Source: a virus. Taken from it: a stretch of DNA of 64,000 nucleotides. The stretch lies in the IMG/VR virus record IMGVR_UViG_3300021091_000012; one strand, given 5' to 3'. Below are positions 1 to 64,000 of this stretch, piece after piece. The notes below the pieces were generated by a model. The model was not told where the DNA came from and did no database searches. It saw nothing but the letters and a program-made list of their open reading frames with translations. The translations under genes were made by a program, and so were the position numbers. The first letter of the stretch is position 1; each line of letters starts with the position of its first letter.

Positions 1-444
1 CGTATACTTTTTGTGTAAGTCTCCAATGGTAAGTCCCATAAGATTCTCTAAATGTCCTGGTTCAAAGCTAGGCCATCTCCAGCCTGCTGTCCAACCTTCT
101 GCTTCAAATACTTTAACTACTCTCATCCACTTTTCGTGCAAAGACTCAACTGGATAGCAGTCTTCCCATGATAGTAGTTTTTTACCATCAAGCAAGCAGA
201 AGTCTAAAGCTAGTCCATAGTTGTGTGGACTGTATCCTGGTCTACGATGGGTTACAATAGGTCCTGGCAAGGATCTGCCAAAACGATACAACAGTTCTTG
301 CTCTTGCATCGTTCTACTACCCCACGTAATATAGATTGGTATTCTTTGAGAAATACATTTTTGAAAAGCGTTTGTTGCAGATGCAACATGTATAGAATTG
401 AGAGTAGCTATTCTACTCATAGAAACATCTACAAACTCTATCAT
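1..444 (-). CDS. M15-family (L-Ala-D-Glu type) peptidoglycan peptidase/endolysin, 3'-truncated by window edge
   Basis: Not in ORF track. Manual translation from ATG at 444 (ATGA overlap with upstream stop): MIEFVDVSMSRIATL...GSRTMQEQELLYRFGRSLPGPIVTHRRPGYSPHNYGLALDF...WPSFEPGHLE. Matches the R..Q..LY..GR..PG.IVT, SxHxxGxAxD and distal His pattern of M15 peptidases. Confidence 0.85.
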   Translation of the reverse strand, partial: MIEFVDVSMSRIATLNSIHVASATNAFQKCISQRIPIYITWGSRTMQEQELLYRFGRSLPGPIVTHRRPGYSPHNYGLALDFCLLDGKKLLSWEDCYPVESLHEKWMRVVKVFEAEGWTAGWRWPSFEPGHLENLMGLTIGDLHKKYT

Positions 445-1328
445 CCTTTAAGTCTGTCTTTTTTGTTACACTTATCGGTTCCGTTAAATGGACAATACCT
501 GCATGCACTAGTCTCAATAGCAGGATAAGTAGCTTCTATGTTATATTGACCATCCTCTGTAAAGCATGTATCTAAAAAATCTTGAAACATTCTTCCTATT
601 TTGTTTCTAGTCACCTTACCACTAGCAGGAGCAAACAGCTGTATGCGTTTCGGAATAAACTCTGCGTTTTCATTTATCCTACGTCTCACTATTAAATACT
701 CAACATCGATCATCTCTGGATCCCAATTAAACTGCTTTGCATAAAACTCCTTGTAGAGTATCAACTGGGCTGTTTTACTTTGATCTGTTTTTTGATATTT
801 ATTCCATCCACTAGTGGACGTTTTGATATCCCACACCTTGATACGATTAGTACGCTCATCAAGTATAACAATATCAATAAATCCAACAAAGCGAATGTTA
901 TTTTTGAGGTCAATGCTCAATGGAATCTCGACACCCATTAGTTTGTGTTGCTTGCTAGGAAAATAAACCCTCCTATGTCTTTTAAGATATTTTAATATCT
1001 CGATTCCATCGTGCAAAAACTCAGCTAGCTCTTTAGGAGTGCTGAAATGTTGTCCATCCCTTTTATTAACAGCTTTTTTATATTCAGCATACATCTGCTC
1101 TTGTAGATACAAATGTAGATCGATTAAATCTGCTTTCTTAGCGGACTCGGAATATAGTACTTGTAGGTAATGCTGAACTGTGTTATGAAACGCTGTTCCA
1201 AATAAAGTATTAATATTATCTTCGTATGTACGTAAGTTATCAATATAGTCAAGCTTCCATCTTAATGGACACTTGGCATATAGTGAAAACTGAGAATACG
1301 AAACTGTTTTTTGCTTTATCTCACTCAT
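441..1328 (-). CDS. PD-(D/E)XK nuclease, Cas4/AddB-like with Fe-S staple cysteines
   Basis: N-terminal SYSQ...KCP, FGTAFH, G-F-I-D...D-I-K-T nuclease motif, QLxxY, C-terminal CRYC-x7-C. Confidence 0.8.
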   Translation of the reverse strand: MSEIKQKTVSYSQFSLYAKCPLRWKLDYIDNLRTYEDNINTLFGTAFHNTVQHYLQVLYSESAKKADLIDLHLYLQEQMYAEYKKAVNKRDGQHFSTPKELAEFLHDGIEILKYLKRHRRVYFPSKQHKLMGVEIPLSIDLKNNIRFVGFIDIVILDERTNRIKVWDIKTSTSGWNKYQKTDQSKTAQLILYKEFYAKQFNWDPEMIDVEYLIVRRRINENAEFIPKRIQLFAPASGKVTRNKIGRMFQDFLDTCFTEDGQYNIEATYPAIETSACRYCPFNGTDKCNKKDRLKG

Positions 1329-1332
1329 AACC

Positions 1333-1363
1333 TAAAGGTACTCAACTTTAATCAAATATGCAA
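1333..1363 (-). promoter_or_regulatory. Bacteroidota-type sigma promoter TTG-N20-TACCTTTA
   Basis: Same geometry as seven other sites; ATG follows 4 nt after the -7 box, implying a near-leaderless mRNA. Confidence 0.7.
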
Positions 1364-1368
1364 CTTGA

Positions 1369-1587
1369 TTACTGATTTTCTGGTAAAAAATCTGCATTAA
1401 TATGTCCGCATTTTGCACACGCAAATGCTTGGATTGGTGTGAGCATTTCATTGCCGGTAGGCGATACTAATGCAGAAAATTTTTTAATTTGGTAATTTAC
1501 TACGAAGCGATCGTGTCCACACTCTTCGCAAGTATAGTTAGTTGCCATAGAAAAGTCAACTTCTTGTTGTATTGGTTTTTGATTCAT
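1369..1587 (-). CDS. small zinc-ribbon protein (probable start 1587, MNQKPIQQ...)
   Basis: CEEC...CAKC pairs; the longer ORF-track start runs through the groEL terminator. Confidence 0.65.
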   Translation of the reverse strand: MNQKPIQQEVDFSMATNYTCEECGHDRFVVNYQIKKFSALVSPTGNEMLTPIQAFACAKCGHINADFLPENQ

Positions 1588-1599
1588 ATCTAAAGGATT

Positions 1600-1626
1600 A
1601 AAAAAAAAGGGGAGCGAACTCCCCTT
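1600..1626 (-). terminator. intrinsic terminator after groEL
   Basis: AAGGGGAG-TTCG-CTCCCCTT hairpin followed by a T run on the minus strand. Confidence 0.85.
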
Positions 1627-1633
1627 AACGTAA

Positions 1634-3277
1634 CTAGTAGTAGCTTGGAACTGAGGATTCTTTTTCTTCTTTTTCTTCAGGATCAAAACTGATAACGCAC
1701 TCTGTGGTAAGCAGTGTTCCAGCTACTGAGTTTGCTAGCTCTAATGCTGTACGTGTGACTTTGGTTGGATCCACAATTCCAGCCTCAAACATATTACATA
1801 CAGTGTTTTGTCTAGCGTCGTAACCGACAAATGCTGTATCCTCTTTCTTATCCTTAATAGTATGCTCAATCAAGTGAGCAACTGTATTAGGACTTTGTCC
1901 AGCATTTTCTACGATAGCACCAAATGGCGCTGCGCAGGCCTTTTTGATAATCTTTACTCCTAATGCTTGGTCGTCATTTTCTGTCTCAACTTCCAAGTTT
2001 TCACTAGCATGTAGTAGTGCCATCCCACCTCCTGCAACAATACCCTCTTCAACAGCAGCGCGGGTTGCATGTAGAGCATCATCAACTCTATCTTTTTTTT
2101 CTTTTAATTCGATCTCAGTAGCCGCACCAATATTCAGTACTGCAACTCCACCGATAAGTTTGCTTAAGCGCTCTTTTAGGAATTGCTTCTCGTAGTCGCT
2201 ATCAGCTGCTTCGTATTGATCTTTGATATATTGGATGCGCTCTTTGATTGCCTCAGAGTCTCCAGCTCCATCAACTATTACAGTCTCATCCTTATTTACT
2301 GTAACCATTCTTGCTGTTCCTAACTGGTTAGCTGCAAGTTTCTCTAACTTCATTCCTTTTTGAGTTGCTATCACTTCGCCTCCGGTTAGAATAGCCATAT
2401 CCTCTAGCATGTGAATTTTACGATCACCAAATCCTGGTGACTTAATTGCACAGATGTTCAAGATGCCTCGAGCTTTGTTTACAACCATAGTTGCAAGCGC
2501 TTCCCCATCAACATCATCTGCTACAATTAAAAGTGGCTTACCTTGCTTGCTACAACTCTCTAATAAAGCTAGTACTTCCTTAATGCTACTGATTTTTTTA
2601 TCGTAGAATAGGATTAGCGGATTCTCCAAAGTTGTACTCATTGTACTTTGATTTGATACAAAGTATGGTGAAATAAATCCACGATCAACTTGCATACCTT
2701 CAACGATCTCTAAAGTTGTCTCAGAGGTCTTACTTTCATCAACTTGGATTACACCATCCTTACCAACGCTATCCATGGCCTCAGCGATTATGTTTCCTAC
2801 GCTTGTATCATTGTTTGCAGAAATAGTTGCTACTTGACGAATTTCGTCAATAGACTTTACATCACGGCTAATTTCACGCAAAGACTCGATAACATGAGTA
2901 GTAGCTTTGTCCATTCCACGCTTTAACTCTACTGGATTAACTCCTGCATTAATAGCTTTCAATCCCTCGTTATACATGACGGAGGCTAATACTGTTGCCG
3001 TAGTTGTACCATCTCCAGCCATCTTAGCTGCCTTCATAGAAACTTCTTTGATAGCTTGTGCTCCCATATTCTCAATTGGGTCTGTAAGATAAATCTCCTT
3101 TGCAACAGTTACACCATCTTTTGTAGATATTGGTGCGCCATTCTCTTTTTCGATTAATACATTGCGACCCTTAGGGCCTAATGTGGACTTAACTGCAGAA
3201 GATAGTTTGTTTATTCCGTTGCGCACTCTATCTCGTGCTTCCACATCATAACTGATAATTCTTGACTTATTGCTCAT
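1634..3277 (-). CDS. groEL: chaperonin GroEL
   Basis: [42 protein letters not shown]; lacks the GGM tail. Confidence 0.97.
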
Positions 3278-3278
3278 G

Positions 3279-3578
3279 TTACTTGTTAATTTTTGTTATT
3301 ACATCTCGTTCCTGTACCGAGTGATACTCTACACCCTCGTATTCAAATGTTTGTGCGGCAAAGCGTTGATAAAGAATTATATCTCCAGGCTTAACTGTTG
3401 TTTCAATAAACAATCCAGGTGCTGCCCAAAAACCCTTCCCTACATACTGTACTTTTGCTTTAAGTAGTTTTTGTTCACTAATTTCAGGAAGTATAATACC
3501 TCCTTCACTCATTTCGTCTTGCTCTACCGGAAGACAAATCAGCTTATCGCTGATTGGACTAAATAAATTGTTGCTCAT
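3279..3578 (-). CDS. groES: co-chaperonin GroES
   Basis: PISDK, SEGGIILP mobile loop, VGKG, VKPGD; adjacent to groEL. Confidence 0.92.
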   Translation of the reverse strand: MSNNLFSPISDKLICLPVEQDEMSEGGIILPEISEQKLLKAKVQYVGKGFWAAPGLFIETTVKPGDIILYQRFAAQTFEYEGVEYHSVQERDVITKINK

Positions 3579-3636
3579 AATTTTATAACTGTTTTATTTA
3601 ATATAAGAAAAAAAGACCCAAGAACAACCGCTAAAG

Positions 3637-4047
3637 CTATTTAATTTGTAACTTTTTTGGTTTTGCTTCTTCAGCAAACGGCACCGTAATGATTAACAAA
3701 CCGTTTTCCATTGTAGCACTGCAGTTTGCTAAATTATACTTAGATGCAATCTTATAAGCAAGATCAAATGAGCGTCGAGCTACTCCGCGACATTGGTATG
3801 TGCGAGCTTCTTCGTCTCCTTCGTTTGATTTAGGTTTATCGTATGAGATACGAATCACATCCATTTCAATATCAATATCAACTTCATCCTTAGTTAGACC
3901 GGTGCATGCGATCTCAAGGACTAGGCCGTCTGAATGTTCATAGATGTCTACTGGGTGGGGTATTTTGACTTCTCGTAGAATATTGAAGTCGGAATGGCTG
4001 TCGAATACATTTCGGAACAGCACATCAAAGTGTGATAGTTTGTTCAT
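3637..4047 (-). CDS. small heat-shock protein, Hsp20/alpha-crystallin family
   Basis: PVDIYE, RGVARRSF, ATMENGLLIITVP, KPKKLQIK C-terminal IxI-like motif. Confidence 0.92.
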   Translation of the reverse strand: MNKLSHFDVLFRNVFDSHSDFNILREVKIPHPVDIYEHSDGLVLEIACTGLTKDEVDIDIEMDVIRISYDKPKSNEGDEEARTYQCRGVARRSFDLAYKIASKYNLANCSATMENGLLIITVPFAEEAKPKKLQIK

Positions 4048-4137
4048 AATTTACCTCCTTAGATGGTTAATAATTAATAAAAAATATAACTAGGTTGCCC
4101 TAGGGTCTGTATATAAATATATCTGTTTTTGATTAAA

Positions 4138-4818
4138 CTACGCTTGCTTAAGCAACTTTAATAAAGCACCGCGATTAATCCATCTAGATTTTGCGGTTCT
4201 GTTGGCTTCTGTGATTATATTTGACTGTGCTTGAAGAGCTTGTATTGTAGTGTCTGGCAGTCCTTGTTCCTTTATTACGCCACTAGATGGAGCAAACTGA
4301 GTAGACGTATGCTCATCATCAAAGAATGGAATTTGAAACTTGCGTCCTTTTACTTTAGTATAATAGTCGTCAGCATTATTCATATTAATAAAAACGTCTC
4401 TTTGCGCTAAAACCTGCCCATATCGATTGTCTGTGTATATTAAACTGAAAGTCATACCATCATATGTTTTGCCACCTTTAGTATCTGTAAGCTTTTCACC
4501 AAAGATTATAGACTCTTGACTAAATTGTTTTCCTAATTCTAGAGCTTCTTTTTTGGTTATATTTGGAATAAAAAAAGAATTTTCTGGACCACCATAGTGT
4601 CCTTTTACCTTCTTAAAGCCCAAATTCATTACACGTAATCGCTTTTCTAGCTCATTGTTTGCTTGTTTATTTGTAGCTGTGTCTGCGGCTTGTCCGTTTG
4701 GGTTTTCTGCTGTGAGGAAAGCTAGTGTTTGTACAGTAGGAACTAGTCCGCGCATAATATTAACTACACGAGCATATCCTGCTTCATTAAGTATCTGTTT
4801 AAGTTTTAAATTATTCAT
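4138..4818 (-). CDS. DUF3293-like protein with putative head-targeting N-terminus
   Basis: FLTAENPNG...N..L...G.Y..ENSF...QESI pattern; begins MNNLKLKQILNE. Confidence 0.5.
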   Translation of the reverse strand: MNNLKLKQILNEAGYARVVNIMRGLVPTVQTLAFLTAENPNGQAADTATNKQANNELEKRLRVMNLGFKKVKGHYGGPENSFFIPNITKKEALELGKQFSQESIIFGEKLTDTKGGKTYDGMTFSLIYTDNRYGQVLAQRDVFINMNNADDYYTKVKGRKFQIPFFDDEHTSTQFAPSSGVIKEQGLPDTTIQALQAQSNIITEANRTAKSRWINRGALLKLLKQA

Positions 4819-4829
4819 GTTAATTATAA

Positions 4830-7070
4830 TTATTGATGTCCTTCTCCAAAATTATCCGCAATGTTTGGCTCTGCTACTAGTCCAGTTGCTATTTGTACAG
4901 TATTCTCCATACATTCTTTTGTGATAGCACAAGCTCTCTGTGCATGTTCTGCTTTGGCGTTAATCACAAACTCGTCGTGAATCTGCAACATGATACATGC
5001 ATCTAGTCCTTCTTCCTTAAAGCGCTTGTGAATTTGTATTGCTGATCTATTCATAATGGATGCTGCTAGAGATTGTATTTGAAAGTTCTTACAGTTGTTA
5101 AGACCATTCTTGTACTCCATACGAAGCTTCATTAGCTGTTGAGTTTGTTCGGGTGTCTTGGCCATTCGCTTCATTTGAGAAAACGGACCTGGTTCAATAA
5201 GACTGTTCTCAAACTTCTCGTAGATTCTCTTTACTCGATCTAAGTGACGAATACGTCCAGTTTGGTTTTTAACATATCCAAACGTCTGAGCTTTAAGATG
5301 ACTATCGCTCATCCACTTTGCCAATTCAGGGAAACCTTCTAAGTATCCATCGATCATCTTCTGTGCTTCTCTAATCTCGATATTGAGCGATTGACCAATT
5401 TGCCACGCACCTGCTCCATAAGGAATAGCAAGTGCAATACTTTTTGCTCTTTGTCTAAGCTCTGGTCGCAAGTTCTTAACATAGTTGTCATCACTTTTTT
5501 TTGCCGACATGCCTCTAAGCTTAAACGCTTGAATAGCCACTCTACAATATAAATCCTCATTGTTGATAAATACGTTAATCAAATTTGGGTCATTACTTAC
5601 TGATGCGAACACTCGAGGCTCCAAAGACGACTGATCACAGATAATAAACTTTCTACCATCCTCAGCTTTCAAAAAGCTACGAATAATGTTGTTGTATCTA
5701 AGTACTAACTCACTTTGCTCTCCTTCTTCCAACACACGAGGTAGCTGTTGGCAGTCGGAGCTAAAACGACCTGAGGTAGTTCCATGTTGTTTGAAGTACC
5801 AGTAATATCTTCCGTCTTCATTTCCGTCTAGGAAACGATCGACGTATGCAGATTGTATCTTGTTGAGTTTGTTGTAGTCTCTTAGTTTAGCAGCCCAAGC
5901 ATGGTCTTTATGTATATGTTCGATGAAGTCATCGTCAAACTGATCTGTTCCTTTCTTTGTTTGGCTAATAGGCTTTATGCCCATATATTTAAAACACATC
6001 TCAGAAAGCTGTTGCTTACTACTAATATTGATGAATGCACCTTCTTTTTGCTTAAGGAGCTCAAGACTAATAGCAATCTTATCTTGATCATTAAGGTCCT
6101 TATCATCTCCTGTCTGCAAAAACTTCTGTCCAGCAGCTGGATCAATAAGCTGTGGTAGCTTCTCTTCAATTAGCTTTCCGTAATGTCCTCTTTTCTTTGG
6201 AGGATGGTTTGTTAATGCCTTAGCTACAACCCACTGTTGCACTTGACCATTCTTCATTAAGTCCGAAATGATTTCTTGCTCAAGTCTTAGAATATTTGCG
6301 TTGATGTCTTTCTTTGTTTTCTCGATTAGTGGAATATCTAACTCTGTACCGGTCTCTTCCATTTGTATAGTTACCGTCTTGTAGAGTGGCATCACCTCAT
6401 CGTTGAAAAAGAAATCCCACAATCCCTGCTCTTTAAGTACTGGCAGGTAGTATGTCATAACTCGAAGTGTCAAATCGGTATCTGCTGCTGCGTACTCTCC
6501 TAACAAGCTCATATTTGCTTTAAAAATTTCAAAGTTGGTCTTTGTAATACTACCACCATTCCTTTGAATAGACTCTTTTAGTTTTACTTGCTCTTCGTTA
6601 GCTTCTTTCTCAGCATCTAGTCCTAATTCATTTTGAATCTCAATAGCAATGTCTTTCAAACCAAAAGGACCATCCTCTTGTAGAGTATGGCGTAGTAACA
6701 TCGTATCACAATACAGATCATCTCGCAAATCAACACCATAAAAGTTTTTAGTGTACCGGACGTCAAACGAGGCGTTATGCATTACTAGCTTTTTGCCTTT
6801 TAGCATGTTGATAAGTTGGCGTGCAATGTCGTCGCACTTCTTGCCACCAATATAAGAATCTATAAGCGATTGACTATCAACATCCCAATATCTAGTTGGA
6901 AAGTAATAACCTTCTCCAATATCTGCAGAAACAGAAAAACCAATGATCATTCCATTTCTTGGATTAACACTAGTCGTCTCAGTATCGTATGCGATAATGT
7001 TTCCGTTCTTAATATAGTTGGCCAGCTCTACGACACCAGCTTCGTCGGTTATGATTTTATATTTTTTCAT
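4830..7070 (-). CDS. polA: family A DNA polymerase with 3'-5' exonuclease (replicative)
   Basis: ExoI DTETT, ExoII HNASFD, ExoIII YAAAD; TTSGRFSS; motif A CDQSSLEPR, motif B RQRAKSIALAIPYG, motif C QIHDE. Confidence 0.95.
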   Translation of the reverse strand: MKKYKIITDEAGVVELANYIKNGNIIAYDTETTSVNPRNGMIIGFSVSADIGEGYYFPTRYWDVDSQSLIDSYIGGKKCDDIARQLINMLKGKKLVMHNASFDVRYTKNFYGVDLRDDLYCDTMLLRHTLQEDGPFGLKDIAIEIQNELGLDAEKEANEEQVKLKESIQRNGGSITKTNFEIFKANMSLLGEYAAADTDLTLRVMTYYLPVLKEQGLWDFFFNDEVMPLYKTVTIQMEETGTELDIPLIEKTKKDINANILRLEQEIISDLMKNGQVQQWVVAKALTNHPPKKRGHYGKLIEEKLPQLIDPAAGQKFLQTGDDKDLNDQDKIAISLELLKQKEGAFINISSKQQLSEMCFKYMGIKPISQTKKGTDQFDDDFIEHIHKDHAWAAKLRDYNKLNKIQSAYVDRFLDGNEDGRYYWYFKQHGTTSGRFSSDCQQLPRVLEEGEQSELVLRYNNIIRSFLKAEDGRKFIICDQSSLEPRVFASVSNDPNLINVFINNEDLYCRVAIQAFKLRGMSAKKSDDNYVKNLRPELRQRAKSIALAIPYGAGAWQIGQSLNIEIREAQKMIDGYLEGFPELAKWMSDSHLKAQTFGYVKNQTGRIRHLDRVKRIYEKFENSLIEPGPFSQMKRMAKTPEQTQQLMKLRMEYKNGLNNCKNFQIQSLAASIMNRSAIQIHKRFKEEGLDACIMLQIHDEFVINAKAEHAQRACAITKECMENTVQIATGLVAEPNIADNFGEGHQ

Positions 7071-7081
7071 TAACTAATATC

Positions 7082-7112
7082 TAAATATAAGAAGAATCTC
7101 TCACGCTACCAA
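7082..7112 (-). promoter_or_regulatory. TTG-N20-TATATTTA promoter upstream of polA
   Basis: Exact 20-nt spacer as in the other copies. Confidence 0.65.
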
Positions 7113-7133
7113 ATGCTTTTGCTTTATTTGTTA

Positions 7134-7439
7134 CTAAATTAATTCTTGTTCTAGTTGTTGTTTTACTTCTTCGCGTAGTAACTCTATTAATATATCCATT
7201 GCATCGCGACTGAATCTCCATCCGTTCGGACCTTCCGCACTTCGCAAGCAAACATCGTAGCATGTCCTCATAGCTAACAGCTCCTCTTCATTCTCGCAGA
7301 AGGAGGCTTTCTTCATTACGTCAGCCTTCATAGTAGCTCCGTGCATTATTCCACCGGTTTCCTTAACCCACTGCTTATACTCATCTTGATAGTTTTCGTG
7401 CAGCATTAATGCAGCTGCTTGTATTTGATCTTTATTCAT
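7134..7439 (-). CDS. hypothetical early protein
   Basis: ORF in an operon of small genes; A-rich start context. Confidence 0.6.
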   Translation of the reverse strand: MNKDQIQAAALMLHENYQDEYKQWVKETGGIMHGATMKADVMKKASFCENEEELLAMRTCYDVCLRSAEGPNGWRFSRDAMDILIELLREEVKQQLEQELI

Positions 7440-7534
7440 TTTTTATTAATTTTATATGATAAATAAGTAAACATTACAATACCAACCAAAACGACTGGTA
7501 CTACCAAAGCAGTTAAAATTTCTGTGTTATTCAT
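7436..7534 (-). CDS. 32-aa single-pass membrane microprotein
   Basis: Manual translation MNNTEILTALVVPVVLVGIVMFTYLSYKINKK; fills the gap between neighbours; its TGA overlaps the next ATG (ATGA). Confidence 0.6.
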   Translation of the reverse strand: MNNTEILTALVVPVVLVGIVMFTYLSYKINKK

Positions 7535-7551
7535 TGTTTTCAAGTTTCAAA

Positions 7552-7800
7552 CTAATTAGGACTCATCATTAAGAATTGTTTATATTGCTCATGCTCTGTA
7601 AGCATGATCATTTCTTGTTCATAGGTGAACTCTGTAGATAGAGTTGTTGTGTCCGATACTAACTCTACATAATACTCAGCCCACACTCTTCGAGCTTCCT
7701 CATAGAACTCTTGTGTAGTTTCTGACTCTACAAGCTCCATGTCGTAGGTCTTGATGATTTTTCCGTGATCATCTTTCACGTTGATTGTTACTTTATTCAT
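7552..7800 (-). CDS. hypothetical early protein
   Basis: ORF tightly packed in operon. Confidence 0.6.
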   Translation of the reverse strand: MNKVTINVKDDHGKIIKTYDMELVESETTQEFYEEARRVWAEYYVELVSDTTTLSTEFTYEQEMIMLTEHEQYKQFLMMSPN

Positions 7801-7803
7801 ATC

Positions 7804-8130
7804 TTATTGCATTTCAATAAACTGTAGTGGAACATTCCATCCTTGGTCAAATCGACTGGTAGCACCTTGTACTTGAACAACTCCACGAGTCTTGTTAATC
7901 TTGGTTAGTACTAGGTTCTTTCTGAAAGATAGTTGAGGGTGATTAACAAACACTGGAGATCCTTCTCTCAGTTCTTGTTTAGCTTGAGCAAGTTTTGAAG
8001 CTTTCCTAGTTTTTAGGATTCCAACAACGTAACTGTTGATAGCTCTTAATTCCTCTGTCGTCATAGCTCCTAGAGCCATCCTTGTTTCGTAATCGTTAAT
8101 GTCGATTGCTTTGTTGATTGTATTATTCAT
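7804..8130 (-). CDS. hypothetical early protein (C-terminal SH3/KOW-like beta region)
   Basis: Own promoter at 8151-8181; LREGSPVFV...LTKINKTRGVV...WNVP pattern. Confidence 0.6.
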   Translation of the reverse strand: MNNTINKAIDINDYETRMALGAMTTEELRAINSYVVGILKTRKASKLAQAKQELREGSPVFVNHPQLSFRKNLVLTKINKTRGVVQVQGATSRFDQGWNVPLQFIEMQ

Positions 8131-8150
8131 ATCTCTCTTAATTTTATATC

Positions 8151-8181
8151 TAAAGGTACGTACTTAATTCCATTTATGCAA
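8151..8181 (-). promoter_or_regulatory. TTG-N20-TACCTTTA early promoter
   Basis: GTTGCA...ACCTTTAG shared with 1333 and 8503. Confidence 0.75.
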
Positions 8182-8197
8182 CAGTTGTGCAAAACTT

Positions 8198-8479
8198 TTA
8201 GATGAAATATATATATCTGTAACCACAGTCATCATCGTAGTCCGCATATTCTTCAAGATCCAACTCAACCATGTCGTCAAACGATATTGGTAAGGATCTC
8301 CAGTATCTATATCGAATATATCGACGTGTGTGACCATAACCACCTGAAAACTCCAGGTCTTCGCGATCAACTCCCAATTCTACTAAAGCATTCTCAATCG
8401 ACTGTTCAGTCATGTCTTGTGGTAATTCACTTTCATGTCTCATCTTAACGTACTCTCCATTAATAATTTGGTAACTCAT
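8198..8479 (-). CDS. hypothetical acidic early protein
   Basis: Own promoter at 8503-8533. Confidence 0.6.
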   Translation of the reverse strand: MSYQIINGEYVKMRHESELPQDMTEQSIENALVELGVDREDLEFSGGYGHTRRYIRYRYWRSLPISFDDMVELDLEEYADYDDDCGYRYIYFI

Positions 8480-8502
8480 ATCTCTCTTTTTTTATTTATA
8501 CC

Positions 8503-8533
8503 TAAAGGTCGTGACTATATTTCGTATTTGCAA
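8503..8533 (-). promoter_or_regulatory. TTG-N20-GACCTTTA early promoter
   Basis: Conserved spacing and flanks. Confidence 0.7.
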
Positions 8534-8542
8534 CAGTTTAGT

Positions 8543-8573
8543 AAAAAAAAAAGCCAACTTTTTTTAGTTGGCT
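8543..8573 (-). terminator. intrinsic terminator closing the deazaguanine operon
   Basis: AGCCAACT...AGTTGGCT hairpin plus long T run on the minus strand. Confidence 0.8.
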
Positions 8574-8594
8574 CTTATTGTCTGGGAGGCGTGT

Positions 8595-9419
8595 TTATAT
8601 AATTGTTATTGGTCGATGGCATTGTGAGCTGAGAAAGGCAACATTGCTCTTTACAAGATCCATATCAATATTGCTCATGTCGTAAGTCTCCAAAAAGCTA
8701 TGTGGAGTTGGGATACGAGTAGTATGGTCTACACTAAAGTCCTGTCCATGTGCAGCTGCTAGTACTGGGAACACTGAGTCAGTGCTTCGTATCATTGGAT
8801 GATCGTAGTATGCAAATTCAGTTGGATCTCCTTGACCTAGGCAGTGGATTGGCTTCTTGAGCATGTCTCTTTCCTTCAAATAATCATATGCTGCATGACG
8901 AGCTTCTTTAATGTATTGATCATCTTGATAAGTTCTAAGGTTGCTGAAGTGATCATCTGACATCCATGCACTCGGAATTGCAATCTTAGAGAATCCGATT
9001 ACATCAATCCAATCTTGATTAATACCCCACTCATAGGCTTCCAACCAATCCTCCTTAGTTTTACCTTGAGGACAGAAAAAGAGGTCTATGTGAAAAAGAT
9101 CAGACAACCCTTCTGCTCGCAGTCTTTCTCTAAAAGAGATGGCGTTAGCAATTGTAGCGTCCTTATCAAATAAAACATCTGGTGCAATTACTTCATCAGG
9201 TAACAACTCCTTGCAGATATCTATTAAAACGTCCTCAGTAACCAAAGCTCTTTCTGCTGCTGAGTTATCTAATGTGATCCAATAACCCTCTTCTTTGCGA
9301 GCTTTAATGAACTCTCGGTACTCAGGAAACTGCACCCATAAGTGAGCCAATGCAAAGATTCGATCTCCCAGCTTCATTGGCTCTAAGTTGCTAACTGGTG
9401 ATATAACGTAAAAATCCAT
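8595..9419 (-). CDS. dpdA: DpdA-like / TGT-fold DNA guanine transglycosylase
   Basis: TGT-like motifs LDNS, PD, PQG, IHCLG, RSTDS; located in a que-gene cluster. Subfamily not assignable by eye. Confidence 0.65.
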   Translation of the reverse strand: MDFYVISPVSNLEPMKLGDRIFALAHLWVQFPEYREFIKARKEEGYWITLDNSAAERALVTEDVLIDICKELLPDEVIAPDVLFDKDATIANAISFRERLRAEGLSDLFHIDLFFCPQGKTKEDWLEAYEWGINQDWIDVIGFSKIAIPSAWMSDDHFSNLRTYQDDQYIKEARHAAYDYLKERDMLKKPIHCLGQGDPTEFAYYDHPMIRSTDSVFPVLAAAHGQDFSVDHTTRIPTPHSFLETYDMSNIDMDLVKSNVAFLSSQCHRPITII

Positions 9420-9437
9420 TACTTATTGTGTATTTTT

Positions 9438-10439
9438 TTAACAAACTAAACTTCTATAAACTTCTACAGGAACATCAGATGTTAAGCCACCCTCAACTCC
9501 CTTCACAATAACCGATATAGCATCGTGTGAGTGTAGCGATTCCAAATGTGAACATATCACTTTAAAGTCTAAAACCCTTGAGTGTTCATCTAATCTCTGA
9601 TGTAACAGTCTAGCAGCATCCTCAACAAACTTCAGATTTGCACCATTTAGTTCAGCAAAAGCCTGCTCATCCTCACGTTTAACCATTACTTGTGTTTCTG
9701 TCTGTAAAGCTTCAATACATAGGTCTCTCACATCCTCAATCCAAATCATATCGTCAAACTCTATTGTAATTCGTGTTTTTGATCGTTGAGAGTGTGATAC
9801 AACTGCCTTATTGCGCTCCTCCATCGCTTGCATAGCCAGCTCAAAGCTGCAAGGACATGCTGATGAATATACAAAATCGAAGTGTAGGTATTTCTTGAGA
9901 TCACCGTTTTGTTTGTGATGAGCTTCTAACGATACGTTATAGTATTGGTAACCAGATAGACCACTTCTCAGTGAGTTTTGGATTATTGGAAATGAGAAGT
10001 TTAATATAATGTGTGCATCATATGATCCTAATTTCTCTTTGTACGATTTTAATACAGTCTCTAGTAAATCAATCGAGAACGTATTATCTTTGTATTCATA
10101 GAATGTTCTCATAATTCTTGACATGTTAATGCCCTTCTTCTCAGCCTCTAATGATACAGTTCCCGTTACAGAAGTCTCTAACTCGATCTCTCCGCCTTCC
10201 TTTAATTTATACTTAATAGGAAGTCTGAAATTATGAATACCTACTTGTTGTATTTTTACATGCGAACCTTGTATGTTAGAGGATGGTCCATTTTGTAAAT
10301 CGTGCAATGTACACACATACTCTTCATTGGATTTGAAATCCTTATCATACGATCTGTCTAGTTTGTTAGAAAGTGAATTAGGATTGTCTTTGTATGGGAT
10401 ACCGCAATCGTCTCCCAACCACTCGTAGTTTCCTGCCAT
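9438..10439 (-). CDS. folE2: GTP cyclohydrolase I type IB
   Basis: IQQVGI, KGINMSRI, SSACPCS, HSQRS, VKREDEQ, FVEDAAR, ESLHSHDA. Confidence 0.93.
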   Translation of the reverse strand: MAGNYEWLGDDCGIPYKDNPNSLSNKLDRSYDKDFKSNEEYVCTLHDLQNGPSSNIQGSHVKIQQVGIHNFRLPIKYKLKEGGEIELETSVTGTVSLEAEKKGINMSRIMRTFYEYKDNTFSIDLLETVLKSYKEKLGSYDAHIILNFSFPIIQNSLRSGLSGYQYYNVSLEAHHKQNGDLKKYLHFDFVYSSACPCSFELAMQAMEERNKAVVSHSQRSKTRITIEFDDMIWIEDVRDLCIEALQTETQVMVKREDEQAFAELNGANLKFVEDAARLLHQRLDEHSRVLDFKVICSHLESLHSHDAISVIVKGVEGGLTSDVPVEVYRSLVC

Positions 10440-10457
10440 AGTTGTTTTTTTGCTTTA

Positions 10458-10937
10458 TTAATAGTTGTGTATAATTTGTAACCTTTCTTCGAATATATTA
10501 AAAATCTTTTGACATTCCAACTCGATTGGCATATTGTCTGCTAAATCGAAAGGCTCAACGTCTTTTTCTGCATTGCGTGTTTCGTATCGTCGTTTACGTG
10601 TTTCGGTAGGAACTTCTATCCATATTAGTTCGCTTTTTGGATAATACTCCAGCACTTTTTCAACAATACTAGCTTGTCGGATCCCGTCAACAATAATTGT
10701 TTTTCTTTCAATGAGATTTTTTTCTATTGCTGTTGTTAATGCATCTAAGCAGCTAATAATCTCTTCAGCAATTCGCTCATCCAAATGCATTGTTTGTTGT
10801 AGTTTGTTGCGATCTTTGCTTTGTATTAAATCGCGAACAATATTAGATACCACTATACGATAGCTAGTAGTGTCATTAAAGGACGACTTTCCGCTACATA
10901 TTCGTCCAAACAAAAAAAGTATATCTGATTTTTTCAT
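10458..10937 (-). CDS. P-loop nucleoside/nucleotide-monophosphate kinase-like protein (probable start 10937)
   Basis: LFGRICSGKS Walker A, IIVDGIR Walker B-like, RxxR lid (ETRKRR); ATGA overlap with the upstream gene. Confidence 0.7.
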   Translation of the reverse strand: MKKSDILFLFGRICSGKSSFNDTTSYRIVVSNIVRDLIQSKDRNKLQQTMHLDERIAEEIISCLDALTTAIEKNLIERKTIIVDGIRQASIVEKVLEYYPKSELIWIEVPTETRKRRYETRNAEKDVEPFDLADNMPIELECQKIFNIFEERLQIIHNY

Positions 10938-11275
10938 AACTCTACTATACCAAAAAATTCTCCATCTTCCGACACTGAGCATCGACAAAGTCCAAAGTAA
11001 TTTAATAAATCTTCTGCTATCATTTCACAAGACATAGCTCCAAAGTTGCAGCAACCGTAGGCTGGATCGTACCAAGTGCTTGCAATATATTTCTTGATCT
11101 TGTGCTTGAAGTCAATGAACTCAATATCACGATCACCATGACTTACCTCTGCTCTACAAACAATCTGAAAGGTGTGTCTATGTAGATGTGCTAAATAATC
11201 TACGTGTGGCAAGTTGCAATCTGGCCAGTGATGCAATCCTTCTACATCTATTCTTATTTCTACAAACTTCTTCAT
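10934..11275 (-). CDS. dpdL: QueD-paralogous T-fold protein, DpdL-like (predicted CDG decarboxylase)
   Basis: HHWPDC, LAHLHRHTF (LxxxHRHxF), DRDIEF, SCEMIAE, VSEDGE; a separate canonical QueD is also present. Confidence 0.65.
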   Translation of the reverse strand: MKKFVEIRIDVEGLHHWPDCNLPHVDYLAHLHRHTFQIVCRAEVSHGDRDIEFIDFKHKIKKYIASTWYDPAYGCCNFGAMSCEMIAEDLLNYFGLCRCSVSEDGEFFGIVEL

Positions 11276-11757
11276 TACTTCTTATCTTTATCTTTTTGCC
11301 ATTGACCATCGTACAAATCCGCTGGAGTATTCTCTAGCATGATTATCTGAGCTACTCGTGCTCCTTTCTCAATGTGCATTTTATTGTTAACAAACATAAC
11401 TCCACCCATCTCATCTACTTCAAATCCTGGATCATAAACTCCAGATGTGATGATTGCTCCACAGCGTAGAATGGATGATCTGTGTCGAATAAATGCCGTC
11501 CTATTCTCAGGAAGCTTGCAGCCTTGATCGAACGTCAACGAATATACTCCCGGCTCGAGTGTAAAGATATATTTACCGGTTGGTGATAGGGTTGGTTGAA
11601 CTAGCTCGTAATCTTCTACGACGGTTTTGTCTTTGAGGACCATGCCTCCATAAACCCTATTGACTGCTTTTAGTGTGAGGTCGTAACCTACTTGAGCTTT
11701 TGCTCCTTTGTTATTTGTCTGTAGCAACTCGGCTACTTGATCTGCGTTTAATAACAT
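11275..11757 (-). CDS. trimeric dUTPase / dCTP-deaminase-fold protein
   Basis: GYDL, RSS, SGVYDPGF, GARVAQ, C-terminal YDGQWQ; the deaminase-type Glu after the DPG motif is not obvious. Confidence 0.8.
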   Translation of the reverse strand: MLLNADQVAELLQTNNKGAKAQVGYDLTLKAVNRVYGGMVLKDKTVVEDYELVQPTLSPTGKYIFTLEPGVYSLTFDQGCKLPENRTAFIRHRSSILRCGAIITSGVYDPGFEVDEMGGVMFVNNKMHIEKGARVAQIIMLENTPADLYDGQWQKDKDKK

Positions 11758-11777
11758 AACTTCTGATTGATTTTAAA

Positions 11778-11808
11778 TTAATATATGATAAGCTTTCGTA
11801 ATTTGCAA
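11778..11808 (-). promoter_or_regulatory. TTG-N20-TATATTAA promoter driving dut-dpdL-kinase-folE2-dpdA
   Basis: Exact 20-nt spacer. Confidence 0.6.
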
Positions 11809-11882
11809 CTACTAAATCTAGTAAGTCTAGGTGGCCTACATTGTCTGGGCATAGGCCTATAATATGTAACAGTTCGTGCATG

Positions 11883-12659
11883 CTAAACTCCTCTCTTTGT
11901 ATCGTAAGCAATAATATGATCTCGTCCAGTCATGTTGTAACCCTTTTCAGCACACATCTCAAAAACAATAGGATACATCTTGATAAGCTCTTCTCTTGTA
12001 TCGCCAGCTGGCATAATATACGTCTTTTCTTTTGGAATCAAAAGCTCTAGTCTAAAATTTTCTATTTCTTTAAGATTGGATTCTGTACCATCCCATACCG
12101 GCTTGTAGTGATAATCTGAATGGTAGGTCAATGTTTCTTTTATTGCTGATATGTTTAACCTAAACTTGTTATGCTGCGCAACCATCCTTTCATCCGTAAT
12201 CGTGCCTTGCGGCGTAGGAGTACCCACAACGGGAACGCTATTGCTAAACTTAGGACTAAGACTGATAAGCCCAATAGGATAATCGGTAGCAATAAAATGC
12301 GAGCCCTCAGTTTCAATTGTGATAAGAATGTCTTTTTCATGTGCAAAATGGGTTAGCTCGTTTACTAATGCTGGATGCATTGTAGGTGATCCACCAGTAA
12401 GCATCATCTCCTTAACGTGTGGATTCTCGTCATATATCCTTATGATATCATTAAACGTGAAGGTCCCCTTCTCTGGATGAATACTAGTGTACCAGCTGTC
12501 GCACCATCCTCCTTCTCCAAAGAAGCATCTGTGAGTGCATCCGGTTGTTCGTACTGCGATTGTTGGTCGGCCAAATCTTGACCCTTCTGATTGTACACAT
12601 CGATAGAGTTCAACTATCGGTAGTATTTTATTGTAATCTGTAACTCTTCCTGGTTTCAT
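11883..12659 (-). CDS. queE: 7-carboxy-7-deazaguanine synthase (radical SAM)
   Basis: ELYRCVQSEG, VRTTGC, CTHRC-x7-CDS, LTGGSP, IETEG, SLSPK. Confidence 0.92.
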   Translation of the reverse strand: MKPGRVTDYNKILPIVELYRCVQSEGSRFGRPTIAVRTTGCTHRCFFGEGGWCDSWYTSIHPEKGTFTFNDIIRIYDENPHVKEMMLTGGSPTMHPALVNELTHFAHEKDILITIETEGSHFIATDYPIGLISLSPKFSNSVPVVGTPTPQGTITDERMVAQHNKFRLNISAIKETLTYHSDYHYKPVWDGTESNLKEIENFRLELLIPKEKTYIMPAGDTREELIKMYPIVFEMCAEKGYNMTGRDHIIAYDTKRGV

Positions 12660-12660
12660 A

Positions 12661-12894
12661 TTAAAAAGGTAAATCGTCGTCTAAGATTTCTTGAACTGTT
12701 TGATTTGGTTTTTTAAAGTACTCATCCAAAAAAGTTGCTGGATACTTTAAAACTAAACCTGAGTAATTTGGATTCTCAACTTCGTGTGATGTTGCCCTTA
12801 TTCCCTTAGCTTTTGCAGCGGCATAAACTTCTTTTCCTAGTTTGGAACCAGCAGGTTTGCCAAGGTACTCGTACAGTGATAAATAGTTTTCCAT
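12661..12894 (-). CDS. hypothetical protein
   Basis: LSLYEYLGKPAG; ends DDLPF. Confidence 0.6.
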   Translation of the reverse strand: MENYLSLYEYLGKPAGSKLGKEVYAAAKAKGIRATSHEVENPNYSGLVLKYPATFLDEYFKKPNQTVQEILDDDLPF

Positions 12895-12961
12895 GTAACC
12901 TTATTTTGTGATTGTGTAAATTATTTTAACATCTCCTACTGTGCTTGTAGTAGTCCAGTAA

Positions 12962-13438
12962 TTATTCTTCATAGATACTTGAGTTTTTATCGTTTTCAAA
13001 ACATTCAACTTTAATGCACTTGCAACGTCCTGCATCTGTTTTAGACAACACGTCGTTGAATTTATCGTACACTAGCTTTGCACAAGACTCTGCTCCCATC
13101 TTCTCCATGAAGTGAACTTTAGCAAGTCCCATCTGGCCTAGCTGTTCAAATATATCTGCATACGGATCATCCTTTTGAATTAGTAAAGTGTGATCCCACA
13201 TATGATCCATCCACGACTTTAAGCCGTTGCCTACTGGAGCATCTTTGAAACCTCCATAGTCCACAATCCAATTCATATCATCTAGTTGATTTTCTTCTAG
13301 TGGTTCGTTGGATGCAAACCAAACTTTAAACTTTAGAGCATATCCGTGTAGCAATTCACAATGTGAGTGTGATGCTTTCCATTGACGGATTGCAACTGAG
13401 TAATTGTCAAATAACTTTGTTGAAATGTATCTACCCAT
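12962..13438 (-). CDS. queD: 6-carboxytetrahydropterin synthase
   Basis: CELLHGY (CxxxHGH-like), DYG, WDHTLL, AES, FEN T-fold motifs. Confidence 0.88.
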   Translation of the reverse strand: MGRYISTKLFDNYSVAIRQWKASHSHCELLHGYALKFKVWFASNEPLEENQLDDMNWIVDYGGFKDAPVGNGLKSWMDHMWDHTLLIQKDDPYADIFEQLGQMGLAKVHFMEKMGAESCAKLVYDKFNDVLSKTDAGRCKCIKVECFENDKNSSIYEE

Positions 13439-13613
13439 TTTTCTTTGATTTTTTAGATGTTTTAATCTCTGTATCTATTTTAGTAGGAAGTTGTATTGTA
13501 ACATATTCCGGAAAGAACATATTTAAACCTACTCCCGTACAGACTGTAATTGTACTTTTTTTTGCCATAACTTTTTGATGTAATTCCCAATCTATAATAC
13601 AACTGTCTTTCAT
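13431..13613 (-). CDS. small hypothetical protein
   Basis: Overlapping start/stop coupling with neighbours. Confidence 0.45.
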   Translation of the reverse strand: MKDSCIIDWELHQKVMAKKSTITVCTGVGLNMFFPEYVTIQLPTKIDTEIKTSKKSKKNG

Positions 13614-14062
13614 GTGCTTTGTAATTGTTTTTCACTTACTGTACTATACAAAAAATAAAACTCTCTAGCACCAGGAATGTCCTTTTTTATTGCCTCTTGA
13701 AAAGTCTCTTCCCAAACGTCAATACCAAACTCTCGAATTAAACAGAATCTTAATTCCATTAGACGTGAAGCTTCCTCATTATAGTAATCCTCCATCAGCC
13801 TATTGTAGCGCTTACGGTACTTACGTTCAATCTCTAGATATCGCTCATCGTTTTGTGGATCACTTCCTTTGTAGTTTTTAGTGAACTGCTGTAGCTCTTT
13901 CTCGCAACGATTTAATTCTTCCTCAGCTTGTCTTTTGTAGTCTGAGTGATCGAAGTCTCCGTGATCTATTTGTTGAAGTAAAAAGGGAATGCCTTTCTTA
14001 GCATTCTTACGTTGTAACCTAGCTTTGGGACGATAACGTCTCCACCAATTGAATTTACTCAT
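13610..14062 (-). CDS. hypothetical protein
   Basis: ORF in operon. Confidence 0.6.
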   Translation of the reverse strand: MSKFNWWRRYRPKARLQRKNAKKGIPFLLQQIDHGDFDHSDYKRQAEEELNRCEKELQQFTKNYKGSDPQNDERYLEIERKYRKRYNRLMEDYYNEEASRLMELRFCLIREFGIDVWEETFQEAIKKDIPGAREFYFLYSTVSEKQLQST

Positions 14063-14063
14063 A

Positions 14064-14252
14064 TTATTCTATAACTTGTGCGTCTTCTATTATTCGACAA
14101 AGATACAAAAGCCCATCTTTTCTTAATACCGTATCACACATATAGTATTCCTTTGCTTCCTCAGTTGGAAAGTTTGGGTGATCTCTAAATGTTCGATATA
14201 CTATGAATAGGTTGCCTCGAAATGTAACTATTTGTTTCTCTCTAAATGACAT
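14064..14252 (-). CDS. small hypothetical protein
   Basis: Directly follows the promoter at 14257-14287. Confidence 0.6.
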   Translation of the reverse strand: MSFREKQIVTFRGNLFIVYRTFRDHPNFPTEEAKEYYMCDTVLRKDGLLYLCRIIEDAQVIE

Positions 14253-14256
14253 AAAT

Positions 14257-14295
14257 TAAATATACTAAAAAAGGCTTACATTTGCAAGCCTTTTA
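14257..14295 (-). promoter_or_regulatory. TTG-N20-TATATTTA promoter embedded in a terminator hairpin
   Basis: AAAAGGCTTGCA-AA-TGTAAGCCTTTTTT hairpin contains the TTG; -7 box lies just past the T run. Confidence 0.65.
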
Positions 14296-14300
14296 GAAAT

Positions 14301-15665
14301 TTAATACTCCTCTTCTTCCGAGACTAACCCAGACATTCTGCCTAATTTAAGAGCAAAAGCTACACCCTGAATACCTGCCTTTTCGCGATAAGATGGAATT
14401 GTTAATCCTATGTTTGTAAAAATATGTGGCATAAGTCCTTCTGAAGTTGCTGGAAAGACTAGTGCGCTAAAGTCACCCTTACTGGGTGCTTCGTCGGCTA
14501 CTGAAGCATCTGTGACGATAAACATTTTACCTGCATCTGCTTCCATACTCATATAGTAATCTAAATACTTACCAGCAAACTCTGCTAAGAAGTTCTTTCG
14601 ATTTAATGTTCCGTCTTTTTTTAGATGGTTAGCAATCCACATCCAATTACTCGGTGACTTCCAATTTGACAGCGCACTACCAAAACCCACTGCCATAGCT
14701 CCTATCAACTCCTCCTGTGTTACCGGTTCGGAGTCTTCTTTTGTCTTCTCGATTAGTTGCCTATTCATCTCCTCCAACGCCGACATCCAACCTTTATTCC
14801 AGTCAGATCCATAACGTGCATCGTCCTCAATCACATTAAAAACACCCACTTCATCACCTCCCAGAGGCTTGGCGCCACCAGATAATGATACTCCCTTCAC
14901 GATGAGCCCCTTACTCTTAGCCAATTCCTCGTAGCCACGTTTAAATCCTGCCTGAGCTTCTCCAGAGCTTCCTAACCCTTTTTGGGAGCGAAGACGTTTG
15001 TTGAACCCACCCACCTCAAACGGCTGACCACCTACAACCAAGTCTCCGGACTTTGTAGGTCGTTGACCCCCTTTTAGGAGGACTGCTAATAACACCTCGA
15101 TTGTACCTAGTTGTGGTGTTGCACTCCAACGATACAATGCCAAGTCTCCTAGGGTGCTTGCAGATAATCCGGTATCTTTAAACGCATCCGATAACTTAAC
15201 AGGACTTCCTTGAAATACTGCAACATCTACCGTTGGATCTAAGAGATAGGTATGTAGCTTCATTTGATCAGTATCTTCAGCAAGTAGGATGTCCACAACC
15301 TCATCTGTGTGACTTTTGTCGTTACCAAGATGTTCCGCCACCGCCTGCTCGATAGGTACTTCAAAGTTTGCATTTCGACGAATGAGTTTCTGAATTTTTG
15401 TAATAGTTTTTGGAGACATTACAACTTTAGGATCTGACAGAGCAGCTATTAGTTGCTCTTTTGTCATTTGTACAACTTGTGACACCTCCTCAGGTTCTAC
15501 TTTCTTCTTCGCTTCGAGATTAAGTGGTTCATCAAATCCATACTCAGCCATAACCTCTTGAAGAACTTTTAGCTCTTTCTTGTTAGTGAACTTACCATCC
15601 TTCATTGTAGGATAGCCTTTTGGTAGTCTGTACGACCACTCTACTACTATTTCATCCCAATTCAT
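14301..15665 (-). CDS. hypothetical protein, possible degenerate restriction-endonuclease-fold domain
   Basis: EWSYRLPKGYP N-domain, LNLE linker, G..E..L...GDL...FEVG (Lys missing). Confidence 0.5.
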   Translation of the reverse strand: MNWDEIVVEWSYRLPKGYPTMKDGKFTNKKELKVLQEVMAEYGFDEPLNLEAKKKVEPEEVSQVVQMTKEQLIAALSDPKVVMSPKTITKIQKLIRRNANFEVPIEQAVAEHLGNDKSHTDEVVDILLAEDTDQMKLHTYLLDPTVDVAVFQGSPVKLSDAFKDTGLSASTLGDLALYRWSATPQLGTIEVLLAVLLKGGQRPTKSGDLVVGGQPFEVGGFNKRLRSQKGLGSSGEAQAGFKRGYEELAKSKGLIVKGVSLSGGAKPLGGDEVGVFNVIEDDARYGSDWNKGWMSALEEMNRQLIEKTKEDSEPVTQEELIGAMAVGFGSALSNWKSPSNWMWIANHLKKDGTLNRKNFLAEFAGKYLDYYMSMEADAGKMFIVTDASVADEAPSKGDFSALVFPATSEGLMPHIFTNIGLTIPSYREKAGIQGVAFALKLGRMSGLVSEEEEY

Positions 15666-15958
15666 TACTTACCTGATTTTGGACGCTCAAATGGTGTACC
15701 GTCTTGTACTTTACCATCGCCATCACCATCCCTTGCGTCTTCTTTAAACGTGATCTTAGGTTGCTCTGTTGATTCTATACAACCTAGCTCGTCCCACATT
15801 GCCTGATCGACGTATCCTGTGTTAGGAAGTCCTCGGCTCATTTGCCACGATAATACTGCATGATATGTTTGCTGATCAAACCATCCGTCCGGATGCAATC
15901 CCAATGCCAACTGTACTGCTTTGATCTGTTTGCTTTTTTGTCCAAATTCTAATTTCAT
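15665..15958 (-). CDS. peptidoglycan-binding-domain protein
   Basis: VQLALGL.PDG.F...T..AV..WQ...GL..TG.VD..W PGBD; C-terminal DARDGDGDGKVQDGTP motif. Confidence 0.8.
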   Translation of the reverse strand: MKLEFGQKSKQIKAVQLALGLHPDGWFDQQTYHAVLSWQMSRGLPNTGYVDQAMWDELGCIESTEQPKITFKEDARDGDGDGKVQDGTPFERPKSGK

Positions 15959-15972
15959 GTTGTATGTTTTTA

Positions 15973-16581
15973 TTAAAATTCATTAATTAAACAATAAGTC
16001 ACGTGGGTTTGTGTCTTATCCTTTGCTGCTTTGCGGTACCATTTCATTTGCTCCATATACTTTGCTCTGTCATTTACTACCTGACATCCAGCACTCCACG
16101 CATCAATAGTTGCCTTTTTCATTTTCAAACTTGCATCCGAAAAGTCATAAGTGTTGGTGTGATAGTTGATACCATACCAACCTGCGATTGGCTTTCCTAA
16201 TTCTTCACTCTTACCGTCATTATCTCCGTCTCGATATACGTCTATTGTTGCACCAGTTTGTAATAGTGCTGGCATTTTTCCTCTATGAGAACCAAACTGC
16301 CAAACATTATAATACCACTTATCGGCTGCAACAACTGCAGCGCCTACTGAGTTGAAAGACTTGTAACCTCCTTTAAGTATTGTAAGTCCTGGATGGGTTG
16401 TTGCTGAAACGACTGTAAGAAATTTCTCACTCTCAAACTGATAAATCTTGTCGTCGAATAGATTTGGTTGATCTTCTTTTGATCTTACTCCAATGTGCCA
16501 TCTGCCTTTTGGAATTTCTTTGAAACTAGGCAAGCTCTTTACCTTGTCTAATAACTCTTTGTCTGTGTAATTTCGTACCAT
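15973..16581 (-). CDS. putative cell-wall hydrolase (His/Cys, L,D-transpeptidase-like)
   Basis: GINYH...WSAGCQV; coupled to the PGBD gene. Confidence 0.55.
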   Translation of the reverse strand: MVRNYTDKELLDKVKSLPSFKEIPKGRWHIGVRSKEDQPNLFDDKIYQFESEKFLTVVSATTHPGLTILKGGYKSFNSVGAAVVAADKWYYNVWQFGSHRGKMPALLQTGATIDVYRDGDNDGKSEELGKPIAGWYGINYHTNTYDFSDASLKMKKATIDAWSAGCQVVNDRAKYMEQMKWYRKAAKDKTQTHVTYCLINEF

Positions 16582-16590
16582 ACTTTAAAT

Positions 16591-16803
16591 TTAATCAATA
16601 CTATTAGCTCCCTTTGTGTGCTTTGGTTCGTAAGGACAATGCCTACAACCATTTCCGCAACACTGACCTCTACGTTTATGGTAAGATTCAGTGAAAACTA
16701 ACTTACCATCTTCGTAGTAAAAGTCAGTAGGAAGAAGCTTAGGTTTACTAACCTCCTTCACATACTGTTGAAATATCCAATCCTGTGATGGGTTTCTGAT
16801 CAT
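16591..16803 (-). CDS. small Cys-rich protein (DUF5522-like)
   Basis: DFYYE.G..VFTE.YH..RGQCCGNGCRHCPY. Confidence 0.7.
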   Translation of the reverse strand: MIRNPSQDWIFQQYVKEVSKPKLLPTDFYYEDGKLVFTESYHKRRGQCCGNGCRHCPYEPKHTKGANSID

Positions 16804-16805
16804 AG

Positions 16806-18662
16806 TTATACTATTTCACATGCACCACCTGCACAAGCTGCTTCTCCTTTAAGGTTGGTAGTGTCATCAAGTTCAACAACTTTACTCAAATCTACGTCCT
16901 TCAAAGAGTCCATCATTCTATTATAAGTATCTTCGTCAATGTCTTCAAATGGTGCTTGAATGTAGGTTCCTCCGTTATATGGTAGTACAGACAAACCGTT
17001 GTAGTGTTCGCGGTTATTCCACATCCACTCACCAGCTAGATCCCACTCATCCTCTTTCAGAGATACTGTAGCTGATACGTTGTGTGAGTTGTTACCCGAC
17101 CTATGTCCTGGTTTAACCCACTCCAAGTGTACTCTCTTGATTCGCTCTAATAAAGCAAAAGGAGATTCTGTACGTAAGATCGCGCCTTCGGGTGCTTTCT
17201 GTGGAATAGAGATTACTGCAGTATCGTGTGGACGGAAGTACTCATCCTCAACAAGCTCAGGGTGATTAATTGATAGGTATGTGTAGATTGCTTCATTCTT
17301 TCCTACTCGGATTCTACGAATGTAGAAATCGTTATGCCAAGCGTGGATACCTGACGAAGTGCCCAATGTAAGTGATGTTGTTCCTGCCGGCTTAACAGTC
17401 GTAGCTCTTGCAGACTTGTTGATACCAATAAGCTCAGCCACTCTAGCATTTTCATCCTTAACAACCTTCGCGGCTGCTTTCATATCATATCCCAACACTG
17501 TACCTGATCCGATACCAGTCATTGAAACTCCAATCAAAGCATCTTTTTCAGTTGTTCTTTTCCACACATCTCTCAAGTAATGGAAATCTGTATAACCTGC
17601 TTGAAGTGTTCCAATGAACGCAGCAGCACGTACTCTACTTTCGAAGTCTTGTTGATCTACAATGTCCGACACATTAACCTCGCAGAGGTTACAGAACTGG
17701 AAAGGTCGTAGTGCAATCTCACAGCATGGATTAGTTCCCCAATCTTTATCGTTTGTTAGGTAGATTCCTGGTTCACCTGCTCCTGATAATTCAACACGCT
17801 TCCAAAGATCCATGAAGAACTCCTTGGTAAGTTTGTGTCTCATTAACACAGCTGAGTTATTTGCTCTACCTCTTTGTGCGTTTTGCTCCCACCAGTTACC
17901 TGACTTACAAGAAATCATCTCCTCATCGTCAGCACTAAACAAGCTAATAAGAGCTGCTCTGCGAATACCACCGGCCAATACTGCATCCGCAATATGACAT
18001 ACCATGTCGTGTACTTCAATTGATGATAGTTTATCTCCATCTTCTTTTGAGTCTAAAATTCCTTGTAATTTTATTAAACATTCTTTTAGTGGCTGAGGAC
18101 CTGGTGCTTTCCCTCCTGACGTCACTAGACGTGCACCTTTTGGTCGAATGTCACTAAAATCAAACTCTAATCGAGATCCTCCAGTGAAGTAAGACTTAAT
18201 ACAATACTTAACTGCATCTGCCCATCCTTCAATAGAGTCCGCTATCAAGTAGCGTCTTTTTCTTTTTGAGACCGGTTTACGGATCTCAGGTAATCTTTCT
18301 ACGTGATGTGTTTGCACTGAGTAACCAACTCCTGTTCCTCCTAACAATAAAAACATAGCTTCGCCAAAAGCACGAACATCGTCGATTGGTAGGTAAGCAC
18401 AGTTGTAAATTCTATTAGGTGAGATCTCGACTGGCTTTCCAGCAAACTGCATACTGCGCATTGAAGGTAAAACCTTCTTACCATACACAAACTGGTAGAC
18501 GTCTTCGATTTCTTTTGCCAATTGTGGATACTTTCGAATGTGCATTTCTTTGTTTCTTATAACTAATTCCTGCCAAGTTTCTCTTCTTTGCAGTTTGGGT
18601 AAGTACTTTGCGTACTTCATAAAGACAGTGATCTCGCTTAGGATTTCATTCGAAAGTGTCAT
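16806..18662 (-). CDS. nrdJ: class II (B12-dependent, monomeric type) ribonucleotide reductase
   Basis: YNC, GTGVG, GGIRRAA, TNPCCEI, FCNL, TVKPAGTTS, C-terminal CAGGAC; no NrdB nearby. Confidence 0.9.
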   Translation of the reverse strand: MTLSNEILSEITVFMKYAKYLPKLQRRETWQELVIRNKEMHIRKYPQLAKEIEDVYQFVYGKKVLPSMRSMQFAGKPVEISPNRIYNCAYLPIDDVRAFGEAMFLLLGGTGVGYSVQTHHVERLPEIRKPVSKRKRRYLIADSIEGWADAVKYCIKSYFTGGSRLEFDFSDIRPKGARLVTSGGKAPGPQPLKECLIKLQGILDSKEDGDKLSSIEVHDMVCHIADAVLAGGIRRAALISLFSADDEEMISCKSGNWWEQNAQRGRANNSAVLMRHKLTKEFFMDLWKRVELSGAGEPGIYLTNDKDWGTNPCCEIALRPFQFCNLCEVNVSDIVDQQDFESRVRAAAFIGTLQAGYTDFHYLRDVWKRTTEKDALIGVSMTGIGSGTVLGYDMKAAAKVVKDENARVAELIGINKSARATTVKPAGTTSLTLGTSSGIHAWHNDFYIRRIRVGKNEAIYTYLSINHPELVEDEYFRPHDTAVISIPQKAPEGAILRTESPFALLERIKRVHLEWVKPGHRSGNNSHNVSATVSLKEDEWDLAGEWMWNNREHYNGLSVLPYNGGTYIQAPFEDIDEDTYNRMMDSLKDVDLSKVVELDDTTNLKGEAACAGGACEIV

Positions 18663-18732
18663 GTAGCTAAATTTTTAATAAGTTTGTAAATTGTTTTGAG
18701 GCTGTAACTATAAATAGTTTATAAGCTCACGA

Positions 18733-20103
18733 TTATTTTGTTAAATTTTGTAATTCTGAAAATTTATTTGCAAGTGCTTTTCTTACAACCTCAGAATCAC
18801 TTTGCATCATTGCTTTTGCTTCTTTACCCATTACAGTGCTTTCAGCAAAAATTTCTATCTTTGAAGCCGACATATTCATTCGGCTCGGAAAGGTCAGTCC
18901 ATCCGGACCAAATCGATTCTTAATAACGTGCCATCTACCAGTACCTGCTAACTTATCTGTTACCTTTCTTGATAGTGATACGACAAAATCAGCTACCATC
19001 ACCTTTGAGTATGATTCTGCAATCTTGTCTGCTTCAATGATATCTTCCTCAAGAGCTGATCTATTTGCTTGCGATGCGGTGTAGATTGGTATTTGATATG
19101 TACCAGCCATTCCTCGCAAATCTTCGTAGATGTTTCCTAACATGATATCATTTCGAACAGCACCTTTTGAACTAGTATCTCTTAGCAAGTCTGCGTAGTC
19201 TACTAGTATTAGATCTGGTTGAAATCCTTGCATGATGCATTTATCAAGATGTGCTGACAGCATTGTTACTGTAGCAGCTTTGGTTGGATAGTATTTTATA
19301 ATTAACTTTCCTTTAAGCTTTTTGAGTTTATCCACAACTTCGTCTTGATGAAACTTCAAGTCTTGTGAAGGAATACCTGTATAATGTGAATCGAACCGAG
19401 CACCTACGTAGGTCTCCGAAAGTTCAAGAGTATAGTAAACTACGTTAAGTCCACTTTTAACTGCAGCTGCTGCTATATTAACTAAAGCCATTGACTTACC
19501 AATACCAGCTGGTGCTACAAATACTCCCATCTCACCGCTACCTAAACCACCATCCATGATTTCGTTGATCACATCCCATGGCGTTGGAATTGTATTCCTC
19601 TTATTTTCAACAAATCTTGCACCTATATCATCTACGTATTCGTGACCTATGTTTCGATCGGTCCCAGCCTTCATAGCTTCATCAATAGCAGTCTTAATGT
19701 CATCATACTTTCCTGACTGCAATAACTGAACTGATCGTAAGATAGCTTCTTTGATCTTTTGATTTTTACAGAACTCTAGGGTACGATCTTTAATGAAATC
19801 TAAATCAGTTGATTCAGTATATCTAACTACCTCCTTTAAAGTTTCTATAATAGCCGTTCTTAATACTGGTTCCTTTTCTTCGTCTATGTGTATTTTCAAT
19901 ACCTCCAGTGTTGGTGGAGTTTTGTACTTATCAAAGTACTCTAAAAGAGTTTGAGCTATCCACTGCGATGAGTCTGAGGAGAAGTATTTAGGATCTATGA
20001 TATCATGTATCTGTTGTAAAAAGATTCTATCCTTAATAAGGATTGTAAGCACCTTATTCTGAAACGCTGTTCCGTAAAACTGTAATGTGTCTTGTTCTTG
20101 CAT
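18733..20103 (-). CDS. replicative SF4 helicase (T4 gp41/DnaB-like)
   Basis: APAGIGKS, YTLE, LVDYADLL, TASQANR, KNRFG. Confidence 0.92.
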   Translation of the reverse strand: MQEQDTLQFYGTAFQNKVLTILIKDRIFLQQIHDIIDPKYFSSDSSQWIAQTLLEYFDKYKTPPTLEVLKIHIDEEKEPVLRTAIIETLKEVVRYTESTDLDFIKDRTLEFCKNQKIKEAILRSVQLLQSGKYDDIKTAIDEAMKAGTDRNIGHEYVDDIGARFVENKRNTIPTPWDVINEIMDGGLGSGEMGVFVAPAGIGKSMALVNIAAAAVKSGLNVVYYTLELSETYVGARFDSHYTGIPSQDLKFHQDEVVDKLKKLKGKLIIKYYPTKAATVTMLSAHLDKCIMQGFQPDLILVDYADLLRDTSSKGAVRNDIMLGNIYEDLRGMAGTYQIPIYTASQANRSALEEDIIEADKIAESYSKVMVADFVVSLSRKVTDKLAGTGRWHVIKNRFGPDGLTFPSRMNMSASKIEIFAESTVMGKEAKAMMQSDSEVVRKALANKFSELQNLTK

Positions 20104-20109
20104 ATTGAT

Positions 20110-20140
20110 TAACTATACTTAATTCATTTTAATCTAGCAA
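20110..20140 (-). promoter_or_regulatory. TTG-N20-TATAGTTA promoter upstream of helicase
   Basis: Exact 20-nt spacer. Confidence 0.6.
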
Positions 20141-21184
20141 GGTATATTGATCTAATTTCTGAGTGACTTCTCTTATCCACACTTCCACGTTCCTGATGGC
20201 GTTTGTCATTCCATCTTCAAAAATCATTTGATGAAACTTTATCTTACTCAGCTTTACGACAGGAGTTTCAAGTGTGGTTATAATTTTAAGTCTTGTGCTT
20301 GTTGGTATTCCGCTTTCAGAAAGTTGCATGATTTGATGAAACAAGCGAATGTTAGATTCTGCTTGAACTACTTTTTCGTATAACTTAACTTTAGGATGCT
20401 CAGCAGCTAGTTCTTTTGCATATTCTATAAAACCATCAACACTCATATACTCTGACCGTGTCAGCTTTGGAAACCTACTTGCTATTGTCTTTACTCCTAA
20501 CCCTGACACTCCTGGAATGTTATCACTATCATCACCTAGCAATGCTCTATAAAGAGCAAAGTTATATGGCATAATACCATACGTCTCATACACATCGGTT
20601 GTATAAAATAACTGCTTTTTGATTGGACTCCAAATATGAATACGGTCATTAACAAGTTGCATAAAATCCTTATCGGAAGACATGATAAACACCTGAGAGT
20701 CTCGCTCTTTGAGGTAGTCTTCTGAGACGTACGCTATCACGTCGTCGGCTTCAACTCCATCAGAAACAACAGTAGTGAAAGGCATTACCTCGATGTACTC
20801 GACAAGCCTCATTAACTGCTCTCGTTGATTATCCTCTTTATCCACAGTTTCAGCTCGATTCAGTCTTATCTTAAATGTACGATTAGCTTTATACTCAGGA
20901 AAGAGTTTTTTGCGCTTTGCCGATCCATCCTTACCATCAAACACAATAATAACCCTTGTAGGGTTGATTGCCTTGATTGCATGCCCAACGCTTAATAGAA
21001 ATCCAGAAATACCGCCTACATGCTCTCCATTAGTATTTGTAGTAGGACTTGCTGCATAAGCTCTAATAAAGGTGTTGAGGCCGTCAACAATTAACACTCG
21101 AGAATTCTTCGTGTCTTGTTGACTAGCCCCTTCGCCCCTGAGTTTTACCTCATTAAAGTATGCTAGATACTTTTTGTTGATCAT
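20129..21184 (-). CDS. 5'-3' exonuclease / flap endonuclease (T4 RNase H-like)
   Basis: LIVDGLN, VFDG, YKANR, EADDVI, SSDKDF, GDDSDNIPGV. Confidence 0.93.
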   Translation of the reverse strand: MINKKYLAYFNEVKLRGEGASQQDTKNSRVLIVDGLNTFIRAYAASPTTNTNGEHVGGISGFLLSVGHAIKAINPTRVIIVFDGKDGSAKRKKLFPEYKANRTFKIRLNRAETVDKEDNQREQLMRLVEYIEVMPFTTVVSDGVEADDVIAYVSEDYLKERDSQVFIMSSDKDFMQLVNDRIHIWSPIKKQLFYTTDVYETYGIMPYNFALYRALLGDDSDNIPGVSGLGVKTIASRFPKLTRSEYMSVDGFIEYAKELAAEHPKVKLYEKVVQAESNIRLFHQIMQLSESGIPTSTRLKIITTLETPVVKLSKIKFHQMIFEDGMTNAIRNVEVWIREVTQKLDQYTLLD

Positions 21185-21188
21185 AACC

Positions 21189-22334
21189 TTAATCTTCTAA
21201 CTCTCCTTCATCTACCAATATTTCATCCGGATCAACTAAGTTTTGATCTCGATATTTCATAACATAGATGTCGCAGATTTTCTTGTAACAATAATTCTTC
21301 AACTCCTCATCTTGCTCGAGCATTCCTCTCCAATCTTTTGACTGGAACTTAATCTCTTCACCAGTCTCCTCGTTCACCATTGCGTACCAAGCTCCTGAGC
21401 CTTTAATCGTTCCGTAGTCTTTCATAAGAGTCAGCCAGCTATTATAGTCATCAATTCCTGAATTGAAATAAATGTCAAAGGTTGCTTTCTTGAATGGAGG
21501 ACCCATCCGGTTCTTGATAATCTGAGCTTCTGTCTGTACTCCGATAATCTGTTCAGTCTTTCCTGATCCGCTTTTCAATTTACCCACTCCCTTCAATCGA
21601 ATTCGGCAGCTTGCATGAAATCCTAGAGCCTTACCTCCGGAAGTAGTGTATTTATCTCCAAACATCACACCCATTTTTTCACGTAACTGAGATGTACAAA
21701 GTAAAAGTACTCGCTGCTTTCCAATAATATTCGTAATCTTACGCATTGCTTTTGACATTAGGATAGCCTTAGAAGTGGCCCATCCATCCTTCTCGTAGTC
21801 TGCGTCTTGTTCAATCTTAGTTGTTGCTGCCGATACTGAATCAAGTGCAATTGTAACTAGTCTATTTTTACTACTCTTACGAACGGTCTCAATAATGTTT
21901 TCAATAGCATCAAACGAATCCTCTATTGTTTCTAGTGGAACGTATAGCATATTACTAACATCAACACCTACTGCTCTCAAGAACTCCTCACTTAATGCAT
22001 TTTCAGTATCAATATAAACTGCAAGTCCACCTTTTTTCTGAGTATTAGCTAGTGTGTGTGCTACAATTAAACTCTTACCAGATGCTTCCATTCCTTGGAG
22101 TTCAACAATTCGACCTACTGGGAATCCTCCGTTCGGTCGATTTGAGATAGCCAAGTCTAACAAAGATGATCCAGTTGATACCCATTCGGTTAAATCTGTT
22201 GGAGTATCCTCTTCACCATTTAAAAAGTGAGCTGCTTTGAAGTCTTTGAATTTCTTATTTAGACTGTCCGCTAACATTGAAGCGAGCTCGTCCCTTCCCG
22301 AAATCTCATCGGGCGTCTTCGTCGACTTTGCCAT
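21189..22334 (-). CDS. recA: RecA/UvsX recombinase
   Basis: STGS..LD, GRIVEL.GMEASGKS, YIDTE, DSV, QLREK.GVMFG, GGKAL.F.AS, KNR. Confidence 0.93.
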   Translation of the reverse strand: MAKSTKTPDEISGRDELASMLADSLNKKFKDFKAAHFLNGEEDTPTDLTEWVSTGSSLLDLAISNRPNGGFPVGRIVELQGMEASGKSLIVAHTLANTQKKGGLAVYIDTENALSEEFLRAVGVDVSNMLYVPLETIEDSFDAIENIIETVRKSSKNRLVTIALDSVSAATTKIEQDADYEKDGWATSKAILMSKAMRKITNIIGKQRVLLLCTSQLREKMGVMFGDKYTTSGGKALGFHASCRIRLKGVGKLKSGSGKTEQIIGVQTEAQIIKNRMGPPFKKATFDIYFNSGIDDYNSWLTLMKDYGTIKGSGAWYAMVNEETGEEIKFQSKDWRGMLEQDEELKNYCYKKICDIYVMKYRDQNLVDPDEILVDEGELED

Positions 22335-22339
22335 AACTA

Positions 22340-23116
22340 TTAAGAATTAAATAGTGAATCAAATGCAGACGAAATGTCATCAGTATTTGTTGCTGTAGTT
22401 GCTCCTGTGATTGGGGTTATTGCAGGCTTTGTACCTTGCTCATCAGTTTCTGTTTCAGGATCTAACCACTTTTGCAATACTTCTGTCATGTCTTCATAAG
22501 TCGGCTCTGTAAACAGCTCAGTGATGTTTTTTTGATTATTTACAATCATCTCAGCAATCTCTTTGTCAGTTGTTGCAGGATTTGTGTTAGGTTTTACTCT
22601 CACTGTAAATGATGGAAATGCACCTTCTTTTTCTGCAGCAATATGCTCTACAGTAATGTCGCGTCCATTCATTAAATCTGTGATGTCACCATAGTCTGGA
22701 TCTGCAATTACACTTAAAAGTTCTGTATAAATTTGCTTACCAAAAGCCCAAAACTTAACCCCTTCGTGTTCTGCACCTCTTACAATAATTGGAGCATAAA
22801 CTCGAAACTTTGGTTCGATTTTCTTTCCTAGTTTCCAATCATCCTTGTCTCCTGACTTTTTAAGCTTTTCAGCAAACTCTACTATTGGATCGGGACGTCC
22901 AAAAGATATCGGAGATATCATTGTACGTTTTCCAATCTCATAGTGGAAGTACATTTCTAAGAATGGATTGTTTTTGTCAAATGCGTAGGGTACAATACGT
23001 ACTTGAGATTTTCCTACTGGTGGTTTCCAGATAAAGTCACTTGACTTGTTACCACCTCCTGTTGATTGTTGCATTGCTTGCAACTTTGCTTTAATCGCGT
23101 CTAAATTAATCGCCAT
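22340..23116 (-). CDS. single-stranded DNA-binding protein (T4 gp32-like)
   Basis: WKP.G...VRIVP, DPI.E, GVKFW.FG, DITD...GRD; acidic C-terminus ending FDSLFNS. Confidence 0.85.
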   Translation of the reverse strand: MAINLDAIKAKLQAMQQSTGGGNKSSDFIWKPPVGKSQVRIVPYAFDKNNPFLEMYFHYEIGKRTMISPISFGRPDPIVEFAEKLKKSGDKDDWKLGKKIEPKFRVYAPIIVRGAEHEGVKFWAFGKQIYTELLSVIADPDYGDITDLMNGRDITVEHIAAEKEGAFPSFTVRVKPNTNPATTDKEIAEMIVNNQKNITELFTEPTYEDMTEVLQKWLDPETETDEQGTKPAITPITGATTATNTDDISSAFDSLFNS

Positions 23117-23186
23117 CTTTGCTCTTTTTTAAGTTAAACATTAAATACTGGCCCTATGTGGATTATATCCTTGACTGGCCTTACTC

Positions 23187-23217
23187 TTACTATACTACTT
23201 TTTTCTTCTGTTGGCAA
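23187..23217 (-). promoter_or_regulatory. TTG-N20-TATAGTAA promoter of the ssb-recA-exo operon
   Basis: Exact 20-nt spacer. Confidence 0.6.
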
Positions 23218-23220
23218 CGC

Positions 23221-23601
23221 TTATCGCGACAGCTCTTGTATTTTTATTAACCTGCAGTTAAATTCTGAATCTGACAATAAAAGCGTATCTTGGTAGTTAC
23301 TCCAATCAACCCTAAAAGTCTTATCCAGAACTCCATTGTTAAGGGATTGTATTAAGCTGTTGAGAGCATTAATACTATAAAACGTATTTGTTTCTTTTTT
23401 TCTATTAATAGAGATTGTATCTTTCATTCTTCTACCATCACCAGATACATTGTAAATGCACACTACATTACTGGGTGTCTCAGTGTATGAATAACACTTC
23501 ATGTTAGATATATTATCTGTTGTGTAGGTTTTATAAACTTCACCTATACATAAGGCTAATTTGTCTAAATAAGTAAATGTGCATAGTAGCTGTGGCTTCA
23601 T
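23221..23601 (-). CDS. hypothetical phage protein
   Basis: QLLCTF...RKKETNTFYSINALN...W..Y. Confidence 0.7.
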   Translation of the reverse strand: MKPQLLCTFTYLDKLALCIGEVYKTYTTDNISNMKCYSYTETPSNVVCIYNVSGDGRRMKDTISINRKKETNTFYSINALNSLIQSLNNGVLDKTFRVDWSNYQDTLLLSDSEFNCRLIKIQELSR

Positions 23602-23602
23602 A

Positions 23603-23836
23603 CTACTTCTTCTCTATTGCGTCAATCTGCTGTTTTAGTTTGGCAATGTCCCCATCCATCTTAGCTGCTTGTTTTTCTTTATCTGCCTTTTGCTGCTTCA
23701 GTGCTGATGCCTTTTGATCATCTTGAGCATTTGCTGTTGATTCAAGCTCTTTTAAAGTTTTTCTACGTTTAAATTTAATTTTATTCTCACGTAAATAAGA
23801 TTCGATCTCTGCTCTAATAAATTGTTTTAGTCCCAT
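23603..23836 (-). CDS. small coiled-coil protein, putative head-packaged
   Basis: MGLKQFIRAEIESYLRE; TATTTAT motif upstream. Confidence 0.55.
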   Translation of the reverse strand: MGLKQFIRAEIESYLRENKIKFKRRKTLKELESTANAQDDQKASALKQQKADKEKQAAKMDGDIAKLKQQIDAIEKK

Positions 23837-23870
23837 TGTACGGATAAGTTTATTATAAATAGTCTACTTA

Positions 23871-25175
23871 TTAACAAAGTTTCATTTCTGAGTAATTTGA
23901 TCCCTTCTTTAACTTTACTGGGAATTTATCCAGGTCTATGTTTTGCGGAATTACCTCTTGCAATAGATAATCTAACTCATTAGACGGTACATCAAATAAT
24001 ATACTATCGTATGTGTATAATATTGGGACAGCTTTTTTTGTTTGTAAACAATCCAAGATAGGTTGTAGCGTAATCACATTAAATTCAGTTTCATACATCT
24101 GCAAAAAATAATTGAAAAGAGTGTATAAACTTATATCTTGATAGTTTGCTATCATAAGTTTTCTACCTGATATGGGGCTTTCAACGTATCCATACTGCGT
24201 AGCATAAGACCATAGCTGCTCTGCTAAATCTTTTGCTGCTTTGAAAAAAGGCACATGCAGATATTGCTTACTAATACCTCCATATATTTGTCTAAACGTA
24301 GATTCTTTTGCTTGTATGATTTGAGTTTTTGTAGGTGCTGGTGTGTTGTGGTAATGCTTTGCTAGATGTTCGTATACATCTTCCTTTCCAAAATCATAAC
24401 CCATTAAAGATGCAATAAGTCTAGGGTGGTAGGAGTTAAAATCTAATTCTACTAAACAACCATCATCAAATCTACTAACAAAGCAATCTCGTGAACCATC
24501 ATCCTTATTGAGAGCTGCAAAGTTGATTCCACCAAACCTATTACTAGGTCGGCCTGTAGTTGTGTAGTAATTATATTGTGTGTAGCTTTTGGTATTATTG
24601 ACCGAAAACGACTGACCAAAAGCTTTAGTAAAATAGTCTATGTTAATTTGCAATCCATTTTTTTCTATGTTGTAGAATAAGGAAAGAAGTTGGTTTTGAT
24701 AAAAATCCAGACCGGGCTGCTTGTCTGCTAGATAAATTCTCTGAAACAGCTCATAGGCAATATGCTCATGCTTAGGTAAACTGACTAACGATCCAAGAAC
24801 ACTACAATCTGATATATATCGAGCATAGTGGTTAAGTATTCCTGGTGTTTCAAAATTACACGGTTGATTAAGTTTCAAATAATACTGCAACTGAGCATCT
24901 ACAAAATTAGATGTATCATAACCTGCATACTTTAGTAATATGGTATCATAGCTGTATACGTTGCATTTATATAAAAAGTTAAAGTTATTAACTTTGAAAA
25001 CACCATCTGGATGTGTCCTGCTTATAGAATAAGTTTTGTGTGTATTAACATCGACCATAACTAACGCTACAACCTCACTCACTACTCGATGTCTACGACT
25101 ATCTTGCAATACTGGATAAACGAATAAAGTTTTTCCAGACAAAGACTCAAGTTGATGTATGTTATCTATAACCAT
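23871..25175 (-). CDS. second, degenerate family A polymerase-like protein (probable start 25175)
   Basis: IEKNGL, TTTGRPSN, motif A ELDFNSYHPR, motif B AKESTFRQIYGG, motif C YTYDSILFD; exonuclease motifs not recognisable. Confidence 0.8.
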   Translation of the reverse strand: MVIDNIHQLESLSGKTLFVYPVLQDSRRHRVVSEVVALVMVDVNTHKTYSISRTHPDGVFKVNNFNFLYKCNVYSYDTILLKYAGYDTSNFVDAQLQYYLKLNQPCNFETPGILNHYARYISDCSVLGSLVSLPKHEHIAYELFQRIYLADKQPGLDFYQNQLLSLFYNIEKNGLQINIDYFTKAFGQSFSVNNTKSYTQYNYYTTTGRPSNRFGGINFAALNKDDGSRDCFVSRFDDGCLVELDFNSYHPRLIASLMGYDFGKEDVYEHLAKHYHNTPAPTKTQIIQAKESTFRQIYGGISKQYLHVPFFKAAKDLAEQLWSYATQYGYVESPISGRKLMIANYQDISLYTLFNYFLQMYETEFNVITLQPILDCLQTKKAVPILYTYDSILFDVPSNELDYLLQEVIPQNIDLDKFPVKLKKGSNYSEMKLC

Positions 25176-25204
25176 ACATCTAATATACAAAATTTATTTA
25201 GATT

Positions 25205-25885
25205 TTAAAGCCCATTAAATCCAGCAAATCGACCAAACTCTGTAAAACTTTTAACTGCAAACAATATGCCAGGAATTTTTGCTTGAGCTTTGAACAACGC
25301 TAGTTCGTTTTGTTGGGCTATGTAGTCGTAAGGTCCAACTAGTTTCCATGTTACTTTTGCATAAGAATATATCAATGGGTCTATTCCTGTAACCTGACCT
25401 ATCAACTCCCACTGACTACCATCTATTTCAATTGGATAGCTTTCGATTGTGTTTCGTTTTTCAACAAAATACCTTTCATCTTCTCCAACATCAAATGCTG
25501 CATCCTTAGGTTTGTAATTATACAATCTTGGTTCTGAGTATTGAAGTTGTTTGATTTCAAACTTTTTAATAAACTCATAATCGTATTGACTTTTGATAGG
25601 ATATACTCTTCGTAGTACTTTGTTTGTATTGTAAAATTTTTCTGAGTAAATTTTTTGTCCTGTTATAATAGTGGGATCTCCAATGGTATTAATGTTATCT
25701 TGTGGCTTGAGTGGTGTTGGACCAGTCCAAGCTAATCCGTCCTTTAAATGGTACTCTCCTATATAATCCTTACCATCTAAAGTAAATTCACCACCTTTTG
25801 TGTACTTATGTGTTTGTGTCCTGCTTCGTGGTGAATAACCACTTATGCTACCTTTACGATTCTTTTTTTTTAACCTCTTACCCAT
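25205..25885 (-). CDS. putative baseplate/tail-associated protein
   Basis: YT.GGEF..DG..Y.G.YH; last gene of the baseplate operon. Confidence 0.5.
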   Translation of the reverse strand: MGKRLKKKNRKGSISGYSPRSRTQTHKYTKGGEFTLDGKDYIGEYHLKDGLAWTGPTPLKPQDNINTIGDPTIITGQKIYSEKFYNTNKVLRRVYPIKSQYDYEFIKKFEIKQLQYSEPRLYNYKPKDAAFDVGEDERYFVEKRNTIESYPIEIDGSQWELIGQVTGIDPLIYSYAKVTWKLVGPYDYIAQQNELALFKAQAKIPGILFAVKSFTEFGRFAGFNGL

Positions 25886-27813
25886 TACTGCGATTTTTTA
25901 TATCGTGCCACTGTATTTACAGATGTTGACCAGTCTTGAGCTGTAACACTATGCTCTACCGCTGTGATTTGAAAATCAAAACTATTTGCAACAGACGATG
26001 GTATTCTGTCCGAGGAAATTATTTGCCCAAACGCAAAGCCACCTATACCATCTACAGTGAAACCGAAATCAAAAGGCAACGGCAATCCTTTACATTTGTC
26101 TTCCTCAACACCATTTACTGCCTCGGTAATAGCTGTGATTGCTGCTGCTGTGGTTGAATTATCCACAACACCATACATTTCTTCAAAGATTTCATCCATA
26201 CTTTTTTCTTCACTTTCCACTGACGATGGTGCTTCCTTACATTTACATGGAGGCGGAGTCTCAGCTTTGGGCCTGCAAGCATCTGTGACAGATGCACCAG
26301 TGCCAAAAGCCCTAAATGGTATTCCCTTACATTTAGTACCCTTTCCTACTCCTTTTGCTCCGTTTGCATATAGAGCTTGGGATTTCATTGCTCCAGTCAG
26401 TTTCATGTCTAGTTTGAGGTCGCGAATTACTGAGTTGTTGGCGAGACTCGGAACCTTAAAGGTCGATCCGGGTTCATACTTTCTAACATCAATTAGCGAT
26501 ATGGTTGGTACACTGTTTGGATTCTCGCAGTCTTCTGTTGTTGATACAATCTCAAGCATTCCGTCCCAATAACCTCCACACGCATTATTTACTTTTTTAA
26601 GTACGTTTCTTAAAAATGTACTTATCTTATTATCACCATCCTCTACAGCCTTAAGCTCTACCATTAAAAATATACAATTCAATAGAATAGAACTTCCGAA
26701 TTCAATCTCAGTCGCATCCCACATTGATCCTGGATCGTTTTGATCCCATACAAAATCACCTTCACTAATAGCTGCTTCTAATCTTGGAGATCCTGGAATA
26801 ATACATATCCGCGGATCACCTGACTCTAGGTCGGGGTGCGATGGTACATACACATCAGTACTCATTACCCTTCCAATTGTATATTTTCCACCATTAGATG
26901 GTATAGAAAGTGTGTTTATTGCTGCTTCCAACGCACTCCACGAAACATAACCTTCATGCGCATCGTAGTTTGGATTCATAGAACTTTGGCTTGACCCACC
27001 ATCCTGGTTTCGGTCTTCTCCTTCATAACTTGCAGCTGAAACAATAATATCTCTTTCGCTTCCTCCTGACACTTGACCTCCTAAATATACGCAATCCTCT
27101 TCAGCTTGTGCTTGTGAATTTATATCAAATAACCAAGTATATAGTAAACTTCTTTTTGCTGTTACTTCTTCACCTTCATTGTCTTCAAACACCCGAGCAC
27201 AGTTGCAATCTCCTGTCACAGCAACCTCACGATCACCTACAGACTCAGTAGCAGCTACAATTTCTATACTACAATCCCAATAACCATCATTAGCAAGTTT
27301 ATATCCAAAATTAGTTACTAACCCTTGTAGCCCATCCATACATGGAAAACTTGCTGCCCGTTTTTGAATCAAACATATAGCCTTACCATCATCCATTGGG
27401 CCAGTTACCGGTGACGGTGCAGTTGCTCCAGTGGCCGATACTGACCAACCAAACTGAACTCGAACAGTCATTCCTGATATAAAGTAGCACTTTTGTAACT
27501 CTACAAGCTGACTATCAGTAAATGCTCTCAGGCTCACTGTGGCTGATCTTGTGGTTCCTAATTCCCCTTGTTTTTTGACTTGAACTTCTGTGATTACAGG
27601 CTTTGTTCGCACAAAACCAGCTTCATATCTTGGGTCCGTGAGCTTACTAGATAGTTGTGAGTATTCTCCACAACTACTAGCAAAAGCACTCAAATGCACC
27701 CATGGGAAGCGTTTTGCTGCCCATTCAGCTCCCTTATTTGTACTTCTCGCTTGAAGTTCTGCTGATACAGTTCCTGGAACGTTTTTAGCTCCGAATGGGT
27801 TCTCGCCAGCCAT
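25885..27813 (-). CDS. putative baseplate hub protein (gp27-like)
   Basis: Position after LysM/gp53-like gene; V.FGWS, G.VTNF, DGIGG..FGQ, FQITAVEHSV...WST. Confidence 0.6.
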   Translation of the reverse strand: MAGENPFGAKNVPGTVSAELQARSTNKGAEWAAKRFPWVHLSAFASSCGEYSQLSSKLTDPRYEAGFVRTKPVITEVQVKKQGELGTTRSATVSLRAFTDSQLVELQKCYFISGMTVRVQFGWSVSATGATAPSPVTGPMDDGKAICLIQKRAASFPCMDGLQGLVTNFGYKLANDGYWDCSIEIVAATESVGDREVAVTGDCNCARVFEDNEGEEVTAKRSLLYTWLFDINSQAQAEEDCVYLGGQVSGGSERDIIVSAASYEGEDRNQDGGSSQSSMNPNYDAHEGYVSWSALEAAINTLSIPSNGGKYTIGRVMSTDVYVPSHPDLESGDPRICIIPGSPRLEAAISEGDFVWDQNDPGSMWDATEIEFGSSILLNCIFLMVELKAVEDGDNKISTFLRNVLKKVNNACGGYWDGMLEIVSTTEDCENPNSVPTISLIDVRKYEPGSTFKVPSLANNSVIRDLKLDMKLTGAMKSQALYANGAKGVGKGTKCKGIPFRAFGTGASVTDACRPKAETPPPCKCKEAPSSVESEEKSMDEIFEEMYGVVDNSTTAAAITAITEAVNGVEEDKCKGLPLPFDFGFTVDGIGGFAFGQIISSDRIPSSVANSFDFQITAVEHSVTAQDWSTSVNTVARYKKSQ

Positions 27814-27816
27814 AAC

Positions 27817-28113
27817 TTATTCATTTAATAGTTGATACTCTGATAAAATGTTAGAATAATCCTGAGGTATTCTAAGTAGTGTTCCTGGAGGGATGGCAAA
27901 GGTACCCTTACCAATTCCATTTGCTTCTGCTATTAGCCACCATAAACTAACATCCCCATAGTATTGATGTGCTATTAGTTCGACGCGGTCTTGCGGAGCA
28001 GTTCTAATGTAAATATCAGATTCTTTTCTTGGAATAGGTGGATAAAGTACTGACCTAATAACTCGTTTTCCGTCTTCTGACTTTTTTTGTGGTATGTTTT
28101 CGTATCTATTCAT
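27817..28113 (-). CDS. LysM / tail-X-like baseplate wedge protein
   Basis: DRVELIAHQYYGD..LWWLIAEAN...PG..LRIP. Confidence 0.8.
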   Translation of the reverse strand: MNRYENIPQKKSEDGKRVIRSVLYPPIPRKESDIYIRTAPQDRVELIAHQYYGDVSLWWLIAEANGIGKGTFAIPPGTLLRIPQDYSNILSEYQLLNE

Positions 28114-28192
28114 ATTTTACTTTATATATAAATACTACATTAGTGTTCCAATCAAACTTTTGTGGTAGCACTGGTTATATTTGCGACCGTTA

Positions 28193-30103
28193 TTATCCGT
28201 AATAAGTATTTGACTTTGCATTGAATAGCTGCCCTTTGTTATCTGTTAGCATTGCAAGGTCTAACGATATATCTGCTATCATTGGGTGTCCTGAGAGATC
28301 CCAGGTATACTCTGCTGGATTAGTATCTATCTTAAGCGATGTACATACGCATGTTACGTTCCTAAACAAGCCACCAACTGTTAGTTTTACTATTGGACCT
28401 TTTACATAATTTCCAGCTGGCTCACCTACTGCGGTTACCTTAATAAGCTTATCAAGTTTTGTCCACATACCTTGTGCTCCTCCACTCCAAGCTACAACCT
28501 TAAATCCCATACTAACACTTCTGGTTACTCCTTTAAAGTTTTTAAACGTATCTTGACGACCTATAAAGTTTTGATCGCTCCAACTTGGACTCCAGCTATC
28601 GCTCAATGATGTGAGTAATGCTGGAAAGGTAACACCACTGATTTTTAGTTCGATAAAATCTCTTCCAATATTATAGTGTGGTGTTGGCGGTTGTCCTGAT
28701 TCTCTAAAGCTACCAGCACGCCTAATTCTACCCGTTGTTGGTGACGGTCTTGTGTTTCCGGAAACCCCAGTACCTTGTCGTCTACCTGCTCTCTGGTATT
28801 GAAAACTCTGAATACTTCTTAGTAACTCTTCTGTAGTTGGAAACCGTGTTGCTGGTGGTTGGTTTTGTTGAAAGTAATTTTCACCTTGCACTGTCTCCAA
28901 CTTCTGACCATCAAAATTTTTATTCTGAAAGTTCTTTATTGGTAAAATTTGACTGCTTTCAGTACCTTCTGGACTAATTCCTTGCAATCCTTGAATAAAC
29001 TGTACAAAGCTATTGTCACCAAAATTAGTGCGCTGAATGTTGATTGTGCCGTGGTTAAATATTATTTGACCAAAGTCTGGTCTCTGTAAAAATACAGTGC
29101 CGTGCTTAACTCTTGGTAGTAATATTGATAATGAACGATCACTAAAATATTGTGCTTTATTTGGTTCTTGAGTTGGCTTTGATACGATTCCTGGTAATGT
29201 TATGGTTGTAATGCTGACAGCGGTACCTGCGTTGTTAATTAATACCCCCTGCATTAGGGTTATTACGTTTGAAGACTTAGCTGCAAATGCCTTTTGTCCA
29301 CCTTGAGCAACTACTTCAACTGCATCTTCTATATTTGTTTGTGATATAAACTCCCCGTTTCTAAAAAACGTTCCTTGTAGTGTGAGTATAATTGACTGTC
29401 CTGTTGCCTCTTGAGTTTGCGTTTGAGATATGAACGCTCCGTTTGTAAAAAATGTTCCTTGTAATGTTAGGACGTTTTGTGTTGGAGTCTTGGGGTCAAT
29501 TAAAGATATAAATTGACCATTTGTTAGTTTTACACCATGAAATATGATTGGATCAAAATTGTAAGGCAGTATATTTTGACCGTCCCGATTTGAATTAGTT
29601 ATAAACTTATTAACTTTTGTTATAGAGGTATGATTAAATATCCCAAATTTGGTTATTGTAATGTAGTCTGTATAAAAGTCGGATAAGAAAAAATGAGGTA
29701 AGTGTCTAGTTGACTTTGCAATATTTGGTTGTGCTAATCTATTTTCAAGATTTATAACTGATGCAAAGTTTTCATTAGGCTTGGGTAATAAAAACGATAC
29801 CAACGGCTTTGTTGCAAACGCACTTGGTTCTATTAGTTTTTGGTTTGATCGAGGCCCTCTAATTATTTTGAGAATTTCTATATTACGTTTTACCTGATCT
29901 TGAAGCTTTTTTAGTTCAACTATCTGAGGCGGTGGGGTTGGTGTTGATAGTTTTAATTCTTCGGCTTGAGCTGCTTTTGGTGGATGCGGCAAATCTGTTC
30001 CACTTGGAGCTCCTGGTACTGCCTTTCCTTTGAGCTCTGATACCTCGTCGTATGTGCTAGCTTTAAGTCTATCAACCAAACTTATAGTTTTGAATGGCTT
30101 CAT
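28193..30103 (-). CDS. baseplate/tube-initiator-like protein with long low-complexity N-terminus
   Basis: C-domain FPA.LT.LSDSWSPSW...GR...GP.V.L.VG; internal repeat LTLQGTFF.NG.FISQT twice. Confidence 0.55.
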   Translation of the reverse strand: MKPFKTISLVDRLKASTYDEVSELKGKAVPGAPSGTDLPHPPKAAQAEELKLSTPTPPPQIVELKKLQDQVKRNIEILKIIRGPRSNQKLIEPSAFATKPLVSFLLPKPNENFASVINLENRLAQPNIAKSTRHLPHFFLSDFYTDYITITKFGIFNHTSITKVNKFITNSNRDGQNILPYNFDPIIFHGVKLTNGQFISLIDPKTPTQNVLTLQGTFFTNGAFISQTQTQEATGQSIILTLQGTFFRNGEFISQTNIEDAVEVVAQGGQKAFAAKSSNVITLMQGVLINNAGTAVSITTITLPGIVSKPTQEPNKAQYFSDRSLSILLPRVKHGTVFLQRPDFGQIIFNHGTINIQRTNFGDNSFVQFIQGLQGISPEGTESSQILPIKNFQNKNFDGQKLETVQGENYFQQNQPPATRFPTTEELLRSIQSFQYQRAGRRQGTGVSGNTRPSPTTGRIRRAGSFRESGQPPTPHYNIGRDFIELKISGVTFPALLTSLSDSWSPSWSDQNFIGRQDTFKNFKGVTRSVSMGFKVVAWSGGAQGMWTKLDKLIKVTAVGEPAGNYVKGPIVKLTVGGLFRNVTCVCTSLKIDTNPAEYTWDLSGHPMIADISLDLAMLTDNKGQLFNAKSNTYYG

Positions 30104-30104
30104 G

Positions 30105-32975
30105 CTATCTCACATTTGATGTATTCATTCCCAGACGAAGCACTTCGCCAACTTTTTTGCCATCCAGCTTAACTTCACCACCCGATGAAGCAACTGCAAT
30201 GAGTGCATCTAACCTTTCTACAACCTTGTCTATCTTTTCGCTTTGTTCTCTCTCTACACTACTACCACCACCTAAATCATAGCTAATAGATTCACCTAGT
30301 GCTATCAATATTGGTGCTACCAACGATAGTGCAATCAATCCTGCTATTGTTGGTAGTGTAAATAAACCTGCTGTAGCAAATGCTATAAGTCCAGCTCCCA
30401 TTGCACTAAAGGCTGCCGCTAGTTCCCAGAACATTGGAGCCATTGATGCTAGTGCAATTAGTACTTCAACGTGAGGAGTTGCCAACATACCAGCTGCTGC
30501 TACCACTGCCAAACCTGCCCCTAGTACAATTAATGCGGCGCCTCCTAATAAGATGCCAGGAGCTGCAATAAGTGATGAGACTCCTAATGAGATCATTCCA
30601 AGCCCAAGTACTACTAAGCTAGCTCCAAGTACTACTAGATCTAGTGCCATTGGCACCAACTCTACTAGGGTTGGTACAAATAATGCAAACCCTTTTGCAA
30701 TTTCTTGAATAGCTAATCCTAATACATATAAAGCTGCAGCCATGATTAGCATAGCAGCTGCTCCTGCCAGAATAGCTAACGCTCCAACTCCACTCATCAT
30801 AATCAGACCAATCAACGCTAAGGCACCCACTAAGGCTAGCATTGCTACAATTGCTTTACCAATAGCTCCCCACGATACAGACATAAACTCTTGCGCTGCT
30901 TTTGCAAATACAAACACGGCTGCTGCCACTAGTACCAATGCCGCCGCTCCGGCAAGTAGTTTTCCTGGATTGATCTTCTCGATTGCTTTTGTCAATCCAC
31001 CCGTACTTTTACCTGCACCTGCTGGAACTTTTGAGGCAGCTCCTGCTGCTCCTGACATAGCCTCTGCTCCTTTGGAAGCTGCTCCTGCTGCTGCTCCAGC
31101 AACACCTCCTCCCATTCCTAATGCTGATTGTGCTTTTTTCCATAGCATGTGAGCTTTTTCAGCAGCCCACTGAGCTTTTTCTTTAATCCACAATCCCATC
31201 TTAGTTTGACCTAGTGTATTTTCTAGAAACAAACGAGCTTGCGTTATTCCAAGTCCAACTAACGCTAATGCATTTTTACCCTGCTCTATTACAAAGTCTT
31301 TAATGTTTGCAAGTAGTTTTGAGTTCATTAAAGTGTTAATAAAGGCTAACACTCCTTTATATGCCATTGCTAATCCATTTTGCAGTTTTTGCAGTATTCC
31401 AAATTGAGACATGAACTGAATCGATGTCATCAACAACATACCATTCTCCTTGAAGAAACCAACAGCAGCACCGCCGTACTGCATCATATAGCCCATTGCA
31501 TTCATTGCTAGGCTGGATCCTTCTCCAAAATACTTGTTTTGTTCTTCTTGAGCATCAATAGATTTAGCCAACTCCTCTACTGTCATTCCAGCGGCTTCGG
31601 CCAATGCTTTCTTTTGAAGAACATTCATCTTATCAAACTCAGCAGAACCTCCTATGTTTTTAAGAACCTCTGCTGTTGATCCCTCAAGATCACCATTCAA
31701 AGCTAACTCACGTGCTTTGTCTAGGTTTATTTCTTTACCCAGTAATACAGATGCTTCCATCTGCTTGTTGATACTATTTTCAAAATCCAATAAACCATCA
31801 GCCATCTTAGCAGCAGTAGCAATCTCGACTCCCATCTTGTGAAGAGCAATTGCTGATTTACCAAAAGCCTCAGCACCGCCTTTACTATATAGTGCCATGG
31901 CTCCTGAGTTCTTGGCCATATCCTTCATTATCTTGCCTGGGGCGATTCCTTGCATTTTTGCCATGGCGCCTACATGCTCCATAGCGTTTGCAGCTGATTC
32001 AGACGTTTCACCTGGTATTTGTGATAATGATGCGTTGAGTTTGGCTGCCTCTTCTCCTGAGATTCCAAAAGAAGTTGCCATCTTTCCTAGCTGACTGACA
32101 GTATCTTTACTTAGTGCATTTACATTACCGTACTCGTCAACTATTCCCTTCACAACACCTTTGGTGTCAGAAAGTCCTAACAAATAATCCAAACTCGTAA
32201 GATCCATTGCCTTGAATGTACCTTCCATTGCCTGCCCTGCAGATAATCCCATTTCATGCATTTCATGGAAGGTGTGATGCATCTTTTCAAGACCTTTCAC
32301 TCCTTCATTGAAAGCAAAGAATGCTAATGTTTTAGGGTCGTTTGCGATTGCTCGAGCTGTGGCGTTTAATTTTTCAAAACTCTTTTTATAGGACTCAGTC
32401 TCTTCTCGTATTTCAACTATCTGCGCTGCTATTTCTTCGTTTAGTGCTAAATTCTCCTCAAGATGCTTTTGCATCTGTGCTTGAGTTTTTAGATCCTTAA
32501 TATGGTTTTGATATTGCTCATTAGTAAGAAGACCCTTATCTACCATTAACTTGTATTCAGCAGCCTGAGATGCGTAAATTCCTGTAAGACCTGTGGCTCG
32601 AGCTACTTCAAATTTATACAGACTACTAACCGCTTGCTCCATGTCACCTGCAATGTCGAGTGCGTTTTGGTTAATGTTTTTTATTCGCTCTGCCGCAGCT
32701 GCAGCTTCCGCTTGAGTTGCGTTTGTTTCTTTCAACTTTGTTTGGATAGACGCTACTAGTGTATTAGAGTTTTTGTAAGTTCTCTCCATCTCCTTAGCTA
32801 GATTTCCAGAGAGTTGCATCTCCTTGGACATCTTATTAAACCCTGCAGTCATAGAGCTTATATCTATGACCATAGCATTAAGAGTAGGTTTATTTTTGGT
32901 TATCTCCGCAAATAACTCCTTTATCGCATCCCTTGCTTCTTGAGAACCTTGCCCTATATTGTCGTTTGCCGCCAT
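30105..32975 (-). CDS. tape measure protein
   Basis: 956 aa, helical and Ala-rich, LLDFE.SI..MEAS.LLG..INL.KARELAL, hydrophobic C-region, terminal LDGKKVG; downstream of tube and chaperone. Confidence 0.85.
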   Translation of the reverse strand: MAANDNIGQGSQEARDAIKELFAEITKNKPTLNAMVIDISSMTAGFNKMSKEMQLSGNLAKEMERTYKNSNTLVASIQTKLKETNATQAEAAAAAERIKNINQNALDIAGDMEQAVSSLYKFEVARATGLTGIYASQAAEYKLMVDKGLLTNEQYQNHIKDLKTQAQMQKHLEENLALNEEIAAQIVEIREETESYKKSFEKLNATARAIANDPKTLAFFAFNEGVKGLEKMHHTFHEMHEMGLSAGQAMEGTFKAMDLTSLDYLLGLSDTKGVVKGIVDEYGNVNALSKDTVSQLGKMATSFGISGEEAAKLNASLSQIPGETSESAANAMEHVGAMAKMQGIAPGKIMKDMAKNSGAMALYSKGGAEAFGKSAIALHKMGVEIATAAKMADGLLDFENSINKQMEASVLLGKEINLDKARELALNGDLEGSTAEVLKNIGGSAEFDKMNVLQKKALAEAAGMTVEELAKSIDAQEEQNKYFGEGSSLAMNAMGYMMQYGGAAVGFFKENGMLLMTSIQFMSQFGILQKLQNGLAMAYKGVLAFINTLMNSKLLANIKDFVIEQGKNALALVGLGITQARLFLENTLGQTKMGLWIKEKAQWAAEKAHMLWKKAQSALGMGGGVAGAAAGAASKGAEAMSGAAGAASKVPAGAGKSTGGLTKAIEKINPGKLLAGAAALVLVAAAVFVFAKAAQEFMSVSWGAIGKAIVAMLALVGALALIGLIMMSGVGALAILAGAAAMLIMAAALYVLGLAIQEIAKGFALFVPTLVELVPMALDLVVLGASLVVLGLGMISLGVSSLIAAPGILLGGAALIVLGAGLAVVAAAGMLATPHVEVLIALASMAPMFWELAAAFSAMGAGLIAFATAGLFTLPTIAGLIALSLVAPILIALGESISYDLGGGSSVEREQSEKIDKVVERLDALIAVASSGGEVKLDGKKVGEVLRLGMNTSNVR

Positions 32976-33469
32976 TAAAATCTACCAGCACCTCGTGCTC
33001 TAAGTTGTCCTGATGCTAATGCTTTGAGAAAGCCAGTGTCTTTCTGCATCAACGAGTAAATTCTGTTTTCAAAATCCTTTCCGCTCAATCCTGCATCCTT
33101 AGCCATACGCTGAAGTTTAGCATCGTTTTTCATTGCGCTTTGTAAGTATCCAGCTCTTTTATCTAGTATTCCGTGCACATAGTTTCTAGCTCCACTTGCT
33201 AACCAGTCAAAGAAGGTTTCTTTCAACACCTCATCTTGCTTGTCAGAGTCGCTATCCATTCTGGATTTGAGATCTTTTGCTAAATCTTTAAATGCGTCGC
33301 TTTGAGTTGCTGCTGCAACTTGATAATCTTTTTTGTCATTTGTGGCTGCGTCAAGAGCTGCTGCGATCTTATCTACGATCCAGTTAGCGTCCGCTTGCTT
33401 GTTTTCTTTTTGAAGTTTTCGAGCATAGTTGCGGATTGCTTCACGAAGTCTTTGGCTGTCAGATTTCAT
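32975..33469 (-). CDS. hypothetical protein, putative head-packaged
   Basis: MKSDSQRLREAIR..., VLKE linker; own TATTTAT motif at about 33483. Confidence 0.55.
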   Translation of the reverse strand: MKSDSQRLREAIRNYARKLQKENKQADANWIVDKIAAALDAATNDKKDYQVAAATQSDAFKDLAKDLKSRMDSDSDKQDEVLKETFFDWLASGARNYVHGILDKRAGYLQSAMKNDAKLQRMAKDAGLSGKDFENRIYSLMQKDTGFLKALASGQLRARGAGRF

Positions 33470-33502
33470 GTGTTTAGTTTAATATAAATATCAATGTAAA
33501 GG

Positions 33503-33525
33503 AAAAGCCAACGCTTAGTTGGCTT
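33503..33525 (-). terminator. intrinsic terminator
   Basis: AAGCCAAC-TAAGC-GTTGGCTTTT. Confidence 0.65.
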
Positions 33526-33740
33526 ATCTTCTTGATTGTGATTTTATCTTATTTACTTGAGCTTGTTCTGCTTCGTTTTCTTTTTTACGAATATTTACTA
33601 ACTTTAGATAATAGTATCTTCGTAGGTGTACGGGTAAGTTGTACAACTCAGTGTAAGTCCATCCCATTTTTCCGTAATACATCAGATCAAAGATCTGATC
33701 CTGCATCATGGGCCTGTAATCAGACCCCAGGCCAAAAAAA
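33524..33740 (-). CDS. tail-assembly-chaperone C-terminal extension (frameshift product or short ORF from 33709)
   Basis: FFGLGSDYRP...QIFDL.YY...W..TE.YNLP...RRYY. Confidence 0.65.
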
Positions 33741-34601
33741 GTTAACATTGATGGGCATAGCCATCTTTTCTTGCTCAAATTGACAGTGTGGACACTCAAA
33801 GCTGAATGTTGTATCGATGTCCGGTGTCACTTCCTTTAGGTAAGCTCTGAGAGCTAAACTATCACGAGATAGCATATTGTCTACATACTTGTTGATAAAC
33901 GCTCGGTCTTCATTATCATCAACTGCAACAATTAGATGCTTTAATCGTGTACTTAATTCTGGATCAACTCCAGAAACTTTACTTAGTTTTTTATATCCTT
34001 TAATAGCTTCTTCAATTTTCTTTTCATCACCATGAGTTAAAAATTTAAGAGAAAGTTTGTTTTTTGCAATTGGAAGATCAAAAGTATGTGTTGTTTGCCC
34101 TGGAGTGAATCGATCCCAGTTGACTTCTTTTGATTCAAACTCACCCAAGTCAATAACATGCTTAGACTTCTCACCACAGTTAGGACAAGTAATTTCAACT
34201 TCGTAATCTTTTCCATAAGCTAAAATACGTGATGCAATAAAGATTGCATTTTTATCTACTGTAAGCAAATCATTATAATTGATCTTAGTTACGATTAAGG
34301 ATTGTAATAGTTTATCAATTACTACACCTTGCTTAATTAAATTCTGAGATGCTAAGATGTCTTCTTCCTTAGCTGTCATATACTTCATCTCAATCTTTCC
34401 ATTAGCCAATGGATGTCCTTCTGGATAAAAGAATCCCTTGGATGGTAGGTCAATTACTTCGGTAGGTACAATAGATGGAGTTGCAGAAACAGTTTCAACT
34501 GTTCCGGTGTTGAATGCTCCCTCTAAAAATTTGGCTTTGATTTCTTCGTCAGTTAGTACCTGCTTTCCTTTTGGGTACTCATCGTTCACAACTTTGCTCA
34601 T
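33720..34601 (-). CDS. baseplate hub assembly / tail assembly chaperone (T4 gp26-like)
   Basis: LPSKG..YP, MTAKEEDIL, two CxxC, ends NFFWPGV; follows the tube gene. Confidence 0.75.
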   Translation of the reverse strand: MSKVVNDEYPKGKQVLTDEEIKAKFLEGAFNTGTVETVSATPSIVPTEVIDLPSKGFFYPEGHPLANGKIEMKYMTAKEEDILASQNLIKQGVVIDKLLQSLIVTKINYNDLLTVDKNAIFIASRILAYGKDYEVEITCPNCGEKSKHVIDLGEFESKEVNWDRFTPGQTTHTFDLPIAKNKLSLKFLTHGDEKKIEEAIKGYKKLSKVSGVDPELSTRLKHLIVAVDDNEDRAFINKYVDNMLSRDSLALRAYLKEVTPDIDTTFSFECPHCQFEQEKMAMPINVNFFWPGV

Positions 34602-34646
34602 AGATAAAATTAATTAGTAACTTTCTTATAAATATGTCGCTAAAAT

Positions 34647-34677
34647 AAAAAAGTCCCACTTTGTTAGTGAGACTCTT
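34647..34677 (-). terminator. intrinsic terminator after tail tube
   Basis: AGTCTCACT...AGTGGGACT hairpin plus T run. Confidence 0.65.
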
Positions 34678-34697
34678 TATTGTTATTATTTTTGATC

Positions 34698-35186
34698 TTA
34701 GTATTCTAATACACAGTAATCAACTCCTAGTGTTAAAGATACTTCAACTGGGGTTTCAGTTGACCAGTCCATGTCACCGAATGTTGCTGTTTTGATGTAA
34801 GATCCTTTAACTTTCCAGTTCTCGATTTTATCACCAACCGGTCCTAGTACAAATATATCAAAATCTCTTTTGTAGAAATCTGCATATCCATCACGGCCTG
34901 TTACTGATTCGTGAGATACACGTACCCATTCCATTACTGCTTGAGCTCCAGAAGGAACAATCGCATCGTACATTGTGATGGTAATATCATTCCACTTACA
35001 TTTTCCTTTCATCTTACGGATAATGTTAATGTGATCTAATACCACCTCACCACACTCAATACCTGGGCGAGACACTTTCTTACACAAGAAAGCTGGGATG
35101 CCTTCTATCGATAGGATGAATCTATTCTGTACCTTGGGTTCGTAGGGTGTGTAGAATATTTCGTTGTTTTCAATTAAATTTGCCAT
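34698..35186 (-). CDS. tail tube protein (gp19-like)
   Basis: EPK..NRF, G...W..IT.T.YD, V.EW, W...G. Confidence 0.9.
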   Translation of the reverse strand: MANLIENNEIFYTPYEPKVQNRFILSIEGIPAFLCKKVSRPGIECGEVVLDHINIIRKMKGKCKWNDITITMYDAIVPSGAQAVMEWVRVSHESVTGRDGYADFYKRDFDIFVLGPVGDKIENWKVKGSYIKTATFGDMDWSTETPVEVSLTLGVDYCVLEY

Positions 35187-35205
35187 GCGTCTTTATTAAT
35201 AAGTA

Positions 35206-37593
35206 TTAAGCGTTTTCAAAACTTGCTCCAGTAGGAAGTATGTTAAAGTCGAGTATAATAAATTCTGCTGCTTTTGCTGGTTGAATAAATATCTGTCCAT
35301 ACATGATGTTTCTATCGATAATGTCTGGAGTGTTATTTGTTTCGTCCATAACAACTCGGAAAGCAAACAATCCTTGACGAGCTTTTACTGTTTCTAAGTA
35401 AGGAGTTACAATGTTTAAGAATCGCTGACGTGTTGTAGTTGTGTTGTTCTCAAACACTAAGTAACGGCTTGAAGAGGCAATAAATTTCTTCAATGTAATT
35501 AACAATCGACGAACATTAATTCTATCTAATGCAGAAGGCTTAGCTTGAAGTGTCTTCTGACCCCAGATACAAATTCCTTGTCCAGGGAAGGTTGCAATTG
35601 CATTAATTTTATTTTCGTAAAGGTCGTTTCTTTGCGCCTGGTTTAATCTTAATTCTACATCAACCGCTTCTGAGATGCCTCCACGATTAAGACCTGCTGG
35701 TGCAAACCATTCATATGCTACTGAATCATTAAATGCTATTACACGTGGTACTACCACTGAAGGTGGAACCCATACTGGTTTGTTTTTGTCTGTATCAATA
35801 ATTTTAACCCAAGGCCAGTAAGTTCCTGCGTAGTTAGTATCAATTCCACTATCAGTTACTGCTGCAACAGCGGCTGCTACTGTACTGCCTTGAGTTACCG
35901 GATCAGCTAGCACAAAACAATCTCCTCTATCCTCAGCAACTTCAATTGCCTTGTTAATGATAGCTGAGTGATCTGCTATTGTTGCTCCTGGTGTTACAAT
36001 TAAGTTGATATCAAACTCATCAGCGTTACTGATTACACTAAGTCCTTTAATATATGCCTGACCTCCTGCTGCTGTTGCAGTGCTACAGTTCATACCGAAC
36101 AAATTAGTTGCTGTAGCAGCTGAACCTACTTTTTTAATAACTGCTGGATCTGTTCCATCGAATCCACCTTGAAGTGGAATGGTAAATTTAAGAACACCAG
36201 CTACATCTAGTCCAACAAATGTTGAACCTGAGATGCTTGAACCTCCTACAAACGTTGAGTTGTCGTTTACTTTAGAAGCATTAGGGTGTATAAAACACTC
36301 ATCAAGGTTAAATCCTGTTCCTTTTTGTGCTGTTCCTTTAGCTAAAGGTCTTAACCAGTTATCATTGTCTAAAGATGTAAAATCCCATCCATAGTATGCT
36401 TTTTTGCTGAAAGCTGAGTTGATTTCTGGAGTTGATGTTTCGAGGACGTAAGATGGGAATTCGTAGCTAGATGATATTGGTTGAACCAGTGGTTCGAATC
36501 CAAACGGTTTTACGTTTGCGCTAATTGCTTTGTTTTTTACATCATCAACACACTCTACTCGGATATATTTAGATACGTTATTGTAATCACCTAAACGATT
36601 CACAACGCCTTCGTCGCTTACAGTGTAGTTGCGATCTCCAATTCTTCTAGCGATGTAGTTAGGTGAATCTGGATCTAGATTAAGGTTTGAATAAGACTCA
36701 AGAACTATTGGTCGCTGGTCTGTATCATCATATTCGCGAACTAGCAAAGTAAACGAACCATAATCTGAACCTGGATCTGCTCCTGGTAAGATGCTATTAA
36801 TAATGCTTATCTTGAAAGTTGTATTTGTATTAGAACCATCAGCCAAAGAATACACTTGGAACAATTGAAGTTTTGAACCTCCAATAATTTGAGAAGTAAT
36901 ATATGGTGTTTGTGCTGGTGCATACTCACCGTAGACTGAACTTGAGTAATCTACTAAAGCAGTTGATGATGAATTGAAAGTTATAGAACCTGACTTACCT
37001 GGATTAGTAGCTAAAAAATCACCAAACCAGCTGTGAAGATATCCTTTTTTAGCACCTTTTACTGATTGGCCAAGCACGTTAGCTAGTGAGTTTGGACTAG
37101 ACGGTAAAAGGGATCCAGTTAGGTTCTGTGCAGTAACTCCTGATCCAGATAATGTAAATCCAAATGAACCAGTTGCACTACCTCCATGGAAACCTGAAGT
37201 GTGGAAGTTTGAATTGTCATAGGTATTACCGGTTGAAAAACCAAGAGCGGTAGTTGGCATGATAACACCAACCAATCTAGTGTCAGATCCAGTAGTGTGC
37301 AAGATGTGTACTGCTGTTGCACTATATCCTCCTGCTTGAAGAACACGCACAACTGTTACTGTTGCTGCGCTGTTTAAATAACTCTTAACCGCATACGGTA
37401 CATAAGTCTCTTCACTCAAGCCACCAAACTTTGCAATAAAATCGTCAAAGTTTTCTACTTGAGTAGGTACAAATGCAGGTCCTTTAAGGGTGGGTCCTAT
37501 AATTGCTGCTCCAATTGCTGCAATTCCTGCAGGTAAGAAAGATAGGTCTTTTTCGTTTGTAAAAACACCTGGTGATACTATTCTTTCGGCCAT
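35206..37593 (-). CDS. contractile tail sheath protein (gp18-like)
   Basis: SPGVF..E.D, GP..KGPAFVP, YWPW, WFAPAGLNRG, WGQKTL, RINVRRL. Confidence 0.95.
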   Translation of the reverse strand: MAERIVSPGVFTNEKDLSFLPAGIAAIGAAIIGPTLKGPAFVPTQVENFDDFIAKFGGLSEETYVPYAVKSYLNSAATVTVVRVLQAGGYSATAVHILHTTGSDTRLVGVIMPTTALGFSTGNTYDNSNFHTSGFHGGSATGSFGFTLSGSGVTAQNLTGSLLPSSPNSLANVLGQSVKGAKKGYLHSWFGDFLATNPGKSGSITFNSSSTALVDYSSSVYGEYAPAQTPYITSQIIGGSKLQLFQVYSLADGSNTNTTFKISIINSILPGADPGSDYGSFTLLVREYDDTDQRPIVLESYSNLNLDPDSPNYIARRIGDRNYTVSDEGVVNRLGDYNNVSKYIRVECVDDVKNKAISANVKPFGFEPLVQPISSSYEFPSYVLETSTPEINSAFSKKAYYGWDFTSLDNDNWLRPLAKGTAQKGTGFNLDECFIHPNASKVNDNSTFVGGSSISGSTFVGLDVAGVLKFTIPLQGGFDGTDPAVIKKVGSAATATNLFGMNCSTATAAGGQAYIKGLSVISNADEFDINLIVTPGATIADHSAIINKAIEVAEDRGDCFVLADPVTQGSTVAAAVAAVTDSGIDTNYAGTYWPWVKIIDTDKNKPVWVPPSVVVPRVIAFNDSVAYEWFAPAGLNRGGISEAVDVELRLNQAQRNDLYENKINAIATFPGQGICIWGQKTLQAKPSALDRINVRRLLITLKKFIASSSRYLVFENNTTTTRQRFLNIVTPYLETVKARQGLFAFRVVMDETNNTPDIIDRNIMYGQIFIQPAKAAEFIILDFNILPTGASFENA

Positions 37594-37656
37594 TGTTATG
37601 TTTTGTTGTTAATTTTTAATATAAATATCACAACGTAACTCGAAACCTTACTTTTG

Positions 37657-37929
37657 TTATGAATTTGGTGTAAATTCACCAGATTCTAGGTCTAAAGACC
37701 CTTCACCATACTTTACATCTAACTCTGCTGCTAGTGCTTTTTCTGCTTTGTTAGCTTCAAAAATTTCTTCTTCTATTAGCGCTTCTTGTGCATCTAATGT
37801 TTCTAAATACTCTCTAGTGTTTTTTTGTGCAAGCTTTAGTTGCACCAATTGAGCACCTAAAGTGTTGTACTTATCTTGTAACTCTTTGATTTGAGTTATT
37901 TCTTCTGTTGAGAAAACTTTTTTTTCCAT
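37657..37929 (-). CDS. small coiled-coil protein
   Basis: Ends KYGEGSLDLESGEF; own late motif. Confidence 0.65.
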   Translation of the reverse strand: MEKKVFSTEEITQIKELQDKYNTLGAQLVQLKLAQKNTREYLETLDAQEALIEEEIFEANKAEKALAAELDVKYGEGSLDLESGEFTPNS

Positions 37930-38026
37930 ATAACTTCTTTTATATAAATATGGTGGTAATTTTCTAAATTAATAAAAAGCATTCCAAGATACTCCATTCA
38001 AAACTATGTTACAAATAAATTAATAT

Positions 38027-38128
38027 TTATTGATTTTCTTTTAGTTTTTGTAATTCTTCATACATTGCTAAAAGTTCTGCTTCTTTTTGAGCAATTAATT
38101 CTTCTTGCGTAAACTTCATTGTACTCAT
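38027..38128 (-). CDS. 33-aa coiled-coil micro-ORF, possibly a truncated remnant
   Basis: Manual translation MSTMKFTQEELIAQKEAELLAMYEELQKLKENQ. Confidence 0.45.
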   Translation of the reverse strand: MSTMKFTQEELIAQKEAELLAMYEELQKLKENQ

Positions 38129-38177
38129 AACGTGTGTTTTTGTATTAATGAATATGCTTGATTTTTTGTAAAGTTGT

Positions 38178-38423
38178 TTATGACATGCCTAGCATGTTAA
38201 CATCATTTGTATTGATAGAGAAGTCACTTACAGAAAGGACATCTCCATCTAAGGTAAAATCTGTTGTGTATGTTAATGGGGTTCCACATGGAACATTTGA
38301 AGTATCTATGGCTAAACCATAGCCGGCTCCATCAACATAAACGTTAATAATTTGGTTGTAATCAAAGTCGATTAATTCAACTGCTTCTAAAGTTTTGTCT
38401 TGTAAGAATTCTTTAAGTGTCAT
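38178..38423 (-). CDS. hypothetical acidic protein in the fibre cassette
   Basis: ORF with AAGGA upstream. Confidence 0.55.
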   Translation of the reverse strand: MTLKEFLQDKTLEAVELIDFDYNQIINVYVDGAGYGLAIDTSNVPCGTPLTYTTDFTLDGDVLSVSDFSINTNDVNMLGMS

Positions 38424-38443
38424 AATTTTTCCTTTATTAAAGT

Positions 38444-39177
38444 TTATATTAGTAATAATGCGTTTACTGTATTATTTGCTCCTTTTCCTGTATTATTTAT
38501 ATAATTTGGAAAAGCTTGATTAAACGTTTCATCTACTGATCCATTAGTGTTTAATCTTACTATACGGTTTGGTATAAATGATCCACTATATGTTGTAAAT
38601 GCATTTCCCCAATATATTGAACCATTACTATCAATTGCTAAACCGTTTGGAGTAGATGAAGCCAAAGATAAGTCGGTAGGAATTACATTAGCATTGAAAG
38701 TATCATCTAAAGTACCACTAGGGTTAATTCTAATTAGATATCTAGCAGTAGATCCACTATATGTTTGACTTGCATTAGCACATATTATTTTTCCATCGGA
38801 TTGAAGGGCTAGTGAAAGTCCTGAGCCGGCTAGTCCAGTGCCTACATTAAACGTAGTATCACGAGTACCATTTTGGTTCATTCGAACTATTCGGTTAACA
38901 GTAGAACCACTATAGTTAGTAAATACACCTACTGTAACATATTTGCCATCGGGTTGTTGTTGTATATCATGTACCGTATTATTAAATCCTGCTCCGGGAT
39001 TAAAAGTTGAGTCTAGAACTAGATTACCATTTCCATCTATTTTAGCAATTCGGTTAAGGGTAGGGGCATTATATTGAGTAAATCCTCCTCCAAGTAGTAT
39101 ATATTGTATCGATGCTGGTATTGGTGTTGGAATAAACACAGGTTGGGTATCAGTTAAAATGCAAAAGGTGTAAACAT
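38444..39177 (-). pseudogene. delta-60-repeat (beta-propeller) surface protein with a 5' frameshift
   Basis: Repeats Q.DGK...G.FT.Y.G....RI.R.N..G..D.TF; ATG at 39177 reads MFTPFAF-stop, and one extra T restores the frame. Confidence 0.6.
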
Positions 39178-39180
39178 AGC

Positions 39181-40413
39181 TTATATTAATCTCCTTACAG
39201 AATTTACATAAACATCGGTAGAATCAAAAGTAACTAAAGATATAATATCTATAGCGTTAGCAACTTGCGAACCTGTGTATGCTGATCCTGATGGTTGTTT
39301 TACTACAGACGGAAAGGATACAACACCGTTTCCACCCGAACCTTGAGTTACTCTAATGTTTGCAGTTTTTCCAGGACGGATGTTTGTAAATGCAATATGT
39401 GTAGTTGTAGCATTTGCTAATGTTAATGTAAAAAAATTGCCAGTGCCTAAGTTAATGGATGCTGTTTGTGATGCTATTGATACTGATGATACATTGCCTC
39501 GCAATGACCCTGATAATACTGTTGATCCGGTAACAATAAATGAGCCTGTGATTATTACATCTTGTATAAGTGGATTAACATATGAGGCTGTTGAAGCAAG
39601 TGAAGCGGTACCATAAAATTGTGCATTTTCCCAATCTAGTGATGTGTTTCCAGCGCTATCAAAAGCTCTTCTGCCTTCCCAATCTATTGATCCATTTCCA
39701 GCACTATCAAGAGCTGCTCTGTTTTCCCAACTTATTGATGTGTTTCCAGCGCTATCAAAAGCTCTTCTGCCTTCCCAATCTATTGATCCATTTCCAGCGC
39801 TATCGAGAGCTGCTCTAGCGTCCCAATTTATTGATGTGTTTCCAGCAGTATCGTAAGCTTCTCTAGCGTCCCAATATATTGCTGTAACTCCACTAATATC
39901 GCCCAATACACCATTTACCCATTGAACTCGAACCGTACCATTTTGATCAAATAAAACTGGTTTACCACCACCAATTGTACCTAATGTGTCGATACCACCT
40001 ATAGACCCAGATGCGAATATGCTTGCTGCAATAGAGACAGTTGAACCATCAAATGTGAATCTAGAACTACCACCTAAAACTCCACTGCTATTATATTGTA
40101 CATTATTGGTTGATCCAGCAGCTCTTAAAGTTGTTACATAAGAAGCTGATGTAGCAATTGAAGCAGTTGTTGCAAATGAAGCGGTACCTAAAAGTGAACC
40201 AGTTAATGAACCAGATGCTCTTAAAGCTAAACTTGAGGTTAAGGATGTAGTAGCAAATGATGCACTTACAGCTTGCAGCACATAAGATGCCGTTTGAGAT
40301 GTAGTAGCAAATGAAGCAGTTCCAAGTAATGAACCTGTAAAACCTGATGTAGCAGTTACAGATGTAAGGGCTGCACTAGAGCCAGATACTATGACTTTTT
40401 TCCAATTTGGCAT
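39181..40413 (-). CDS. tail fibre / virion fibre protein
   Basis: MPNWKKVIVSGS start, GSLLGTASFA repeats, 16-aa W-containing repeats. Confidence 0.7.
   Translation of the reverse strand: MPNWKKVIVSGSSAALTSVTATSGFTGSLLGTASFATTSQTASYVLQAVSASFATTSLTSSLALRASGSLTGSLLGTASFATTASIATSASYVTTLRAAGSTNNVQYNSSGVLGGSSRFTFDGSTVSIAASIFASGSIGGIDTLGTIGGGKPVLFDQNGTVRVQWVNGVLGDISGVTAIYWDAREAYDTAGNTSINWDARAALDSAGNGSIDWEGRRAFDSAGNTSISWENRAALDSAGNGSIDWEGRRAFDSAGNTSLDWENAQFYGTASLASTASYVNPLIQDVIITGSFIVTGSTVLSGSLRGNVSSVSIASQTASINLGTGNFFTLTLANATTTHIAFTNIRPGKTANIRVTQGSGGNGVVSFPSVVKQPSGSAYTGSQVANAIDIISLVTFDSTDVYVNSVRRLI
39625..39880 (-). repeat. 48-nt (16-aa) tandem repeat, about 5 units, with a near-exact 96-nt duplication
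   Basis: 39641-39702 is identical to 39737-39798. Confidence 0.9.
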
Positions 40414-40426
40414 ATCAATGTTTTTG

Positions 40427-40488
40427 TGTTGTGGTTAAATACATACACTTATGCCGTGTATATGCCTACTTCCTTTCGGCCAACAACA
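40427..40488 (-). ncRNA. candidate structured 5'-leader RNA (three-way junction)
   Basis: P1 UGUUGU(U)GG/CCACAACA, CC-GAAA-GG hairpin, AUAUACAC/GUGUAUGU stem. Confidence 0.5.
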
Positions 40489-40513
40489 TTTATTTAGTAT
40501 AAATATGTCGTAA

Positions 40514-40753
40514 TTAGTCTTCCACGGCTTTAGCCGCTCTTCTTGCCTCAGCTTTTACAGCTCTTTCTAGTTCAGCTGCTTTTTGAACTTCTGCTTGTGC
40601 TTGCATTTGTTTAATGTGTGCAAGTTCGTGTTCAAGTTTATGTTGAAGGTTTGCTACTAACTTAGCGTCTTTACCACTTATCGTAATAGCGTCTAGCGAG
40701 TGTCTCAGTAGGGTAATATCACCTACTGTTAGATGAATTGAAAAAATATCCAT
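40514..40753 (-). CDS. small protein between fibre genes (possible assembly chaperone)
   Basis: ITISGKDA motif resembling the neighbour's VSITGEQV. Confidence 0.55.
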   Translation of the reverse strand: MDIFSIHLTVGDITLLRHSLDAITISGKDAKLVANLQHKLEHELAHIKQMQAQAEVQKAAELERAVKAEARRAAKAVED

Positions 40754-40755
40754 AA

Positions 40756-40953
40756 CTACTTATCTTGTTTTGTAATCTGCTCGGTGTATTGATTCTGTAG
40801 TTTGATAATCATGTTGTAAAAAACCTCAACCTGCTCTCCAGTAATGCTTACCGATTTCATGCAATTCAAGATGAACTCCAACTCTTGAGCATTAAGCTCA
40901 TTTGGATTGTGATTAGGAACCTTTGCTCCAACTATTTTATTGACAATACCCAT
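40756..40953 (-). CDS. small protein between fibre genes (possible assembly chaperone)
   Basis: L...ELEFIL......TGEQVE..Y....KLQ.QY. Confidence 0.6.
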   Translation of the reverse strand: MGIVNKIVGAKVPNHNPNELNAQELEFILNCMKSVSITGEQVEVFYNMIIKLQNQYTEQITKQDK

Positions 40954-40982
40954 AACCTATATATACAAAATTTTATTCAGAC

Positions 40983-42074
40983 TTACGCTGTATAGACCCA
41001 GAAATTTCCTGCTGCATCCATGTATTGTGATCCAAGTACTGCAAACTCTCCAGTAACTGGTTTAATAGCACCGTGAGAAGCTTCAGTAAATAAATATGGA
41101 ACAAATGAACCACTAACACCAGATGCTGATGTTGGATCAAATGTATTAGTTGTATCTGTCAGACCTGATTGGAATCCCCAACGATCGGTTATTGAGTCAA
41201 ATCCATATCCAATGTTTCCAGCAGCATCTGAACCTCTATCAATCATGATACCACCATCTCCTGCTGTTGCAGATCCAGATGCTAATACGATAAACTTATC
41301 TTCTACATAAAGGTCTTGAACATTGAGATAGGTTAGAGTACCGTTTACTGTGAAGTCACCTTGTACAATACCGTTACCTGCAATTGTAGTTGTACCAGAA
41401 GCATTACCTATGTTTACTGTAGTACCTGCACCTGCAATGTTAACTGTGGTTGCATTGGTGTTGAATAGTGTAGCAGTACCAGTAGATGTAGTTGTTATGT
41501 CAGCACCGTTTACAGCTAAATCACTAGTTAATGTTAATCCTACAAATGTAGGTGAATCAGATGTTTGTAATCCTAAGTCAACAGCCGAAGCAGCAACTCC
41601 GTTTGTAGTCAGTGTTACTTCGCCTTGTGCGCTTGATGCAATAGATGAACCAGAAACAATATTTGTTCCTGCAAAGTTAATTTTTGATGCTGCTATTGCT
41701 GCGGAATTATCAATATCTGCATCGACAATAACTCCGGAACCAATGGCAGCTACTCCAGCATTACTAATTGTAATATCTCCTGACACACCCGCATAAGCTG
41801 ATGCTGTGACTTGTCCTACTGTTACATACTTGTTTGAACCATCATTGGCAAATAGCTGTGTTGTAGATGTTAACGGTGTTAGTTGGGTTGTAGGAAACAC
41901 AGCCGTTGCTGTTACACCCGTTAAATTTGCTCCGTTTCCAGTAAAAGATCCAGTAAAAGATCCGGTTAAAAATGTAGTAGCTTGTGTTGGCGTTATTTGC
42001 TGATTTGCTTCTACATTCAACTGACTCACTTCAATCGCTGAGCCGGATACGAGTACCTTTTTCCAAGTTGGCAT
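40983..42074 (-). CDS. tail fibre / virion fibre protein
   Basis: MPTWKKVLVSGS start, TGSFTGSFTG, GDFTVNGT...VEDKFI.LASGS. Confidence 0.7.
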   Translation of the reverse strand: MPTWKKVLVSGSAIEVSQLNVEANQQITPTQATTFLTGSFTGSFTGNGANLTGVTATAVFPTTQLTPLTSTTQLFANDGSNKYVTVGQVTASAYAGVSGDITISNAGVAAIGSGVIVDADIDNSAAIAASKINFAGTNIVSGSSIASSAQGEVTLTTNGVAASAVDLGLQTSDSPTFVGLTLTSDLAVNGADITTTSTGTATLFNTNATTVNIAGAGTTVNIGNASGTTTIAGNGIVQGDFTVNGTLTYLNVQDLYVEDKFIVLASGSATAGDGGIMIDRGSDAAGNIGYGFDSITDRWGFQSGLTDTTNTFDPTSASGVSGSFVPYLFTEASHGAIKPVTGEFAVLGSQYMDAAGNFWVYTA

Positions 42075-42135
42075 GTTATATTATTTTTGTGTGTTGTGTA
42101 TAATTAGGCTTTGCATATAAATAGTCTGTGGATAT

Positions 42136-42447
42136 CTAATCCAATCCAATAAACAAGTTGTTTGCTGTAAAAATTACTCCTCCATTTGGAGCTGTGCCCG
42201 TTGGATTTGCGCTCTGCGTCGCTAATACTAGCACTCCACTTTGAGATACAGTCAATATTGGTTGATTGTTAAAATTCTTAATTATGAATATGTCGTTGAT
42301 ATTGCTCTTTATCTCCAAAGAGCCAGTAATTATTGCACTACCTGAGAACGGAAAAGCACCTCCTCCATTGAGCGCAAAAGATGCCGTTAATGCATAACTT
42401 GCTGTTGCAACTGAGCCTGATACTTGATTCCCTCTTATTAATGCCAT
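42136..42447 (-). CDS. small virion fibre-like protein
   Basis: ASYALTASFA, FPFSGSA.ITGSL. Confidence 0.6.
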   Translation of the reverse strand: MALIRGNQVSGSVATASYALTASFALNGGGAFPFSGSAIITGSLEIKSNINDIFIIKNFNNQPILTVSQSGVLVLATQSANPTGTAPNGGVIFTANNLFIGLD

Positions 42448-42448
42448 G

Positions 42449-43636
42449 TTATGCGAATTTACCTACAGCTACTACTTCATCGGCTGCTATTAAGTTAAAT
42501 CCTAATTCACTTATATCTAAAACCAAAGTACACGTTCCATTTCCGTTATCAACAAAGCTAGTAATGGCATTTGGTTCAACGTGTTGCCCATTTACAAAGA
42601 ACATAAAGTTTGAAACACTTGTTGGTAATATTCCAGTTGGTGCTTGTAGGAATGATGCGGTAAACAGTGCAGTATCCGGTACCGATACGGTTGTAGCTAA
42701 TTTAGCTATATTTGTATTTAAGTATGCTGTAAGTGTAGCGCTCACTAGATTTCCTGGATTTGGTGTTTGTGTAATAGTAGGTTGTGAAATTGTTGTAGGT
42801 ATTCCAGTTGTTAGTGTATCAATTGTTGCTCCATCTACATCTACTGTTGCATCAATAGTAATTTGTCTTGAGTCGAATGCTTTGGAAGATTGTTTTTTGC
42901 TTAGGTTTTTAGCTAGTGTGTCTGGAATAATATATCCAAACATTGTAATTGTAAAAGCCGTTCTTACTACCCGATCTTGATCTTGTAGTAAGTCTGTTGT
43001 GTTTGTAAAGCTATCAATCTTAGTCCTAAACTTAAACCTTTCTGGATCACCCCAAAAAGAACCTTCTGTATATATGACCGGTTCCACTAAGTTATTCATT
43101 TGATCCTCAAACTCTGTCCAAATAATAACATCATACGTAACATCTACAAATTCTGGTATTACTGTTGTTACAAAGCTTTTGATTGGTTTTGAGTTTGTTA
43201 ATACACTAAACTGATCGTATTTGTTTTGCTTGCCATACTTAATCTCCTCCGTAAAATAGAGTTGTGGAAAATTTGCATCTACTTTAGAGCCTAAAGTTTT
43301 ATTTTTAGTTACACTAGTCCTTCTAAATGATATTAGTGGTGTTTGTATTTTTCCATTCTTATCTCTAAAGTAACCATCAGCTTGCATGTTTTTCCACTTT
43401 TCTGGAGCGCCGTGCATGACTGGAACTGGAACTTGTTTTCCGAATTCAGTAACTTGTGGTCTAATTACGTTATCAAAATACCATTTAATACAATAATCTA
43501 GATCAAACAAACCAATGCGCAATTCTTTAAGAGTGTCATCATCTCTTCTCACATCATTTGCTCTAGTGAATCGAGTATCTTCAACTCCCTTTGAAAGCTC
43601 GTATTGTGATTTTGGTAAGTTTTTCTTTGTATACAT
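42449..43636 (-). CDS. tail terminator / sheath stabiliser (gp15-like) with C-terminal extension
   Basis: VPV.HG.PEKW, P.IS..R, P..V...Y...IWT; synteny after gp13/gp14-like genes. Confidence 0.65.
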   Translation of the reverse strand: MYTKKNLPKSQYELSKGVEDTRFTRANDVRRDDDTLKELRIGLFDLDYCIKWYFDNVIRPQVTEFGKQVPVPVMHGAPEKWKNMQADGYFRDKNGKIQTPLISFRRTSVTKNKTLGSKVDANFPQLYFTEEIKYGKQNKYDQFSVLTNSKPIKSFVTTVIPEFVDVTYDVIIWTEFEDQMNNLVEPVIYTEGSFWGDPERFKFRTKIDSFTNTTDLLQDQDRVVRTAFTITMFGYIIPDTLAKNLSKKQSSKAFDSRQITIDATVDVDGATIDTLTTGIPTTISQPTITQTPNPGNLVSATLTAYLNTNIAKLATTVSVPDTALFTASFLQAPTGILPTSVSNFMFFVNGQHVEPNAITSFVDNGNGTCTLVLDISELGFNLIAADEVVAVGKFA

Positions 43637-44145
43637 TATCTAAACTTTACTATTTGTAGTCTTGTTACCCGCGTCAAGTGAGTACTACACTCTAATGACA
43701 TATTGCGACCAAACTCAACTCCAACACTCTTTCCGTAATCCCTATCCTTCCCTGCAAAAAACTGTATCTGATTGACATTGTCTACTTCGTAAAAGTTGCC
43801 TCGGTCTTCAATAATATCGCCTATCACTGGCGATAATCCTATTTCTTCCAATTTTGGTCGTAAGAATCTAAAAAGATAAGCAGAAGTAACATCGATGCCA
43901 AACTGGTCATCTTGTTGTGCTTGAAATCCTTGAGTTCTATCTACTAGGCAAGTTACTCTAACTGGTTTGTGATACGCTTTTTGAGATGACCCTTCTCCAT
44001 ATAACTTTGTAGCGGCGTCAGTGCTACTTACGTCTGGAATATATAGCTTATAGTAATCCACTTCCTGCTGAATTACGTTGTCTAGTAATTCATTGTTCAC
44101 CTTTAAGATGAAGCTAATGTCTCTGCTGCTACCAAAAAGTGCCAT
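43636..44145 (-). CDS. head closure / neck protein (gp14-like)
   Basis: LYGE, FG.D, P..GDII...FYEV; synteny. Confidence 0.65.
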   Translation of the reverse strand: MALFGSSRDISFILKVNNELLDNVIQQEVDYYKLYIPDVSSTDAATKLYGEGSSQKAYHKPVRVTCLVDRTQGFQAQQDDQFGIDVTSAYLFRFLRPKLEEIGLSPVIGDIIEDRGNFYEVDNVNQIQFFAGKDRDYGKSVGVEFGRNMSLECSTHLTRVTRLQIVKFR

Positions 44146-45290
44146 TACTTTATGTATATTTGTAGAGGTACTTTGGCTAATTGCTGCTGAATTGAAGTAG
44201 CAATTAGTGCCTCATTCTCTAGTTGTGTTTTTCTACCCATAGTCAACAGTAACGTGTTAAGCTCTGTGATAAGTGTTGCTTTATCCTCTCTTCCCTGAGC
44301 TATTAGATCTGTACCATTGAGGGTAAGTTCAGATCCTGGAATAGGTACTGTACTATACTTTCCGCGAATCAATCCTAGCATCTCTTTTGTGACTGCTAAA
44401 GTGTACTTGTATATCCACTGAACTCCTATATCTTTAATTGTATTATATTGATTTCTGTTGAAAGGAATGCTACTTAAATCTGTAATCAAACTACCGCTTG
44501 CGTTTCCTTTTAGTGGGTTGATTCTATCAGCTTCAACAATATACTCAAACCACAACTTTGTAGTATAAGTTGGGATAGGGAATATTCGTAGTTGATTATT
44601 TCGTAGTTCAAAACTATAATTTGACTTACGAATCTTATCATTCATTTCAATAGCTTGTATTCTAAGTAAGTCAGCATACAGTGGCATTACTAAAAAAGAA
44701 ACAGCTGGTGAGTATGATCCCCAACCAAAGCTGTCTAGTAGCTGCTGTGTACCTGCTCCAGTACCTACGTATGGGTCAAAATACCGTACAATGGCTGGTG
44801 AGAAATCGTGGTAAACTCTTTTTACTTCAATCTTGCTTCCGGATTCATTGACGTCAGCCCATAGTGTATCTAAGTCATATAGGGTTTGGCCTGCTACAAG
44901 ATCAACATATCCCTTTTTCCAGTTTACAGTTCCACCACTTCCTGCTTCAGTACCGTACTCTTTAGCAAGCTGGATTGTTCTATTTAGGCTTGGTGCTATT
45001 ACTTTTCCGTTTAAGTCTGTTATATTAGAAGCTCCAATTAACGTATGCATATAATCTGCTGCGTTATTCATGTTTACTTGAGTAGAAAACTCAGTTACTG
45101 CTTCCTCAAAAGCTGCATAGAAGTTTACATCTTGCAATTCAACTTCTAATATAGGATATCCTAATCGCTTTGCACACCAATCTGCTACACGATCAGCATC
45201 CGACTGAAACCTCAAATCCAAGTCGTAATATCCAAAGGGTGTATTGCCTGGAGCAAAGGAACTGGATCCTGGCCAAATTGCTATGTTCAT
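44145..45290 (-). CDS. neck protein (gp13-like)
   Basis: RLGYPI..VEL, W...YTLA..KE.LG..RGKY...P.P...LNG. Confidence 0.75.
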   Translation of the reverse strand: MNIAIWPGSSSFAPGNTPFGYYDLDLRFQSDADRVADWCAKRLGYPILEVELQDVNFYAAFEEAVTEFSTQVNMNNAADYMHTLIGASNITDLNGKVIAPSLNRTIQLAKEYGTEAGSGGTVNWKKGYVDLVAGQTLYDLDTLWADVNESGSKIEVKRVYHDFSPAIVRYFDPYVGTGAGTQQLLDSFGWGSYSPAVSFLVMPLYADLLRIQAIEMNDKIRKSNYSFELRNNQLRIFPIPTYTTKLWFEYIVEADRINPLKGNASGSLITDLSSIPFNRNQYNTIKDIGVQWIYKYTLAVTKEMLGLIRGKYSTVPIPGSELTLNGTDLIAQGREDKATLITELNTLLLTMGRKTQLENEALIATSIQQQLAKVPLQIYIK

Positions 45291-45324
45291 AGTGATAAGT
45301 TTCTAATAAATATCGTAAAAACGC

Positions 45325-45348
45325 AAAAAGACTCCAATGGAGCCTTTT
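45325..45348 (-). terminator. intrinsic terminator
   Basis: AAAAGGCTCCA/TGGAGTCTTTT inverted repeat. Confidence 0.55.
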
Positions 45349-45369
45349 CAATGCTAGTCAAAATAACTC

Positions 45370-45684
45370 TTAGGTTAAATTAATTAATTTCCAAGTTGAA
45401 GACTTGCCGAAATACAAATCGCCACTAGAAGATAATATTAAAGCACCGTTTACTGTTGTAGGTAGTGGGTGATAGCTTTGGAGAAAGGTAAATGAACCAG
45501 TCGTTACGGAAGAGGTTACTGCAATGGATGCGTACGATGCTGTACCAGTTAAGCTTCCAACAAATCCTTGAGAAGCTGTTAGGGAGCCAGTTACTGCATG
45601 AGATCCAGTAAAGTGTCGGAAATTATTATCTATCTCTGTTGTATCAAGAGGACGAGTTAAATCTGCTCTATAAGTTATTGCCAT
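45370..45684 (-). CDS. small virion protein
   Basis: R....PL...E.D.NF N-terminal anchor; TGS repeats. Confidence 0.6.
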   Translation of the reverse strand: MAITYRADLTRPLDTTEIDNNFRHFTGSHAVTGSLTASQGFVGSLTGTASYASIAVTSSVTTGSFTFLQSYHPLPTTVNGALILSSSGDLYFGKSSTWKLINLT

Positions 45685-45713
45685 TTTGTAGTTTTTAAAT
45701 AAATATCAAGTAA

Positions 45714-46211
45714 TTAAGTTGATGCGACAAAGTATTCTAATTGCACGGCTGCTGTTGTAGCTCTTGCTTTTATTACGTCTGCTTGTTCAAGATATCCATA
45801 ATACATTTCATCCCAAATTCCAGGTAAGACATAATCAGCTGGCTGACTAGCTCCTAGATTGGCATTGTTAAACATTAGTGATTTTCCTGCTTCTAACGTA
45901 AATATTACAAACTCACCCTCTGTTTGATCTTCATTAACAATTGATATGTTTACTGAATTAGTAGTATCAAGGTTGGTTATTCTTACATATTTAACATTAC
46001 TCTTAACAAAAGAGCCAGCCGTTTGTTGCGCTTCACTGTCTGTAAATCGTAAAATTTCAATACCAGATCCACTAGGTGTAGTAGCAATAGTGTCAACTCT
46101 ACGTAGAGTTTGTGTAATACCTGATATGGTCTTGGTATTTTGAAGAGTCTCCTTGTTTCCATTTGGAAGTGTAATTGACTCTTGTATTGTAATAAGTAAA
46201 TCGCTTGCCAC
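45714..46211 (-). CDS. hypothetical virion protein
   Basis: KYVRITNLD; late motif upstream. Confidence 0.6.
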   Translation of the reverse strand: MASDLLITIQESITLPNGNKETLQNTKTISGITQTLRRVDTIATTPSGSGIEILRFTDSEAQQTAGSFVKSNVKYVRITNLDTTNSVNISIVNEDQTEGEFVIFTLEAGKSLMFNNANLGASQPADYVLPGIWDEMYYGYLEQADVIKARATTAAVQLEYFVAST

Positions 46212-46245
46212 TACGTATTTTGTTATAAATAGTAGCGTAGTTTGA

Positions 46246-46941
46246 TTAATCCCTATAGTCAGTATAAACTGATAGAATTTTCTCTACAATTTCGTGTCTG
46301 TGATTAGTTCTAAGCGATATGATTCGCACTCCCGGTACTTGCTCTTCCAGTCTTACAAAGAAACTAATTCCAGAATCTTTCTTTGATTTTAAATCAATCT
46401 GAGCTAAGTCACCACAGAATACCATCTTGCCTCCTTTGCCTAGACGACCTAACATCATCTCAGTCTGAGTATGTGTAATGTTTTGACACTCATCAACTAA
46501 TACCATTGTGTTTGGAAACGTACGACCTCGCATAAATGCAAATGGAACAATCTCAATGTAATTTTCAGATACCATTTTATCAATGGCTTCTTTGTTGTAC
46601 AGCATATAAAGATTAGCGTATATTGGAGCTAACCATGGATCCATTTTTTCCTTCATGTCGCCTGGTAAAAAGCCAATATCCTCTTTTGCTACAGTAGGTC
46701 TTGTTATAACTATTTTTTCAATTTCTCGCTTGAAAAACATATCTAGTGCTATTTGACAAGCTACTAATGTTTTACCGCTTCCAGCCATTCCTTTAAGTAG
46801 AACTATTGAATTATCGTAGATAACAGCTTTGGCTGCTTTTTGCTCTTCGTTTAACTCTATCTTAAATTTGATTTGGCCTTTTGGTTTTCTTTTTTCAAGA
46901 TTACTCAACTTTCGTGCCTGCGGTTGCTTATGATCTTCCAT
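46246..46941 (-). CDS. phoH: PhoH-family ATPase
   Basis: GMAGSGKT, ITRP, GFLPG, FMRGRTF, DECQN, GD..QID, HRH. Confidence 0.93.
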   Translation of the reverse strand: MEDHKQPQARKLSNLEKRKPKGQIKFKIELNEEQKAAKAVIYDNSIVLLKGMAGSGKTLVACQIALDMFFKREIEKIVITRPTVAKEDIGFLPGDMKEKMDPWLAPIYANLYMLYNKEAIDKMVSENYIEIVPFAFMRGRTFPNTMVLVDECQNITHTQTEMMLGRLGKGGKMVFCGDLAQIDLKSKKDSGISFFVRLEEQVPGVRIISLRTNHRHEIVEKILSVYTDYRD

Positions 46942-46983
46942 GAACCAGTAACTTTTGTTTTATATAAATAGCTTTGCAAAACA

Positions 46984-47008
46984 AAAAACCCCTCACTAGG
47001 AGGGGTTC
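46984..47008 (-). terminator. intrinsic terminator after major capsid gene
   Basis: AACCCCTC-CTAGT-GAGGGGTTTTTT. Confidence 0.85.
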
Positions 47009-47028
47009 TCAGTTAGGTTTGTATTTGA

Positions 47029-48636
47029 TTAAACAAGACCCAAATTAGCTACGTATACTTTTCCGTAGAACTCAGGACGAGTAACAACTTTCGCATAGCG
47101 AGTCATTACACCACGTCTTGGAATGAAGTTCTTAGGATCGTACACAAGTGGAGTCAACATTAATGGAATGTATGGAGCATAAACAGCACCAGTTTCCAAG
47201 AATTGGCCACCTCTGAATCCCATCAAGATGGTGTTTTCTTGCATATAAGGGTTTTTGTACACTTCATAACGGCTAGTCAAAGCACCTACTTTTTGTACGC
47301 CCATTGCATACTTGGACTTAGTTCCGTCTCCATCTGCTGCATATCCTGGGATTGATTCGAGGATTGTAGAAACGTCTGGAGAACACACTAGGAAGTTTGC
47401 ACCACCACGAAGAGTTTTAGCGTGGATCTGGTTAGATACTTTTTGTAGTTTAGTACCTAAAGTTGCAAACCAAGTACCTTGGATATAAGCTTGACCAGTA
47501 AATTGAGATGTAGTGAATGAAGAACCTTCATACGCTTCACCTACTTTAGCTGACCAGTACTCAGTTGTAGCTGCTGCAGAGATAAGCATGTCTAGGATCT
47601 CTAAATCGATTTCCATTGATACATATTCTGACAACATAGCTGTCAATTCTCCTTCAGCATCTACTGAGTGGTATGCGTTAAGGTCTTGAGCAAACTCAGG
47701 TGTCCAGCTTGCTTTCAACTTACGAGTCTTAGCAGTTACTGGAATTGAACGCATTTGCAATTCAATTTCTGGAATATTCAAGTCTGTGTCTAATGAACGG
47801 TTGTTAGCATCTACTCCAGTTGATTCGAAGTCATTTCTGTTATTGTTTGTAGGTTGGATAGAGAACGATACTGCAGCTGTGCCGATACTTGGTCCGGCAG
47901 TCAATGCAGATGCGTTTACTACAAATACAAGGTTGTTTCCACTTTTACGTGTAAATGCAGGATAGAAGTCAGTAACTGCTAACGTAGTTGATCCAGATAC
48001 TGGAACAAAGGAACGTACTGCATACTCATCAGCTGTTGTGTTAGATGTAAAGAAGTTTGTATAGCTAAGGGTTCTGTAGCTAGACAATGATGCTGTAAAG
48101 TCACCATCAAAGTTCACGTCAGTGTCACCAACTGATCCAGTTGTTGCTGCGTTTGATGCTACTACAGTATTTACTGAGTAACCAAAACGACCAGCACCAT
48201 AAAGACCGTCTGTAGGATCTCCAGCTGCATTAGTAACACCTTGAAGAGTACCAGTTTGGTTTTGTCCAGTTGGAGCAAATCCAAAAGGCTTCTTATTGTT
48301 ACCATATTTAAAGTCTAAGTAGAATACTAGACCAGAAGGCAAGTTCATTGGCTGTACAGAAACGAATTCTTTAGCAGCGATTTCAGCGAATACTCTTCGT
48401 ACTAACGGAAGAGCTACACCAGTCCACTGCTCGAATCCTGATCCACCTATACCTGCAGTTGTTCCAGATCCTTCTTTTACTAATTGACGAGCTTGGTTTT
48501 CAAGGAGTACAGCCACAGCTGACTTCTCATTTTTACCTTTCAAGCCCTCAAGTAATCCCGTACGAGACCACTTAGAGATAAGAGGTTTTGTTGCTTCACC
48601 TCTGTTCTCGTTATGAATGTTTTCAAACAAGTTCAT
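47029..48636 (-). CDS. major capsid protein (T4 gp23-like)
   Basis: LLENQ, LPLVRR, VQPM..PSGL.F, AKTRKLKA.WT.E.AQDL, YAPYIPL, TRY. Confidence 0.96.
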   Translation of the reverse strand: MNLFENIHNENRGEATKPLISKWSRTGLLEGLKGKNEKSAVAVLLENQARQLVKEGSGTTAGIGGSGFEQWTGVALPLVRRVFAEIAAKEFVSVQPMNLPSGLVFYLDFKYGNNKKPFGFAPTGQNQTGTLQGVTNAAGDPTDGLYGAGRFGYSVNTVVASNAATTGSVGDTDVNFDGDFTASLSSYRTLSYTNFFTSNTTADEYAVRSFVPVSGSTTLAVTDFYPAFTRKSGNNLVFVVNASALTAGPSIGTAAVSFSIQPTNNNRNDFESTGVDANNRSLDTDLNIPEIELQMRSIPVTAKTRKLKASWTPEFAQDLNAYHSVDAEGELTAMLSEYVSMEIDLEILDMLISAAATTEYWSAKVGEAYEGSSFTTSQFTGQAYIQGTWFATLGTKLQKVSNQIHAKTLRGGANFLVCSPDVSTILESIPGYAADGDGTKSKYAMGVQKVGALTSRYEVYKNPYMQENTILMGFRGGQFLETGAVYAPYIPLMLTPLVYDPKNFIPRRGVMTRYAKVVTRPEFYGKVYVANLGLV

Positions 48637-48656
48637 TTTTTTGCTTTTTAGATTAA

Positions 48657-49739
48657 TTATTTATTAAAGTTTACTAACGTTTTGAAACGATCGTAGATTT
48701 TGTTTTCTTGAAGAATTTTAGTAGGCTTTTGAGCTTTAGATGCAAAACCTTCTACCATTTTCTTTTTAGAAACTGGAGTAGATTTCATAGCCTTTTTAGC
48801 TACCGATTCAGCAAGTGTAGTGTATATCAATTTAGCTTCACGTACATTTTTAGCACGATCAAAAGTTTCAATGATTTTCACTTTTTGACCTTCAGTAAGA
48901 CCTTCACGCTTGATTAATTTATTTACATAAAGTAATTTAGCATTTAATAGGTTTACTTCGTTCAATTTACTACGTAAGAATCTGATTACTTTATAAGCTT
49001 CTTCCAATTCTTCCTCAGCTTTTTCAGCTCTTTCTGAATCTTCACTACCTTCTTCATCTTCTTCACGCAATGCACGGATGATTTCTTCTAGGTCAACTTC
49101 CTCGTCTTCGCCTTCCTCATCATCTTCCATCATCTTCATTTTCTTTTTCTTACCTTCAGATTTAGGGGCTTCGTCGTCATCGTCGTCGTCTTCGTCGTCT
49201 TCCTCTTCCATCATCTTCATTTTCTTTTTCTTACCTTCAGATTTAGGGGCTTCTTCATACTCTTCGTCCTCACCTTCTTCAAGTGATTCTTCTTCGTCTG
49301 AACCTTCTTCCTCTTCACCCTCAAGTTCGCGGATCAACTCTTCTAACTCTTCGTCAGAAATGTCACCCTCTTCTTCAGCAGGCGCTTCTTCTTCAGCAGG
49401 TGCTTCTTCTTCAGCAGGTGCTTCTTCTTCGTCACCTTCTTCAGCTAGAGCCTCTGGATCTTCACCAGCATCGTTTGATGCACCTTCACCTTCCTCATCT
49501 CCAAAGATATCATCTTCTTCATAGATTCCAGCGTTTGAGCGCATTCTTGATTCCATAGCTGCTTCATCTTCTGCAGGTGCTTCTTCTTCGTCACCTTCCA
49601 TCTCTTCTTTAATTTTGTGAGATAGCATGGATTGTAGTTTGGGAGCAAATGCTTCTTCAAGTGCAGCTTTTGCGTTTGCTAATGCAGTCTCACGAACAGC
49701 TTTAGCATCTGCGATTGCGTCTTTTAACAATTTGTTCAT
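48657..49739 (-). CDS. prohead core/scaffold protein
   Basis: Very acidic; A..NAK.ALEEAF.P N-terminus, LNEVNLLNAKLLY; immediately upstream of the capsid gene. Confidence 0.8.
   Translation of the reverse strand: MNKLLKDAIADAKAVRETALANAKAALEEAFAPKLQSMLSHKIKEEMEGDEEEAPAEDEAAMESRMRSNAGIYEEDDIFGDEEGEGASNDAGEDPEALAEEGDEEEAPAEEEAPAEEEAPAEEEGDISDEELEELIRELEGEEEEGSDEEESLEEGEDEEYEEAPKSEGKKKKMKMMEEEDDEDDDDDDEAPKSEGKKKKMKMMEDDEEGEDEEVDLEEIIRALREEDEEGSEDSERAEKAEEELEEAYKVIRFLRSKLNEVNLLNAKLLYVNKLIKREGLTEGQKVKIIETFDRAKNVREAKLIYTTLAESVAKKAMKSTPVSKKKMVEGFASKAQKPTKILQENKIYDRFKTLVNFNK
49123..49253 (-). repeat. 50-bp perfect direct repeat (81-nt period) in scaffold gene
   Basis: 49123-49172 equals 49204-49253, encoding EAPKSEGKKKKMKMME twice. 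Confidence 0.9.
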
Positions 49740-49890
49740 TTTGCTTTTTTGTTTGTCCTGAGGCTATTGGAAGCCAGCAATATAGATCATAAGATTAGGA
49801 CACTATAATACGGATAGTGTATTTGCAAATAAGTATTACGTAAAAAAAGAAAAACCCATTTTTAGGTAGATTTTCTCAAAAAAAAGATGT

Positions 49891-50553
49891 TTATACTGCT
49901 TTTATTCCCATCTTTCCGACAAAATCAGCTACCTCTCCTGTTTTAACAGTAGCCATTGCTGCTTCTAATGCTCCAAGAGAAAAGCTTCCACCATGGGCAG
50001 CGCCGGTTATAGCACCTTTAAATGCACTAATTGCTCCGACTCCACTATAAACAGCTAGTGCCGCAATAATTGTATAGTATAATGCCGTTGCTGCTTTGAG
50101 TTGAGCAGCATCGTCTGTTATGTTTGCTTTTTTGAACACCCCAGATACTTTTAAAATCCACTTAATACCCATAACATATGCCTTGTGCCATCTGTGAGTA
50201 AATTCAATAATGTTGTGAGCAAACTCCTCCTCACTACCTTTGGCTTGTCCAGGCTTCACTAAACTCTTCCATACAGACACTATCTTACCAATACCTTTTA
50301 CAAAAACTTGCACGACTTTTGGCGCTGCTAGTATGATACCAAGAATACCAATAATACCTAGTGCTTCATTTACCTCACCTTGCGATTGCTCAACGTCTTG
50401 CTGTATCTCATCTTTATTAGCTTCAAATTCAGCTCCTAGTGTTTTGAATGCGCCACCCATAGCAGCGTCCATCGCTGCTATTTGTTTTTTATTTTCCTCC
50501 TCCCTTAGAATTGATTCTACTAAAAAACTAAGTTTTATTGCATCTGCTCTCAC
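49891..50553 (-). CDS. hypothetical protein with hydrophobic helices, putative head-packaged (probable GTG start 50553)
   Basis: KLSFLVESILRE, VNE then ALGIIGILGIILAA. Confidence 0.55.
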   Translation of the reverse strand: MRADAIKLSFLVESILREEENKKQIAAMDAAMGGAFKTLGAEFEANKDEIQQDVEQSQGEVNEALGIIGILGIILAAPKVVQVFVKGIGKIVSVWKSLVKPGQAKGSEEEFAHNIIEFTHRWHKAYVMGIKWILKVSGVFKKANITDDAAQLKAATALYYTIIAALAVYSGVGAISAFKGAITGAAHGGSFSLGALEAAMATVKTGEVADFVGKMGIKAV

Positions 50554-50947
50554 TTTTTTTAAAAAAAGATTTTGCTTGTTCTGTAATGTCATCAAAACCT
50601 ATAAGAATATCTACATCATCTGGCTTTACAGTTGCTAATATTCCGTTTTTTGTTATCTTCTTAGCTACTGCAGTGTTGTTTCTGAAGTTAGCTGTATTAT
50701 ACTTTTTAGCAGCTGATATATCAAACTTGAAGCTTAATGCATCTTCTGCAGGTGCTGCTTTCTTCTCTTTGTCTTTCTCCTCTTCACCACCAGCGTCAGC
50801 ACCAGCTTTTGGATCAGCCTCAGCTTCCTTATCTCCACCTCCTGCATTGGCGGCTGCAAAAGGATTGCCTTCTTCCTCTGCCTCAAAGATGTACTCGTCT
50901 AGTACTTCGTTGATGAGCTTTAATGTTAATTTATGTGCTCTATTCAT
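50528..50947 (-). CDS. hypothetical head-region protein
   Basis: KLINE...IFEAEEE, acidic linker. Confidence 0.6.
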   Translation of the reverse strand: MNRAHKLTLKLINEVLDEYIFEAEEEGNPFAAANAGGGDKEAEADPKAGADAGGEEEKDKEKKAAPAEDALSFKFDISAAKKYNTANFRNNTAVAKKITKNGILATVKPDDVDILIGFDDITEQAKSFFKKSESRCNKT

Positions 50948-50948
50948 G

Positions 50949-51308
50949 TTAGTGAATTTCGTAGTATCTACCTAAAGTACCTCCCATCTCTTCGTACAAA
51001 GCCTCTAGTCTTTGTTGTAGTTTGGCAATTTCACCCACAGTCTTTTTAAATGCCTCGTTGTTGGAACGAAGAGACTTCATATTTCGTTTCACAGTGACTT
51101 CATCAAACCATTCCTCGGTTTCTTGTAAAGCAATACGCTCAGCGTTCTCAACAATCTTACTAATTTTTTCAGCTGCTTCGCGCATGCCTTCTGTACGGTA
51201 GATAATCTTACCATACTCACTAAACTGAGAAACTTCTTGTAAGAATGCTGCTTTCTCATTTAAGGTAGTTTTTTGGTCGATGCTTTCTTTTATTTTCTTG
51301 AGTTTCAT
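50949..51308 (-). CDS. hypothetical head-region protein
   Basis: WFD..TV.RNMK...QQRLEALYE.MG..L.RYYEI; adjacent to protease. Confidence 0.7.
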   Translation of the reverse strand: MKLKKIKESIDQKTTLNEKAAFLQEVSQFSEYGKIIYRTEGMREAAEKISKIVENAERIALQETEEWFDEVTVKRNMKSLRSNNEAFKKTVGEIAKLQQRLEALYEEMGGTLGRYYEIH

Positions 51309-51309
51309 A

Positions 51310-51927
51310 TTACATTACTGAGATTATATCACTGATTAGTGAGTTAATTTTTGAATACTTGTTTGATTTTTCTTGGTTTGTACCTTCGTTTAATGATGGA
51401 GACATAAATGCTCCTTGAGTTGATGGATTACTTACTAAGTCCCAGCATACGATTTCGAAGTCATCTTGAACTTCCACCTTACCCTCTCCTAGGTTTTTTA
51501 CCGATCCCATTCCTCGAGATGAAATGCCTAAACGAATTCCTGCTCGTAGCAACTCTTTTGCAATGTTTCCTGATGGTGTTGCTAGAATTTCAATTTTACC
51601 CATTAAATCGGTTCCTTGCCACCACAGATCTAATACGTTGTGCGAAACATTGGCAAGATTAACTACTTGTGATTCTGGATGATCTAATTCTCCTAAAGCT
51701 CTTCGCTCTTTAATAAAAACGTTTTTATATTTTTCGCATTCACGCTTTAGTATGGGTAATGGATAGCTTCTACCATTTTGATTGAAGTTCTGCTCGCTGC
51801 CATTACTACCACGCTGCATAACACCTACTACAACGACCTTACCTTCATTTTTGGCCATTGACTCCGTGATTTGTTCCGGAGTTATTTGGATAGATCCAAT
51901 ATAGTCTACTAATACTGCTTTATTCAT
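51310..51927 (-). CDS. prohead protease (T4 gp21-like)
   Basis: NQNGR.YP, ALGELDHP, VSH, TPSG, GISSRGMGS, WDLVSNPS. Confidence 0.95.
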   Translation of the reverse strand: MNKAVLVDYIGSIQITPEQITESMAKNEGKVVVVGVMQRGSNGSEQNFNQNGRSYPLPILKRECEKYKNVFIKERRALGELDHPESQVVNLANVSHNVLDLWWQGTDLMGKIEILATPSGNIAKELLRAGIRLGISSRGMGSVKNLGEGKVEVQDDFEIVCWDLVSNPSTQGAFMSPSLNEGTNQEKSNKYSKINSLISDIISVM

Positions 51928-52667
51928 GGTTTAAATTCTTTGGCTATAGTTTGAATTAACTCTTGTTCTTGATTCATGGTTCCAAGTCTAATCTCCTCAT
52001 CGTAGGCTTGATAGAGCACCTCACCATTGCGATAATCTACAGCGTATGGTTCGCCTTCAATCATAATGTCAAATTCATACCAATCGACTCCAAGCTGATT
52101 ATGATCAATGTCCATTGATTTAATGGGTATTCCAGCTTTAGTAAAAACTTGTGCCAATCTATCTTTGACTACGTTGGCTGCTAGTTCTTTTAGGTTTGCT
52201 AGCTGTCCTACTTTTTTGTTAACTTCAGATAGCTTTGATTTCATTTTAAGAATCGCTTCTGTTGTCTTTTTCCAATACTTTGAATTATCTACAGCTGACT
52301 CTTGTTTTAATTTTATGCTGTGGTCTAGTGCTTGTGAGATTTCTCTTAACATTTTATTCACCTCTAATACTCTTCGATTAATTTTTTGCACTTGAGTATT
52401 AGTGCTGTCTTCTTTGAAGGTTTTGTAGTTTAATTCGTACAATTTAATACTGTGCTTTTTCTCAGAAGATGGTTTGATAGAAAATGAGTATTGATCATCT
52501 TTTACATCGATTGCCTTTGTTCCATCTCCACCCTCTTCTCCAGTCCAAGCTGCTGCAGTCAAAAATCCTGGAATATTGGCTGTTGTACTACCCTCTTTGC
52601 GTAATTTCTTAATATAAGAACGAACCTCGTCTATCTCCTCTCTTGTAAGTTTTTTTTTACTTGACAT
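51924..52667 (-). CDS. hypothetical head-region protein
   Basis: Several xxE linkers (LRKE, LYE, LKE). Confidence 0.6.
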   Translation of the reverse strand: MSSKKKLTREEIDEVRSYIKKLRKEGSTTANIPGFLTAAAWTGEEGGDGTKAIDVKDDQYSFSIKPSSEKKHSIKLYELNYKTFKEDSTNTQVQKINRRVLEVNKMLREISQALDHSIKLKQESAVDNSKYWKKTTEAILKMKSKLSEVNKKVGQLANLKELAANVVKDRLAQVFTKAGIPIKSMDIDHNQLGVDWYEFDIMIEGEPYAVDYRNGEVLYQAYDEEIRLGTMNQEQELIQTIAKEFKP

Positions 52668-53511
52668 TTTTAAGTTCTTTTAGGAGTTCGTGATACAATA
52701 ACAAACATAAAACATTTTCTTCTTTTACTGTTTTAACCTTAGAAAAAGAGGAAAGCATATTGCTAACTTCGTTAAGTTTGATTTTTGTTACTTTGTCTGT
52801 AATAGTTGGGATGTATTTTTTAATACTAGCCTTTAGTAGGTCTGCTTCTTTGATTAAGAAGTTTTTTAAAGACACCGTATTAGACACATTGTTAATGTAT
52901 TCTTTGAGTATTGCTCTTTGTTTTAACGATAAGCCTGCATATTTTTCATTGAACTTGTCAATCATCAACTTATAAGCTAGTAACCTTACTTCCTCATCTT
53001 GCTTAATGTAATCTTCTGCAAAAGAGCTACTCTCGTTAAGTATCTTACTCCTTTTCTTGGTAAGATGTTCTAACAAAGTAAAGCGGCTTCTCACCACATC
53101 TGCAGCTTTTGTGATTATTGCACCCTCAAATATCCGATAAATAGATGCATACAGCTTGTATTCGTTTAAATTGGTTTTGAAGAAATCTGAGAGATTGTAA
53201 TGCTTTTTAATCTCCTTGATTAGTATGTATTTCGATTCGCCTAATGCTTTTGTGTTAAGTTTATTTCTCAGCTTAACTACTGTATTAATTAAATAATTTG
53301 CTTTGTCTTGTGATGAATATTTTTCACTCAACAGTGTTTGATAAAGCATCAACTCTTTTGTGAGTAATGTATTAGGTTTAAAATGTTCTCGAATCAGTGT
53401 AAGAGCGGGAGACTTGTCTACACCCTTTATAGTGTCGGCTGCTACTTGTCTTGTTAGTAGTTCAAACAAAATAGCGGTATTTTTAATCTTAGAGTGTGTT
53501 GACTTTTTCAT
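52657..53511 (-). CDS. hypothetical head-assembly protein
   Basis: HSKIKNT.ILFELL.RQ; lies between portal and protease. Confidence 0.65.
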   Translation of the reverse strand: MKKSTHSKIKNTAILFELLTRQVAADTIKGVDKSPALTLIREHFKPNTLLTKELMLYQTLLSEKYSSQDKANYLINTVVKLRNKLNTKALGESKYILIKEIKKHYNLSDFFKTNLNEYKLYASIYRIFEGAIITKAADVVRSRFTLLEHLTKKRSKILNESSSFAEDYIKQDEEVRLLAYKLMIDKFNEKYAGLSLKQRAILKEYINNVSNTVSLKNFLIKEADLLKASIKKYIPTITDKVTKIKLNEVSNMLSSFSKVKTVKEENVLCLLLYHELLKELKNVK

Positions 53512-53536
53512 CTAGTAATAAATATGCCCTAAAAGT

Positions 53537-55405
53537 TTATTCCTCTTGTAATAGATTGTCTTCGCTTAACAAATCCGGATCTTTTGCAGCATTTTCGTTT
53601 TTAAGATCGTAGGTTTCTTTCAATGCTTGCCCTTTACCTCCCATATACTTTTCCAGAGAGCTGAGCAACGTGCGATTAGATTCTATTCGTTTTTCTTGTT
53701 CATAAACCTTTCGGATACTTTTGTTACCTAGAGGATCCCATCCTAGCGGATGTTTGTGTGTTGCATATGATCCAGGTTCTTCGGGACGTCCAGCACCTGG
53801 CCATCCGCCTTCAGGCATCTTTTCATCGTATCCTTTTGGAACTCCTCCATTACCTTTGTATAACGATGCCAAGTCGTGTGGCGTTCCAAATGACTGACCA
53901 GTTTTAGATGGATCGTTTCCTTCTGTCTTAATTTGTTCTATTCTAAACTGTTCTTTAGTATCTCGCACAATTCTATCTTGTTCTTCCATCCACTGCTGCT
54001 CGCTCAAATTGAATAAATTTTCATACACCCAATACCTACTGAATAGTTTCTTCTCCACCATATCGCCAGCTAAAGTTACTTTAGATGTCCATAGTTCTAT
54101 TTTTTCTTTTTCGTAGATAGATGACGGAGCTGTTAGGTTAAGGGTAAAGTCAACTAGGTCCTCGTCTTGAAAGCCCTGAGCGTATAAATGCACCAAAGCA
54201 ATTTTATATAATTCAGATACTACAATCTTTTGTACTCTTTCGATTGTTCTGGCAAATCTAAAATCTTGAGAAGCTAAAGTAGCTTTTCCGGTCGTATCTT
54301 CCTCATAACCTAAGTATGCTTTGGGAATTTTTAGAGATCCTAACAATCTATTTTTTAGGTAGTCAATATCCGCAATAGAGTCATACTGAATGCCTGCAAG
54401 TGATTCGATTGCAGTACCGCTTTCTGCACCACGAACTGGAAGGTAAAAATCTTCTAGTAAGTTTTGCATATTATACTTTAGGTTGTACTCTCCAGATTCC
54501 GGATCTACATACGGTACTTTTTGCATTTTACTAGTCATTGACTCCATAAATGCGTCAACTTCGGCTGGAGGGATGTTGCCTATATCAATCTTAAATATAC
54601 GCTTATCTGGTGCACGCATAATACGATGGATCAACATTGCATCTTCCATTAAAGTTATCTGCTTCCATACCTTTCTTGATGGTTCAATTATAGATCGACC
54701 ATAAGGTAAAAAATTAGTATCAGTGAGCAGCCTAAAATGTGCAATCTCATAATTATCAAACTCTTCACTGTTTTTAGCTGAAGAGACTGAATATGCTGAA
54801 GAAAGTGCTGTAAAGTCGCGTTTGAACTTTATTTCATTTGGATCTTCTGGATTCATTCCTTCTTCTCGAATCATCTCATATGCTGAAATTGGTTCTACTC
54901 CAATTACACCATACTGCTCAGCTATATTTAGCTTTAAAAAGAAATCACCATATTTTACAGTGTTACGGATCCATGGCCACAAATTAAATTCAATGTTTAG
55001 GATGTCATAGAATAAGTTGTGTAATACTCTTTGTACTTTTTCATTTGAAGATTGTACCGTTAATACATCTCCAAACTCATTTTTAGCTGTACATTCGTCA
55101 GCGTATATATCAAGAGCAGATGCAATGATGCTATCTGTGTCCATTGATTCATAGTCACGGAACAGCTCTAGTCGAGTGTAGAGTTGCAGTTGACCGGCAT
55201 GCATTGACATGCTACCCGGCATTGTTGAATGTAATCTGGAGTATCGGTCAACTCTTCTGTTAGTTTTTAAGTTGCCGTCTGATTGTATTTTATTTGTGTC
55301 GATAACCTTAAGCTGGTTACCTCCTACATTTCGAATAATTACATCAGTACTAAATAGACGTCTTAGTCTGCCAAATATTGACTGTGATTGTTGATTTTCA
55401 GCCAT
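53537..55405 (-). CDS. portal protein (T4 gp20-like)
   Basis: ALDIYADE, KYGDFF, MEDAMLIHRI.RAP.KR.F.ID.GN, EDF.LP.RG, L.IPK. Confidence 0.95.
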   Translation of the reverse strand: MAENQQSQSIFGRLRRLFSTDVIIRNVGGNQLKVIDTNKIQSDGNLKTNRRVDRYSRLHSTMPGSMSMHAGQLQLYTRLELFRDYESMDTDSIIASALDIYADECTAKNEFGDVLTVQSSNEKVQRVLHNLFYDILNIEFNLWPWIRNTVKYGDFFLKLNIAEQYGVIGVEPISAYEMIREEGMNPEDPNEIKFKRDFTALSSAYSVSSAKNSEEFDNYEIAHFRLLTDTNFLPYGRSIIEPSRKVWKQITLMEDAMLIHRIMRAPDKRIFKIDIGNIPPAEVDAFMESMTSKMQKVPYVDPESGEYNLKYNMQNLLEDFYLPVRGAESGTAIESLAGIQYDSIADIDYLKNRLLGSLKIPKAYLGYEEDTTGKATLASQDFRFARTIERVQKIVVSELYKIALVHLYAQGFQDEDLVDFTLNLTAPSSIYEKEKIELWTSKVTLAGDMVEKKLFSRYWVYENLFNLSEQQWMEEQDRIVRDTKEQFRIEQIKTEGNDPSKTGQSFGTPHDLASLYKGNGGVPKGYDEKMPEGGWPGAGRPEEPGSYATHKHPLGWDPLGNKSIRKVYEQEKRIESNRTLLSSLEKYMGGKGQALKETYDLKNENAAKDPDLLSEDNLLQEE

Positions 55406-55429
55406 TCAATGTCTTTTTTAAATAAATAG

Positions 55430-57019
55430 TCATAACAACCAGTTAATGTCCTCATCATTGCCTTGTGCAGTTCTTACTTTGTAGCTACGATTACCAAAAG
55501 TAGGCTTGTATATTGATACTGTAGATTTTATGTTGTTTACTGCCATTCGGTTTAGCTCAATTCCTGCCTGCTTTAATCTTAAAGCCGTGTCTCGAACCCA
55601 CAATCCTTGGCAGAAACTCATAACCAAGTCATCATTGTAGCCGGAGGCAGCTTCTGGTCTACCGGCTTTGTATATAAATACAAATAATTCGTCTAATAAA
55701 CGCTTACTTCTTATTATACAACTATTCTCTCGAATATACAACTCCATCTTAGATATTGTCAAAGGTCTTACTTTATGTGAGTTGGTGAAACCAGCAACCA
55801 TATCTTTTTTGTCTGTTAGATCATATCCCTTTATAAGAAACTTATCTGAATCTAATCCACTATCTTTTGGTGTATAATATAGGTTTTTATATCCACGTTC
55901 TATGATCTGTTGTAGTGTTGCCCAACCTACGTTCGCATTTTCAACTACTAGCAAAGCGTCGTTGTACTCCGTTCCAACAGCAACTAGCATATTACCAAAG
56001 TCTTTGGTCGATATCTGACCTTTGTATTCGGCAACTTGAGTGCATGATTCTATATCAATCACATGGAATGCAGAGTAATCCGATCCATCACCTCTTGCAA
56101 CGTCAGCTGCTACCAAATAGCTTCTAGTGTAGTCAGGAACCTCCCACACCCATAAATTACCATCAAATCCTCTTTTTTCAATAGGCTCTTTTGCAAAGGT
56201 ATTCGTGTAGTGAGTTATTAAGTCTGGAGAAACGACTGTATTTCCAGAAGTACTAAAATCACAGTCACACTCCTGTGCTGCTAATCTTGCTCCTAACTCT
56301 GCCTCTTGCCTATCTCGCCATGCTTGATCTCTTTCCGGATGGACGGTCCATGGTAGTCTTAATGTTTTAAATTTGTTATCTCCAGCCTCAGCTTTTGCCC
56401 ACATTTTGTGAAAAAAGTTACCAGTTCCATTTGGAGTTGATAGTAATACACCTTGACCACCCGTTGATAGCGTTTGCTGTAGTGAAGCCCAGAGCTCCTC
56501 TGCACCATCAACGAAAGCTGCCTCATCTATGATCACAAGCGATAACGCTTCAGATCGACCCGACGTTCCAGTACTAGATACGGCTTTGATTTGTGATCCA
56601 TTTGACAACCTCATTGAGAGTTTGTTACTCTCAACCGCCTTCAACTTTAACCAGCTAGGTAAGTTGTCGAACATTACTCGCACCTTTGTTACGAGGTTTT
56701 TAGATGTATTTTGGTCAATTGCAACTACAAGTACGTTTTTGTCATTTTGAAATAAAATCATCCAAAGTGCATAACCGGCAATCAGTGTTGAAATACCAAG
56801 CTGCCTAGACTTTAATATAATTGTTCTATCATTTTCTTGAAAGTCTTGTAATGCTCCTTCCTGATACGGATATAGGTGGAATAGAATTTTACCTCGAGTG
56901 GGGTGCTGGATCACACAATACTTTTTCATAAAGTAAGATGCAGAGCGAGCACACTTTATGTACTCCTCTTTGATTATCTCCTTTAGCGTTTTTTGTTGAT
57001 CCGACATATTATTTGACAA
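55430..57019 (-). CDS. large terminase subunit (gp17-like)
   Basis: KSRQLGIS, IIDEAAF, STPNG, ADVARG...D.S, DDLVM. Confidence 0.95.
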   Translation of the reverse strand: MSNNMSDQQKTLKEIIKEEYIKCARSASYFMKKYCVIQHPTRGKILFHLYPYQEGALQDFQENDRTIILKSRQLGISTLIAGYALWMILFQNDKNVLVVAIDQNTSKNLVTKVRVMFDNLPSWLKLKAVESNKLSMRLSNGSQIKAVSSTGTSGRSEALSLVIIDEAAFVDGAEELWASLQQTLSTGGQGVLLSTPNGTGNFFHKMWAKAEAGDNKFKTLRLPWTVHPERDQAWRDRQEAELGARLAAQECDCDFSTSGNTVVSPDLITHYTNTFAKEPIEKRGFDGNLWVWEVPDYTRSYLVAADVARGDGSDYSAFHVIDIESCTQVAEYKGQISTKDFGNMLVAVGTEYNDALLVVENANVGWATLQQIIERGYKNLYYTPKDSGLDSDKFLIKGYDLTDKKDMVAGFTNSHKVRPLTISKMELYIRENSCIIRSKRLLDELFVFIYKAGRPEAASGYNDDLVMSFCQGLWVRDTALRLKQAGIELNRMAVNNIKSTVSIYKPTFGNRSYKVRTAQGNDEDINWLL

Positions 57020-57446
57020 GGATTACCGTTATCAGCGTTGTCATTGTTGCAATTAAACCACCTCCTAAGCCTTTAACCCAACCTTGCAAATTTTCATTCT
57101 TCTTTTGCAAAGTGTTTACGTCGTTTTGTAATTCCAAAACTCTAGTAGAAGCTGTTTTATACTTCTCCTCGTGAGTACCAATTTCTTTAAGATAGGTTGT
57201 TATTTTTTCTTCGTTTGAATTTATAATGCTATCCTTTATTGTTAGCTTTGTTTGTGTTCTTTCCAGCACAAATAGAGTTTTATTGTGCTCAGCCACGAGT
57301 GAGTCTAATCGAATTAAATCCTGAGCCACTTTGCGAGCCTTGCTGATGGGCATGCAAACTTGTGGTTCGTTATTTGTAGCGTTTTGAGAAAAAGTCGTCA
57401 AGCTCACTAGCAGAGTAACGACCAGCATTTTTAATTTTCTTGTCAT
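57009..57446 (-). CDS. secreted coiled-coil protein with C-terminal TM (spanin-like)
   Basis: Signal peptide ...LTTFS|Q, long coiled coil, C-terminal hydrophobic helix; overlaps upstream gene. Confidence 0.5.
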   Translation of the reverse strand: MTRKLKMLVVTLLVSLTTFSQNATNNEPQVCMPISKARKVAQDLIRLDSLVAEHNKTLFVLERTQTKLTIKDSIINSNEEKITTYLKEIGTHEEKYKTASTRVLELQNDVNTLQKKNENLQGWVKGLGGGLIATMTTLITVILVK

Positions 57447-57720
57447 AATAGTTTCTGATTTCGATTATTTTATTTTCTGCTGAATCTATTTGCAAATCCA
57501 GTCTTCTAATGTCCAGCTCATAGTTTGCAATCTTTTTATCTAGATCAAGCTGTTTGGTTTTATAATCGATTATCACGCTATTCAGACTGTCAATTTTATG
57601 AATGTAAGCTGAATTGTCTACTACTGTTTTAGAAAAGTTGCGTGTAATTAAAATGTAACCAATCAATATGATCGCTATTGCAGCTAATATTAAATTTGTT
57701 TTTGTAACCTCTATTTTCAT
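57370..57720 (-). CDS. N-anchored coiled-coil protein (i-spanin-like)
   Basis: N-terminal TM LILAAIAIILIGYILI followed by heptads. Confidence 0.5.
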   Translation of the reverse strand: MKIEVTKTNLILAAIAIILIGYILITRNFSKTVVDNSAYIHKIDSLNSVIIDYKTKQLDLDKKIANYELDIRRLDLQIDSAENKIIEIRNYYDKKIKNAGRYSASELDDFFSKRYK

Positions 57721-57724
57721 ATAA

Positions 57725-58168
57725 TTACTTAATGTTTATACTTCGCTTATTCATCTCATTACCGAGGTTGCGTGACATTACTTTTTCAGCAGCTTCGATT
57801 TCATCTTGAGCGTACGCCAGCGCATAGTCGTCTATAAGATCCGACAAATCATCTAACACTTGCGGAAATATTCCAGGTACGTTTTTTCTTATATTCTTAA
57901 ACCAGTCAGCCAACGCTTGTTTAGCTTTTTTTACTTCTGCGCTATCAGCACTGTGTATTGGAAAGTAGGAAGTACCACCATGTCCCATAGAAAGTGCTTC
58001 AGTTTTAGCTGAGTAGTTTTTGTCTACGTAGTTGAAAAACTCTTTCTTTCTAACTGGATCTTTAAGATCTGCAGGAGAAGAAATATCAAATTTTTTCATT
58101 GTTTTTTGGAAAAACTCCTGATATGCAGTGTCTTCCTTTAGTTTTTTTATGATGTGTGAAGTTTTCAT
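57725..58168 (-). CDS. putative head-packaged protein
   Basis: MKTSHIIKKLKE|DTAYQEFF. Confidence 0.55.
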   Translation of the reverse strand: MKTSHIIKKLKEDTAYQEFFQKTMKKFDISSPADLKDPVRKKEFFNYVDKNYSAKTEALSMGHGGTSYFPIHSADSAEVKKAKQALADWFKNIRKNVPGIFPQVLDDLSDLIDDYALAYAQDEIEAAEKVMSRNLGNEMNKRSINIK

Positions 58169-58545
58169 TAGTTGACTGTATTATTTCGGATTCCTTTTAA
58201 TAGATTCAATCTCTCTTCACTTGTAGTAGTAAAACGCTCTACTATTTGTGATATTATATCAACCAAGTCATCTGTACTTGGTGTTCCAGTGGATTGAGTC
58301 AACTTGCGGATAAACATATCTGTTGCCGCTTGAAAGTCCGGATTCAGACCCTCTTCCTCTTCGGGAGCTGGCTCTGGTTGTGCTGGTTTCTGTTTTGGTT
58401 CTTCTTTTGGTGGTTCTGGTGTTGCAGCGGTATTAGGCGTAGCTGCGTCCACAGCATCCTCTTCAGCTTCTTTGATCATCTTTCTTACAAGAATGCGAAC
58501 TGCTTCTCGCAATGCTCTTTCTTTAGTCAACTTAGTTTTCTTCAT
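58168..58545 (-). CDS. putative head-packaged protein
   Basis: LREAVR...MIKE|AEED, Pro/Glu linker. Confidence 0.55.
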   Translation of the reverse strand: MKKTKLTKERALREAVRILVRKMIKEAEEDAVDAATPNTAATPEPPKEEPKQKPAQPEPAPEEEEGLNPDFQAATDMFIRKLTQSTGTPSTDDLVDIISQIVERFTTTSEERLNLLKGIRNNTVN

Positions 58546-58922
58546 TATTTTAAAAATCTTAGTTTATATATTGTTGAGTTAATTAACTCGTTGATTGTAT
58601 CTAATTGATTTTGGATATACGTATCCTTGACAGTAGAGTGTACTTCTTCAACTTTCTTGCCTAACGCCTTCAAATAAGTAACAACTTGATCTCCACTTTT
58701 GTATGTCTGAAGTCCTGGACACTCATAAGATGATATAATGTCGTATTTTCCTTGGTATGCTTCTACTAGTTTATCAATTAAATCTACAATATTATTGTAA
58801 TACACGCTATAAGCTATATGCTCTGCATACGACCTTGTTTGTAGGTGAAATACATGCACTTGAGTTCTTGAGTGCAGTAAATATGATATTAATTTTTCTA
58901 AATTCTTATTCATTGTTGTCAA
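58545..58922 (-). CDS. ferritin/Dps-like four-helix protein (DUF5856-like)
   Basis: H.FHLQT.SYAEH...YY......D.LVEAYQG.Y; QN..D.I..L..ST.YKL. Confidence 0.75.
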   Translation of the reverse strand: MTTMNKNLEKLISYLLHSRTQVHVFHLQTRSYAEHIAYSVYYNNIVDLIDKLVEAYQGKYDIISSYECPGLQTYKSGDQVVTYLKALGKKVEEVHSTVKDTYIQNQLDTINELINSTIYKLRFLK

Positions 58923-59313
58923 TTAGTCCAAGAAATTTAGTAGTTTTAGCATCAAAAGTTTTTTTATCTTTTGGATCAAAGTACACTACTTCAACTGCGC
59001 CATCTTTCATCTTCATTTTGCAAACAGCAGCATCTGTCTTTTCAAGTCCGGTCGAAGTGTAGATCAGGCCAAACACAGCCTCTTTCTCCGTTACTTTGGC
59101 CATGATCTGCGCATCGGTGAATATTAGCTCTAACGCACCAAGATCCTCAAGATCGGCTATGAAAATGTGTTCTTCATTTTTTGTGCCAAGAAACTTAAAT
59201 AGAGGTTTGTAGCCATGCTTTGTTTGAAATTCACGGAAGAATGGTACAGCGATCAATTCAGGATTGCTAGCTTGATCTACTTCCCGTAGGGGTATAAGAT
59301 TAATAAGCTTCAT
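58906..59313 (-). CDS. putative head-packaged protein
   Basis: MKLINLIPLRE; late motif at about 59331. Confidence 0.55.
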   Translation of the reverse strand: MKLINLIPLREVDQASNPELIAVPFFREFQTKHGYKPLFKFLGTKNEEHIFIADLEDLGALELIFTDAQIMAKVTEKEAVFGLIYTSTGLEKTDAAVCKMKMKDGAVEVVYFDPKDKKTFDAKTTKFLGLIDNNE

Positions 59314-59518
59314 TGTTAGAGCGTTTCTTTAATAAATAGTACAATATGAAGAAGAACGCCGAAGCGCAGTAAAAAATTAAATCCGTAATCCAATAAGAAC
59401 CTGTCCAGTCCATTACCATCTTGAAAAGCGCGTCGAATCCAAGTGGGTTGAAAAATGTTGCTAAGATCAGGGTCAGGCTTGGAAGGATCTCCTTCTTCTT
59501 GTTTTTTTTGACTATCAC
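59300..59518 (-). CDS. small two-TM membrane protein
   Basis: ATFFNPLGFDALF plus a second hydrophobic helix. Confidence 0.55.
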   Translation of the reverse strand: MIVKKNKKKEILPSLTLILATFFNPLGFDALFKMVMDWTGSYWITDLIFYCASAFFFILYYLLKKRSNNEAY

Positions 59519-59545
59519 TATCCATGTTAATTACTCTGATTAATA

Positions 59546-59914
59546 CTATTTAATTTTCTTTTTATTTGTCTTTGTCTGCTTAGACTCGTACACAACATTA
59601 ACTCCTAGACTTTTTAATCTTCTCTCTAATTCATTTTGTTCTTCTATATCTCCAAATTTTATATATCTTATAACTTGCTTAAAGGTTTGAAAGCCTAGTT
59701 TTGGAAGTAAGTGAATATTATTAAGTACAGCATGCAATATTTCCTTTACTCCGTATGAAGACATCTTTAATTCATAAACTGTTTCATTAGAGTGGAGTGC
59801 ACCTAAGTACTTTCTCAGCGCCTCTTTGTTTCCGTCTGTACATCCTACTTTCTTTCCTGTATCCTTTTTATACACACAGTACTGATCTCCTTGTTTTTTT
59901 ACTGAATATGGCAT
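59546..59914 (-). CDS. hypothetical modular protein (probable start 59914, MPYSVKK)
   Basis: Basic N-module ending ALHSNE, then VYE linker. Confidence 0.5.
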   Translation of the reverse strand: MPYSVKKQGDQYCVYKKDTGKKVGCTDGNKEALRKYLGALHSNETVYELKMSSYGVKEILHAVLNNIHLLPKLGFQTFKQVIRYIKFGDIEEQNELERRLKSLGVNVVYESKQTKTNKKKIK

Positions 59915-59979
59915 TAGATGCTTCCTTTTTTGATACTCTCTTTTAACCAGTTGTTGAGACGGTTTGTTGATTCTACATA

Positions 59980-60432
59980 TCACCACTTTCTACATGACCA
60001 GTATCTTGCTTTTGTTCTTGGTCCTGGGTTATCGCAATTATGTCGAGCTCTAAATGATCTTCGTCGAGCTGGATCACTCTTTTTAATGCTCATTCCCTTT
60101 TGTCCAAAGTTTACTTTAACTACGTTTCCTGCAGGATTCTTGACGTATACTTTAAACTTCTTCACATCACCTTGCATTGGTTTGCCCAACTTAACAGTGC
60201 GTCCTTGATATTCAGCTTCGTTTAGTTCTATGTTTCCGGCCTTAATATCTTCCATCAAAGCTAATGCACAACCGTCGCAGATAGTCACTTCGTAAACGCC
60301 CTCCTCGGCATTAATCTTCTTGGCTGCTGCTACTGTTTTTTTATAAGCCTCAGAGCCTTTTTTTGCTGGTTTTTCACCTCGAGCTCTCTTGGCTCTTATG
60401 TTTGCCCATAAACCTTCTGACTCTTCTTTCAT
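59980..60432 (-). CDS. basic modular protein typical of T4-like phages
   Basis: GLWANIRAKR module; LNE|AEYQGR...RRSFRARHNC...ARYWSC module. Confidence 0.65.
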   Translation of the reverse strand: MKEESEGLWANIRAKRARGEKPAKKGSEAYKKTVAAAKKINAEEGVYEVTICDGCALALMEDIKAGNIELNEAEYQGRTVKLGKPMQGDVKKFKVYVKNPAGNVVKVNFGQKGMSIKKSDPARRRSFRARHNCDNPGPRTKARYWSCRKW

Positions 60433-60436
60433 ATTG

Positions 60437-61039
60437 TTATGGCGTTGGTACTAATACACCACCAATAGTAGCTGCATTTCTGGACAGCTCTGTTAATTGG
60501 TCTTCGTTTAGTTTAAGTTTCTTTTTTGTAAAGTCAATACCTATTACACCTACCAATTTGTCGTCCATAGTTTTAATTGCAAAAAAGTAGCTAGACTTAC
60601 AATTATACTCATCGGCAATATACTTTAATCCGTAGGTTGCTATAGATTCGTCTTTATAGTCTGATATTAATATTTCATCGTTTTCTAATAGAAAATTAAT
60701 AGGCTTGCTAAAAAGCGTTACTGGAATATTTTGGAAGCTATTCTGCATTGAGGTAGTTCCACTTGATACAGCTTCATATGTCATACTAAACTTAGCGATA
60801 CTTTTACCAGTTGGATAGAAATTACCGCCATTGTGAAATTGAATAAGCCACACTCGATCTGCATGAATTTGTTCTCGAATGTGATCAAGTTTAGCAGTTA
60901 CACGCTCGCTCACATGGAGTGTGTCTAACATCATATCTCCTTTTTTTCTTTTGTCTTGATAATCTTTCAGTATTAAGACTATAACTGGTCCAATAACACC
61001 AGTGATAAATGCTACTAAAATAGGTACTGTCATGCTCAT
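60437..61039 (-). CDS. N-terminal TM plus GAF-like domain, candidate T4 holin-T-like protein
   Basis: TM ILVAFITGVIGPVIVLIL; ADRVWLIQFHNGG...KFS..YE; LVGVIGIDF. Confidence 0.5.
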   Translation of the reverse strand: MSMTVPILVAFITGVIGPVIVLILKDYQDKRKKGDMMLDTLHVSERVTAKLDHIREQIHADRVWLIQFHNGGNFYPTGKSIAKFSMTYEAVSSGTTSMQNSFQNIPVTLFSKPINFLLENDEILISDYKDESIATYGLKYIADEYNCKSSYFFAIKTMDDKLVGVIGIDFTKKKLKLNEDQLTELSRNAATIGGVLVPTP

Positions 61040-61539
61040 CTCTTGCTCTTATAGTCTTCGACTTTAGTTTTTAATTGATTAAGTTCATCGTCTACAACAG
61101 ATTGGATAAAATCTCTACCAGCGTCCTTCCACCGCTCTACCATCCCTTTTTCAGTAACATGCGATTGTGTCACAGATTCGTCAACATACTCTTTTAATGC
61201 TGACTCCACATCTTTTACAAATGCATTTGCGTTTGCTGTAATTTTAGTTGTTTCGTATTCTTTCCACTTTCCTGCCTTTATGATCTCGTGTTCCATGTCG
61301 ATTACACACTGAAAGCAGGTTTTGTGAATTGTCCACATTTTTGCATCTAAGTGATGTTTCATAGCGTTTCCACATCTTGGACAGCATAGTGGTGTTAGCA
61401 TGTCCTTACGTGCTTCGTCCATCTTAGTAAAAGTACGTTTAATGCCATTTTTAATTGTCCAAGTTTTTCCTGACTCTGACCATACATCACCCTCTTTGTA
61501 GGTTTTTTTAAAATTTCCCGTTGTAACAAATAAACTCAT
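61036..61539 (-). CDS. zinc-finger-containing hypothetical protein
   Basis: EGDVW.E.GKTWTIKNGIK; CPRC...CFQC. Confidence 0.65.
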   Translation of the reverse strand: MSLFVTTGNFKKTYKEGDVWSESGKTWTIKNGIKRTFTKMDEARKDMLTPLCCPRCGNAMKHHLDAKMWTIHKTCFQCVIDMEHEIIKAGKWKEYETTKITANANAFVKDVESALKEYVDESVTQSHVTEKGMVERWKDAGRDFIQSVVDDELNQLKTKVEDYKSKR

Positions 61540-61865
61540 CTTGATTGTAACTTATATTTTTGTAAAATTAATTCTACGTGTTTGTCAAATTTACGTATTG
61601 CTCTACGTAATTCTAGTCGTGCTGCTTCTGAAATCTTATCACTCTCGTCACTATCAGCAACACCTCTATAGTATTCCTTTCCTCCAGTAGACGATACACT
61701 GATTTTAAAACTGAACTCAGGACTACCTCCCTCCCCAACTTCTACAAAGTCAGAATCATAGTGTAGTGTCATGTTTGTATGTTCAGAAGTCGCAATGGCT
61801 TCTTTCTTTTCGAGAAGTGCTTGCTTGATTGCAGCCTCTTGTAGTTGTTTGTATAAATCTTTCAT
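61536..61865 (-). CDS. putative head-packaged protein
   Basis: MKDLYKQLQE...LLE. Confidence 0.5.
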   Translation of the reverse strand: MKDLYKQLQEAAIKQALLEKKEAIATSEHTNMTLHYDSDFVEVGEGGSPEFSFKISVSSTGGKEYYRGVADSDESDKISEAARLELRRAIRKFDKHVELILQKYKLQSR

Positions 61866-64000
61866 CGTTGAAATTTTAGATATCCAATGATCTGGTTGAT
61901 TGGAGCGAATGCGCCAGTTAGTTTATATATTTTTTTGTTGTACTTAAACACGACTCCTTCCAAAGGAACAATAGCCTTAAAGCCTCCTAAGTCTTGTAAT
62001 CGTTGTAATTCTCGTTTAAGAAACTTCAAACCCTTATCGTCGTCTTGCATTTCTGGTGATGCCGCTGCTGCATGAATACCCTTTATAGTGTATGCTAATT
62101 CGTCACGCATCTTCTGCACAGTATCATTAGGGTTTATTGATACTAGTTGTTGAATGTTTTGTAGAACGTACACTCCTAGTTTAAGGAACAAGTTTTCTAA
62201 TGGTCGCTTTGCTTCTTTTTGTTGAGCCGCGACACCATTCTTATCGAAGTAATCTACCCATCTTAAAAACTCTGCGTTTTTAATCATTCCGCGAATGTTC
62301 TTGATATTAACCTCTTTGTTTCCAAATCCCCAACGATTAATTAACTGTTGTAGTGTGTTATCATCTATAGCATATCCAAGCTCTTTAGCTTTTTGCTCGA
62401 TATAATTTTTCCACCAAGCTTGGAAGTACATAGATGTCTTATCACCCTCTTTGAGATTGTAAGTCTTACGGATAGTCTCTAATTGCTTAAGCAACTCTTC
62501 TTTTTGTTTTTTGTAATCCTTTGTCTTAGATAGTGTAATAGGATCTGTATGGCGAATTTGAAAAGTTTTTTGATCCGAGGCTTGAACCTTATCAATAGCA
62601 GCCTGAAGCTGTACCGCTCCTTTTGAATCCTCATCCGCTACATTACCATCCTGATCATATTCTTTAAATCCGTGGAGTCTTAGTTGTGTTGCTCCGTAAG
62701 GTACTACGTTTGTAGTTCCAGGAAACAGTACTTCAAAGTTTATGAATCGTTTTCCGTTTTGAAAGAATTGTTCTTTTTGTGTTGGATCCAACTTGTTAAT
62801 TGCTGACTCCATATCTCGCATAGCCTCAACAAACGCAGTTTGAACTGCCCCCTTTCCTACCATCATCTGATCTAACTGATCAGCAGTGATTGAGTTTTCG
62901 GCATAGTTTTTGAGTTGTCCTTTGTTGCGAGCTGCTCTTACTTTGCCATCCTTGTAAGTGACCATTAGATTTTGGCCATCCAACTTCTCTTGAGCAAACT
63001 CCACTTTACCACTCAAAGCCGCGTCAATCATATTACGCGCGTCGACAAATGTAAGATCCAAGTCTTCGTATGGATGAGCCATGTGTCCTGCTGCTCCTCC
63101 TTCTTTAAGGAGCTTTTTGCTTTCGGCTAAGAATGCGGATGGTATCATATGTTTTTTTAAAGCAGGTATGTTTGCTAATAGCATATAAACTACACCTCCT
63201 GGTAAAACTGCTGCTGCTGTATATCCTGTTAATTTTAAAACGTCTTTCATTTGATCTCCGATCTGTTGACGCTCTTGCACGGTTAAGCGTTTACCTGACT
63301 TAACAGAATCAACTAACTTTGCAAACGCTTGTTTAGTTTCTCGATTTTCTTGTTTTAGTTTATCTAAAAAAGCTCCAAATTTGTTTTTTAATTTTTCAAA
63401 CTGATTGCGTAGTACGTTTGGTACCTCTAATTCATCTAATGTAGATCGGGAACGGTTCTCGGCTACTTTTTTTTTTGATAAAATATCAAAAATAGACTTA
63501 ACAGTGTTGTCACTCACTCCTGGATAGTTTGTTTTGAAGTTTTCGTAGTTGTTTGCAGCTAAGTCGGCTCTCAAAACACTAGCGCTTATTCCTTGACCAT
63601 TTAAGTTATCCTTACGACCTTTGTATAATATAGGAGATACATTAATTGGTAGTTCTACAACACCAACTTCAGGTCTGTGATATTTTCCTGTTTCTGGAGC
63701 ATGACCTGCTACAAACATCTTAACCCTATCGTAATCCTTACCTTTTGAGCTAGATCCTAATGTATAAGTTCCAGGCTCTGCTGTTTCAATATACTCGTAA
63801 GCAGCTCGCATTGGATTGTCGTTTGGTGCTTGTTCCACTTTAATGTTTGATACACCTCCAAGTAACAACTTCCAAATCTCCATGGATTGTTGCATTGTTA
63901 TGCCATCGCGTTCCTTTGGTCCAATTAATATACGAACCTCGGATACATTAGGTTGTGATGCATATCGCTTTGCTAGTTCAATGTGACCTATATGTGGTGG
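61862..64000 (-). CDS. multidomain protein: HIGH-family nucleotidyltransferase + helical domain + ATP-dependent ligase-like domain; 5'-truncated by window edge
   Basis: Frame is open from 64000: PPHIGHIELAK...; GISASVLR; later EKLDGQN, NFEVL, EGVVFK, YKLTG. Confidence 0.8.
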   Translation of the reverse strand, partial: PPHIGHIELAKRYASQPNVSEVRILIGPKERDGITMQQSMEIWKLLLGGVSNIKVEQAPNDNPMRAAYEYIETAEPGTYTLGSSSKGKDYDRVKMFVAGHAPETGKYHRPEVGVVELPINVSPILYKGRKDNLNGQGISASVLRADLAANNYENFKTNYPGVSDNTVKSIFDILSKKKVAENRSRSTLDELEVPNVLRNQFEKLKNKFGAFLDKLKQENRETKQAFAKLVDSVKSGKRLTVQERQQIGDQMKDVLKLTGYTAAAVLPGGVVYMLLANIPALKKHMIPSAFLAESKKLLKEGGAAGHMAHPYEDLDLTFVDARNMIDAALSGKVEFAQEKLDGQNLMVTYKDGKVRAARNKGQLKNYAENSITADQLDQMMVGKGAVQTAFVEAMRDMESAINKLDPTQKEQFFQNGKRFINFEVLFPGTTNVVPYGATQLRLHGFKEYDQDGNVADEDSKGAVQLQAAIDKVQASDQKTFQIRHTDPITLSKTKDYKKQKEELLKQLETIRKTYNLKEGDKTSMYFQAWWKNYIEQKAKELGYAIDDNTLQQLINRWGFGNKEVNIKNIRGMIKNAEFLRWVDYFDKNGVAAQQKEAKRPLENLFLKLGVYVLQNIQQLVSINPNDTVQKMRDELAYTIKGIHAAAASPEMQDDDKGLKFLKRELQRLQDLGGFKAIVPLEGVVFKYNKKIYKLTGAFAPINQIIGYLKFQR

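Follow-up and report, generated by a model that had tools for sequence, protein, structure and literature searches.

The locus at 8595-13438 of the window, the whole 64-kb stretch of viral DNA analysed here, is occupied by one tight operon of eight minus-strand genes running from QueD to DpdA3. The original prediction had placed queD, queE, a TGT-fold gene and a second QueD-like gene in this span, and all four are found where it put them, on that strand. Two further genes, encoding a Dcd/Dut-fold protein and an NMP-kinase-like P-loop protein, were missing from its list. The operon and its downstream neighbour comprise:

12962..13438, minus strand: QueD (6-carboxytetrahydropterin synthase); PF01242, E 2e-11; phrog_2389, E 5e-32
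12661..12894, minus strand: 77-aa ORF between queD and queE, function not assigned
11883..12659, minus strand: QueE (7-carboxy-7-deazaguanine synthase, radical SAM); phrog_2076, E 6e-48; TIGR03365, E 6e-14
11275..11757, minus strand: Dcd/Dut-fold NTP pyrophosphatase; PF22769, E 3e-12; NF002598 (archaeal-type dUTPase), E 3e-25, below cutoff
10934..11275, minus strand: DpdL (QueD paralogue, proposed CDG decarboxylase); LAHLHRHTF; phrog_17812, E 3e-21
10458..10937, minus strand: NMP-kinase-like P-loop protein; Walker A GRICSGKSS; AAA_18, E 8e-7
9438..10439, minus strand: FolE2 (GTP cyclohydrolase IB); PF02649, E 5e-70; NF010200, 274 bits, above the cutoff of 215 bits
8595..9419, minus strand: DpdA3-subfamily 7-deazaguanine transglycosylase, 274 aa; phrog_20335, E 3e-50
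4830..7070, minus strand: family A DNA polymerase with 3'-5' exonuclease (PolA), downstream neighbour; PF00476, E 2e-62; PF01612, E 1e-13

The Dcd/Dut-fold gene ends in a stop codon that shares 1 nt with the start of dpdL, whose own stop codon overlaps the ATG of the kinase gene (ATGA). The order Dut-like gene, DpdL, kinase, FolE, DpdA3 is kept in every related IMG/VR locus whose flanks are long enough. In immuto, BSP7, Youna2 and IMG/VR relatives, too, DpdA3 is followed by PolA. The QueD translation reads CELLHGY instead of CxxxHGH, a phage-type variant common to the QueD proteins of phiST and immuto, while QueE is 62% identical to its phiST counterpart and 66% to that of immuto. The 77-aa ORF gave zero matches in Pfam, NCBIfam and PHROG searches and no similarity to immuto gp215, which sits in the same slot; it is kept at the same position in many related IMG/VR loci, with 40-74% identity. 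Further unassigned ORFs lie beside the operon at 7134-8479.

The TGT fold ascribed to the product of 8595-9419 is borne out by modelling. The AlphaFold model (pLDDT 94.4) folds as a TGT barrel, its best 50 Foldseek matches are all TGT enzymes, and VIA-align gives Z 16.9 with ArcTGT and Z 16.6 with 7ui4, the solved DNA transglycosylase DpdA (Z 15.7-16.9 over 7ui4, 1iq8 and the Z. mobilis TGT). A Pfam search returned no match for this protein. D51 and D214 are conserved, and the motif HxLG..P.E..SxDS aligns to 7ui4; the Asp-bearing motifs LDN and SxDS and the HLLG..P.E loop are shared with bacterial DpdA and TGT enzymes. Whereas the latter have 370-580 aa and a Zn-binding CxCxxC...H subdomain, DpdA3 has ~265 aa and is a minimal barrel in which neither the CxCxxC motif nor the Zn subdomain was found, and the protein described here is highly acidic (pI 4.76, net charge -20). 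It is 40% identical to phiST CGPG_00065 and 44% to the MA9V-3 protein; by sequence it belongs to the phiST branch and not to the immuto/CP220 branch (27% identity).

In the second QueD-like protein, the LAHLHRHTF motif is present as claimed, at residues 28-36. All invariants of the DpdL family were found (H15, L28, H32, R33, H34, F36, H46, C83, E84, E103, E106), and the protein shares 37.5% identity with phiST CGPG_00067 and 49.5% with its MA9V-3 homologue. The assignment to DpdL is supported by motif and identity, while the predicted decarboxylation of 7-carboxy-7-deazaguanine (CDG) is still a proposal: the heterologous test made by its authors failed, co-expression of DpdA3 and DpdL without partner genes (kinase, hydrolase) yielding no dDG (PMC10516641). 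The gene at 9438-10439, predicted to encode GTP cyclohydrolase I, does encode a GTP cyclohydrolase, but of type IB and not the type IA usual in phage clusters. In 32 related loci the corresponding slot holds FolE (type IA), and FolE2 in none of them. The closest viral relatives of FolE2 reside mostly in QueC-positive clusters, and the genome is therefore mosaic.

The predicted absence of queC, queF and Gat-queC from the window was upheld by three tests. A tblastn search with phage QueC, QueF and DpdN gave no match better than E 1.3, the SGGxDS PP-loop motif has zero occurrences in the six frames of the window, and an HMM made from the sequences of 7 phage QueCs reached at best E 2.5 against all 519 six-frame ORFs of the window; in a control, this HMM recovered 5 of 5 held-out loci at E <= 5e-38. 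These negatives cover the window, ~64 kb of a genome of probably ~160 kb. QueC was likewise not found in five related IMG/VR records, four of them at least 96% complete and with a DpdA3 70-77% identical to the one described here. In the phage records checked, a genome with DpdL mostly lacks QueC and vice versa: phiST, MA9V-3 and ACP17 have DpdL and no QueC, whereas the DpdA3 phages without DpdL (immuto, BSP7, CP220, Youna2) all have QueC.

This gene set is already published and the system is known, not new, having first been seen in Cellulophaga phage phiST. The phiST dDG system comprises FolE, QueD, QueE, the MazG-like CGPG_00068, DpdL CGPG_00067, CGPG_00066 and DpdA3 CGPG_00065, and mass spectrometry of phiST DNA gave 302,000 dDG per 10^6 nt and neither a dG peak nor dCDG, so that dG is fully replaced; this DNA resists restriction at G-containing sites (Hutinet, Cui et al., NAR 2023, PMC10516641). 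The two loci share the core enzymes and their order (QueD, QueE, NTP pyrophosphatase, DpdL, P-loop protein, DpdA3), a polymerase nearby and the lack of QueC in phiST and in the window. They differ in the cyclohydrolase, FolE2 (IB) lying here between kinase and DpdA3 in place of FolE (IA), and in the pyrophosphatase, of Dcd/Dut fold here and MazG in phiST, with no sequence similarity between the two. CGPG_00066 was described as without homologues in other deazaguanine phages (PMC10516641), yet a homologue is clearly present here. The host genomes of the module also differ, an immuto-like myovirus of probably ~160 kb in one case and a 79-kb Cbastvirus in the other.

Among cultured phages, Chryseobacterium phage MA9V-3 (PV245944) has the module most closely related to this one, in an unannotated cluster. 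It has the same order of Dut-like gene, DpdL, kinase and DpdA3 and also lacks QueC, but has FolE-IA instead of FolE2, recA and thyA interleaved, and a DpdL that follows an uncharacterised Cys-rich N-terminal domain within one protein of 293 aa, of which it is the C-terminal part. With immuto, the relationship is one of genome backbone: QueE is 77% identical at the DNA level, PolA, GroEL and divPolA1 are common, and the order QueD, small ORF, QueE ... DpdA3 ... PolA is kept. Immuto, in which replacement is 100%, differs from the present locus in lacking DpdL, in having another kinase, and in encoding QueC, QueF, the formyltransferase DpdN, a PRA-PH/MazG-like hydrolase and a phosphoribosyltransferase. 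Given gene-for-gene orthology to the phiST module, the TGT fold and the lack of QueC in the window and in four relatives, the prediction of dDG is supported, and the cluster is very probably a phiST-type dDG module. By analogy with the phiST measurements, dDG should take the place of dG in virion DNA completely or almost completely; dCDG, which had been offered as an alternative, is unlikely because phiST DNA shows dDG only.

The reactions of FolE2, QueD and QueE are the established functions of those families. FolE2 would convert GTP to dihydroneopterin triphosphate, QueD would convert the latter to CPH4, and QueE would then yield CDG. Without QueC no preQ0 would be made, and CDG would instead be decarboxylated to 7-deazaguanine (DG), DpdL being the putative decarboxylase. 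The DpdA3 transglycosylase would remove guanine and insert DG, and dDG in DNA would block restriction enzymes with G in their sites.

Two other identities of the final base were considered. QueC could lie in the ~100 kb of the probable 160-kb genome outside the 64 kb read, or be supplied by the host, giving preQ0 and dPreQ0 or a derivative. The immuto queC does lie ~10 kb away from its cluster, and the FolE2 found here resembles most the copies from QueC-positive viral clusters. This is nevertheless very unlikely in view of the QueC-less near-complete relatives, the largely mutual exclusion of DpdL and QueC in the records checked, the failure to find QueF, DpdN or Gat-QueC in the window, and the phiST-branch DpdA3. 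Similarly, it is improbable that DpdL is not a decarboxylase and that the DNA carries dCDG, or a base further modified by DpdL and uncharacterised small ORFs. Its reaction was not reconstituted in the heterologous test (PMC10516641), it keeps an invariant Cys (SCE motif) and four invariant His, and unassigned ORFs occur in and beside the operon (12661-12894, 7134-8479); but phiST, with the same core genes, has dDG and no dCDG (PMC10516641), and the operon yielded no further candidate for a decarboxylase or tailoring enzyme.

A route through the nucleotide pool, before replication, is slightly favoured on gene context, short of proof, over a post-replicative base swap, because dpdL is translationally coupled to both the pyrophosphatase gene and the NMP kinase gene, and such enzymes accompany DpdA3 in the other lineages inspected. 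The Dcd/Dut-fold pyrophosphatase, 38% identical to the MA9V-3 protein in the same slot, would convert dGTP to dGMP; DpdA3 would swap the base on this mononucleotide to give dDGMP; the kinase would re-phosphorylate dDGMP; and dDGTP would enter DNA through host NDK and the phage PolA encoded next to the operon. The P-loop protein is modelled with pLDDT 89.9, its best Foldseek matches being adenylate and UMP-CMP kinases, and it has LID-type arginines, a DGIRQ motif and homologues in phiST (CGPG_00066, 32%, E 8e-15) and MA9V-3 (XQU63046, 37%). A P-loop nucleotide kinase occurs within three genes of DpdA3 in all nine cultured-phage lineages inspected, drawn from non-homologous subfamilies (AAA_18, DNMK, AAA_28, TMPK-like), and an NTP phosphohydrolase of one of three folds (Dcd/Dut, MazG/PRA-PH, HD) occurs nearby in seven of them. 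One metagenomic protein, P0179, is a natural single-chain DpdA3-kinase fusion. Counting against this route, no Walker-A ORF was found within 3.5 kb of the immuto-type DpdA3 in four IMG/VR loci (L133, L135, L137, L146). Every DpdA3 phage measured has 100% replacement, a level reached only in DpdA3 phages (PMC10516641). This complete replacement, the acidic DpdA3 without Zn subdomain and the failed co-expression of DpdA3 and DpdL without partner genes were also counted toward the nucleotide-pool route.

A substantial, though minority, share of the probability goes to the published route, in which dDG is made but DpdA3 swaps DG into finished DNA, the P-loop protein is a DpdB-like ATP-hydrolysing helper and the Dcd/Dut-fold protein is an ordinary dUTPase, grouped with further nucleotide genes by chance or for the sake of co-expression. 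All characterised DpdA and TGT enzymes work on polynucleotides, and Hutinet et al. 2023 infer such insertion for all DpdA subfamilies. Bacterial DpdA needs the ATPase DpdB for insertion into DNA (PMC10164549), so that linkage to an ATP-binding protein is no sure sign of nucleotide substrates; however, DpdB has a ParB fold and is not an NMP kinase, as the P-loop protein is modelled to be. Four near-complete related genomes have no dUTPase-fold gene besides the Dcd/Dut-fold one, which may be a housekeeping dUTPase, and some DpdA3 loci have no nearby kinase. Against the post-replicative swap stand the recurrence beside DpdA3 of several unrelated kinase subfamilies, including the T4 gp1-type DNMK, and of phosphohydrolases of three folds, complete replacement in DpdA3 phages only, and the strongly acidic DpdA3 lacking the Zn subdomain.

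The nucleotide-pool route resembles the hydroxymethylcytosine pathway of phage T4, in which gp56 dCTPase, gp42 dCMP hydroxymethylase and gp1 dNMP kinase achieve complete pre-replicative replacement. The likeness, which is an analogy only, lies in the triad of canonical-dNTP pyrophosphatase, base-modifying enzyme and dNMP kinase; a thymidylate-synthase-like reaction is used in T4, whereas here an enzyme of TGT fold would exchange the base. Directly after DpdA3, both Aeromonas phage Ahp1 and Vibrio phage D479 encode a DNMK of the gp1 type together with a Dcd-fold protein. The association of DpdA3 with nucleotide-handling enzymes is the point of greater interest than the dDG system, which is known.

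The gene cluster at 8595-13438 adds one more uncultured, immuto-like phage of ~160 kb (after Flavobacterium phage vB_FspM_immuto) to the published family whose genomes carry 2'-deoxy-7-deazaguanosine (dDG), a system that is already known. The original prediction described there a dDG cluster without QueC and with a DpdL-like gene, and every element of that observation is real. The names DpdA3, for a transglycosylase subfamily, and DpdL, for the proposed decarboxylase of 7-carboxy-7-deazaguanine (CDG), were given by Hutinet, Cui et al. (NAR 2023, PMC10516641), who sought the enzymes replacing dG in Cellulophaga phage phiST. In phiST, which shares the gene order, the set reads QueD, QueE, FolE, MazG-like pyrophosphatase, DpdL, P-loop protein and DpdA3. 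Among cultured phages, Chryseobacterium phage MA9V-3 has the module most closely related to this one (44% for DpdA3, 49.5% for DpdL); its genes are annotated as hypothetical.

Genes of the cluster, with the downstream polymerase
12962-13438, minus strand: QueD (PF01242, phrog_2389)
12661-12894, minus strand: 77-aa ORF without database match
11883-12659, minus strand: QueE (phrog_2076)
11275-11757, minus strand: Dcd/Dut-fold protein (PF22769, PF00692)
10934-11275, minus strand: DpdL, 113 aa (LAHLHRHTF motif, similarity to phiST DpdL)
10458-10937, minus strand: P-loop protein, predicted NMP-kinase-like (GRICSGKS, predicted structure)
9438-10439, minus strand: FolE2 (NF010200, PF02649)
8595-9419, minus strand: DpdA3, 274 aa (similarity to phiST, TGT fold model; no Pfam match)
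4830-7070, minus strand: family A DNA polymerase (PolA), downstream of the operon after four small ORFs

The genes of the operon are separated by small intergenic gaps (18 nt between kinase and FolE2, 18 nt between FolE2 and DpdA3); the start of dpdL overlaps the Dut stop by 1 nt, and its stop overlaps the kinase ATG in the sequence ATGA. The window belongs to the part of the phage genome that serves replication and nucleotide metabolism; other products encoded in it are a GroEL-like chaperonin, a class II RNR, a DnaB-like helicase, a 5'-3' exonuclease, RecA and a gp32-like protein. Comparison at the DNA level reveals a distant relation to immuto; the contig itself occurs neither in the phage collection (best DNA match 77% over 278 nt) nor in IMG/VR (best DpdA3 match 87%). 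Just upstream of the operon, a 454-aa ORF (14301-15665) without Pfam, NCBIfam or PHROG match is kept at the same position in related IMG/VR contigs (27-66%). A 226-aa protein adjoining PolA (4138-4818) matches DUF3293 (E 3e-14) and, below threshold, the S-adenosylmethionine lyase family (E 1e-4); it may provide a second anti-restriction function.

The pathway to CDG is complete in the window, with a GTP cyclohydrolase I, QueD and QueE, which from their established functions would convert GTP to CDG; according to the published proposal, DpdL would then yield 7-deazaguanine (DG). The GTP cyclohydrolase I predicted at 9438-10439 is present and can be specified as FolE2, type IB and not IA, by a match at equivalog level (NF010200, 274.4 bits against a cutoff of 215; PF02649, 236 bits). 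Type IA FolE is found, and FolE2 is not, in 32 of 32 informative relatives as well as in phiST, MA9V-3 and immuto, whereas FolE2 occupies the same slot in this phage. Among 50,697 deposited phage genome records FolE2 gave only three weak matches; it is not unique among viruses, since 25 IMG/VR contigs carry it (51-84% identity), mostly within QueC-positive deazaguanine clusters. A 79% match lies on a contig of 9.4 kb assigned to a Flavobacteriaceae MAG; this contig is probably phage because QueE and a phosphoribosyltransferase adjoin. Otherwise the closest among the matches listed from the genome collection are from marine Rhodobacterales (~57%). FolE2 in place of FolE is a minor variant that looks like the outcome of a cassette exchange among related phages. 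As a further observation, in the QueDs of this phage, phiST and immuto the zinc motif, canonically CxxxHGH, reads C-x3-HGY, and ~30 residues are inserted compared with Bacillus-phage QueD.

The absence of queC, queF and Gat-queC from the window, also part of the original prediction, was borne out by three approaches. Searches by tblastn with phage queries detected no QueC, QueF, DpdN or FolE-IA in the 64 kb, no SGGxDS PP-loop motif occurs there, and an HMM of seven phage QueCs reached at best E 2.5 over 519 six-frame ORFs of the window; as a control, this HMM recovered five of five held-out loci at E <= 5e-38. The result covers 64 kb of a genome of probably ~160 kb, and the other ~100 kb, unseen, are the main caveat on the dDG prediction. 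In IMG/VR, 33 loci encode a DpdA3 with 69-87% identity; several of them lie on 157-166-kb contigs bearing terminal repeats. In each of these loci whose flank is long enough, the Dut-like protein, DpdL, the kinase, FolE and DpdA3 succeed one another in this order, and PolA usually comes next. No QueC was found in five of these records, four of them at least 96% complete, by a search that was positive in all 14 control genomes.

Over cultured phages, the distribution of DpdL and QueC is mostly clean. Phages with DpdL (phiST, MA9V-3 and Acidovorax phage ACP17) have no QueC, while all four DpdA3 phages without DpdL (immuto, BSP7, CP220, Youna2) have it; neither gene was found in Aeromonas phage Ahp1. 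Given the absence of QueC from the window and from relatives, and the largely exclusive occurrence of DpdL and QueC in cultured phages, the prediction from sequence that the product is dDG, rather than dCDG or dPreQ0, is well founded. In phiST DNA, dG is reported to be fully replaced by dDG (302,000 per 10^6 nt, no dCDG), with resistance to restriction at G-containing sites, and dDG in place of dG is known only from phiST, phi19:2 and phi13:1 (PMC10516641) and from Vibrio phage VP1 (bioRxiv 10.1101/2025.10.29.685425). Vibrio phage D479 (W04, 153872-154066), which has both DpdL and DpdA3, contains ~100 kb from its cluster a 278-aa ORF with a partial PP-loop match, which covers no more of the QueC model than its C-terminal third (E 6e-9).

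The second QueD-like gene bears the LAHLHRHTF motif exactly where it was predicted, at residues 28-36 (signature LxxxHRHxF), and its product is 37.5% identical to phiST DpdL CGPG_00067 (E 1e-13). Seventeen residues are invariant among DpdL homologues, four of them His, four Glu and one the Cys of an SCE motif, and the window copy has all 17. In the family alignment, the catalytic Cys of QueD is replaced by Leu and a different Cys (C83) is invariant in the S-C-E motif; no mention of C83 was found in the accessible portion of Hutinet, Cui et al. (PMC10516641). A relation to the QueD/PTPS T-fold is suggested by a TIGR03112 match of E 0.0015 and is only weakly positive when the DpdL and phage QueD alignments are compared with hhalign (E 3.5e-4, probability 37%); an HHpred value of 99.9% is given for phiST DpdL (PMC10516641). 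Pfam and NCBIfam gave no match to DpdL, nor did single-sequence and profile searches of the PDB. The conversion of CDG to DG by DpdL is a published proposal, and the same paper reports that DpdL with DpdA of phiST, or of ACP17, gave no dDG in E. coli (PMC10516641). Two neighbouring variations were seen. In MA9V-3, DpdL forms the C-terminal third of a 293-aa protein (XQU63047; locus L002, 4647-5528) whose N-terminal 171 aa have paired CxxC motifs, no Pfam match and no similarity to the Dut-fold protein of the window, with which homology had been considered. In ACP17, gp124, directly upstream of DpdL (locus L044, 5972-7000), has weak matches to glycosyltransferase families 1/4 (E ~2e-4), and neither a DpdA3-type match nor an adjacent kinase was found in this phage.

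The DpdA3 of the window is 40% identical to phiST CGPG_00065 over 89% of its length (E 3e-48), with weaker matches to the DpdA3 of Campylobacter phages and 27% identity to that of immuto. The TGT fold proposed for 8595-9419 is upheld. The AlphaFold model, from a 103-sequence alignment, has a pLDDT of 94.4, and the 50 best PDB matches found for it by Foldseek are tRNA-guanine transglycosylases without exception (E ~1e-7). VIA-align, which is independent of Foldseek, ranks as its four best chains archaeosine TGT (1iq8, Z 16.9), the DNA preQ0 insertase DpdA (7ui4, Z 16.6), bacterial TGT (3unt, Z 15.7) and QTRT2 (6fv5, Z 15.2) above generic TIM barrels (Z <= 14.4), though only modestly. In the family profile, the block HxLG..P.E..SxDS aligns with the same block of 7ui4, SxDS corresponding to SIDS. 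Across the 103 diverse homologues D51 of the LDN motif never varies and D214 of SxDS hardly ever does, and we take these two residues to be equivalent to the catalytic D102 and D280 of TGT. By sequence, the protein has no Pfam or NCBIfam match and only a marginal match to DpdA in the PDB (E 0.032, sequence and profile search), and scans of IMG/VR with two distant representatives, P0177 and P0217, yielded no match.

With 274 aa against 370-580 aa, DpdA3 is ~100-300 residues shorter than TGT, DpdA and ArcTGT. It has no Zn-binding CxCxxC...H subdomain, none of its four scattered Cys being conserved, and in this phage its acidity is high (pI 4.76, net charge -20), whereas a phage DpdA acting on DNA has been described with a positively charged DNA-binding surface. 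Long forms of DpdA3 (465-568 aa) are not enzyme fusions: they contain homing endonucleases or an intein. LAGLIDADG domains occur at the N- or C-terminus in the metagenomic homologues P0127, P0129, P0190, P0278 and P0279, and in P0185 an HNH-bearing intein interrupts the protein after about residue 148. Selfish elements typically invade in this way those phage replication genes that are essential and highly conserved.

Two further proteins of the operon are predicted to act on nucleotides. The Dcd/Dut-fold protein has the motifs of the trimeric dUTPase/dCTP deaminase fold, matches PF22769 (47 bits, cutoff 27) and PF00692 (28 bits, cutoff 22) and is 38% identical to its MA9V-3 counterpart, likewise upstream of DpdL; going by the family motif, the catalytic Glu of dCTP deaminases appears to be missing. 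In phiST this position is occupied instead by the MazG-like pyrophosphatase, which has no similarity to the Dut-fold protein; the idea that the two are homologous was dropped. The P-loop protein models as a predicted adenylate or UMP-CMP kinase-like enzyme (pLDDT 89.9; top Foldseek matches to adenylate and UMP-CMP kinases, E ~1e-6), and GRICSGKS, DGIRQ, the LID arginines R115/R118/R122 and D127 do not vary among 25 homologues. It is homologous to phiST CGPG_00066 (E 8e-15) and MA9V-3 XQU63046; in contrast, the 2023 paper states that other deazaguanine phages lack homologues of CGPG_00066 (PMC10516641). A single-chain fusion of DpdA3 and kinase exists in the 408-aa metagenomic protein P0179, the only kinase fusion among the long forms examined: its N-terminus is DpdA3 (31% identity, E 2e-32) and its C-terminus matches the kinase family of 10458-10937 (hhalign 89%, E 2e-6).

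A P-loop nucleotide kinase lies within three genes of DpdA3 in all nine lineages of cultured phages inspected.

Kinases and hydrolases accompanying DpdA3
This phage and MA9V-3: AAA_18-like kinase; Dcd/Dut-fold hydrolase
phiST: AAA_18-like kinase; MazG
Vibrio D479 and Aeromonas Ahp1: T4 gp1-type DNMK; Dcd-fold protein directly after the kinase
Campylobacter IBB35 and CP220: AAA_28 kinase; fusion of HD phosphohydrolase and AAA_33 kinase domains directly before DpdA3
immuto: "thymidylate kinase" gp203; PRA-PH/MazG-like gp208, plus a phosphoribosyltransferase
Bacillus BSP7 and Weizmannia Youna2: TMPK-like Walker-A protein; no NTP phosphohydrolase identified

The kinases of different lineages are not orthologues, hhalign relating them by the P-loop only; they are analogous recruits and, not being detectably homologous, make the association with DpdA3 functional rather than inherited. 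In CP220 (100% dADG; locus L042, 3862-6355), DpdA3 sits amid tail genes in a three-gene island in the order gp055 (the HD-phosphohydrolase and AAA_33 kinase fusion), DpdA3, gp057 (the AAA_28 kinase). A phosphoribosyltransferase 52-82% identical to immuto gp211 (locus L036, 10725-11120) precedes the Dut-like gene in five dDG-type IMG/VR relatives (L014, L018, L020, L024, L027) and is also a neighbour of FolE2 on several contigs positive for QueC; the 64-kb window lacks it, and in the relatives it might serve in a putative salvage of released guanine.

In the classic layout of pre-replicative replacement (T4 gp56/gp42/gp1), a base-modifying enzyme is joined by a dNTP pyrophosphatase and a dNMP kinase. 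The kinases, NTP phosphohydrolases and fusion around DpdA3, along with its pI of 4.76, raise doubt that its substrate is a polynucleotide, namely DNA. We give an even chance to the reading, drawn from gene context, that DpdA3 would be a base exchanger at the nucleotide level and not a DNA-modifying enzyme, with dDG installed before replication. A phage NTP phosphohydrolase would convert dGTP to dGMP, DpdA3 would exchange guanine for 7-deazaguanine on the mononucleotide, the linked and sometimes fused NMP kinase would begin re-phosphorylation, and dDGTP would be polymerised by the phage PolA. Such a layout would account for the report that 100% substitution is reached only by DpdA3 phages (PMC10516641), and the nucleotide-level route would account for the inactivity of DpdA3 and DpdL alone in E. 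coli.

The published statement, in contrast, is that all 7-deazaguanine DNA modifications are inserted post-replication (PMC10516641), and a search of the literature turned up no paper in which DpdA3 acts at the nucleotide level. Bacterial DpdA requires an ATPase partner on DNA (PMC10164549), which speaks against a nucleotide-pool route, as do four IMG/VR loci with an immuto-type DpdA3 and no Walker-A ORF nearby. The Dut-fold gene is further counter-evidence, for it may have a housekeeping role: related genomes hold a single copy, and no second canonical dUTPase was found in them. The idea that a second dUTPase frees the cluster copy for a special role was accordingly dropped, and this test does not discriminate. 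Were DpdA3 nonetheless to act on nucleotides, the complete G replacement in phiST, immuto and CP220 would be pre-replicative, against the published statement.

The cluster itself is an unsurprising member of a published family, useful for annotation because no Pfam model covers DpdA3 or DpdL. Judging by the numbers for DpdA3 (545 close homologues; 1181 representative clusters), aquatic metagenomes hold the family in abundance. Fully dDG-substituted genomes are targeted by newly described bacterial anti-phage glycosylases (bioRxiv 10.1101/2025.10.29.685425), which makes the recognition of such genomes from sequence ecologically valuable. The valuable part is the mechanistic route, directly testable with cultured phages, and behind it the pattern of a base-exchange enzyme accompanied by a nucleotide kinase in the lineages inspected and by unrelated phosphohydrolases in most. 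Should the swap indeed occur with free nucleotides as substrates, the post-replicative model now accepted for fully substituted 7-deazaguanine genomes would have to be revised, adding kinase and pyrophosphatase would be a simple remedy for the heterologous reconstitutions that failed, and an enzymatic route to 7-deaza-dGTP analogues would open.

Follow-up and report, generated by a model that had tools for sequence, protein, structure and literature searches.

The complete replacement of guanine by a 7-deazapurine in phage DNA is an unsettled problem. In the published model a transglycosylase exchanges the base on DNA, yet reconstitution by expression of DpdL and DpdA in E. coli yielded no 2'-deoxy-7-deazaguanosine (dDG; Cui, Hutinet et al., NAR 2023, PMC10516641). 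The DpdA3-encoding phages tested, phiST, phi19:2 and phi13:1, all show full replacement of G by dDG (PMC10516641), and the presence of DpdA3 led the authors to a post-replicative model, which the preliminary description of the present locus rendered accurately. The locus belongs to a ~165-kb phage with a myovirus backbone, of which a 64-kb window (the whole stretch of DNA analysed) was read. It raises the question of what a P-loop kinase and a dUTPase-fold protein, encoded on either side of dpdL, contribute to such a pathway.

The deazaguanine operon

Five genes on the minus strand, in the order DCD/dUTPase-fold gene, dpdL, P-loop kinase gene, folE2 and dpdA3, form the core of the locus (Table 1). 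All five are real, and their identities and operonic arrangement, as first proposed, were confirmed. The junctions between the dut-like gene and dpdL (TAATG, 1-nt overlap) and between dpdL and the kinase gene (ATGA, 4-nt overlap) also read as claimed, and gaps of 18 nt each separate the kinase gene from folE2 and folE2 from dpdA3. The true start of the kinase gene is the ATG at 10937; the ORF list had offered a TTG at 10988. A 66-aa ORF between queE and the dut-like gene (11711-11911) was rejected; the gaps at this place in relatives measure just 18-128 nt. The operon had been described as bracketed by one promoter and one terminator. The terminator is strong and lies 19 nt past the dpdA3 stop, whereas the promoter is only a consensus match: such matches are not enriched (14 observed versus 20.8 expected from shuffles), the same TTGCAA/TATATT hexamer pair is found again ahead of the queD/queE stretch (14287-14259), and a single promoter for the operon is not established because no terminator was found between queE and the dut-like gene. 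The cluster lies between the polymerase and ribonucleotide reductase (RNR) genes.

Table 1. Features of the deazaguanine locus and its surroundings (window coordinates).
Feature	Coordinates	Strand	Evidence
RNR, class II-like (context)	16806..18662	-	Pfam Ribonuc_red_lgC + RNR-II insertion domain
QueD (6-carboxytetrahydropterin synthase)	12962..13438	-	Pfam PTPS 2.3e-11; PHROG QueD-like 5.5e-32; C-x3-H-G motif in translation
QueE (7-carboxy-7-deazaguanine synthase, radical SAM)	11883..12659	-	PHROG 2076 QueE-like 6.4e-48; 62-67% identity to phiST and immuto QueE
Sigma-70-like promoter match TTGCAA-17-TATATT	11780..11808	-	9/12 positions; weak evidence
DCD/dUTPase-fold dNTP pyrophosphatase-like protein, 160 aa	11275..11757	-	Pfam DCD 3.1e-12, dUTPase 1.7e-6
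DpdL (QueD paralogue, proposed CDG decarboxylase)	10934..11275	-	tblastn to phiST CGPG_00067: 37.5%, E 1e-13; L-x3-H-R-H-x-F
Adenylate-kinase-like nucleoside-monophosphate kinase, 159 aa	10458..10937	-	Pfam AAA_18; homologue of phiST CGPG_00066
FolE2 (GTP cyclohydrolase IB)	9438..10439	-	Pfam GCHY-1 4.8e-70; NCBIfam FolE2 274 bits, above cut-off
DpdA3 (short TGT-like transglycosylase)	8595..9419	-	40% to phiST CGPG_00065, E 2e-59; PHROG 20335 3.4e-50
Intrinsic terminator 3' of dpdA3	8549..8576	-	11-pair stem, 6-nt loop, T run
Family A DNA polymerase (context: replication module)	4830..7070	-	Pfam DNA_pol_A 2.4e-62

Judged by its genes, the operon is a phiST-type, QueC-less module for the substitution of dDG into DNA, and guanine in the DNA of this phage is most likely replaced by 7-deazaguanine. 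FolE2, QueD and QueE represent the GTP cyclohydrolase I, QueD and QueE by which such modules are recognized; no match to QueC, QueF or a phosphoribosyltransferase (PRTase) was found within the 64-kb window. Together these three enzymes would make 7-carboxy-7-deazaguanine, and DpdL and DpdA3 would round off the set. DpdL carries the defining motif L-x3-H-R-H-x-F (PMC10516641) where QueD has C-x3-H-G-H. The match to CGPG_00065 and the conserved LDNS...PD...RSxDS core place the transglycosylase in the DpdA3 subfamily; its profile gave only marginal TGT/DpdA matches among PDB sequences (E ~0.3, one segment only), so that the case for kinship of DpdA3 with TGT is made by the conserved motifs and by the HHpred result in the literature. 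The Cellulophaga phage phiST (FolE, QueD, QueE, DpdL and DpdA3; PMC10516641) shares the pathway genes, the absence of QueC, the DpdL signature, a DpdA3 40% identical to the present one and a homologous kinase, and the order NTPase-DpdL-kinase-DpdA3 is common to our locus, phiST and Chryseobacterium phage MA9V-3. In contrast to the 79-kb phiST, our phage has FolE2 in the slot that holds FolE in most relatives, and a DCD/dUTPase-fold protein in place of the MazG/dimeric-dUTPase-like CGPG_00068. An ESM Atlas look-up of the domain fused to the DpdL of MA9V-3 returned unnamed viral clusters only.

The predicted kinase and pyrophosphatase

The P-loop protein bears every hallmark of a nucleoside-monophosphate (NMP) kinase and is predicted to be one from its motifs and modelled fold. 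The model (pLDDT 90) most closely resembles UMP-CMP kinase, AK1 and AMP-bound SSO1041, and its top 30 Foldseek matches consist of UMP-CMP/adenylate kinases and SSO1041 (probability 1.00, TM 0.6-0.66). The P-loop, DGIRQ and R-x2-R-x3-R...KD motifs are invariant. An alignment of 26 sequences shows little or no variation at G12, K18, R36/R44, D85-G-I-R88 and R115/R118/R122/D127, and these residues align with the corresponding motifs of 3lw7. With SSO1041 (archaeal UPF0200, PDB 3lw7, AMP-bound) the protein thus shares the kinase fold, the P-loop, the NMP-binding Arg that follows strand 2, DG-x-R and the short LID arginines. It differs from SSO1041 and from adenylate-kinase-like NMP kinases in its low identity to them (16-20%) and in having close homologues in viral and metagenomic sequence only. 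The fold does not separate ribo- from deoxynucleotide substrates. The protein is 32% identical to CGPG_00066 of phiST (E 8e-15); for the neighbour in MA9V-3 the figure is 37%. CGPG_00066 was given no function, and no homologues were reported among other deazaguanine phages (PMC10516641); the latter statement is overturned by the homologues identified here.

The dUTPase-fold protein is a member of the trimeric dUTPase/DCD superfamily by sequence and model, and a predicted dNTP pyrophosphatase. Its model (pLDDT 90) has DCD-DUT and archaeal dUTPases (2qlp, 4xjc, 2zdc) as best folds, and its PDB profile match is 9w59 (1.6e-17), an entry on which a literature search found nothing relevant. R93-S94-S95, R98, D109-P-G-F and Y149-x-G151-Q152 are invariant in the subfamily; the motifs that bind phosphate and sugar (RSS-x2-R, DPGF and C-terminal Y-x-G-Q-x-Q) are all kept, and the triphosphate-binding motifs are intact. 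In a profile alignment to 4xjc, every subfamily member has a hydrophobic residue at the position of the T-L-E glutamate, and dCTP deaminase activity was rejected because this catalytic Glu is absent. Archaeal DCD-family dUTPases (PRK02253; 9w59, 2zdc, 8y1w) likewise lack the deaminase Glu and share the fold, RSS-x2-R, DPGF and Y-x-G-Q-W/Y-Q. By homology alone they (9w59, PRK02253) are the nearest relatives. The phage protein differs from them in scoring 88.8 bits against NCBIfam PRK02253, below the 130-bit equivalog cut-off, in the near-complete confinement of its subfamily to phage deazaguanine clusters and in occurring alongside a canonical dUTPase in phage D479 (see below). The activities known to be common to the DCD/dUTPase and MazG/dimeric-dUTPase folds are hydrolysis of dUTP and of dCTP, an indication of a pyrimidine role, and no case of a purine occupying the pocket of a trimeric dUTPase fold is known to us.

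Linkage to deazaguanine genes

Co-occurrence of the kinase with dpd genes, suggested as a check in the preliminary description, was assessed across phage and prokaryotic genomes, and no independent distribution was seen. An alignment-based scan of IMG/VR found the kinase in 47 contigs (a single-protein pattern scan gave 1 locus only), 45 of which also encode DpdA3. In 43 contigs dpd genes lie within 6 kb, in 2 DpdA3 is located elsewhere on the contig, and the 2 contigs without DpdA3 are both 5-8% fragments. DpdA3 relatives are themselves rare, amounting to some hundreds in a set of 2.9 million viral contigs. A tblastn search with the kinase against 50,697 phage records produced only 6 matches, all phiST-like or MA9V-3, and 185,579 prokaryotic species genomes contained no close homologue and 8 remote relatives (23-29% identity), none of them near dpd genes. 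Of all accessory genes, the DCD-like gene has the widest linkage: its subfamily was found at 71 further viral loci, and 68 of these sit in deazaguanine clusters.

Loci with the kinase or the DCD-like gene show at least six gene orders. DpdL is immediately 5' of the kinase in 40 related loci, and 38 of these have an overlap or a gap of at most 15 nt at the junction. Divergence of the kinase correlates poorly with that of DpdA3 (Spearman 0.24); some loci combine 50-58% identity in the kinase with 28-31% in DpdA3, and the opposite pattern occurs too. On this comparison of gene orders and divergence, the linkage is more than simple vertical synteny. It is not universal, as 4 of 19 DpdL-type DpdA3 clusters lack kinase and NTPase within 5 ORFs, and no match to the kinase family was found in other DpdL phages (PA5oct, ACP17 and Xanthomonas X1).

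The linkage also proved wider than originally claimed: in other DpdA3 phages, the equivalent positions are taken by non-homologous kinases (AAA_28, T4-type DNMK) and NTPases (MazG/PRA-PH). Flavobacterium phage immuto encodes a PRA-PH/MazG protein, DpdA3, an AAA_28 kinase and a Gpt-like PRTase; in Campylobacter phage IBB_35 an AAA_28 kinase adjoins DpdA3; and Vibrio phage D479 and Aeromonas phage Ahp1 share the gene order DpdA3-DNMK-DCD-like. D479 additionally has a canonical dUTPase (63.5 bits) and Ahp1 a canonical gp1-type DNMK (168 bits), and the module-linked genes of these two phages are, by homology, extra copies. By sequence, the kinase and NTPase slots show non-orthologous displacement. 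Considering the linkage, the non-homologous counterparts and the extra canonical copies, both proteins of our locus are therefore very probably dedicated, co-inherited parts of the module and not products of ordinary housekeeping genes. A PRTase is present elsewhere in the phiST genome and in complete relatives.

A possible nucleotide-pool route to 7-deazaguanine DNA

To our knowledge, all complete base replacements that have been studied well (T4 hmC, SPO1 hmU, S-2L Z) take place before replication and combine a dNTPase with a reaction on the dNMP. In T4 these functions involve the dCTPase gp56, gp42 and the dNMP kinase gp1, and in S-2L and other Z-genomes DatZ, MazZ and PurZ. The DpdA3 modules would follow the same logic, with joint encoding of a dNTP pyrophosphatase, a monophosphate-level step and a kinase reserved for the monophosphate, and with one base fully replaced. 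They differ in using other enzyme families and in the putative base installer, either a PRTase or a transglycosylase of the TGT type. By this analogy, the mechanism we consider most likely, with a chance just short of even, is that complete guanine replacement makes use, at least in part, of the nucleotide pool, before replication.

In such a route, a pyrophosphatase of the dUTPase fold (elsewhere of the MazG type) would convert a canonical dNTP, presumably dGTP, to the monophosphate, which would both remove the competitor and supply the acceptor. 7-Deazaguanine would enter at the mononucleotide level through base exchange on dGMP by DpdA3 or, where a relative encodes a Gpt-like phosphoribosyltransferase, by a reaction with PRPP like the one in tubercidin biosynthesis. 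The dedicated kinase would then form the diphosphate, as host guanylate kinase may not accept the modified monophosphate, and host NDP kinase followed by the phage polymerase would achieve incorporation into DNA. 7-Deaza-dGTP is a good polymerase substrate.

The tubercidin pathway of Streptomyces, outlined in bioRxiv 10.64898/2026.04.15.718813, proceeds from CDG: a PRTase turns the 7-deazapurine into a nucleotide, and the pathway further comprises a decarboxylase and tailoring of the nucleotide. It resembles the phage module in being QueC-less, and its PRTase step is a precedent for 7-deazapurine chemistry at the nucleotide level. However, its decarboxylase belongs to the UbiD family and is not a QueD paralogue, its product is a secondary metabolite and not DNA, and the PRTase has no counterpart in our window.

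One element is the proposed exchange of G for 7-deazaguanine by DpdA3, which would then not, or not solely, be a transglycosylase of DNA, on a mononucleotide such as dGMP; this exchange together with a dGTP pyrophosphatase and the kinase would constitute a pathway to 7-deaza-dGTP. We consider this specific scheme rather doubtful; the TGT/DpdA enzymes characterised to date act, as far as we know, on polynucleotides. If true, it would explain why 100% substitution is found in DpdA3 phages only and would run counter to the claim of 2023 that deazaguanine modification of DNA always follows replication, which would have to be given up. A complex prediction for DpdA3 and the kinase (score 0.00) was counted neither for nor against. 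A literature search found no published pre-replicative deazaguanine route and no role for the kinase. The nucleotide-level arm that had been put forward as undescribed is, as an idea, not wholly new: a modified-dGTP route was floated in 2019 for Campylobacter phages, according to passages of PMC6884629 that cite Crippen et al., and was abandoned in 2023. The ADG nucleoside has been detected in infected Campylobacter (PMC10516641).

Alternative explanations

The linked genes can also be reconciled with the published model. DpdA3 would then swap G in finished DNA, and the kinase, the NTPase and, in relatives, the Gpt-like PRTase would serve precursor economy by returning the guanine set free from DNA through GMP and GDP to GTP for FolE, because one GTP is spent per deazaguanine. 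This combination agrees with the membership of DpdA3 in the TGT family and its conserved catalytic core, and with the argument that every deazaguanine virus encodes DpdA (PMC10516641). The PRTases of relatives, which are nearest to xanthine/guanine PRTases and are often directly beside FolE, fit it as well, as does a kinase fold compatible with ribo or deoxy substrates. We nevertheless hold it unlikely. A deoxynucleotide-specific pyrophosphatase fold has no part to play in supplying GTP, although no other accessory gene is linked as widely; several of the linked kinases are of the T4 DNMK family, of which gp1 acts on deoxynucleotides, and Ahp1 has one as an extra paralogue; and a kinase family restricted to DpdA3 phages is hard to account for if host guanylate kinase suffices.

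That the two proteins are an ordinary dUTPase and a general dNMP (e.g., thymidylate) kinase, placed beside the dpd genes only by the clustering of early nucleotide-metabolism genes in replication modules, appears improbable. In its favour, dUTPases are the characterised proteins to which the NTPase is most closely related, polymerase and RNR genes flank the cluster, and thymidylate synthase genes are found in or beside it in some relatives (thyA at the MA9V-3 cluster; ThyX between DpdL and the kinase in loci L086 and L089). Moreover, one 98%-complete relative (G001) has no second dUTPase-like gene and no second recognised dNMP kinase. However, a general kinase should be neither limited to DpdA3 contigs nor absent from the other phage records searched, and D479 and Ahp1 retain canonical copies besides. 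Two relatives, 98% and 100% complete, keep both genes and have no ThyA or ThyX, so that no phage dTTP pathway accounts for the kinase and the NTPase. The linkage outlasts rearrangement and partner reassortment, and the tight junction of DpdL and kinase, here a 4-nt overlap, is conserved. Far less probable still is a role in sanitising, by destruction or re-phosphorylation of stray modified nucleotides, or in further hypermodification by phosphorylation of the modified base or DNA, as the preliminary description had also envisaged. Only the gene linkage speaks for it; a glycosyltransferase directly 3' of DpdA3 in some relatives makes further decoration of the base an existing theme. The kinase, however, has the full motifs and fold of NMP kinases and no features of DNA or base kinases, and phiST DNA contains plain dDG and no heavier species (PMC10516641).

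Implications

Our comparison of phage genomes shows a predicted monophosphate kinase and a predicted dNTP pyrophosphatase to be regular, dedicated parts of DpdA3 modules. This result turns the question of how guanine is replaced into simple experiments on the cultured phages phiST, MA9V-3 and immuto. If the nucleotide-pool route is true, these modules would contain enzymes for the biological synthesis of 7-deaza-dGTP, the failed reconstitution in E. coli would be explained, and a purine case would join the classical pyrimidine examples of pre-replicative base substitution.

Organization of the deazaguanine operon

The exact kinase sequence of the window is on record in a contig of 164,721 bp, the phage contig from which the window derives. 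Almost every gene of the window lies on the minus strand, and the deazaguanine cluster (see table) sits in a replication module, with the family A polymerase on one side and a class II-like ribonucleotide reductase, DnaB, FEN, RecA, and a gp32-like protein on the other. Judging by its genes for a tail sheath and a T4-type baseplate, the phage is a myovirus. Just past the polymerase (1634-4818) are genes for a Cpn60/GroEL-like chaperonin, Hsp20, and a DUF3293 protein that weakly matches S-adenosylmethionine lyase. QueC, QueF, and phosphoribosyltransferase genes were not found in the 64-kb window. The preliminary description had claimed overlaps at the dut-like/dpdL (TAATG) and dpdL/kinase (ATGA) junctions, which the sequence bears out. 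It had also placed the genes between a promoter and a terminator; the terminator is strong, but the promoter at 11808-11780 amounts to a consensus match that is not enriched over shuffled sequences. An identical hexamer pair occurs upstream of the queD/queE stretch. The motif TTGCAAAT-N15-TATATT, present in two of the cluster's intergenic regions (14259-14287 and 11780-11808), may be a phage promoter consensus.

Features of the deazaguanine cluster and its flank, genes of the cluster in order of transcription
Feature	Position	Strand	Location
QueD	12962-13438	-	first in the cluster
QueE	11883-12659	-	second, after QueD
dCTP-deaminase/dUTPase-fold protein	11275-11757	-	third, after QueE
DpdL	10934-11275	-	fourth, after the dUTPase-fold gene
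P-loop kinase	10458-10937	-	fifth, after DpdL
FolE2	9438-10439	-	sixth, between kinase and DpdA3
DpdA3	8595-9419	-	seventh, last gene before the terminator
Intrinsic terminator, strong	8576-8549	-	3' of DpdA3
Family A polymerase	4830-7070	-	one flank of the cluster

The operon is a putative QueC-less module for 2'-deoxy-7-deazaguanosine (dDG) as in Cellulophaga phage phiST, in whose DNA every G is replaced by dDG (PMC10516641). The short transglycosylase DpdA3 and DpdL, a proposed 7-carboxy-7-deazaguanine (CDG) decarboxylase with the published L-x3-HRH-x-F signature, are 40% and 37.5% identical to CGPG_00065 and CGPG_00067 of phiST, respectively. CGPG_00066 is homologous to the window kinase (32% identity, E 8e-15), and the local order (MazG-like/DpdL/CGPG_00066/DpdA3) is the same, except that the MazG-like gene occupies the place of the dUTPase-fold gene. 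Chryseobacterium phage MA9V-3 has a dCTP deaminase (DCD)-like gene, a DpdL fusion, the kinase (37% identical), and DpdA3, ordered as in the window. The domain fused to the DpdL N-terminus in MA9V-3, and in the IMG/VR loci L083/L087, is an unknown one of ~170 aa; several other loci encode it on its own, between FolE and DpdA3 (e.g., L001:6443-6997; L017:6211-6717; L018:7355-7903). Pfam gave no match to this domain, and its only Atlas matches were unnamed viral clusters, the closest comprising 2,092 members. FolE2 (GTP cyclohydrolase IB, here extended by 44 aa at the N-terminus) fills a slot where most relatives have an unrelated FolE (e.g., L005:6478-7104), a non-orthologous displacement within the operon; it was found also in L024, L084, L098, and L111.

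Linkage of the kinase to dpd genes

CGPG_00066 was assigned no role, and its homologs were said to be absent from other deazaguanine phages (PMC10516641). Our literature search found neither a published role for the kinase nor a report of its distribution. A large protein collection contained 357 relatives of this family, which among 50,697 phage records is restricted to phiST-like phages and MA9V-3. The co-occurrence with dpdL/dpdA that the preliminary description had proposed to test was found: of the 47 IMG/VR contigs recovered with an alignment-based scan, 43 have dpd genes within 6 kb of the kinase, and DCD-like, DpdL, kinase, FolE, DpdA3 is the usual order. Two further contigs carry DpdA3 elsewhere, and the last two are fragments, each covering an estimated 5-8% of a genome. 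This exceeds chance, because DpdA3 relatives number only hundreds in 2.9 million viral contigs. DpdL and kinase overlap or are at most 15 nt apart in 38 of 40 loci. In prokaryotes (185,579 species, one genome each), only eight remote kinase relatives (23-29% identity) were found, none of them close to dpd genes. A family-2-like glycosyltransferase is encoded directly 3' of DpdA3 in one group of loci that have the kinase (L089:5789-6460; homologs in L085, L086, L092, L095, L096).

Gene order varies: the DCD-like gene may follow DpdA3, ThyX may separate DpdL from the kinase, the kinase may be tens of kilobases from DpdA3, and queD/queE/folE may be inverted relative to the remaining genes. The divergences of kinase and DpdA3 are weakly correlated (Spearman 0.24, 18 loci), and in some loci the kinase is 50-58% identical to that of the window and DpdA3 28-31%, whereas others show the opposite pattern. 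Reassortment of the partners has therefore taken place, yet they have stayed together. The smallest backbone is that of a 79-kb phage, and the largest is a contig of 229 kb or more. Sequence comparison thus argues for a linkage beyond inherited synteny.

DpdA3-like genes of unrelated phages adjoin non-homologous enzymes of the same two kinds, kinase and NTPase. Flavobacterium phage immuto, with full fdPreQ1 substitution, encodes a Gpt-like phosphoribosyltransferase, a PRA-PH/MazG hydrolase, DpdA3, DpdN, and an AAA_28 kinase; in Campylobacter phage IBB_35 an AAA_28 kinase follows DpdA3, and in Bacillus phage BSTP12 a P-loop protein directly precedes the DpdA3-like gene. Vibrio phage D479 and Aeromonas phage Ahp1 encode DpdA3, a T4-type deoxynucleoside-monophosphate kinase, and a DCD-like protein consecutively, besides a canonical dUTPase (D479) or a canonical gp1-type kinase (Ahp1). 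The linkage to DpdA3 is strong but short of universal: grouping at 70% identity gave 34 DpdA3 clusters, and 15 of the 19 DpdL-type ones have a kinase and/or NTPase within five ORFs. A scan from the DCD-like protein placed 68 of 71 further viral loci in deazaguanine clusters of several architectures, QueC-type among them. In 14 T4-like loci without an adjacent kinase (L135:5818-6150 and 13 others), DpdA3 and the DCD-like gene are separated by a gene for a DUF3310 protein. In L120 (3209-3745), L116, L117, and L123, a dUTPase-like ORF close to a DpdA3-like gene has an additional match to an intein splicing domain.

Predicted functions and a possible nucleotide-level route

The kinase model (pLDDT 90) matches UMP-CMP kinase, adenylate kinases, and the AMP-bound Sulfolobus protein SSO1041, which was also recovered by a profile search. 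The P-loop, an arginine of the NMP-binding segment, DGIRQ, and short LID arginines are invariant in the family, a predicted nucleoside-monophosphate kinase. The dUTPase-fold model (pLDDT 90) matches bifunctional DCD-DUT enzymes and archaeal dUTPases. This protein retains the RSS-x2-R, DPGF, and C-terminal Y-x-G-Q-W-Q motifs, but a hydrophobic residue replaces the catalytic glutamate of dCTP deaminase, an assignment that was rejected for this reason, and its score falls short of the cut-off for the archaeal dUTPase equivalog. These features make it a dNTP pyrophosphatase-like enzyme rather than a deaminase.

For Campylobacter phages, a route via modified dGTP was proposed in 2019 (PMC6884629, citing Crippen et al.). 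It was set aside in 2023, when all deazaguanine DNA modifications were concluded to be post-replicative; DpdL and DpdA in E. coli gave no dDG (PMC10516641). The most likely mechanism here, at a chance that we put just short of even, is nonetheless a nucleotide-level route, for which we infer the substrates and the order of steps. The pyrophosphatase would remove a canonical dNTP, giving the monophosphate; 7-deazaguanine would enter at the mononucleotide level; the kinase would take the product back towards the triphosphate; and the polymerase would incorporate the modified nucleotide. T4 and Z-genome phages follow the same logic. In tubercidin biosynthesis, CDG becomes a nucleotide via a phosphoribosyltransferase and is decarboxylated at that level (bioRxiv 10.64898/2026.04.15.718813). 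Phosphoribosyltransferase genes are in or near many deazaguanine clusters, in some relatives between queE and the DCD-like gene; in phiST (NC_020842.1, 28224-28571) and complete relatives (e.g., the 98%-complete G001, 156259-156693) they lie far from the dpd cluster.

Several points speak against a nucleotide-level route. The NTPase resembles a dUTPase, and dUTP is the substrate of its nearest characterized relatives; to our knowledge, the two NTPase folds have only pyrimidine activities in common. Polynucleotides are the substrates of the TGT-family enzymes characterized to date. Thymidylate synthase genes are nearby in some relatives, but this argument is weakened by two near-complete relatives that keep both genes without any thymidylate synthase. 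The strongest rival, salvage that feeds GTP back to FolE, is less likely than the nucleotide-level route. Beyond the linkage, folds, motifs, and extra-copy status of linked genes established in this analysis, the kinase and the dUTPase-fold gene are very probably dedicated parts of the deazaguanine module.

Follow-up and report, generated by a model that had tools for sequence, protein, structure and literature searches.

The 64,000-nt window analysed here, a stretch of viral DNA from IMG/VR record IMGVR_UViG_3300021091_000012, carries a second, strongly divergent family-A DNA polymerase, which is almost certainly a member of the divPolA1 family. The family name comes from a purely computational description of the gene in Flavobacterium phage immuto and its relatives (Virol J 2024;21:200, PMC11348598). 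That study, "DNA polymerase swapping in Caudoviricetes bacteriophages", describes 14 phages and characterizes divPolA1 by a truncated thumb, an exonuclease domain inactivated through replacement of its Asp residues, and conserved palm residues. The genomes it describes have conserved replication genes downstream of divPolA1, and their regular DNA polymerases (DNAPs) lie near GroEL/GroES and nucleotide-modification genes. The window presents the same picture: a Klenow-like fold with a truncated thumb, conserved palm Asp residues, downstream replication genes, and a regular DNAP near GroEL/GroES. In tblastn, the protein matched the divPolA1 gene of immuto (1-1326 of MW353176) at E 6e-39 over 91% of the query. 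The two proteins are alike in length (434-441 aa), in their Klenow-like fold with a truncated thumb, in their conserved palm residues, and probably in an inactive exonuclease domain, and both genes are followed by those for SSB, a recombinase, FEN, and DnaB. The two genomes also share a regular DNAP placed next to GroEL/GroES and nucleotide-modification genes, but the window protein is only 28% identical to the immuto prototype. The gene is not new, the family having been described in 2024; it adds a fairly distant member and detail at the level of single residues. Our literature search on divPolA1 found no biochemistry, and the name only in PMC11348598 and its preprint.

Table 1. Coordinates of the divPolA1 gene, its domains and motifs, and neighbouring features in the window
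Feature	Position	Strand	Remarks
GroEL, GroES, Hsp20	1634-4047		Adjoin the regular PolA
Regular PolA with 3'-5' exonuclease domain	4830..7070	(-)	DTE, DQSSLEPR, RQRAK..YG, HDE; beside GroEL/GroES/Hsp20
7-deazaguanine gene set	8595-13438		FolE2, QueD, QueE-like radical SAM enzyme, kinase, Dcd/Dut-like gene
DnaB helicase	18733-20103	(-)	Downstream of divPolA1
FEN (5'-3' exonuclease)	20129-21184	(-)	Both Pol I-type 5'-3' exonuclease domains
RecA	21189-22334	(-)	Downstream of divPolA1
gp32-like SSB	22340-23116	(-)	Downstream of divPolA1
orf126, conserved small protein	23221..23601	(-)	Downstream of divPolA1 in 38/45 loci; most of the others end first
Promoter-like octamer TATTTATA	23854..23861	(-)	In the 34-nt gap that separates the divPolA1 stop from the following gene
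divPolA1-family polymerase gene, P0002	23871..25175	(-)	434 aa; exact database match; homologues align from residue 1-2
Motif C, YTYDSILFD	23991..24017	(-)	Y389-D390-S391 replacing His-Asp-Glu
Motif B (O helix), IIQAKESTFRQIYGG	24276..24320	(-)	Arg754 position is I286; K290, F294, Y298, G299 kept
Motif A, DFNSYHPR	24420..24443	(-)	Catalytic D245; H250 at the Glu710 position
TGRPSN motif (TGRLSS in Pol I)	24540..24557	(-)	R209 equals Arg668, invariant
Thumb remnant	24561..24725	(-)	Residues about 151-205
Vestigial 3'-5' exonuclease-like domain	24726..25175	(-)	Residues 1-150; without DxE motif; H29, H55, D93 nearly invariant

The first-pass annotation of this DNA had placed the open reading frame at 23871-25190 on the minus strand. 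The frame exists, with its stop codon at 23871-23873 (-), and its 434-aa form agrees letter for letter with the database protein; the start, however, is probably the ATG at 25175 instead of the TTG at 25190. Nearly all relatives listed for divPolA1 are 420-447 aa long, with alignments that begin at residue 1-2. The divPolA1 search matched 2105 proteins, and the exhaustive search returned 985 representatives of clusters formed at 50% identity; 520 had E values below 1e-30, and almost all were 420-470 aa long. At more than 2100 proteins, the family is widespread in lake and sea myoviruses, and divPolA1 is a fixed gene of the immuto-like aquatic myoviruses of roughly 155-190 kb. A search limited to longer proteins gave no fused forms; the single fusion, P0223 (935 aa), lies on one 6-kb contig, and its N-terminal half had no Pfam match, did not resemble the divPolA1 profile, and had neighbours in the Atlas that were all "hypothetical". 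Pfam DNA_pol_A (PF00476) scored 17.2 bits on the 434-aa protein, below its gathering cut-off of 34.3, while PHROG_17 ("DNA polymerase") matched at 1e-11. A single-sequence phmmer search of the PDB with the protein found no match, and the family profile was needed. Despite the sub-threshold Pfam score, homology to Pol I is clear, because the family profile aligns to the Klenow fragment at E 3e-12 and the predicted fold agrees.

Structure prediction, a check that the first-pass annotation had named, gave a confident Klenow-like fold. The AlphaFold2 model, built from 69 diverse relatives, reached a pLDDT of 96.2 and a pTM of 0.92. Its residues 1-432 were aligned by VIA to residues 302-876 of the Bst Pol I large fragment (Z 27.4, rmsd 3.7 Å), with 407 of the 434 aa aligned to this 580-aa fragment. 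The best E value of Foldseek against the PDB was about 1e-20 (Klenow). All of the best 50 PDB matches (Foldseek, VIA) were Pol I-type DNA polymerases, among them Klenow, Bst, Taq, M. smegmatis Pol1, Pol nu, and Pol theta. Since the model aligns to Bst over this span, residues 1-150 correspond to the exonuclease-like domain and the remainder to palm and fingers. It had been reported that no exonuclease motifs are visible, which holds for Exo I: no Pfam 3'-5' exonuclease match was found in the 434-aa protein and the family consensus, which reads PIxxDxxxH, has no DxE, so Exo I is absent. The N-terminal 150 aa nevertheless keep an exonuclease-like fold, in which D93 could correspond to the Exo II Asp. 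In the family profile alignment, positions 166-200 match Klenow chain residues 201-235, and positions 182-200 match residues 305-323. Because one profile segment matches both Klenow segments, the thumb hairpin of Klenow must contain about 85-90 residues that divPolA1 lacks. From what is established on thumb deletions of the Klenow fragment, low processivity is predicted for a polymerase in which the thumb is missing.

The alignment of the family profile to the Klenow fragment was used to map active-site residues, and it reproduced the manual alignment to Pol I on which the first-pass annotation had relied. Conservation was counted in 253 relatives of roughly 30-100% identity. Both catalytic Asp residues had been described as retained, and they are present in 253/253 relatives (D245 for Asp705, D390 for Asp882), as is R209, the equivalent of Arg668. 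Almost as constant are K290 (Lys758; Lys in 252), F294 (Phe762; Phe in 248), Y298 (Tyr766; Tyr in 251), N355 (Asn845; Asn in 245), and Q359 (Gln849; Gln in 252). The departures from Pol I that had been pointed out were also recovered, and they extend across the family. At the steric gate, Glu710 is replaced by H250, with His in 251 relatives, Phe and Tyr in one each, and Glu in none. Arg754 is lost: the position is I286 here and hydrophobic in 239/253 relatives (118 Ile, 80 Tyr, 25 Val, 13 Leu, 3 Met), with Arg in 5. In motif C, His881 has become Y389 (Tyr in 252/253) and Glu883 has become S391 (224 Ser, 27 Ala, 2 Gly, never Glu), and the motif reads Y-D-S in 224 relatives, Y-D-A in 27, and HDE in none. 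These unusual residues are fixed characters of the family and not noise.

None of the canonical Pol I motifs (DYSQIELR with its Glu gate, RxxxKxxxFxxxYG, HDE) is kept in full across divPolA1, and the motif sites at which it departs from the canon are exactly those that the regular PolA of the window keeps. This complete PolA, already reported at 4830-7070, is real and retains, with DTE as Exo I, the motifs given in Table 1. We know of no characterised Pol I with Glu710 changed to His, Glu883 to Ser or Ala, or Arg754 to a hydrophobic residue. These three family-fixed changes point to a substrate or mechanism unlike plain gap filling, and the loss of Arg754 should weaken triphosphate binding. 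The invariant Asp residues and the near-invariant equivalents of Lys758, Tyr766, Arg668, Asn845, and Gln849 support the earlier proposal of a second, specialised family-A enzyme, probably one with catalytic activity. The gate His, the Y-D-S/A motif C, and the lost Arg754 are not discussed in the Results and legends of PMC11348598.

Pfam and PHROG assignments of the neighbouring genes agree with the position first given for divPolA1, at the end of the baseplate block and next to SSB-RecA. The gene order proved constant in 45 related loci, which came from isolates, IMG/VR, and metagenomes and span 28-68% identity: baseplate hub - orf956 - orf98 - ... - divPolA1 - orf126 - SSB - (RecA) - FEN - DnaB - RNR. 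The small protein orf126 is better conserved than divPolA1, with a mean column identity of 58% vs 37%. It is predicted (pLDDT 91) to adopt an alpha/beta structure that is ferredoxin-like in residues 1-65. It had no OB-fold match by Foldseek or VIA, no match in Pfam, PHROGs, or the ESM Atlas, and nothing at E <= 0.001 by Foldseek against the PDB; a wide VIA search gave only ACT/RRM-like matches over residues 1-65, at a Z of about 7, which is noise level. Complex prediction for divPolA1 and orf126, both given as alignments, scored 0.00, which speaks neither for nor against binding. A charged sequence, orf77, occurs among the 45 loci only in the closest relative, L006.

The octamer TATTTATA occurs 15 times in the window, vs 6.4 expected. 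Either this octamer or TATAAATA was also found directly after divPolA1 in immuto (L002) and in the metagenomic loci L007, L010, L015, L017, and L022. Scans for sigma-70 promoters and terminators gave nothing above the shuffled expectation. Because the conserved octamer separates divPolA1 from SSB-RecA-FEN-DnaB, their conserved adjacency does not imply co-regulation, and divPolA1 may end the upstream transcription unit, together with apparently structural genes. This arrangement would suit a late polymerase, or one associated with the virion, that shares its expression with the upstream genes on the baseplate side and is delivered or used at the start of infection like the N4 virion polymerase: divPolA1 sits at the end of the structural block, the promoter-like octamer follows it and does not precede it, and a further copy lies upstream of orf98 at 28127. 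However, the octamer is no marker of structural genes only, since it also precedes RNR, PhoH, and Hsp20, and the nearest structures are DNA polymerases, so that we regard a virion role as highly improbable.

With moderate confidence, we favour the reading of divPolA1 as an auxiliary DNA polymerase that is active, has low processivity, and works with the neighbouring FEN in gap filling or recombination; its catalytic activity, its preference for dNTPs, and this role are what we infer. It would be a compact Klenow-like enzyme whose exonuclease domain is inactive, whose thumb is nearly gone, and whose active site is remodelled yet complete, and it would carry out template-dependent, dNTP-using, non-proofreading synthesis of short patches. 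Together with the separate FEN, it would in effect form a split Pol I that fills gaps after primer removal, and it may also extend recombination intermediates made by RecA and SSB, with bulk replication left to the regular, swappable polymerase. Such a role would account for a gene that stays constant whatever the main polymerase, for best relatives that are exonuclease-dead Pol I large fragments, and for a thumb that is dispensable. It leaves the changes Glu710His, Glu883Ser/Ala, and Arg754 to hydrophobic unexplained. Gap filling could also be provided by the host Pol I, in which case the universal retention of divPolA1 would be unexplained.

The division of labour between the two polymerases could also be the reverse, with divPolA1 as the true replicative enzyme and the regular one serving repair or another task. 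The regular DNA polymerase of divPolA1 phages is of family A, B, or C: it is a PolA in the window and in immuto, which grows on Flavobacterium sp. LMO8, and a PolB in Mel-JY01, which grows on Microcystis, and the other polymerases besides divPolA1 in the 484-kb LR756508 are a PolB and a PolC-like ORF. divPolA1 thus stays constant while the other polymerase is swapped, and a conserved replication context is described for divPolA1 only, that of the regular DNAP being variable (PMC11348598). Against this, an enzyme that neither proofreads nor has a thumb would be ill suited to replicating a 165-kb genome, exonuclease and polymerase motifs are intact in the regular PolA of the window, and swapping of replicative polymerases is the very phenomenon that PMC11348598 documents; we consider this reversal unlikely. 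A lesion-bypass or modified-base polymerase, for example one tuned to 7-deazaguanine nucleotides from the neighbouring dpd-like genes, was judged very unlikely. In its favour are the remodelled active site, the 7-deazaguanine gene set of the window, and the occurrence of QueD near the module in L017, L027, and L047 and also in immuto, but the deazaguanine genes flank the regular PolA and not divPolA1. The 7-deazaguanine link of the first-pass annotation is not general, because Mel-JY01 has divPolA1 without QueD. Moreover, 7-deaza-dGTP is already accepted by ordinary family-A polymerases in laboratory practice, which argues against a dedicated enzyme. The losses of Arg754 and Glu883 and the Pfam score below the gathering threshold would fit a pseudo-polymerase, that is, a non-catalytic structural partner. 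This option is extremely unlikely, because both metal-binding Asp residues are invariant and the O-helix residues are conserved, with the equivalents of Lys758, Tyr766, Arg668, Asn845, and Gln849 each present in at least 245/253 relatives.

The remaining alternative is a primer-making or ribonucleotide-using family-A polymerase, comparable to CcPol-MP or to T7 RNA polymerase at origins, that serves a DnaB-driven fork. The gate Glu is lost, the thumb that would grip a primer is missing, and Y-D-S resembles the HDS of T7-type RNA polymerases, but these enzymes have Gly at the gate where divPolA1 has His. Histidine is bulky, about as large as Glu, and the Phe762 equivalent is kept in 248/253 relatives. 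In PolD, His931 is an experimentally proven rNTP-excluding steric gate whose discrimination tracks side-chain size, and a His gate has been proposed for family C polymerases (PMC7708050); a Glu gate needs Phe762 for its full effect (PMC13697223). Ribonucleotide tolerance, which had been suggested from the exchange of Glu for His, cannot be read from that exchange alone, and dNTP use is supported by F294 together with the bulky His gate, since His excludes rNTPs in PolD. A family-A primase next to a helicase does have a precedent (PMC7581432, PMC10061031), but CcPol itself retains Glu710 and Phe762 and makes DNA primers. The best 50 fold matches being DNA polymerases and the lack of an OB fold in orf126 also stand against a primase. 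A search for a separate primase, proposed with the first-pass annotation, found none within the 64-kb window, either by tblastn with the immuto and Mel-JY01 primases or by Pfam and PHROG scans of the tested ORFs, which on its own would favour divPolA1 as the primase. However, each of the three whole records searched carries a DnaG-like ORF of 306-333 aa: immuto, where it is annotated as "DNA primase", Mel-JY01, and LR756508, whose match is weak. divPolA1 is therefore not needed as the only primase, which weakens the earlier primer-synthase proposal. By profile search, this DnaG-like family is abundant on contigs of about 146-162 kb; five partial IMG/VR contigs, only 25-71% complete, gave no Toprim match and are uninformative. 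We consider a primer-making or ribonucleotide-using role improbable, and we give equally little credence to the more specific idea that the fixed site, with its His gate, Y-D-S, and no Arg754, allows chain starts or ribonucleotide use together with DnaB, whether in addition to the DnaG-like primase or in its place. If true, divPolA1 would be a phage-wide PolA-type primase or primer-extender, and family-A primases would have arisen independently a second time, after CcPol-MP, in this case in an aquatic phage lineage of very high abundance.

The auxiliary gap-filling polymerase that we favour is closest in build to the exonuclease-inactive large fragments of Bst and Taq. Like these (Z about 27), divPolA1 consists of a presumably inactive exonuclease-like domain with palm and fingers, and it keeps the equivalents of Arg668, Asp705, Lys758, Phe762, Tyr766, Asn845, Gln849, and Asp882. 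It differs in being about 145 residues shorter, without the thumb hairpin, in having FEN as a separate gene, and in the exchanges of Glu710 for His, Arg754 for Ile/Tyr/Val, and HDE for YDS. T7-type RNA polymerases have HDS as motif C, Gly at the gate, and an N-terminal promoter-binding domain, in ~ 880 aa. They share with divPolA1 the family-A palm and a motif C without Glu, whereas divPolA1 is half the size, has no promoter-binding domain or specificity loop, carries His at the gate, and begins with an exonuclease-like domain. Tyr639 of T7 RNA polymerase, the equivalent of Tyr766, is kept in divPolA1, and the equivalent of Arg627 is lost. Assays of a polymerase that lacks both thumb and Arg754 and has His at its gate would broaden the understanding of family-A active sites, and such knowledge would explain why these phages keep two polymerases yet freely exchange the other. 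A compact 434-aa family-A enzyme with unusual handling of sugar and triphosphate could also serve as a tool.

CcPol-MP is a reduced family-A polymerase of SCCmec that makes DNA primers when bound to its OB-fold partner MP, with a helicase adjacent; CcPol keeps Glu710 and Phe762 and is without most of the exonuclease domain (PMC7581432, PMC10061031). divPolA1 resembles CcPol-MP and PolA-SSB (SCCmec, Bacillota mobile elements) in being a family-A polymerase of reduced size whose gene precedes those for small proteins and a helicase within a replication module. It differs from CcPol-MP in its whole exonuclease fold, its His gate, a conserved small neighbour without an OB fold, and the DnaG-like primase carried by its relatives. 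The barbavirus divPolA2, as far as it is described in PMC11348598, is likewise a second, divergent, thumbless PolA beside a regular DNAP, but it has an unrelated N-terminal globular domain, a variable neighbourhood, and fold matches that include RNA polymerases. The window protein, in contrast, begins with an exonuclease-like domain and shows the replication-gene neighbourhood that is fixed for divPolA1.

Downstream of divPolA1, the thumbless second family-A polymerase of the window, orf126 was found in 38 of 45 related loci, and most of the remaining loci end before that point. Its mean column identity was 58%, above that of the divPolA1 polymerase itself, and the block HRKK..N..Y.IN..N was invariant. 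The AF2 model of orf126 was confident (pLDDT 91), with neither a clear fold match nor an OB fold, and no family was assigned to the protein. We consider orf126 a candidate replication or recombination factor.

The octamer TATTTATA was enriched in the window, with 15 copies observed vs 6.4 expected, 13 of them on the coding strand. Those copies that were mapped onto the ORF list occupy short intergenic gaps preceding genes with various functions (structural genes, RNR, PhoH, and Hsp20). The octamer appears to be a phage promoter element similar to the T4 late TATAAATA. In the related loci L002, L007, L010, L015, L017, and L022, either TATTTATA or TATAAATA directly follows divPolA1.

Positions of features in the window
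Feature	Position	Strand	Remarks
PD-(D/E)XK nuclease	441-1328	-	
Hsp20-GroES-GroEL	1634-4047		next to regular PolA
DUF3293 / SAM-lyase-like ORF	4138-4818		directly adjoins regular PolA
Regular PolA	4830-7070	-	motifs DTE, DQSSLEPR, HDE intact
7-deazaguanine-type gene set	8595-13438	-	beside regular PolA
FolE2	9438-10439	-	in 7-deazaguanine-type set
P-loop kinase	10458-10988	-	accompanies set
Dcd/dUTPase-like gene	11275-11757	-	accompanies set
QueE-like radical SAM enzyme	11883-12659	-	in set
QueD/PTPS	12962-13438	-	in set
orf126	23221-23601	-	126-aa protein
Exonuclease-like domain of divPolA1, probably dead	24726-25175	-	includes H29, H55, D93
TATTTATA, example sites	23854, 28127, 18709, 4112, 33483, 34627, 37620, 46963	all -	8 of 15 copies

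At the Phe762 position (Klenow numbering), the regular PolA of the window carries Leu (RQRAKSIALAIPYG). In immuto, the Flavobacterium phage with the prototype divPolA1, a possibly equivalent 'exonuclease' gene comes after a DnaG-like primase, whereas the gene upstream of the PD-(D/E)XK nuclease in the window is GroEL; the primase-exonuclease synteny of immuto is therefore not kept.

Within the probably dead exonuclease-like domain of divPolA1, three polar residues were nearly invariant among the 253 relatives counted: H29 and H55 (243 each) and D93 (244). Their conservation may point to a network with a structural role or to a small site that is new. The only divPolA1 fusion seen was P0223, a 935-aa protein from a single 6-kb Logan contig (L079:2680-5487), in which a 510-aa N-terminal part of no recognised family precedes the divPolA1 domain. 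Similarity of this part to the divPolA1 profile or Pfam was not detectable; by eye, it contains the strings FDIVAAQPSLL and TVHDSIYV, which bring to mind motifs A and C of polymerases.

The mechanical ORF call of divPolA1 begins at a TTG five codons upstream of an ATG (extra stretch 25176-25190, minus strand). Judging from database proteins and from alignments of homologues, the probable start is the ATG at 25175, which lies 29 nt after the orf226 stop.
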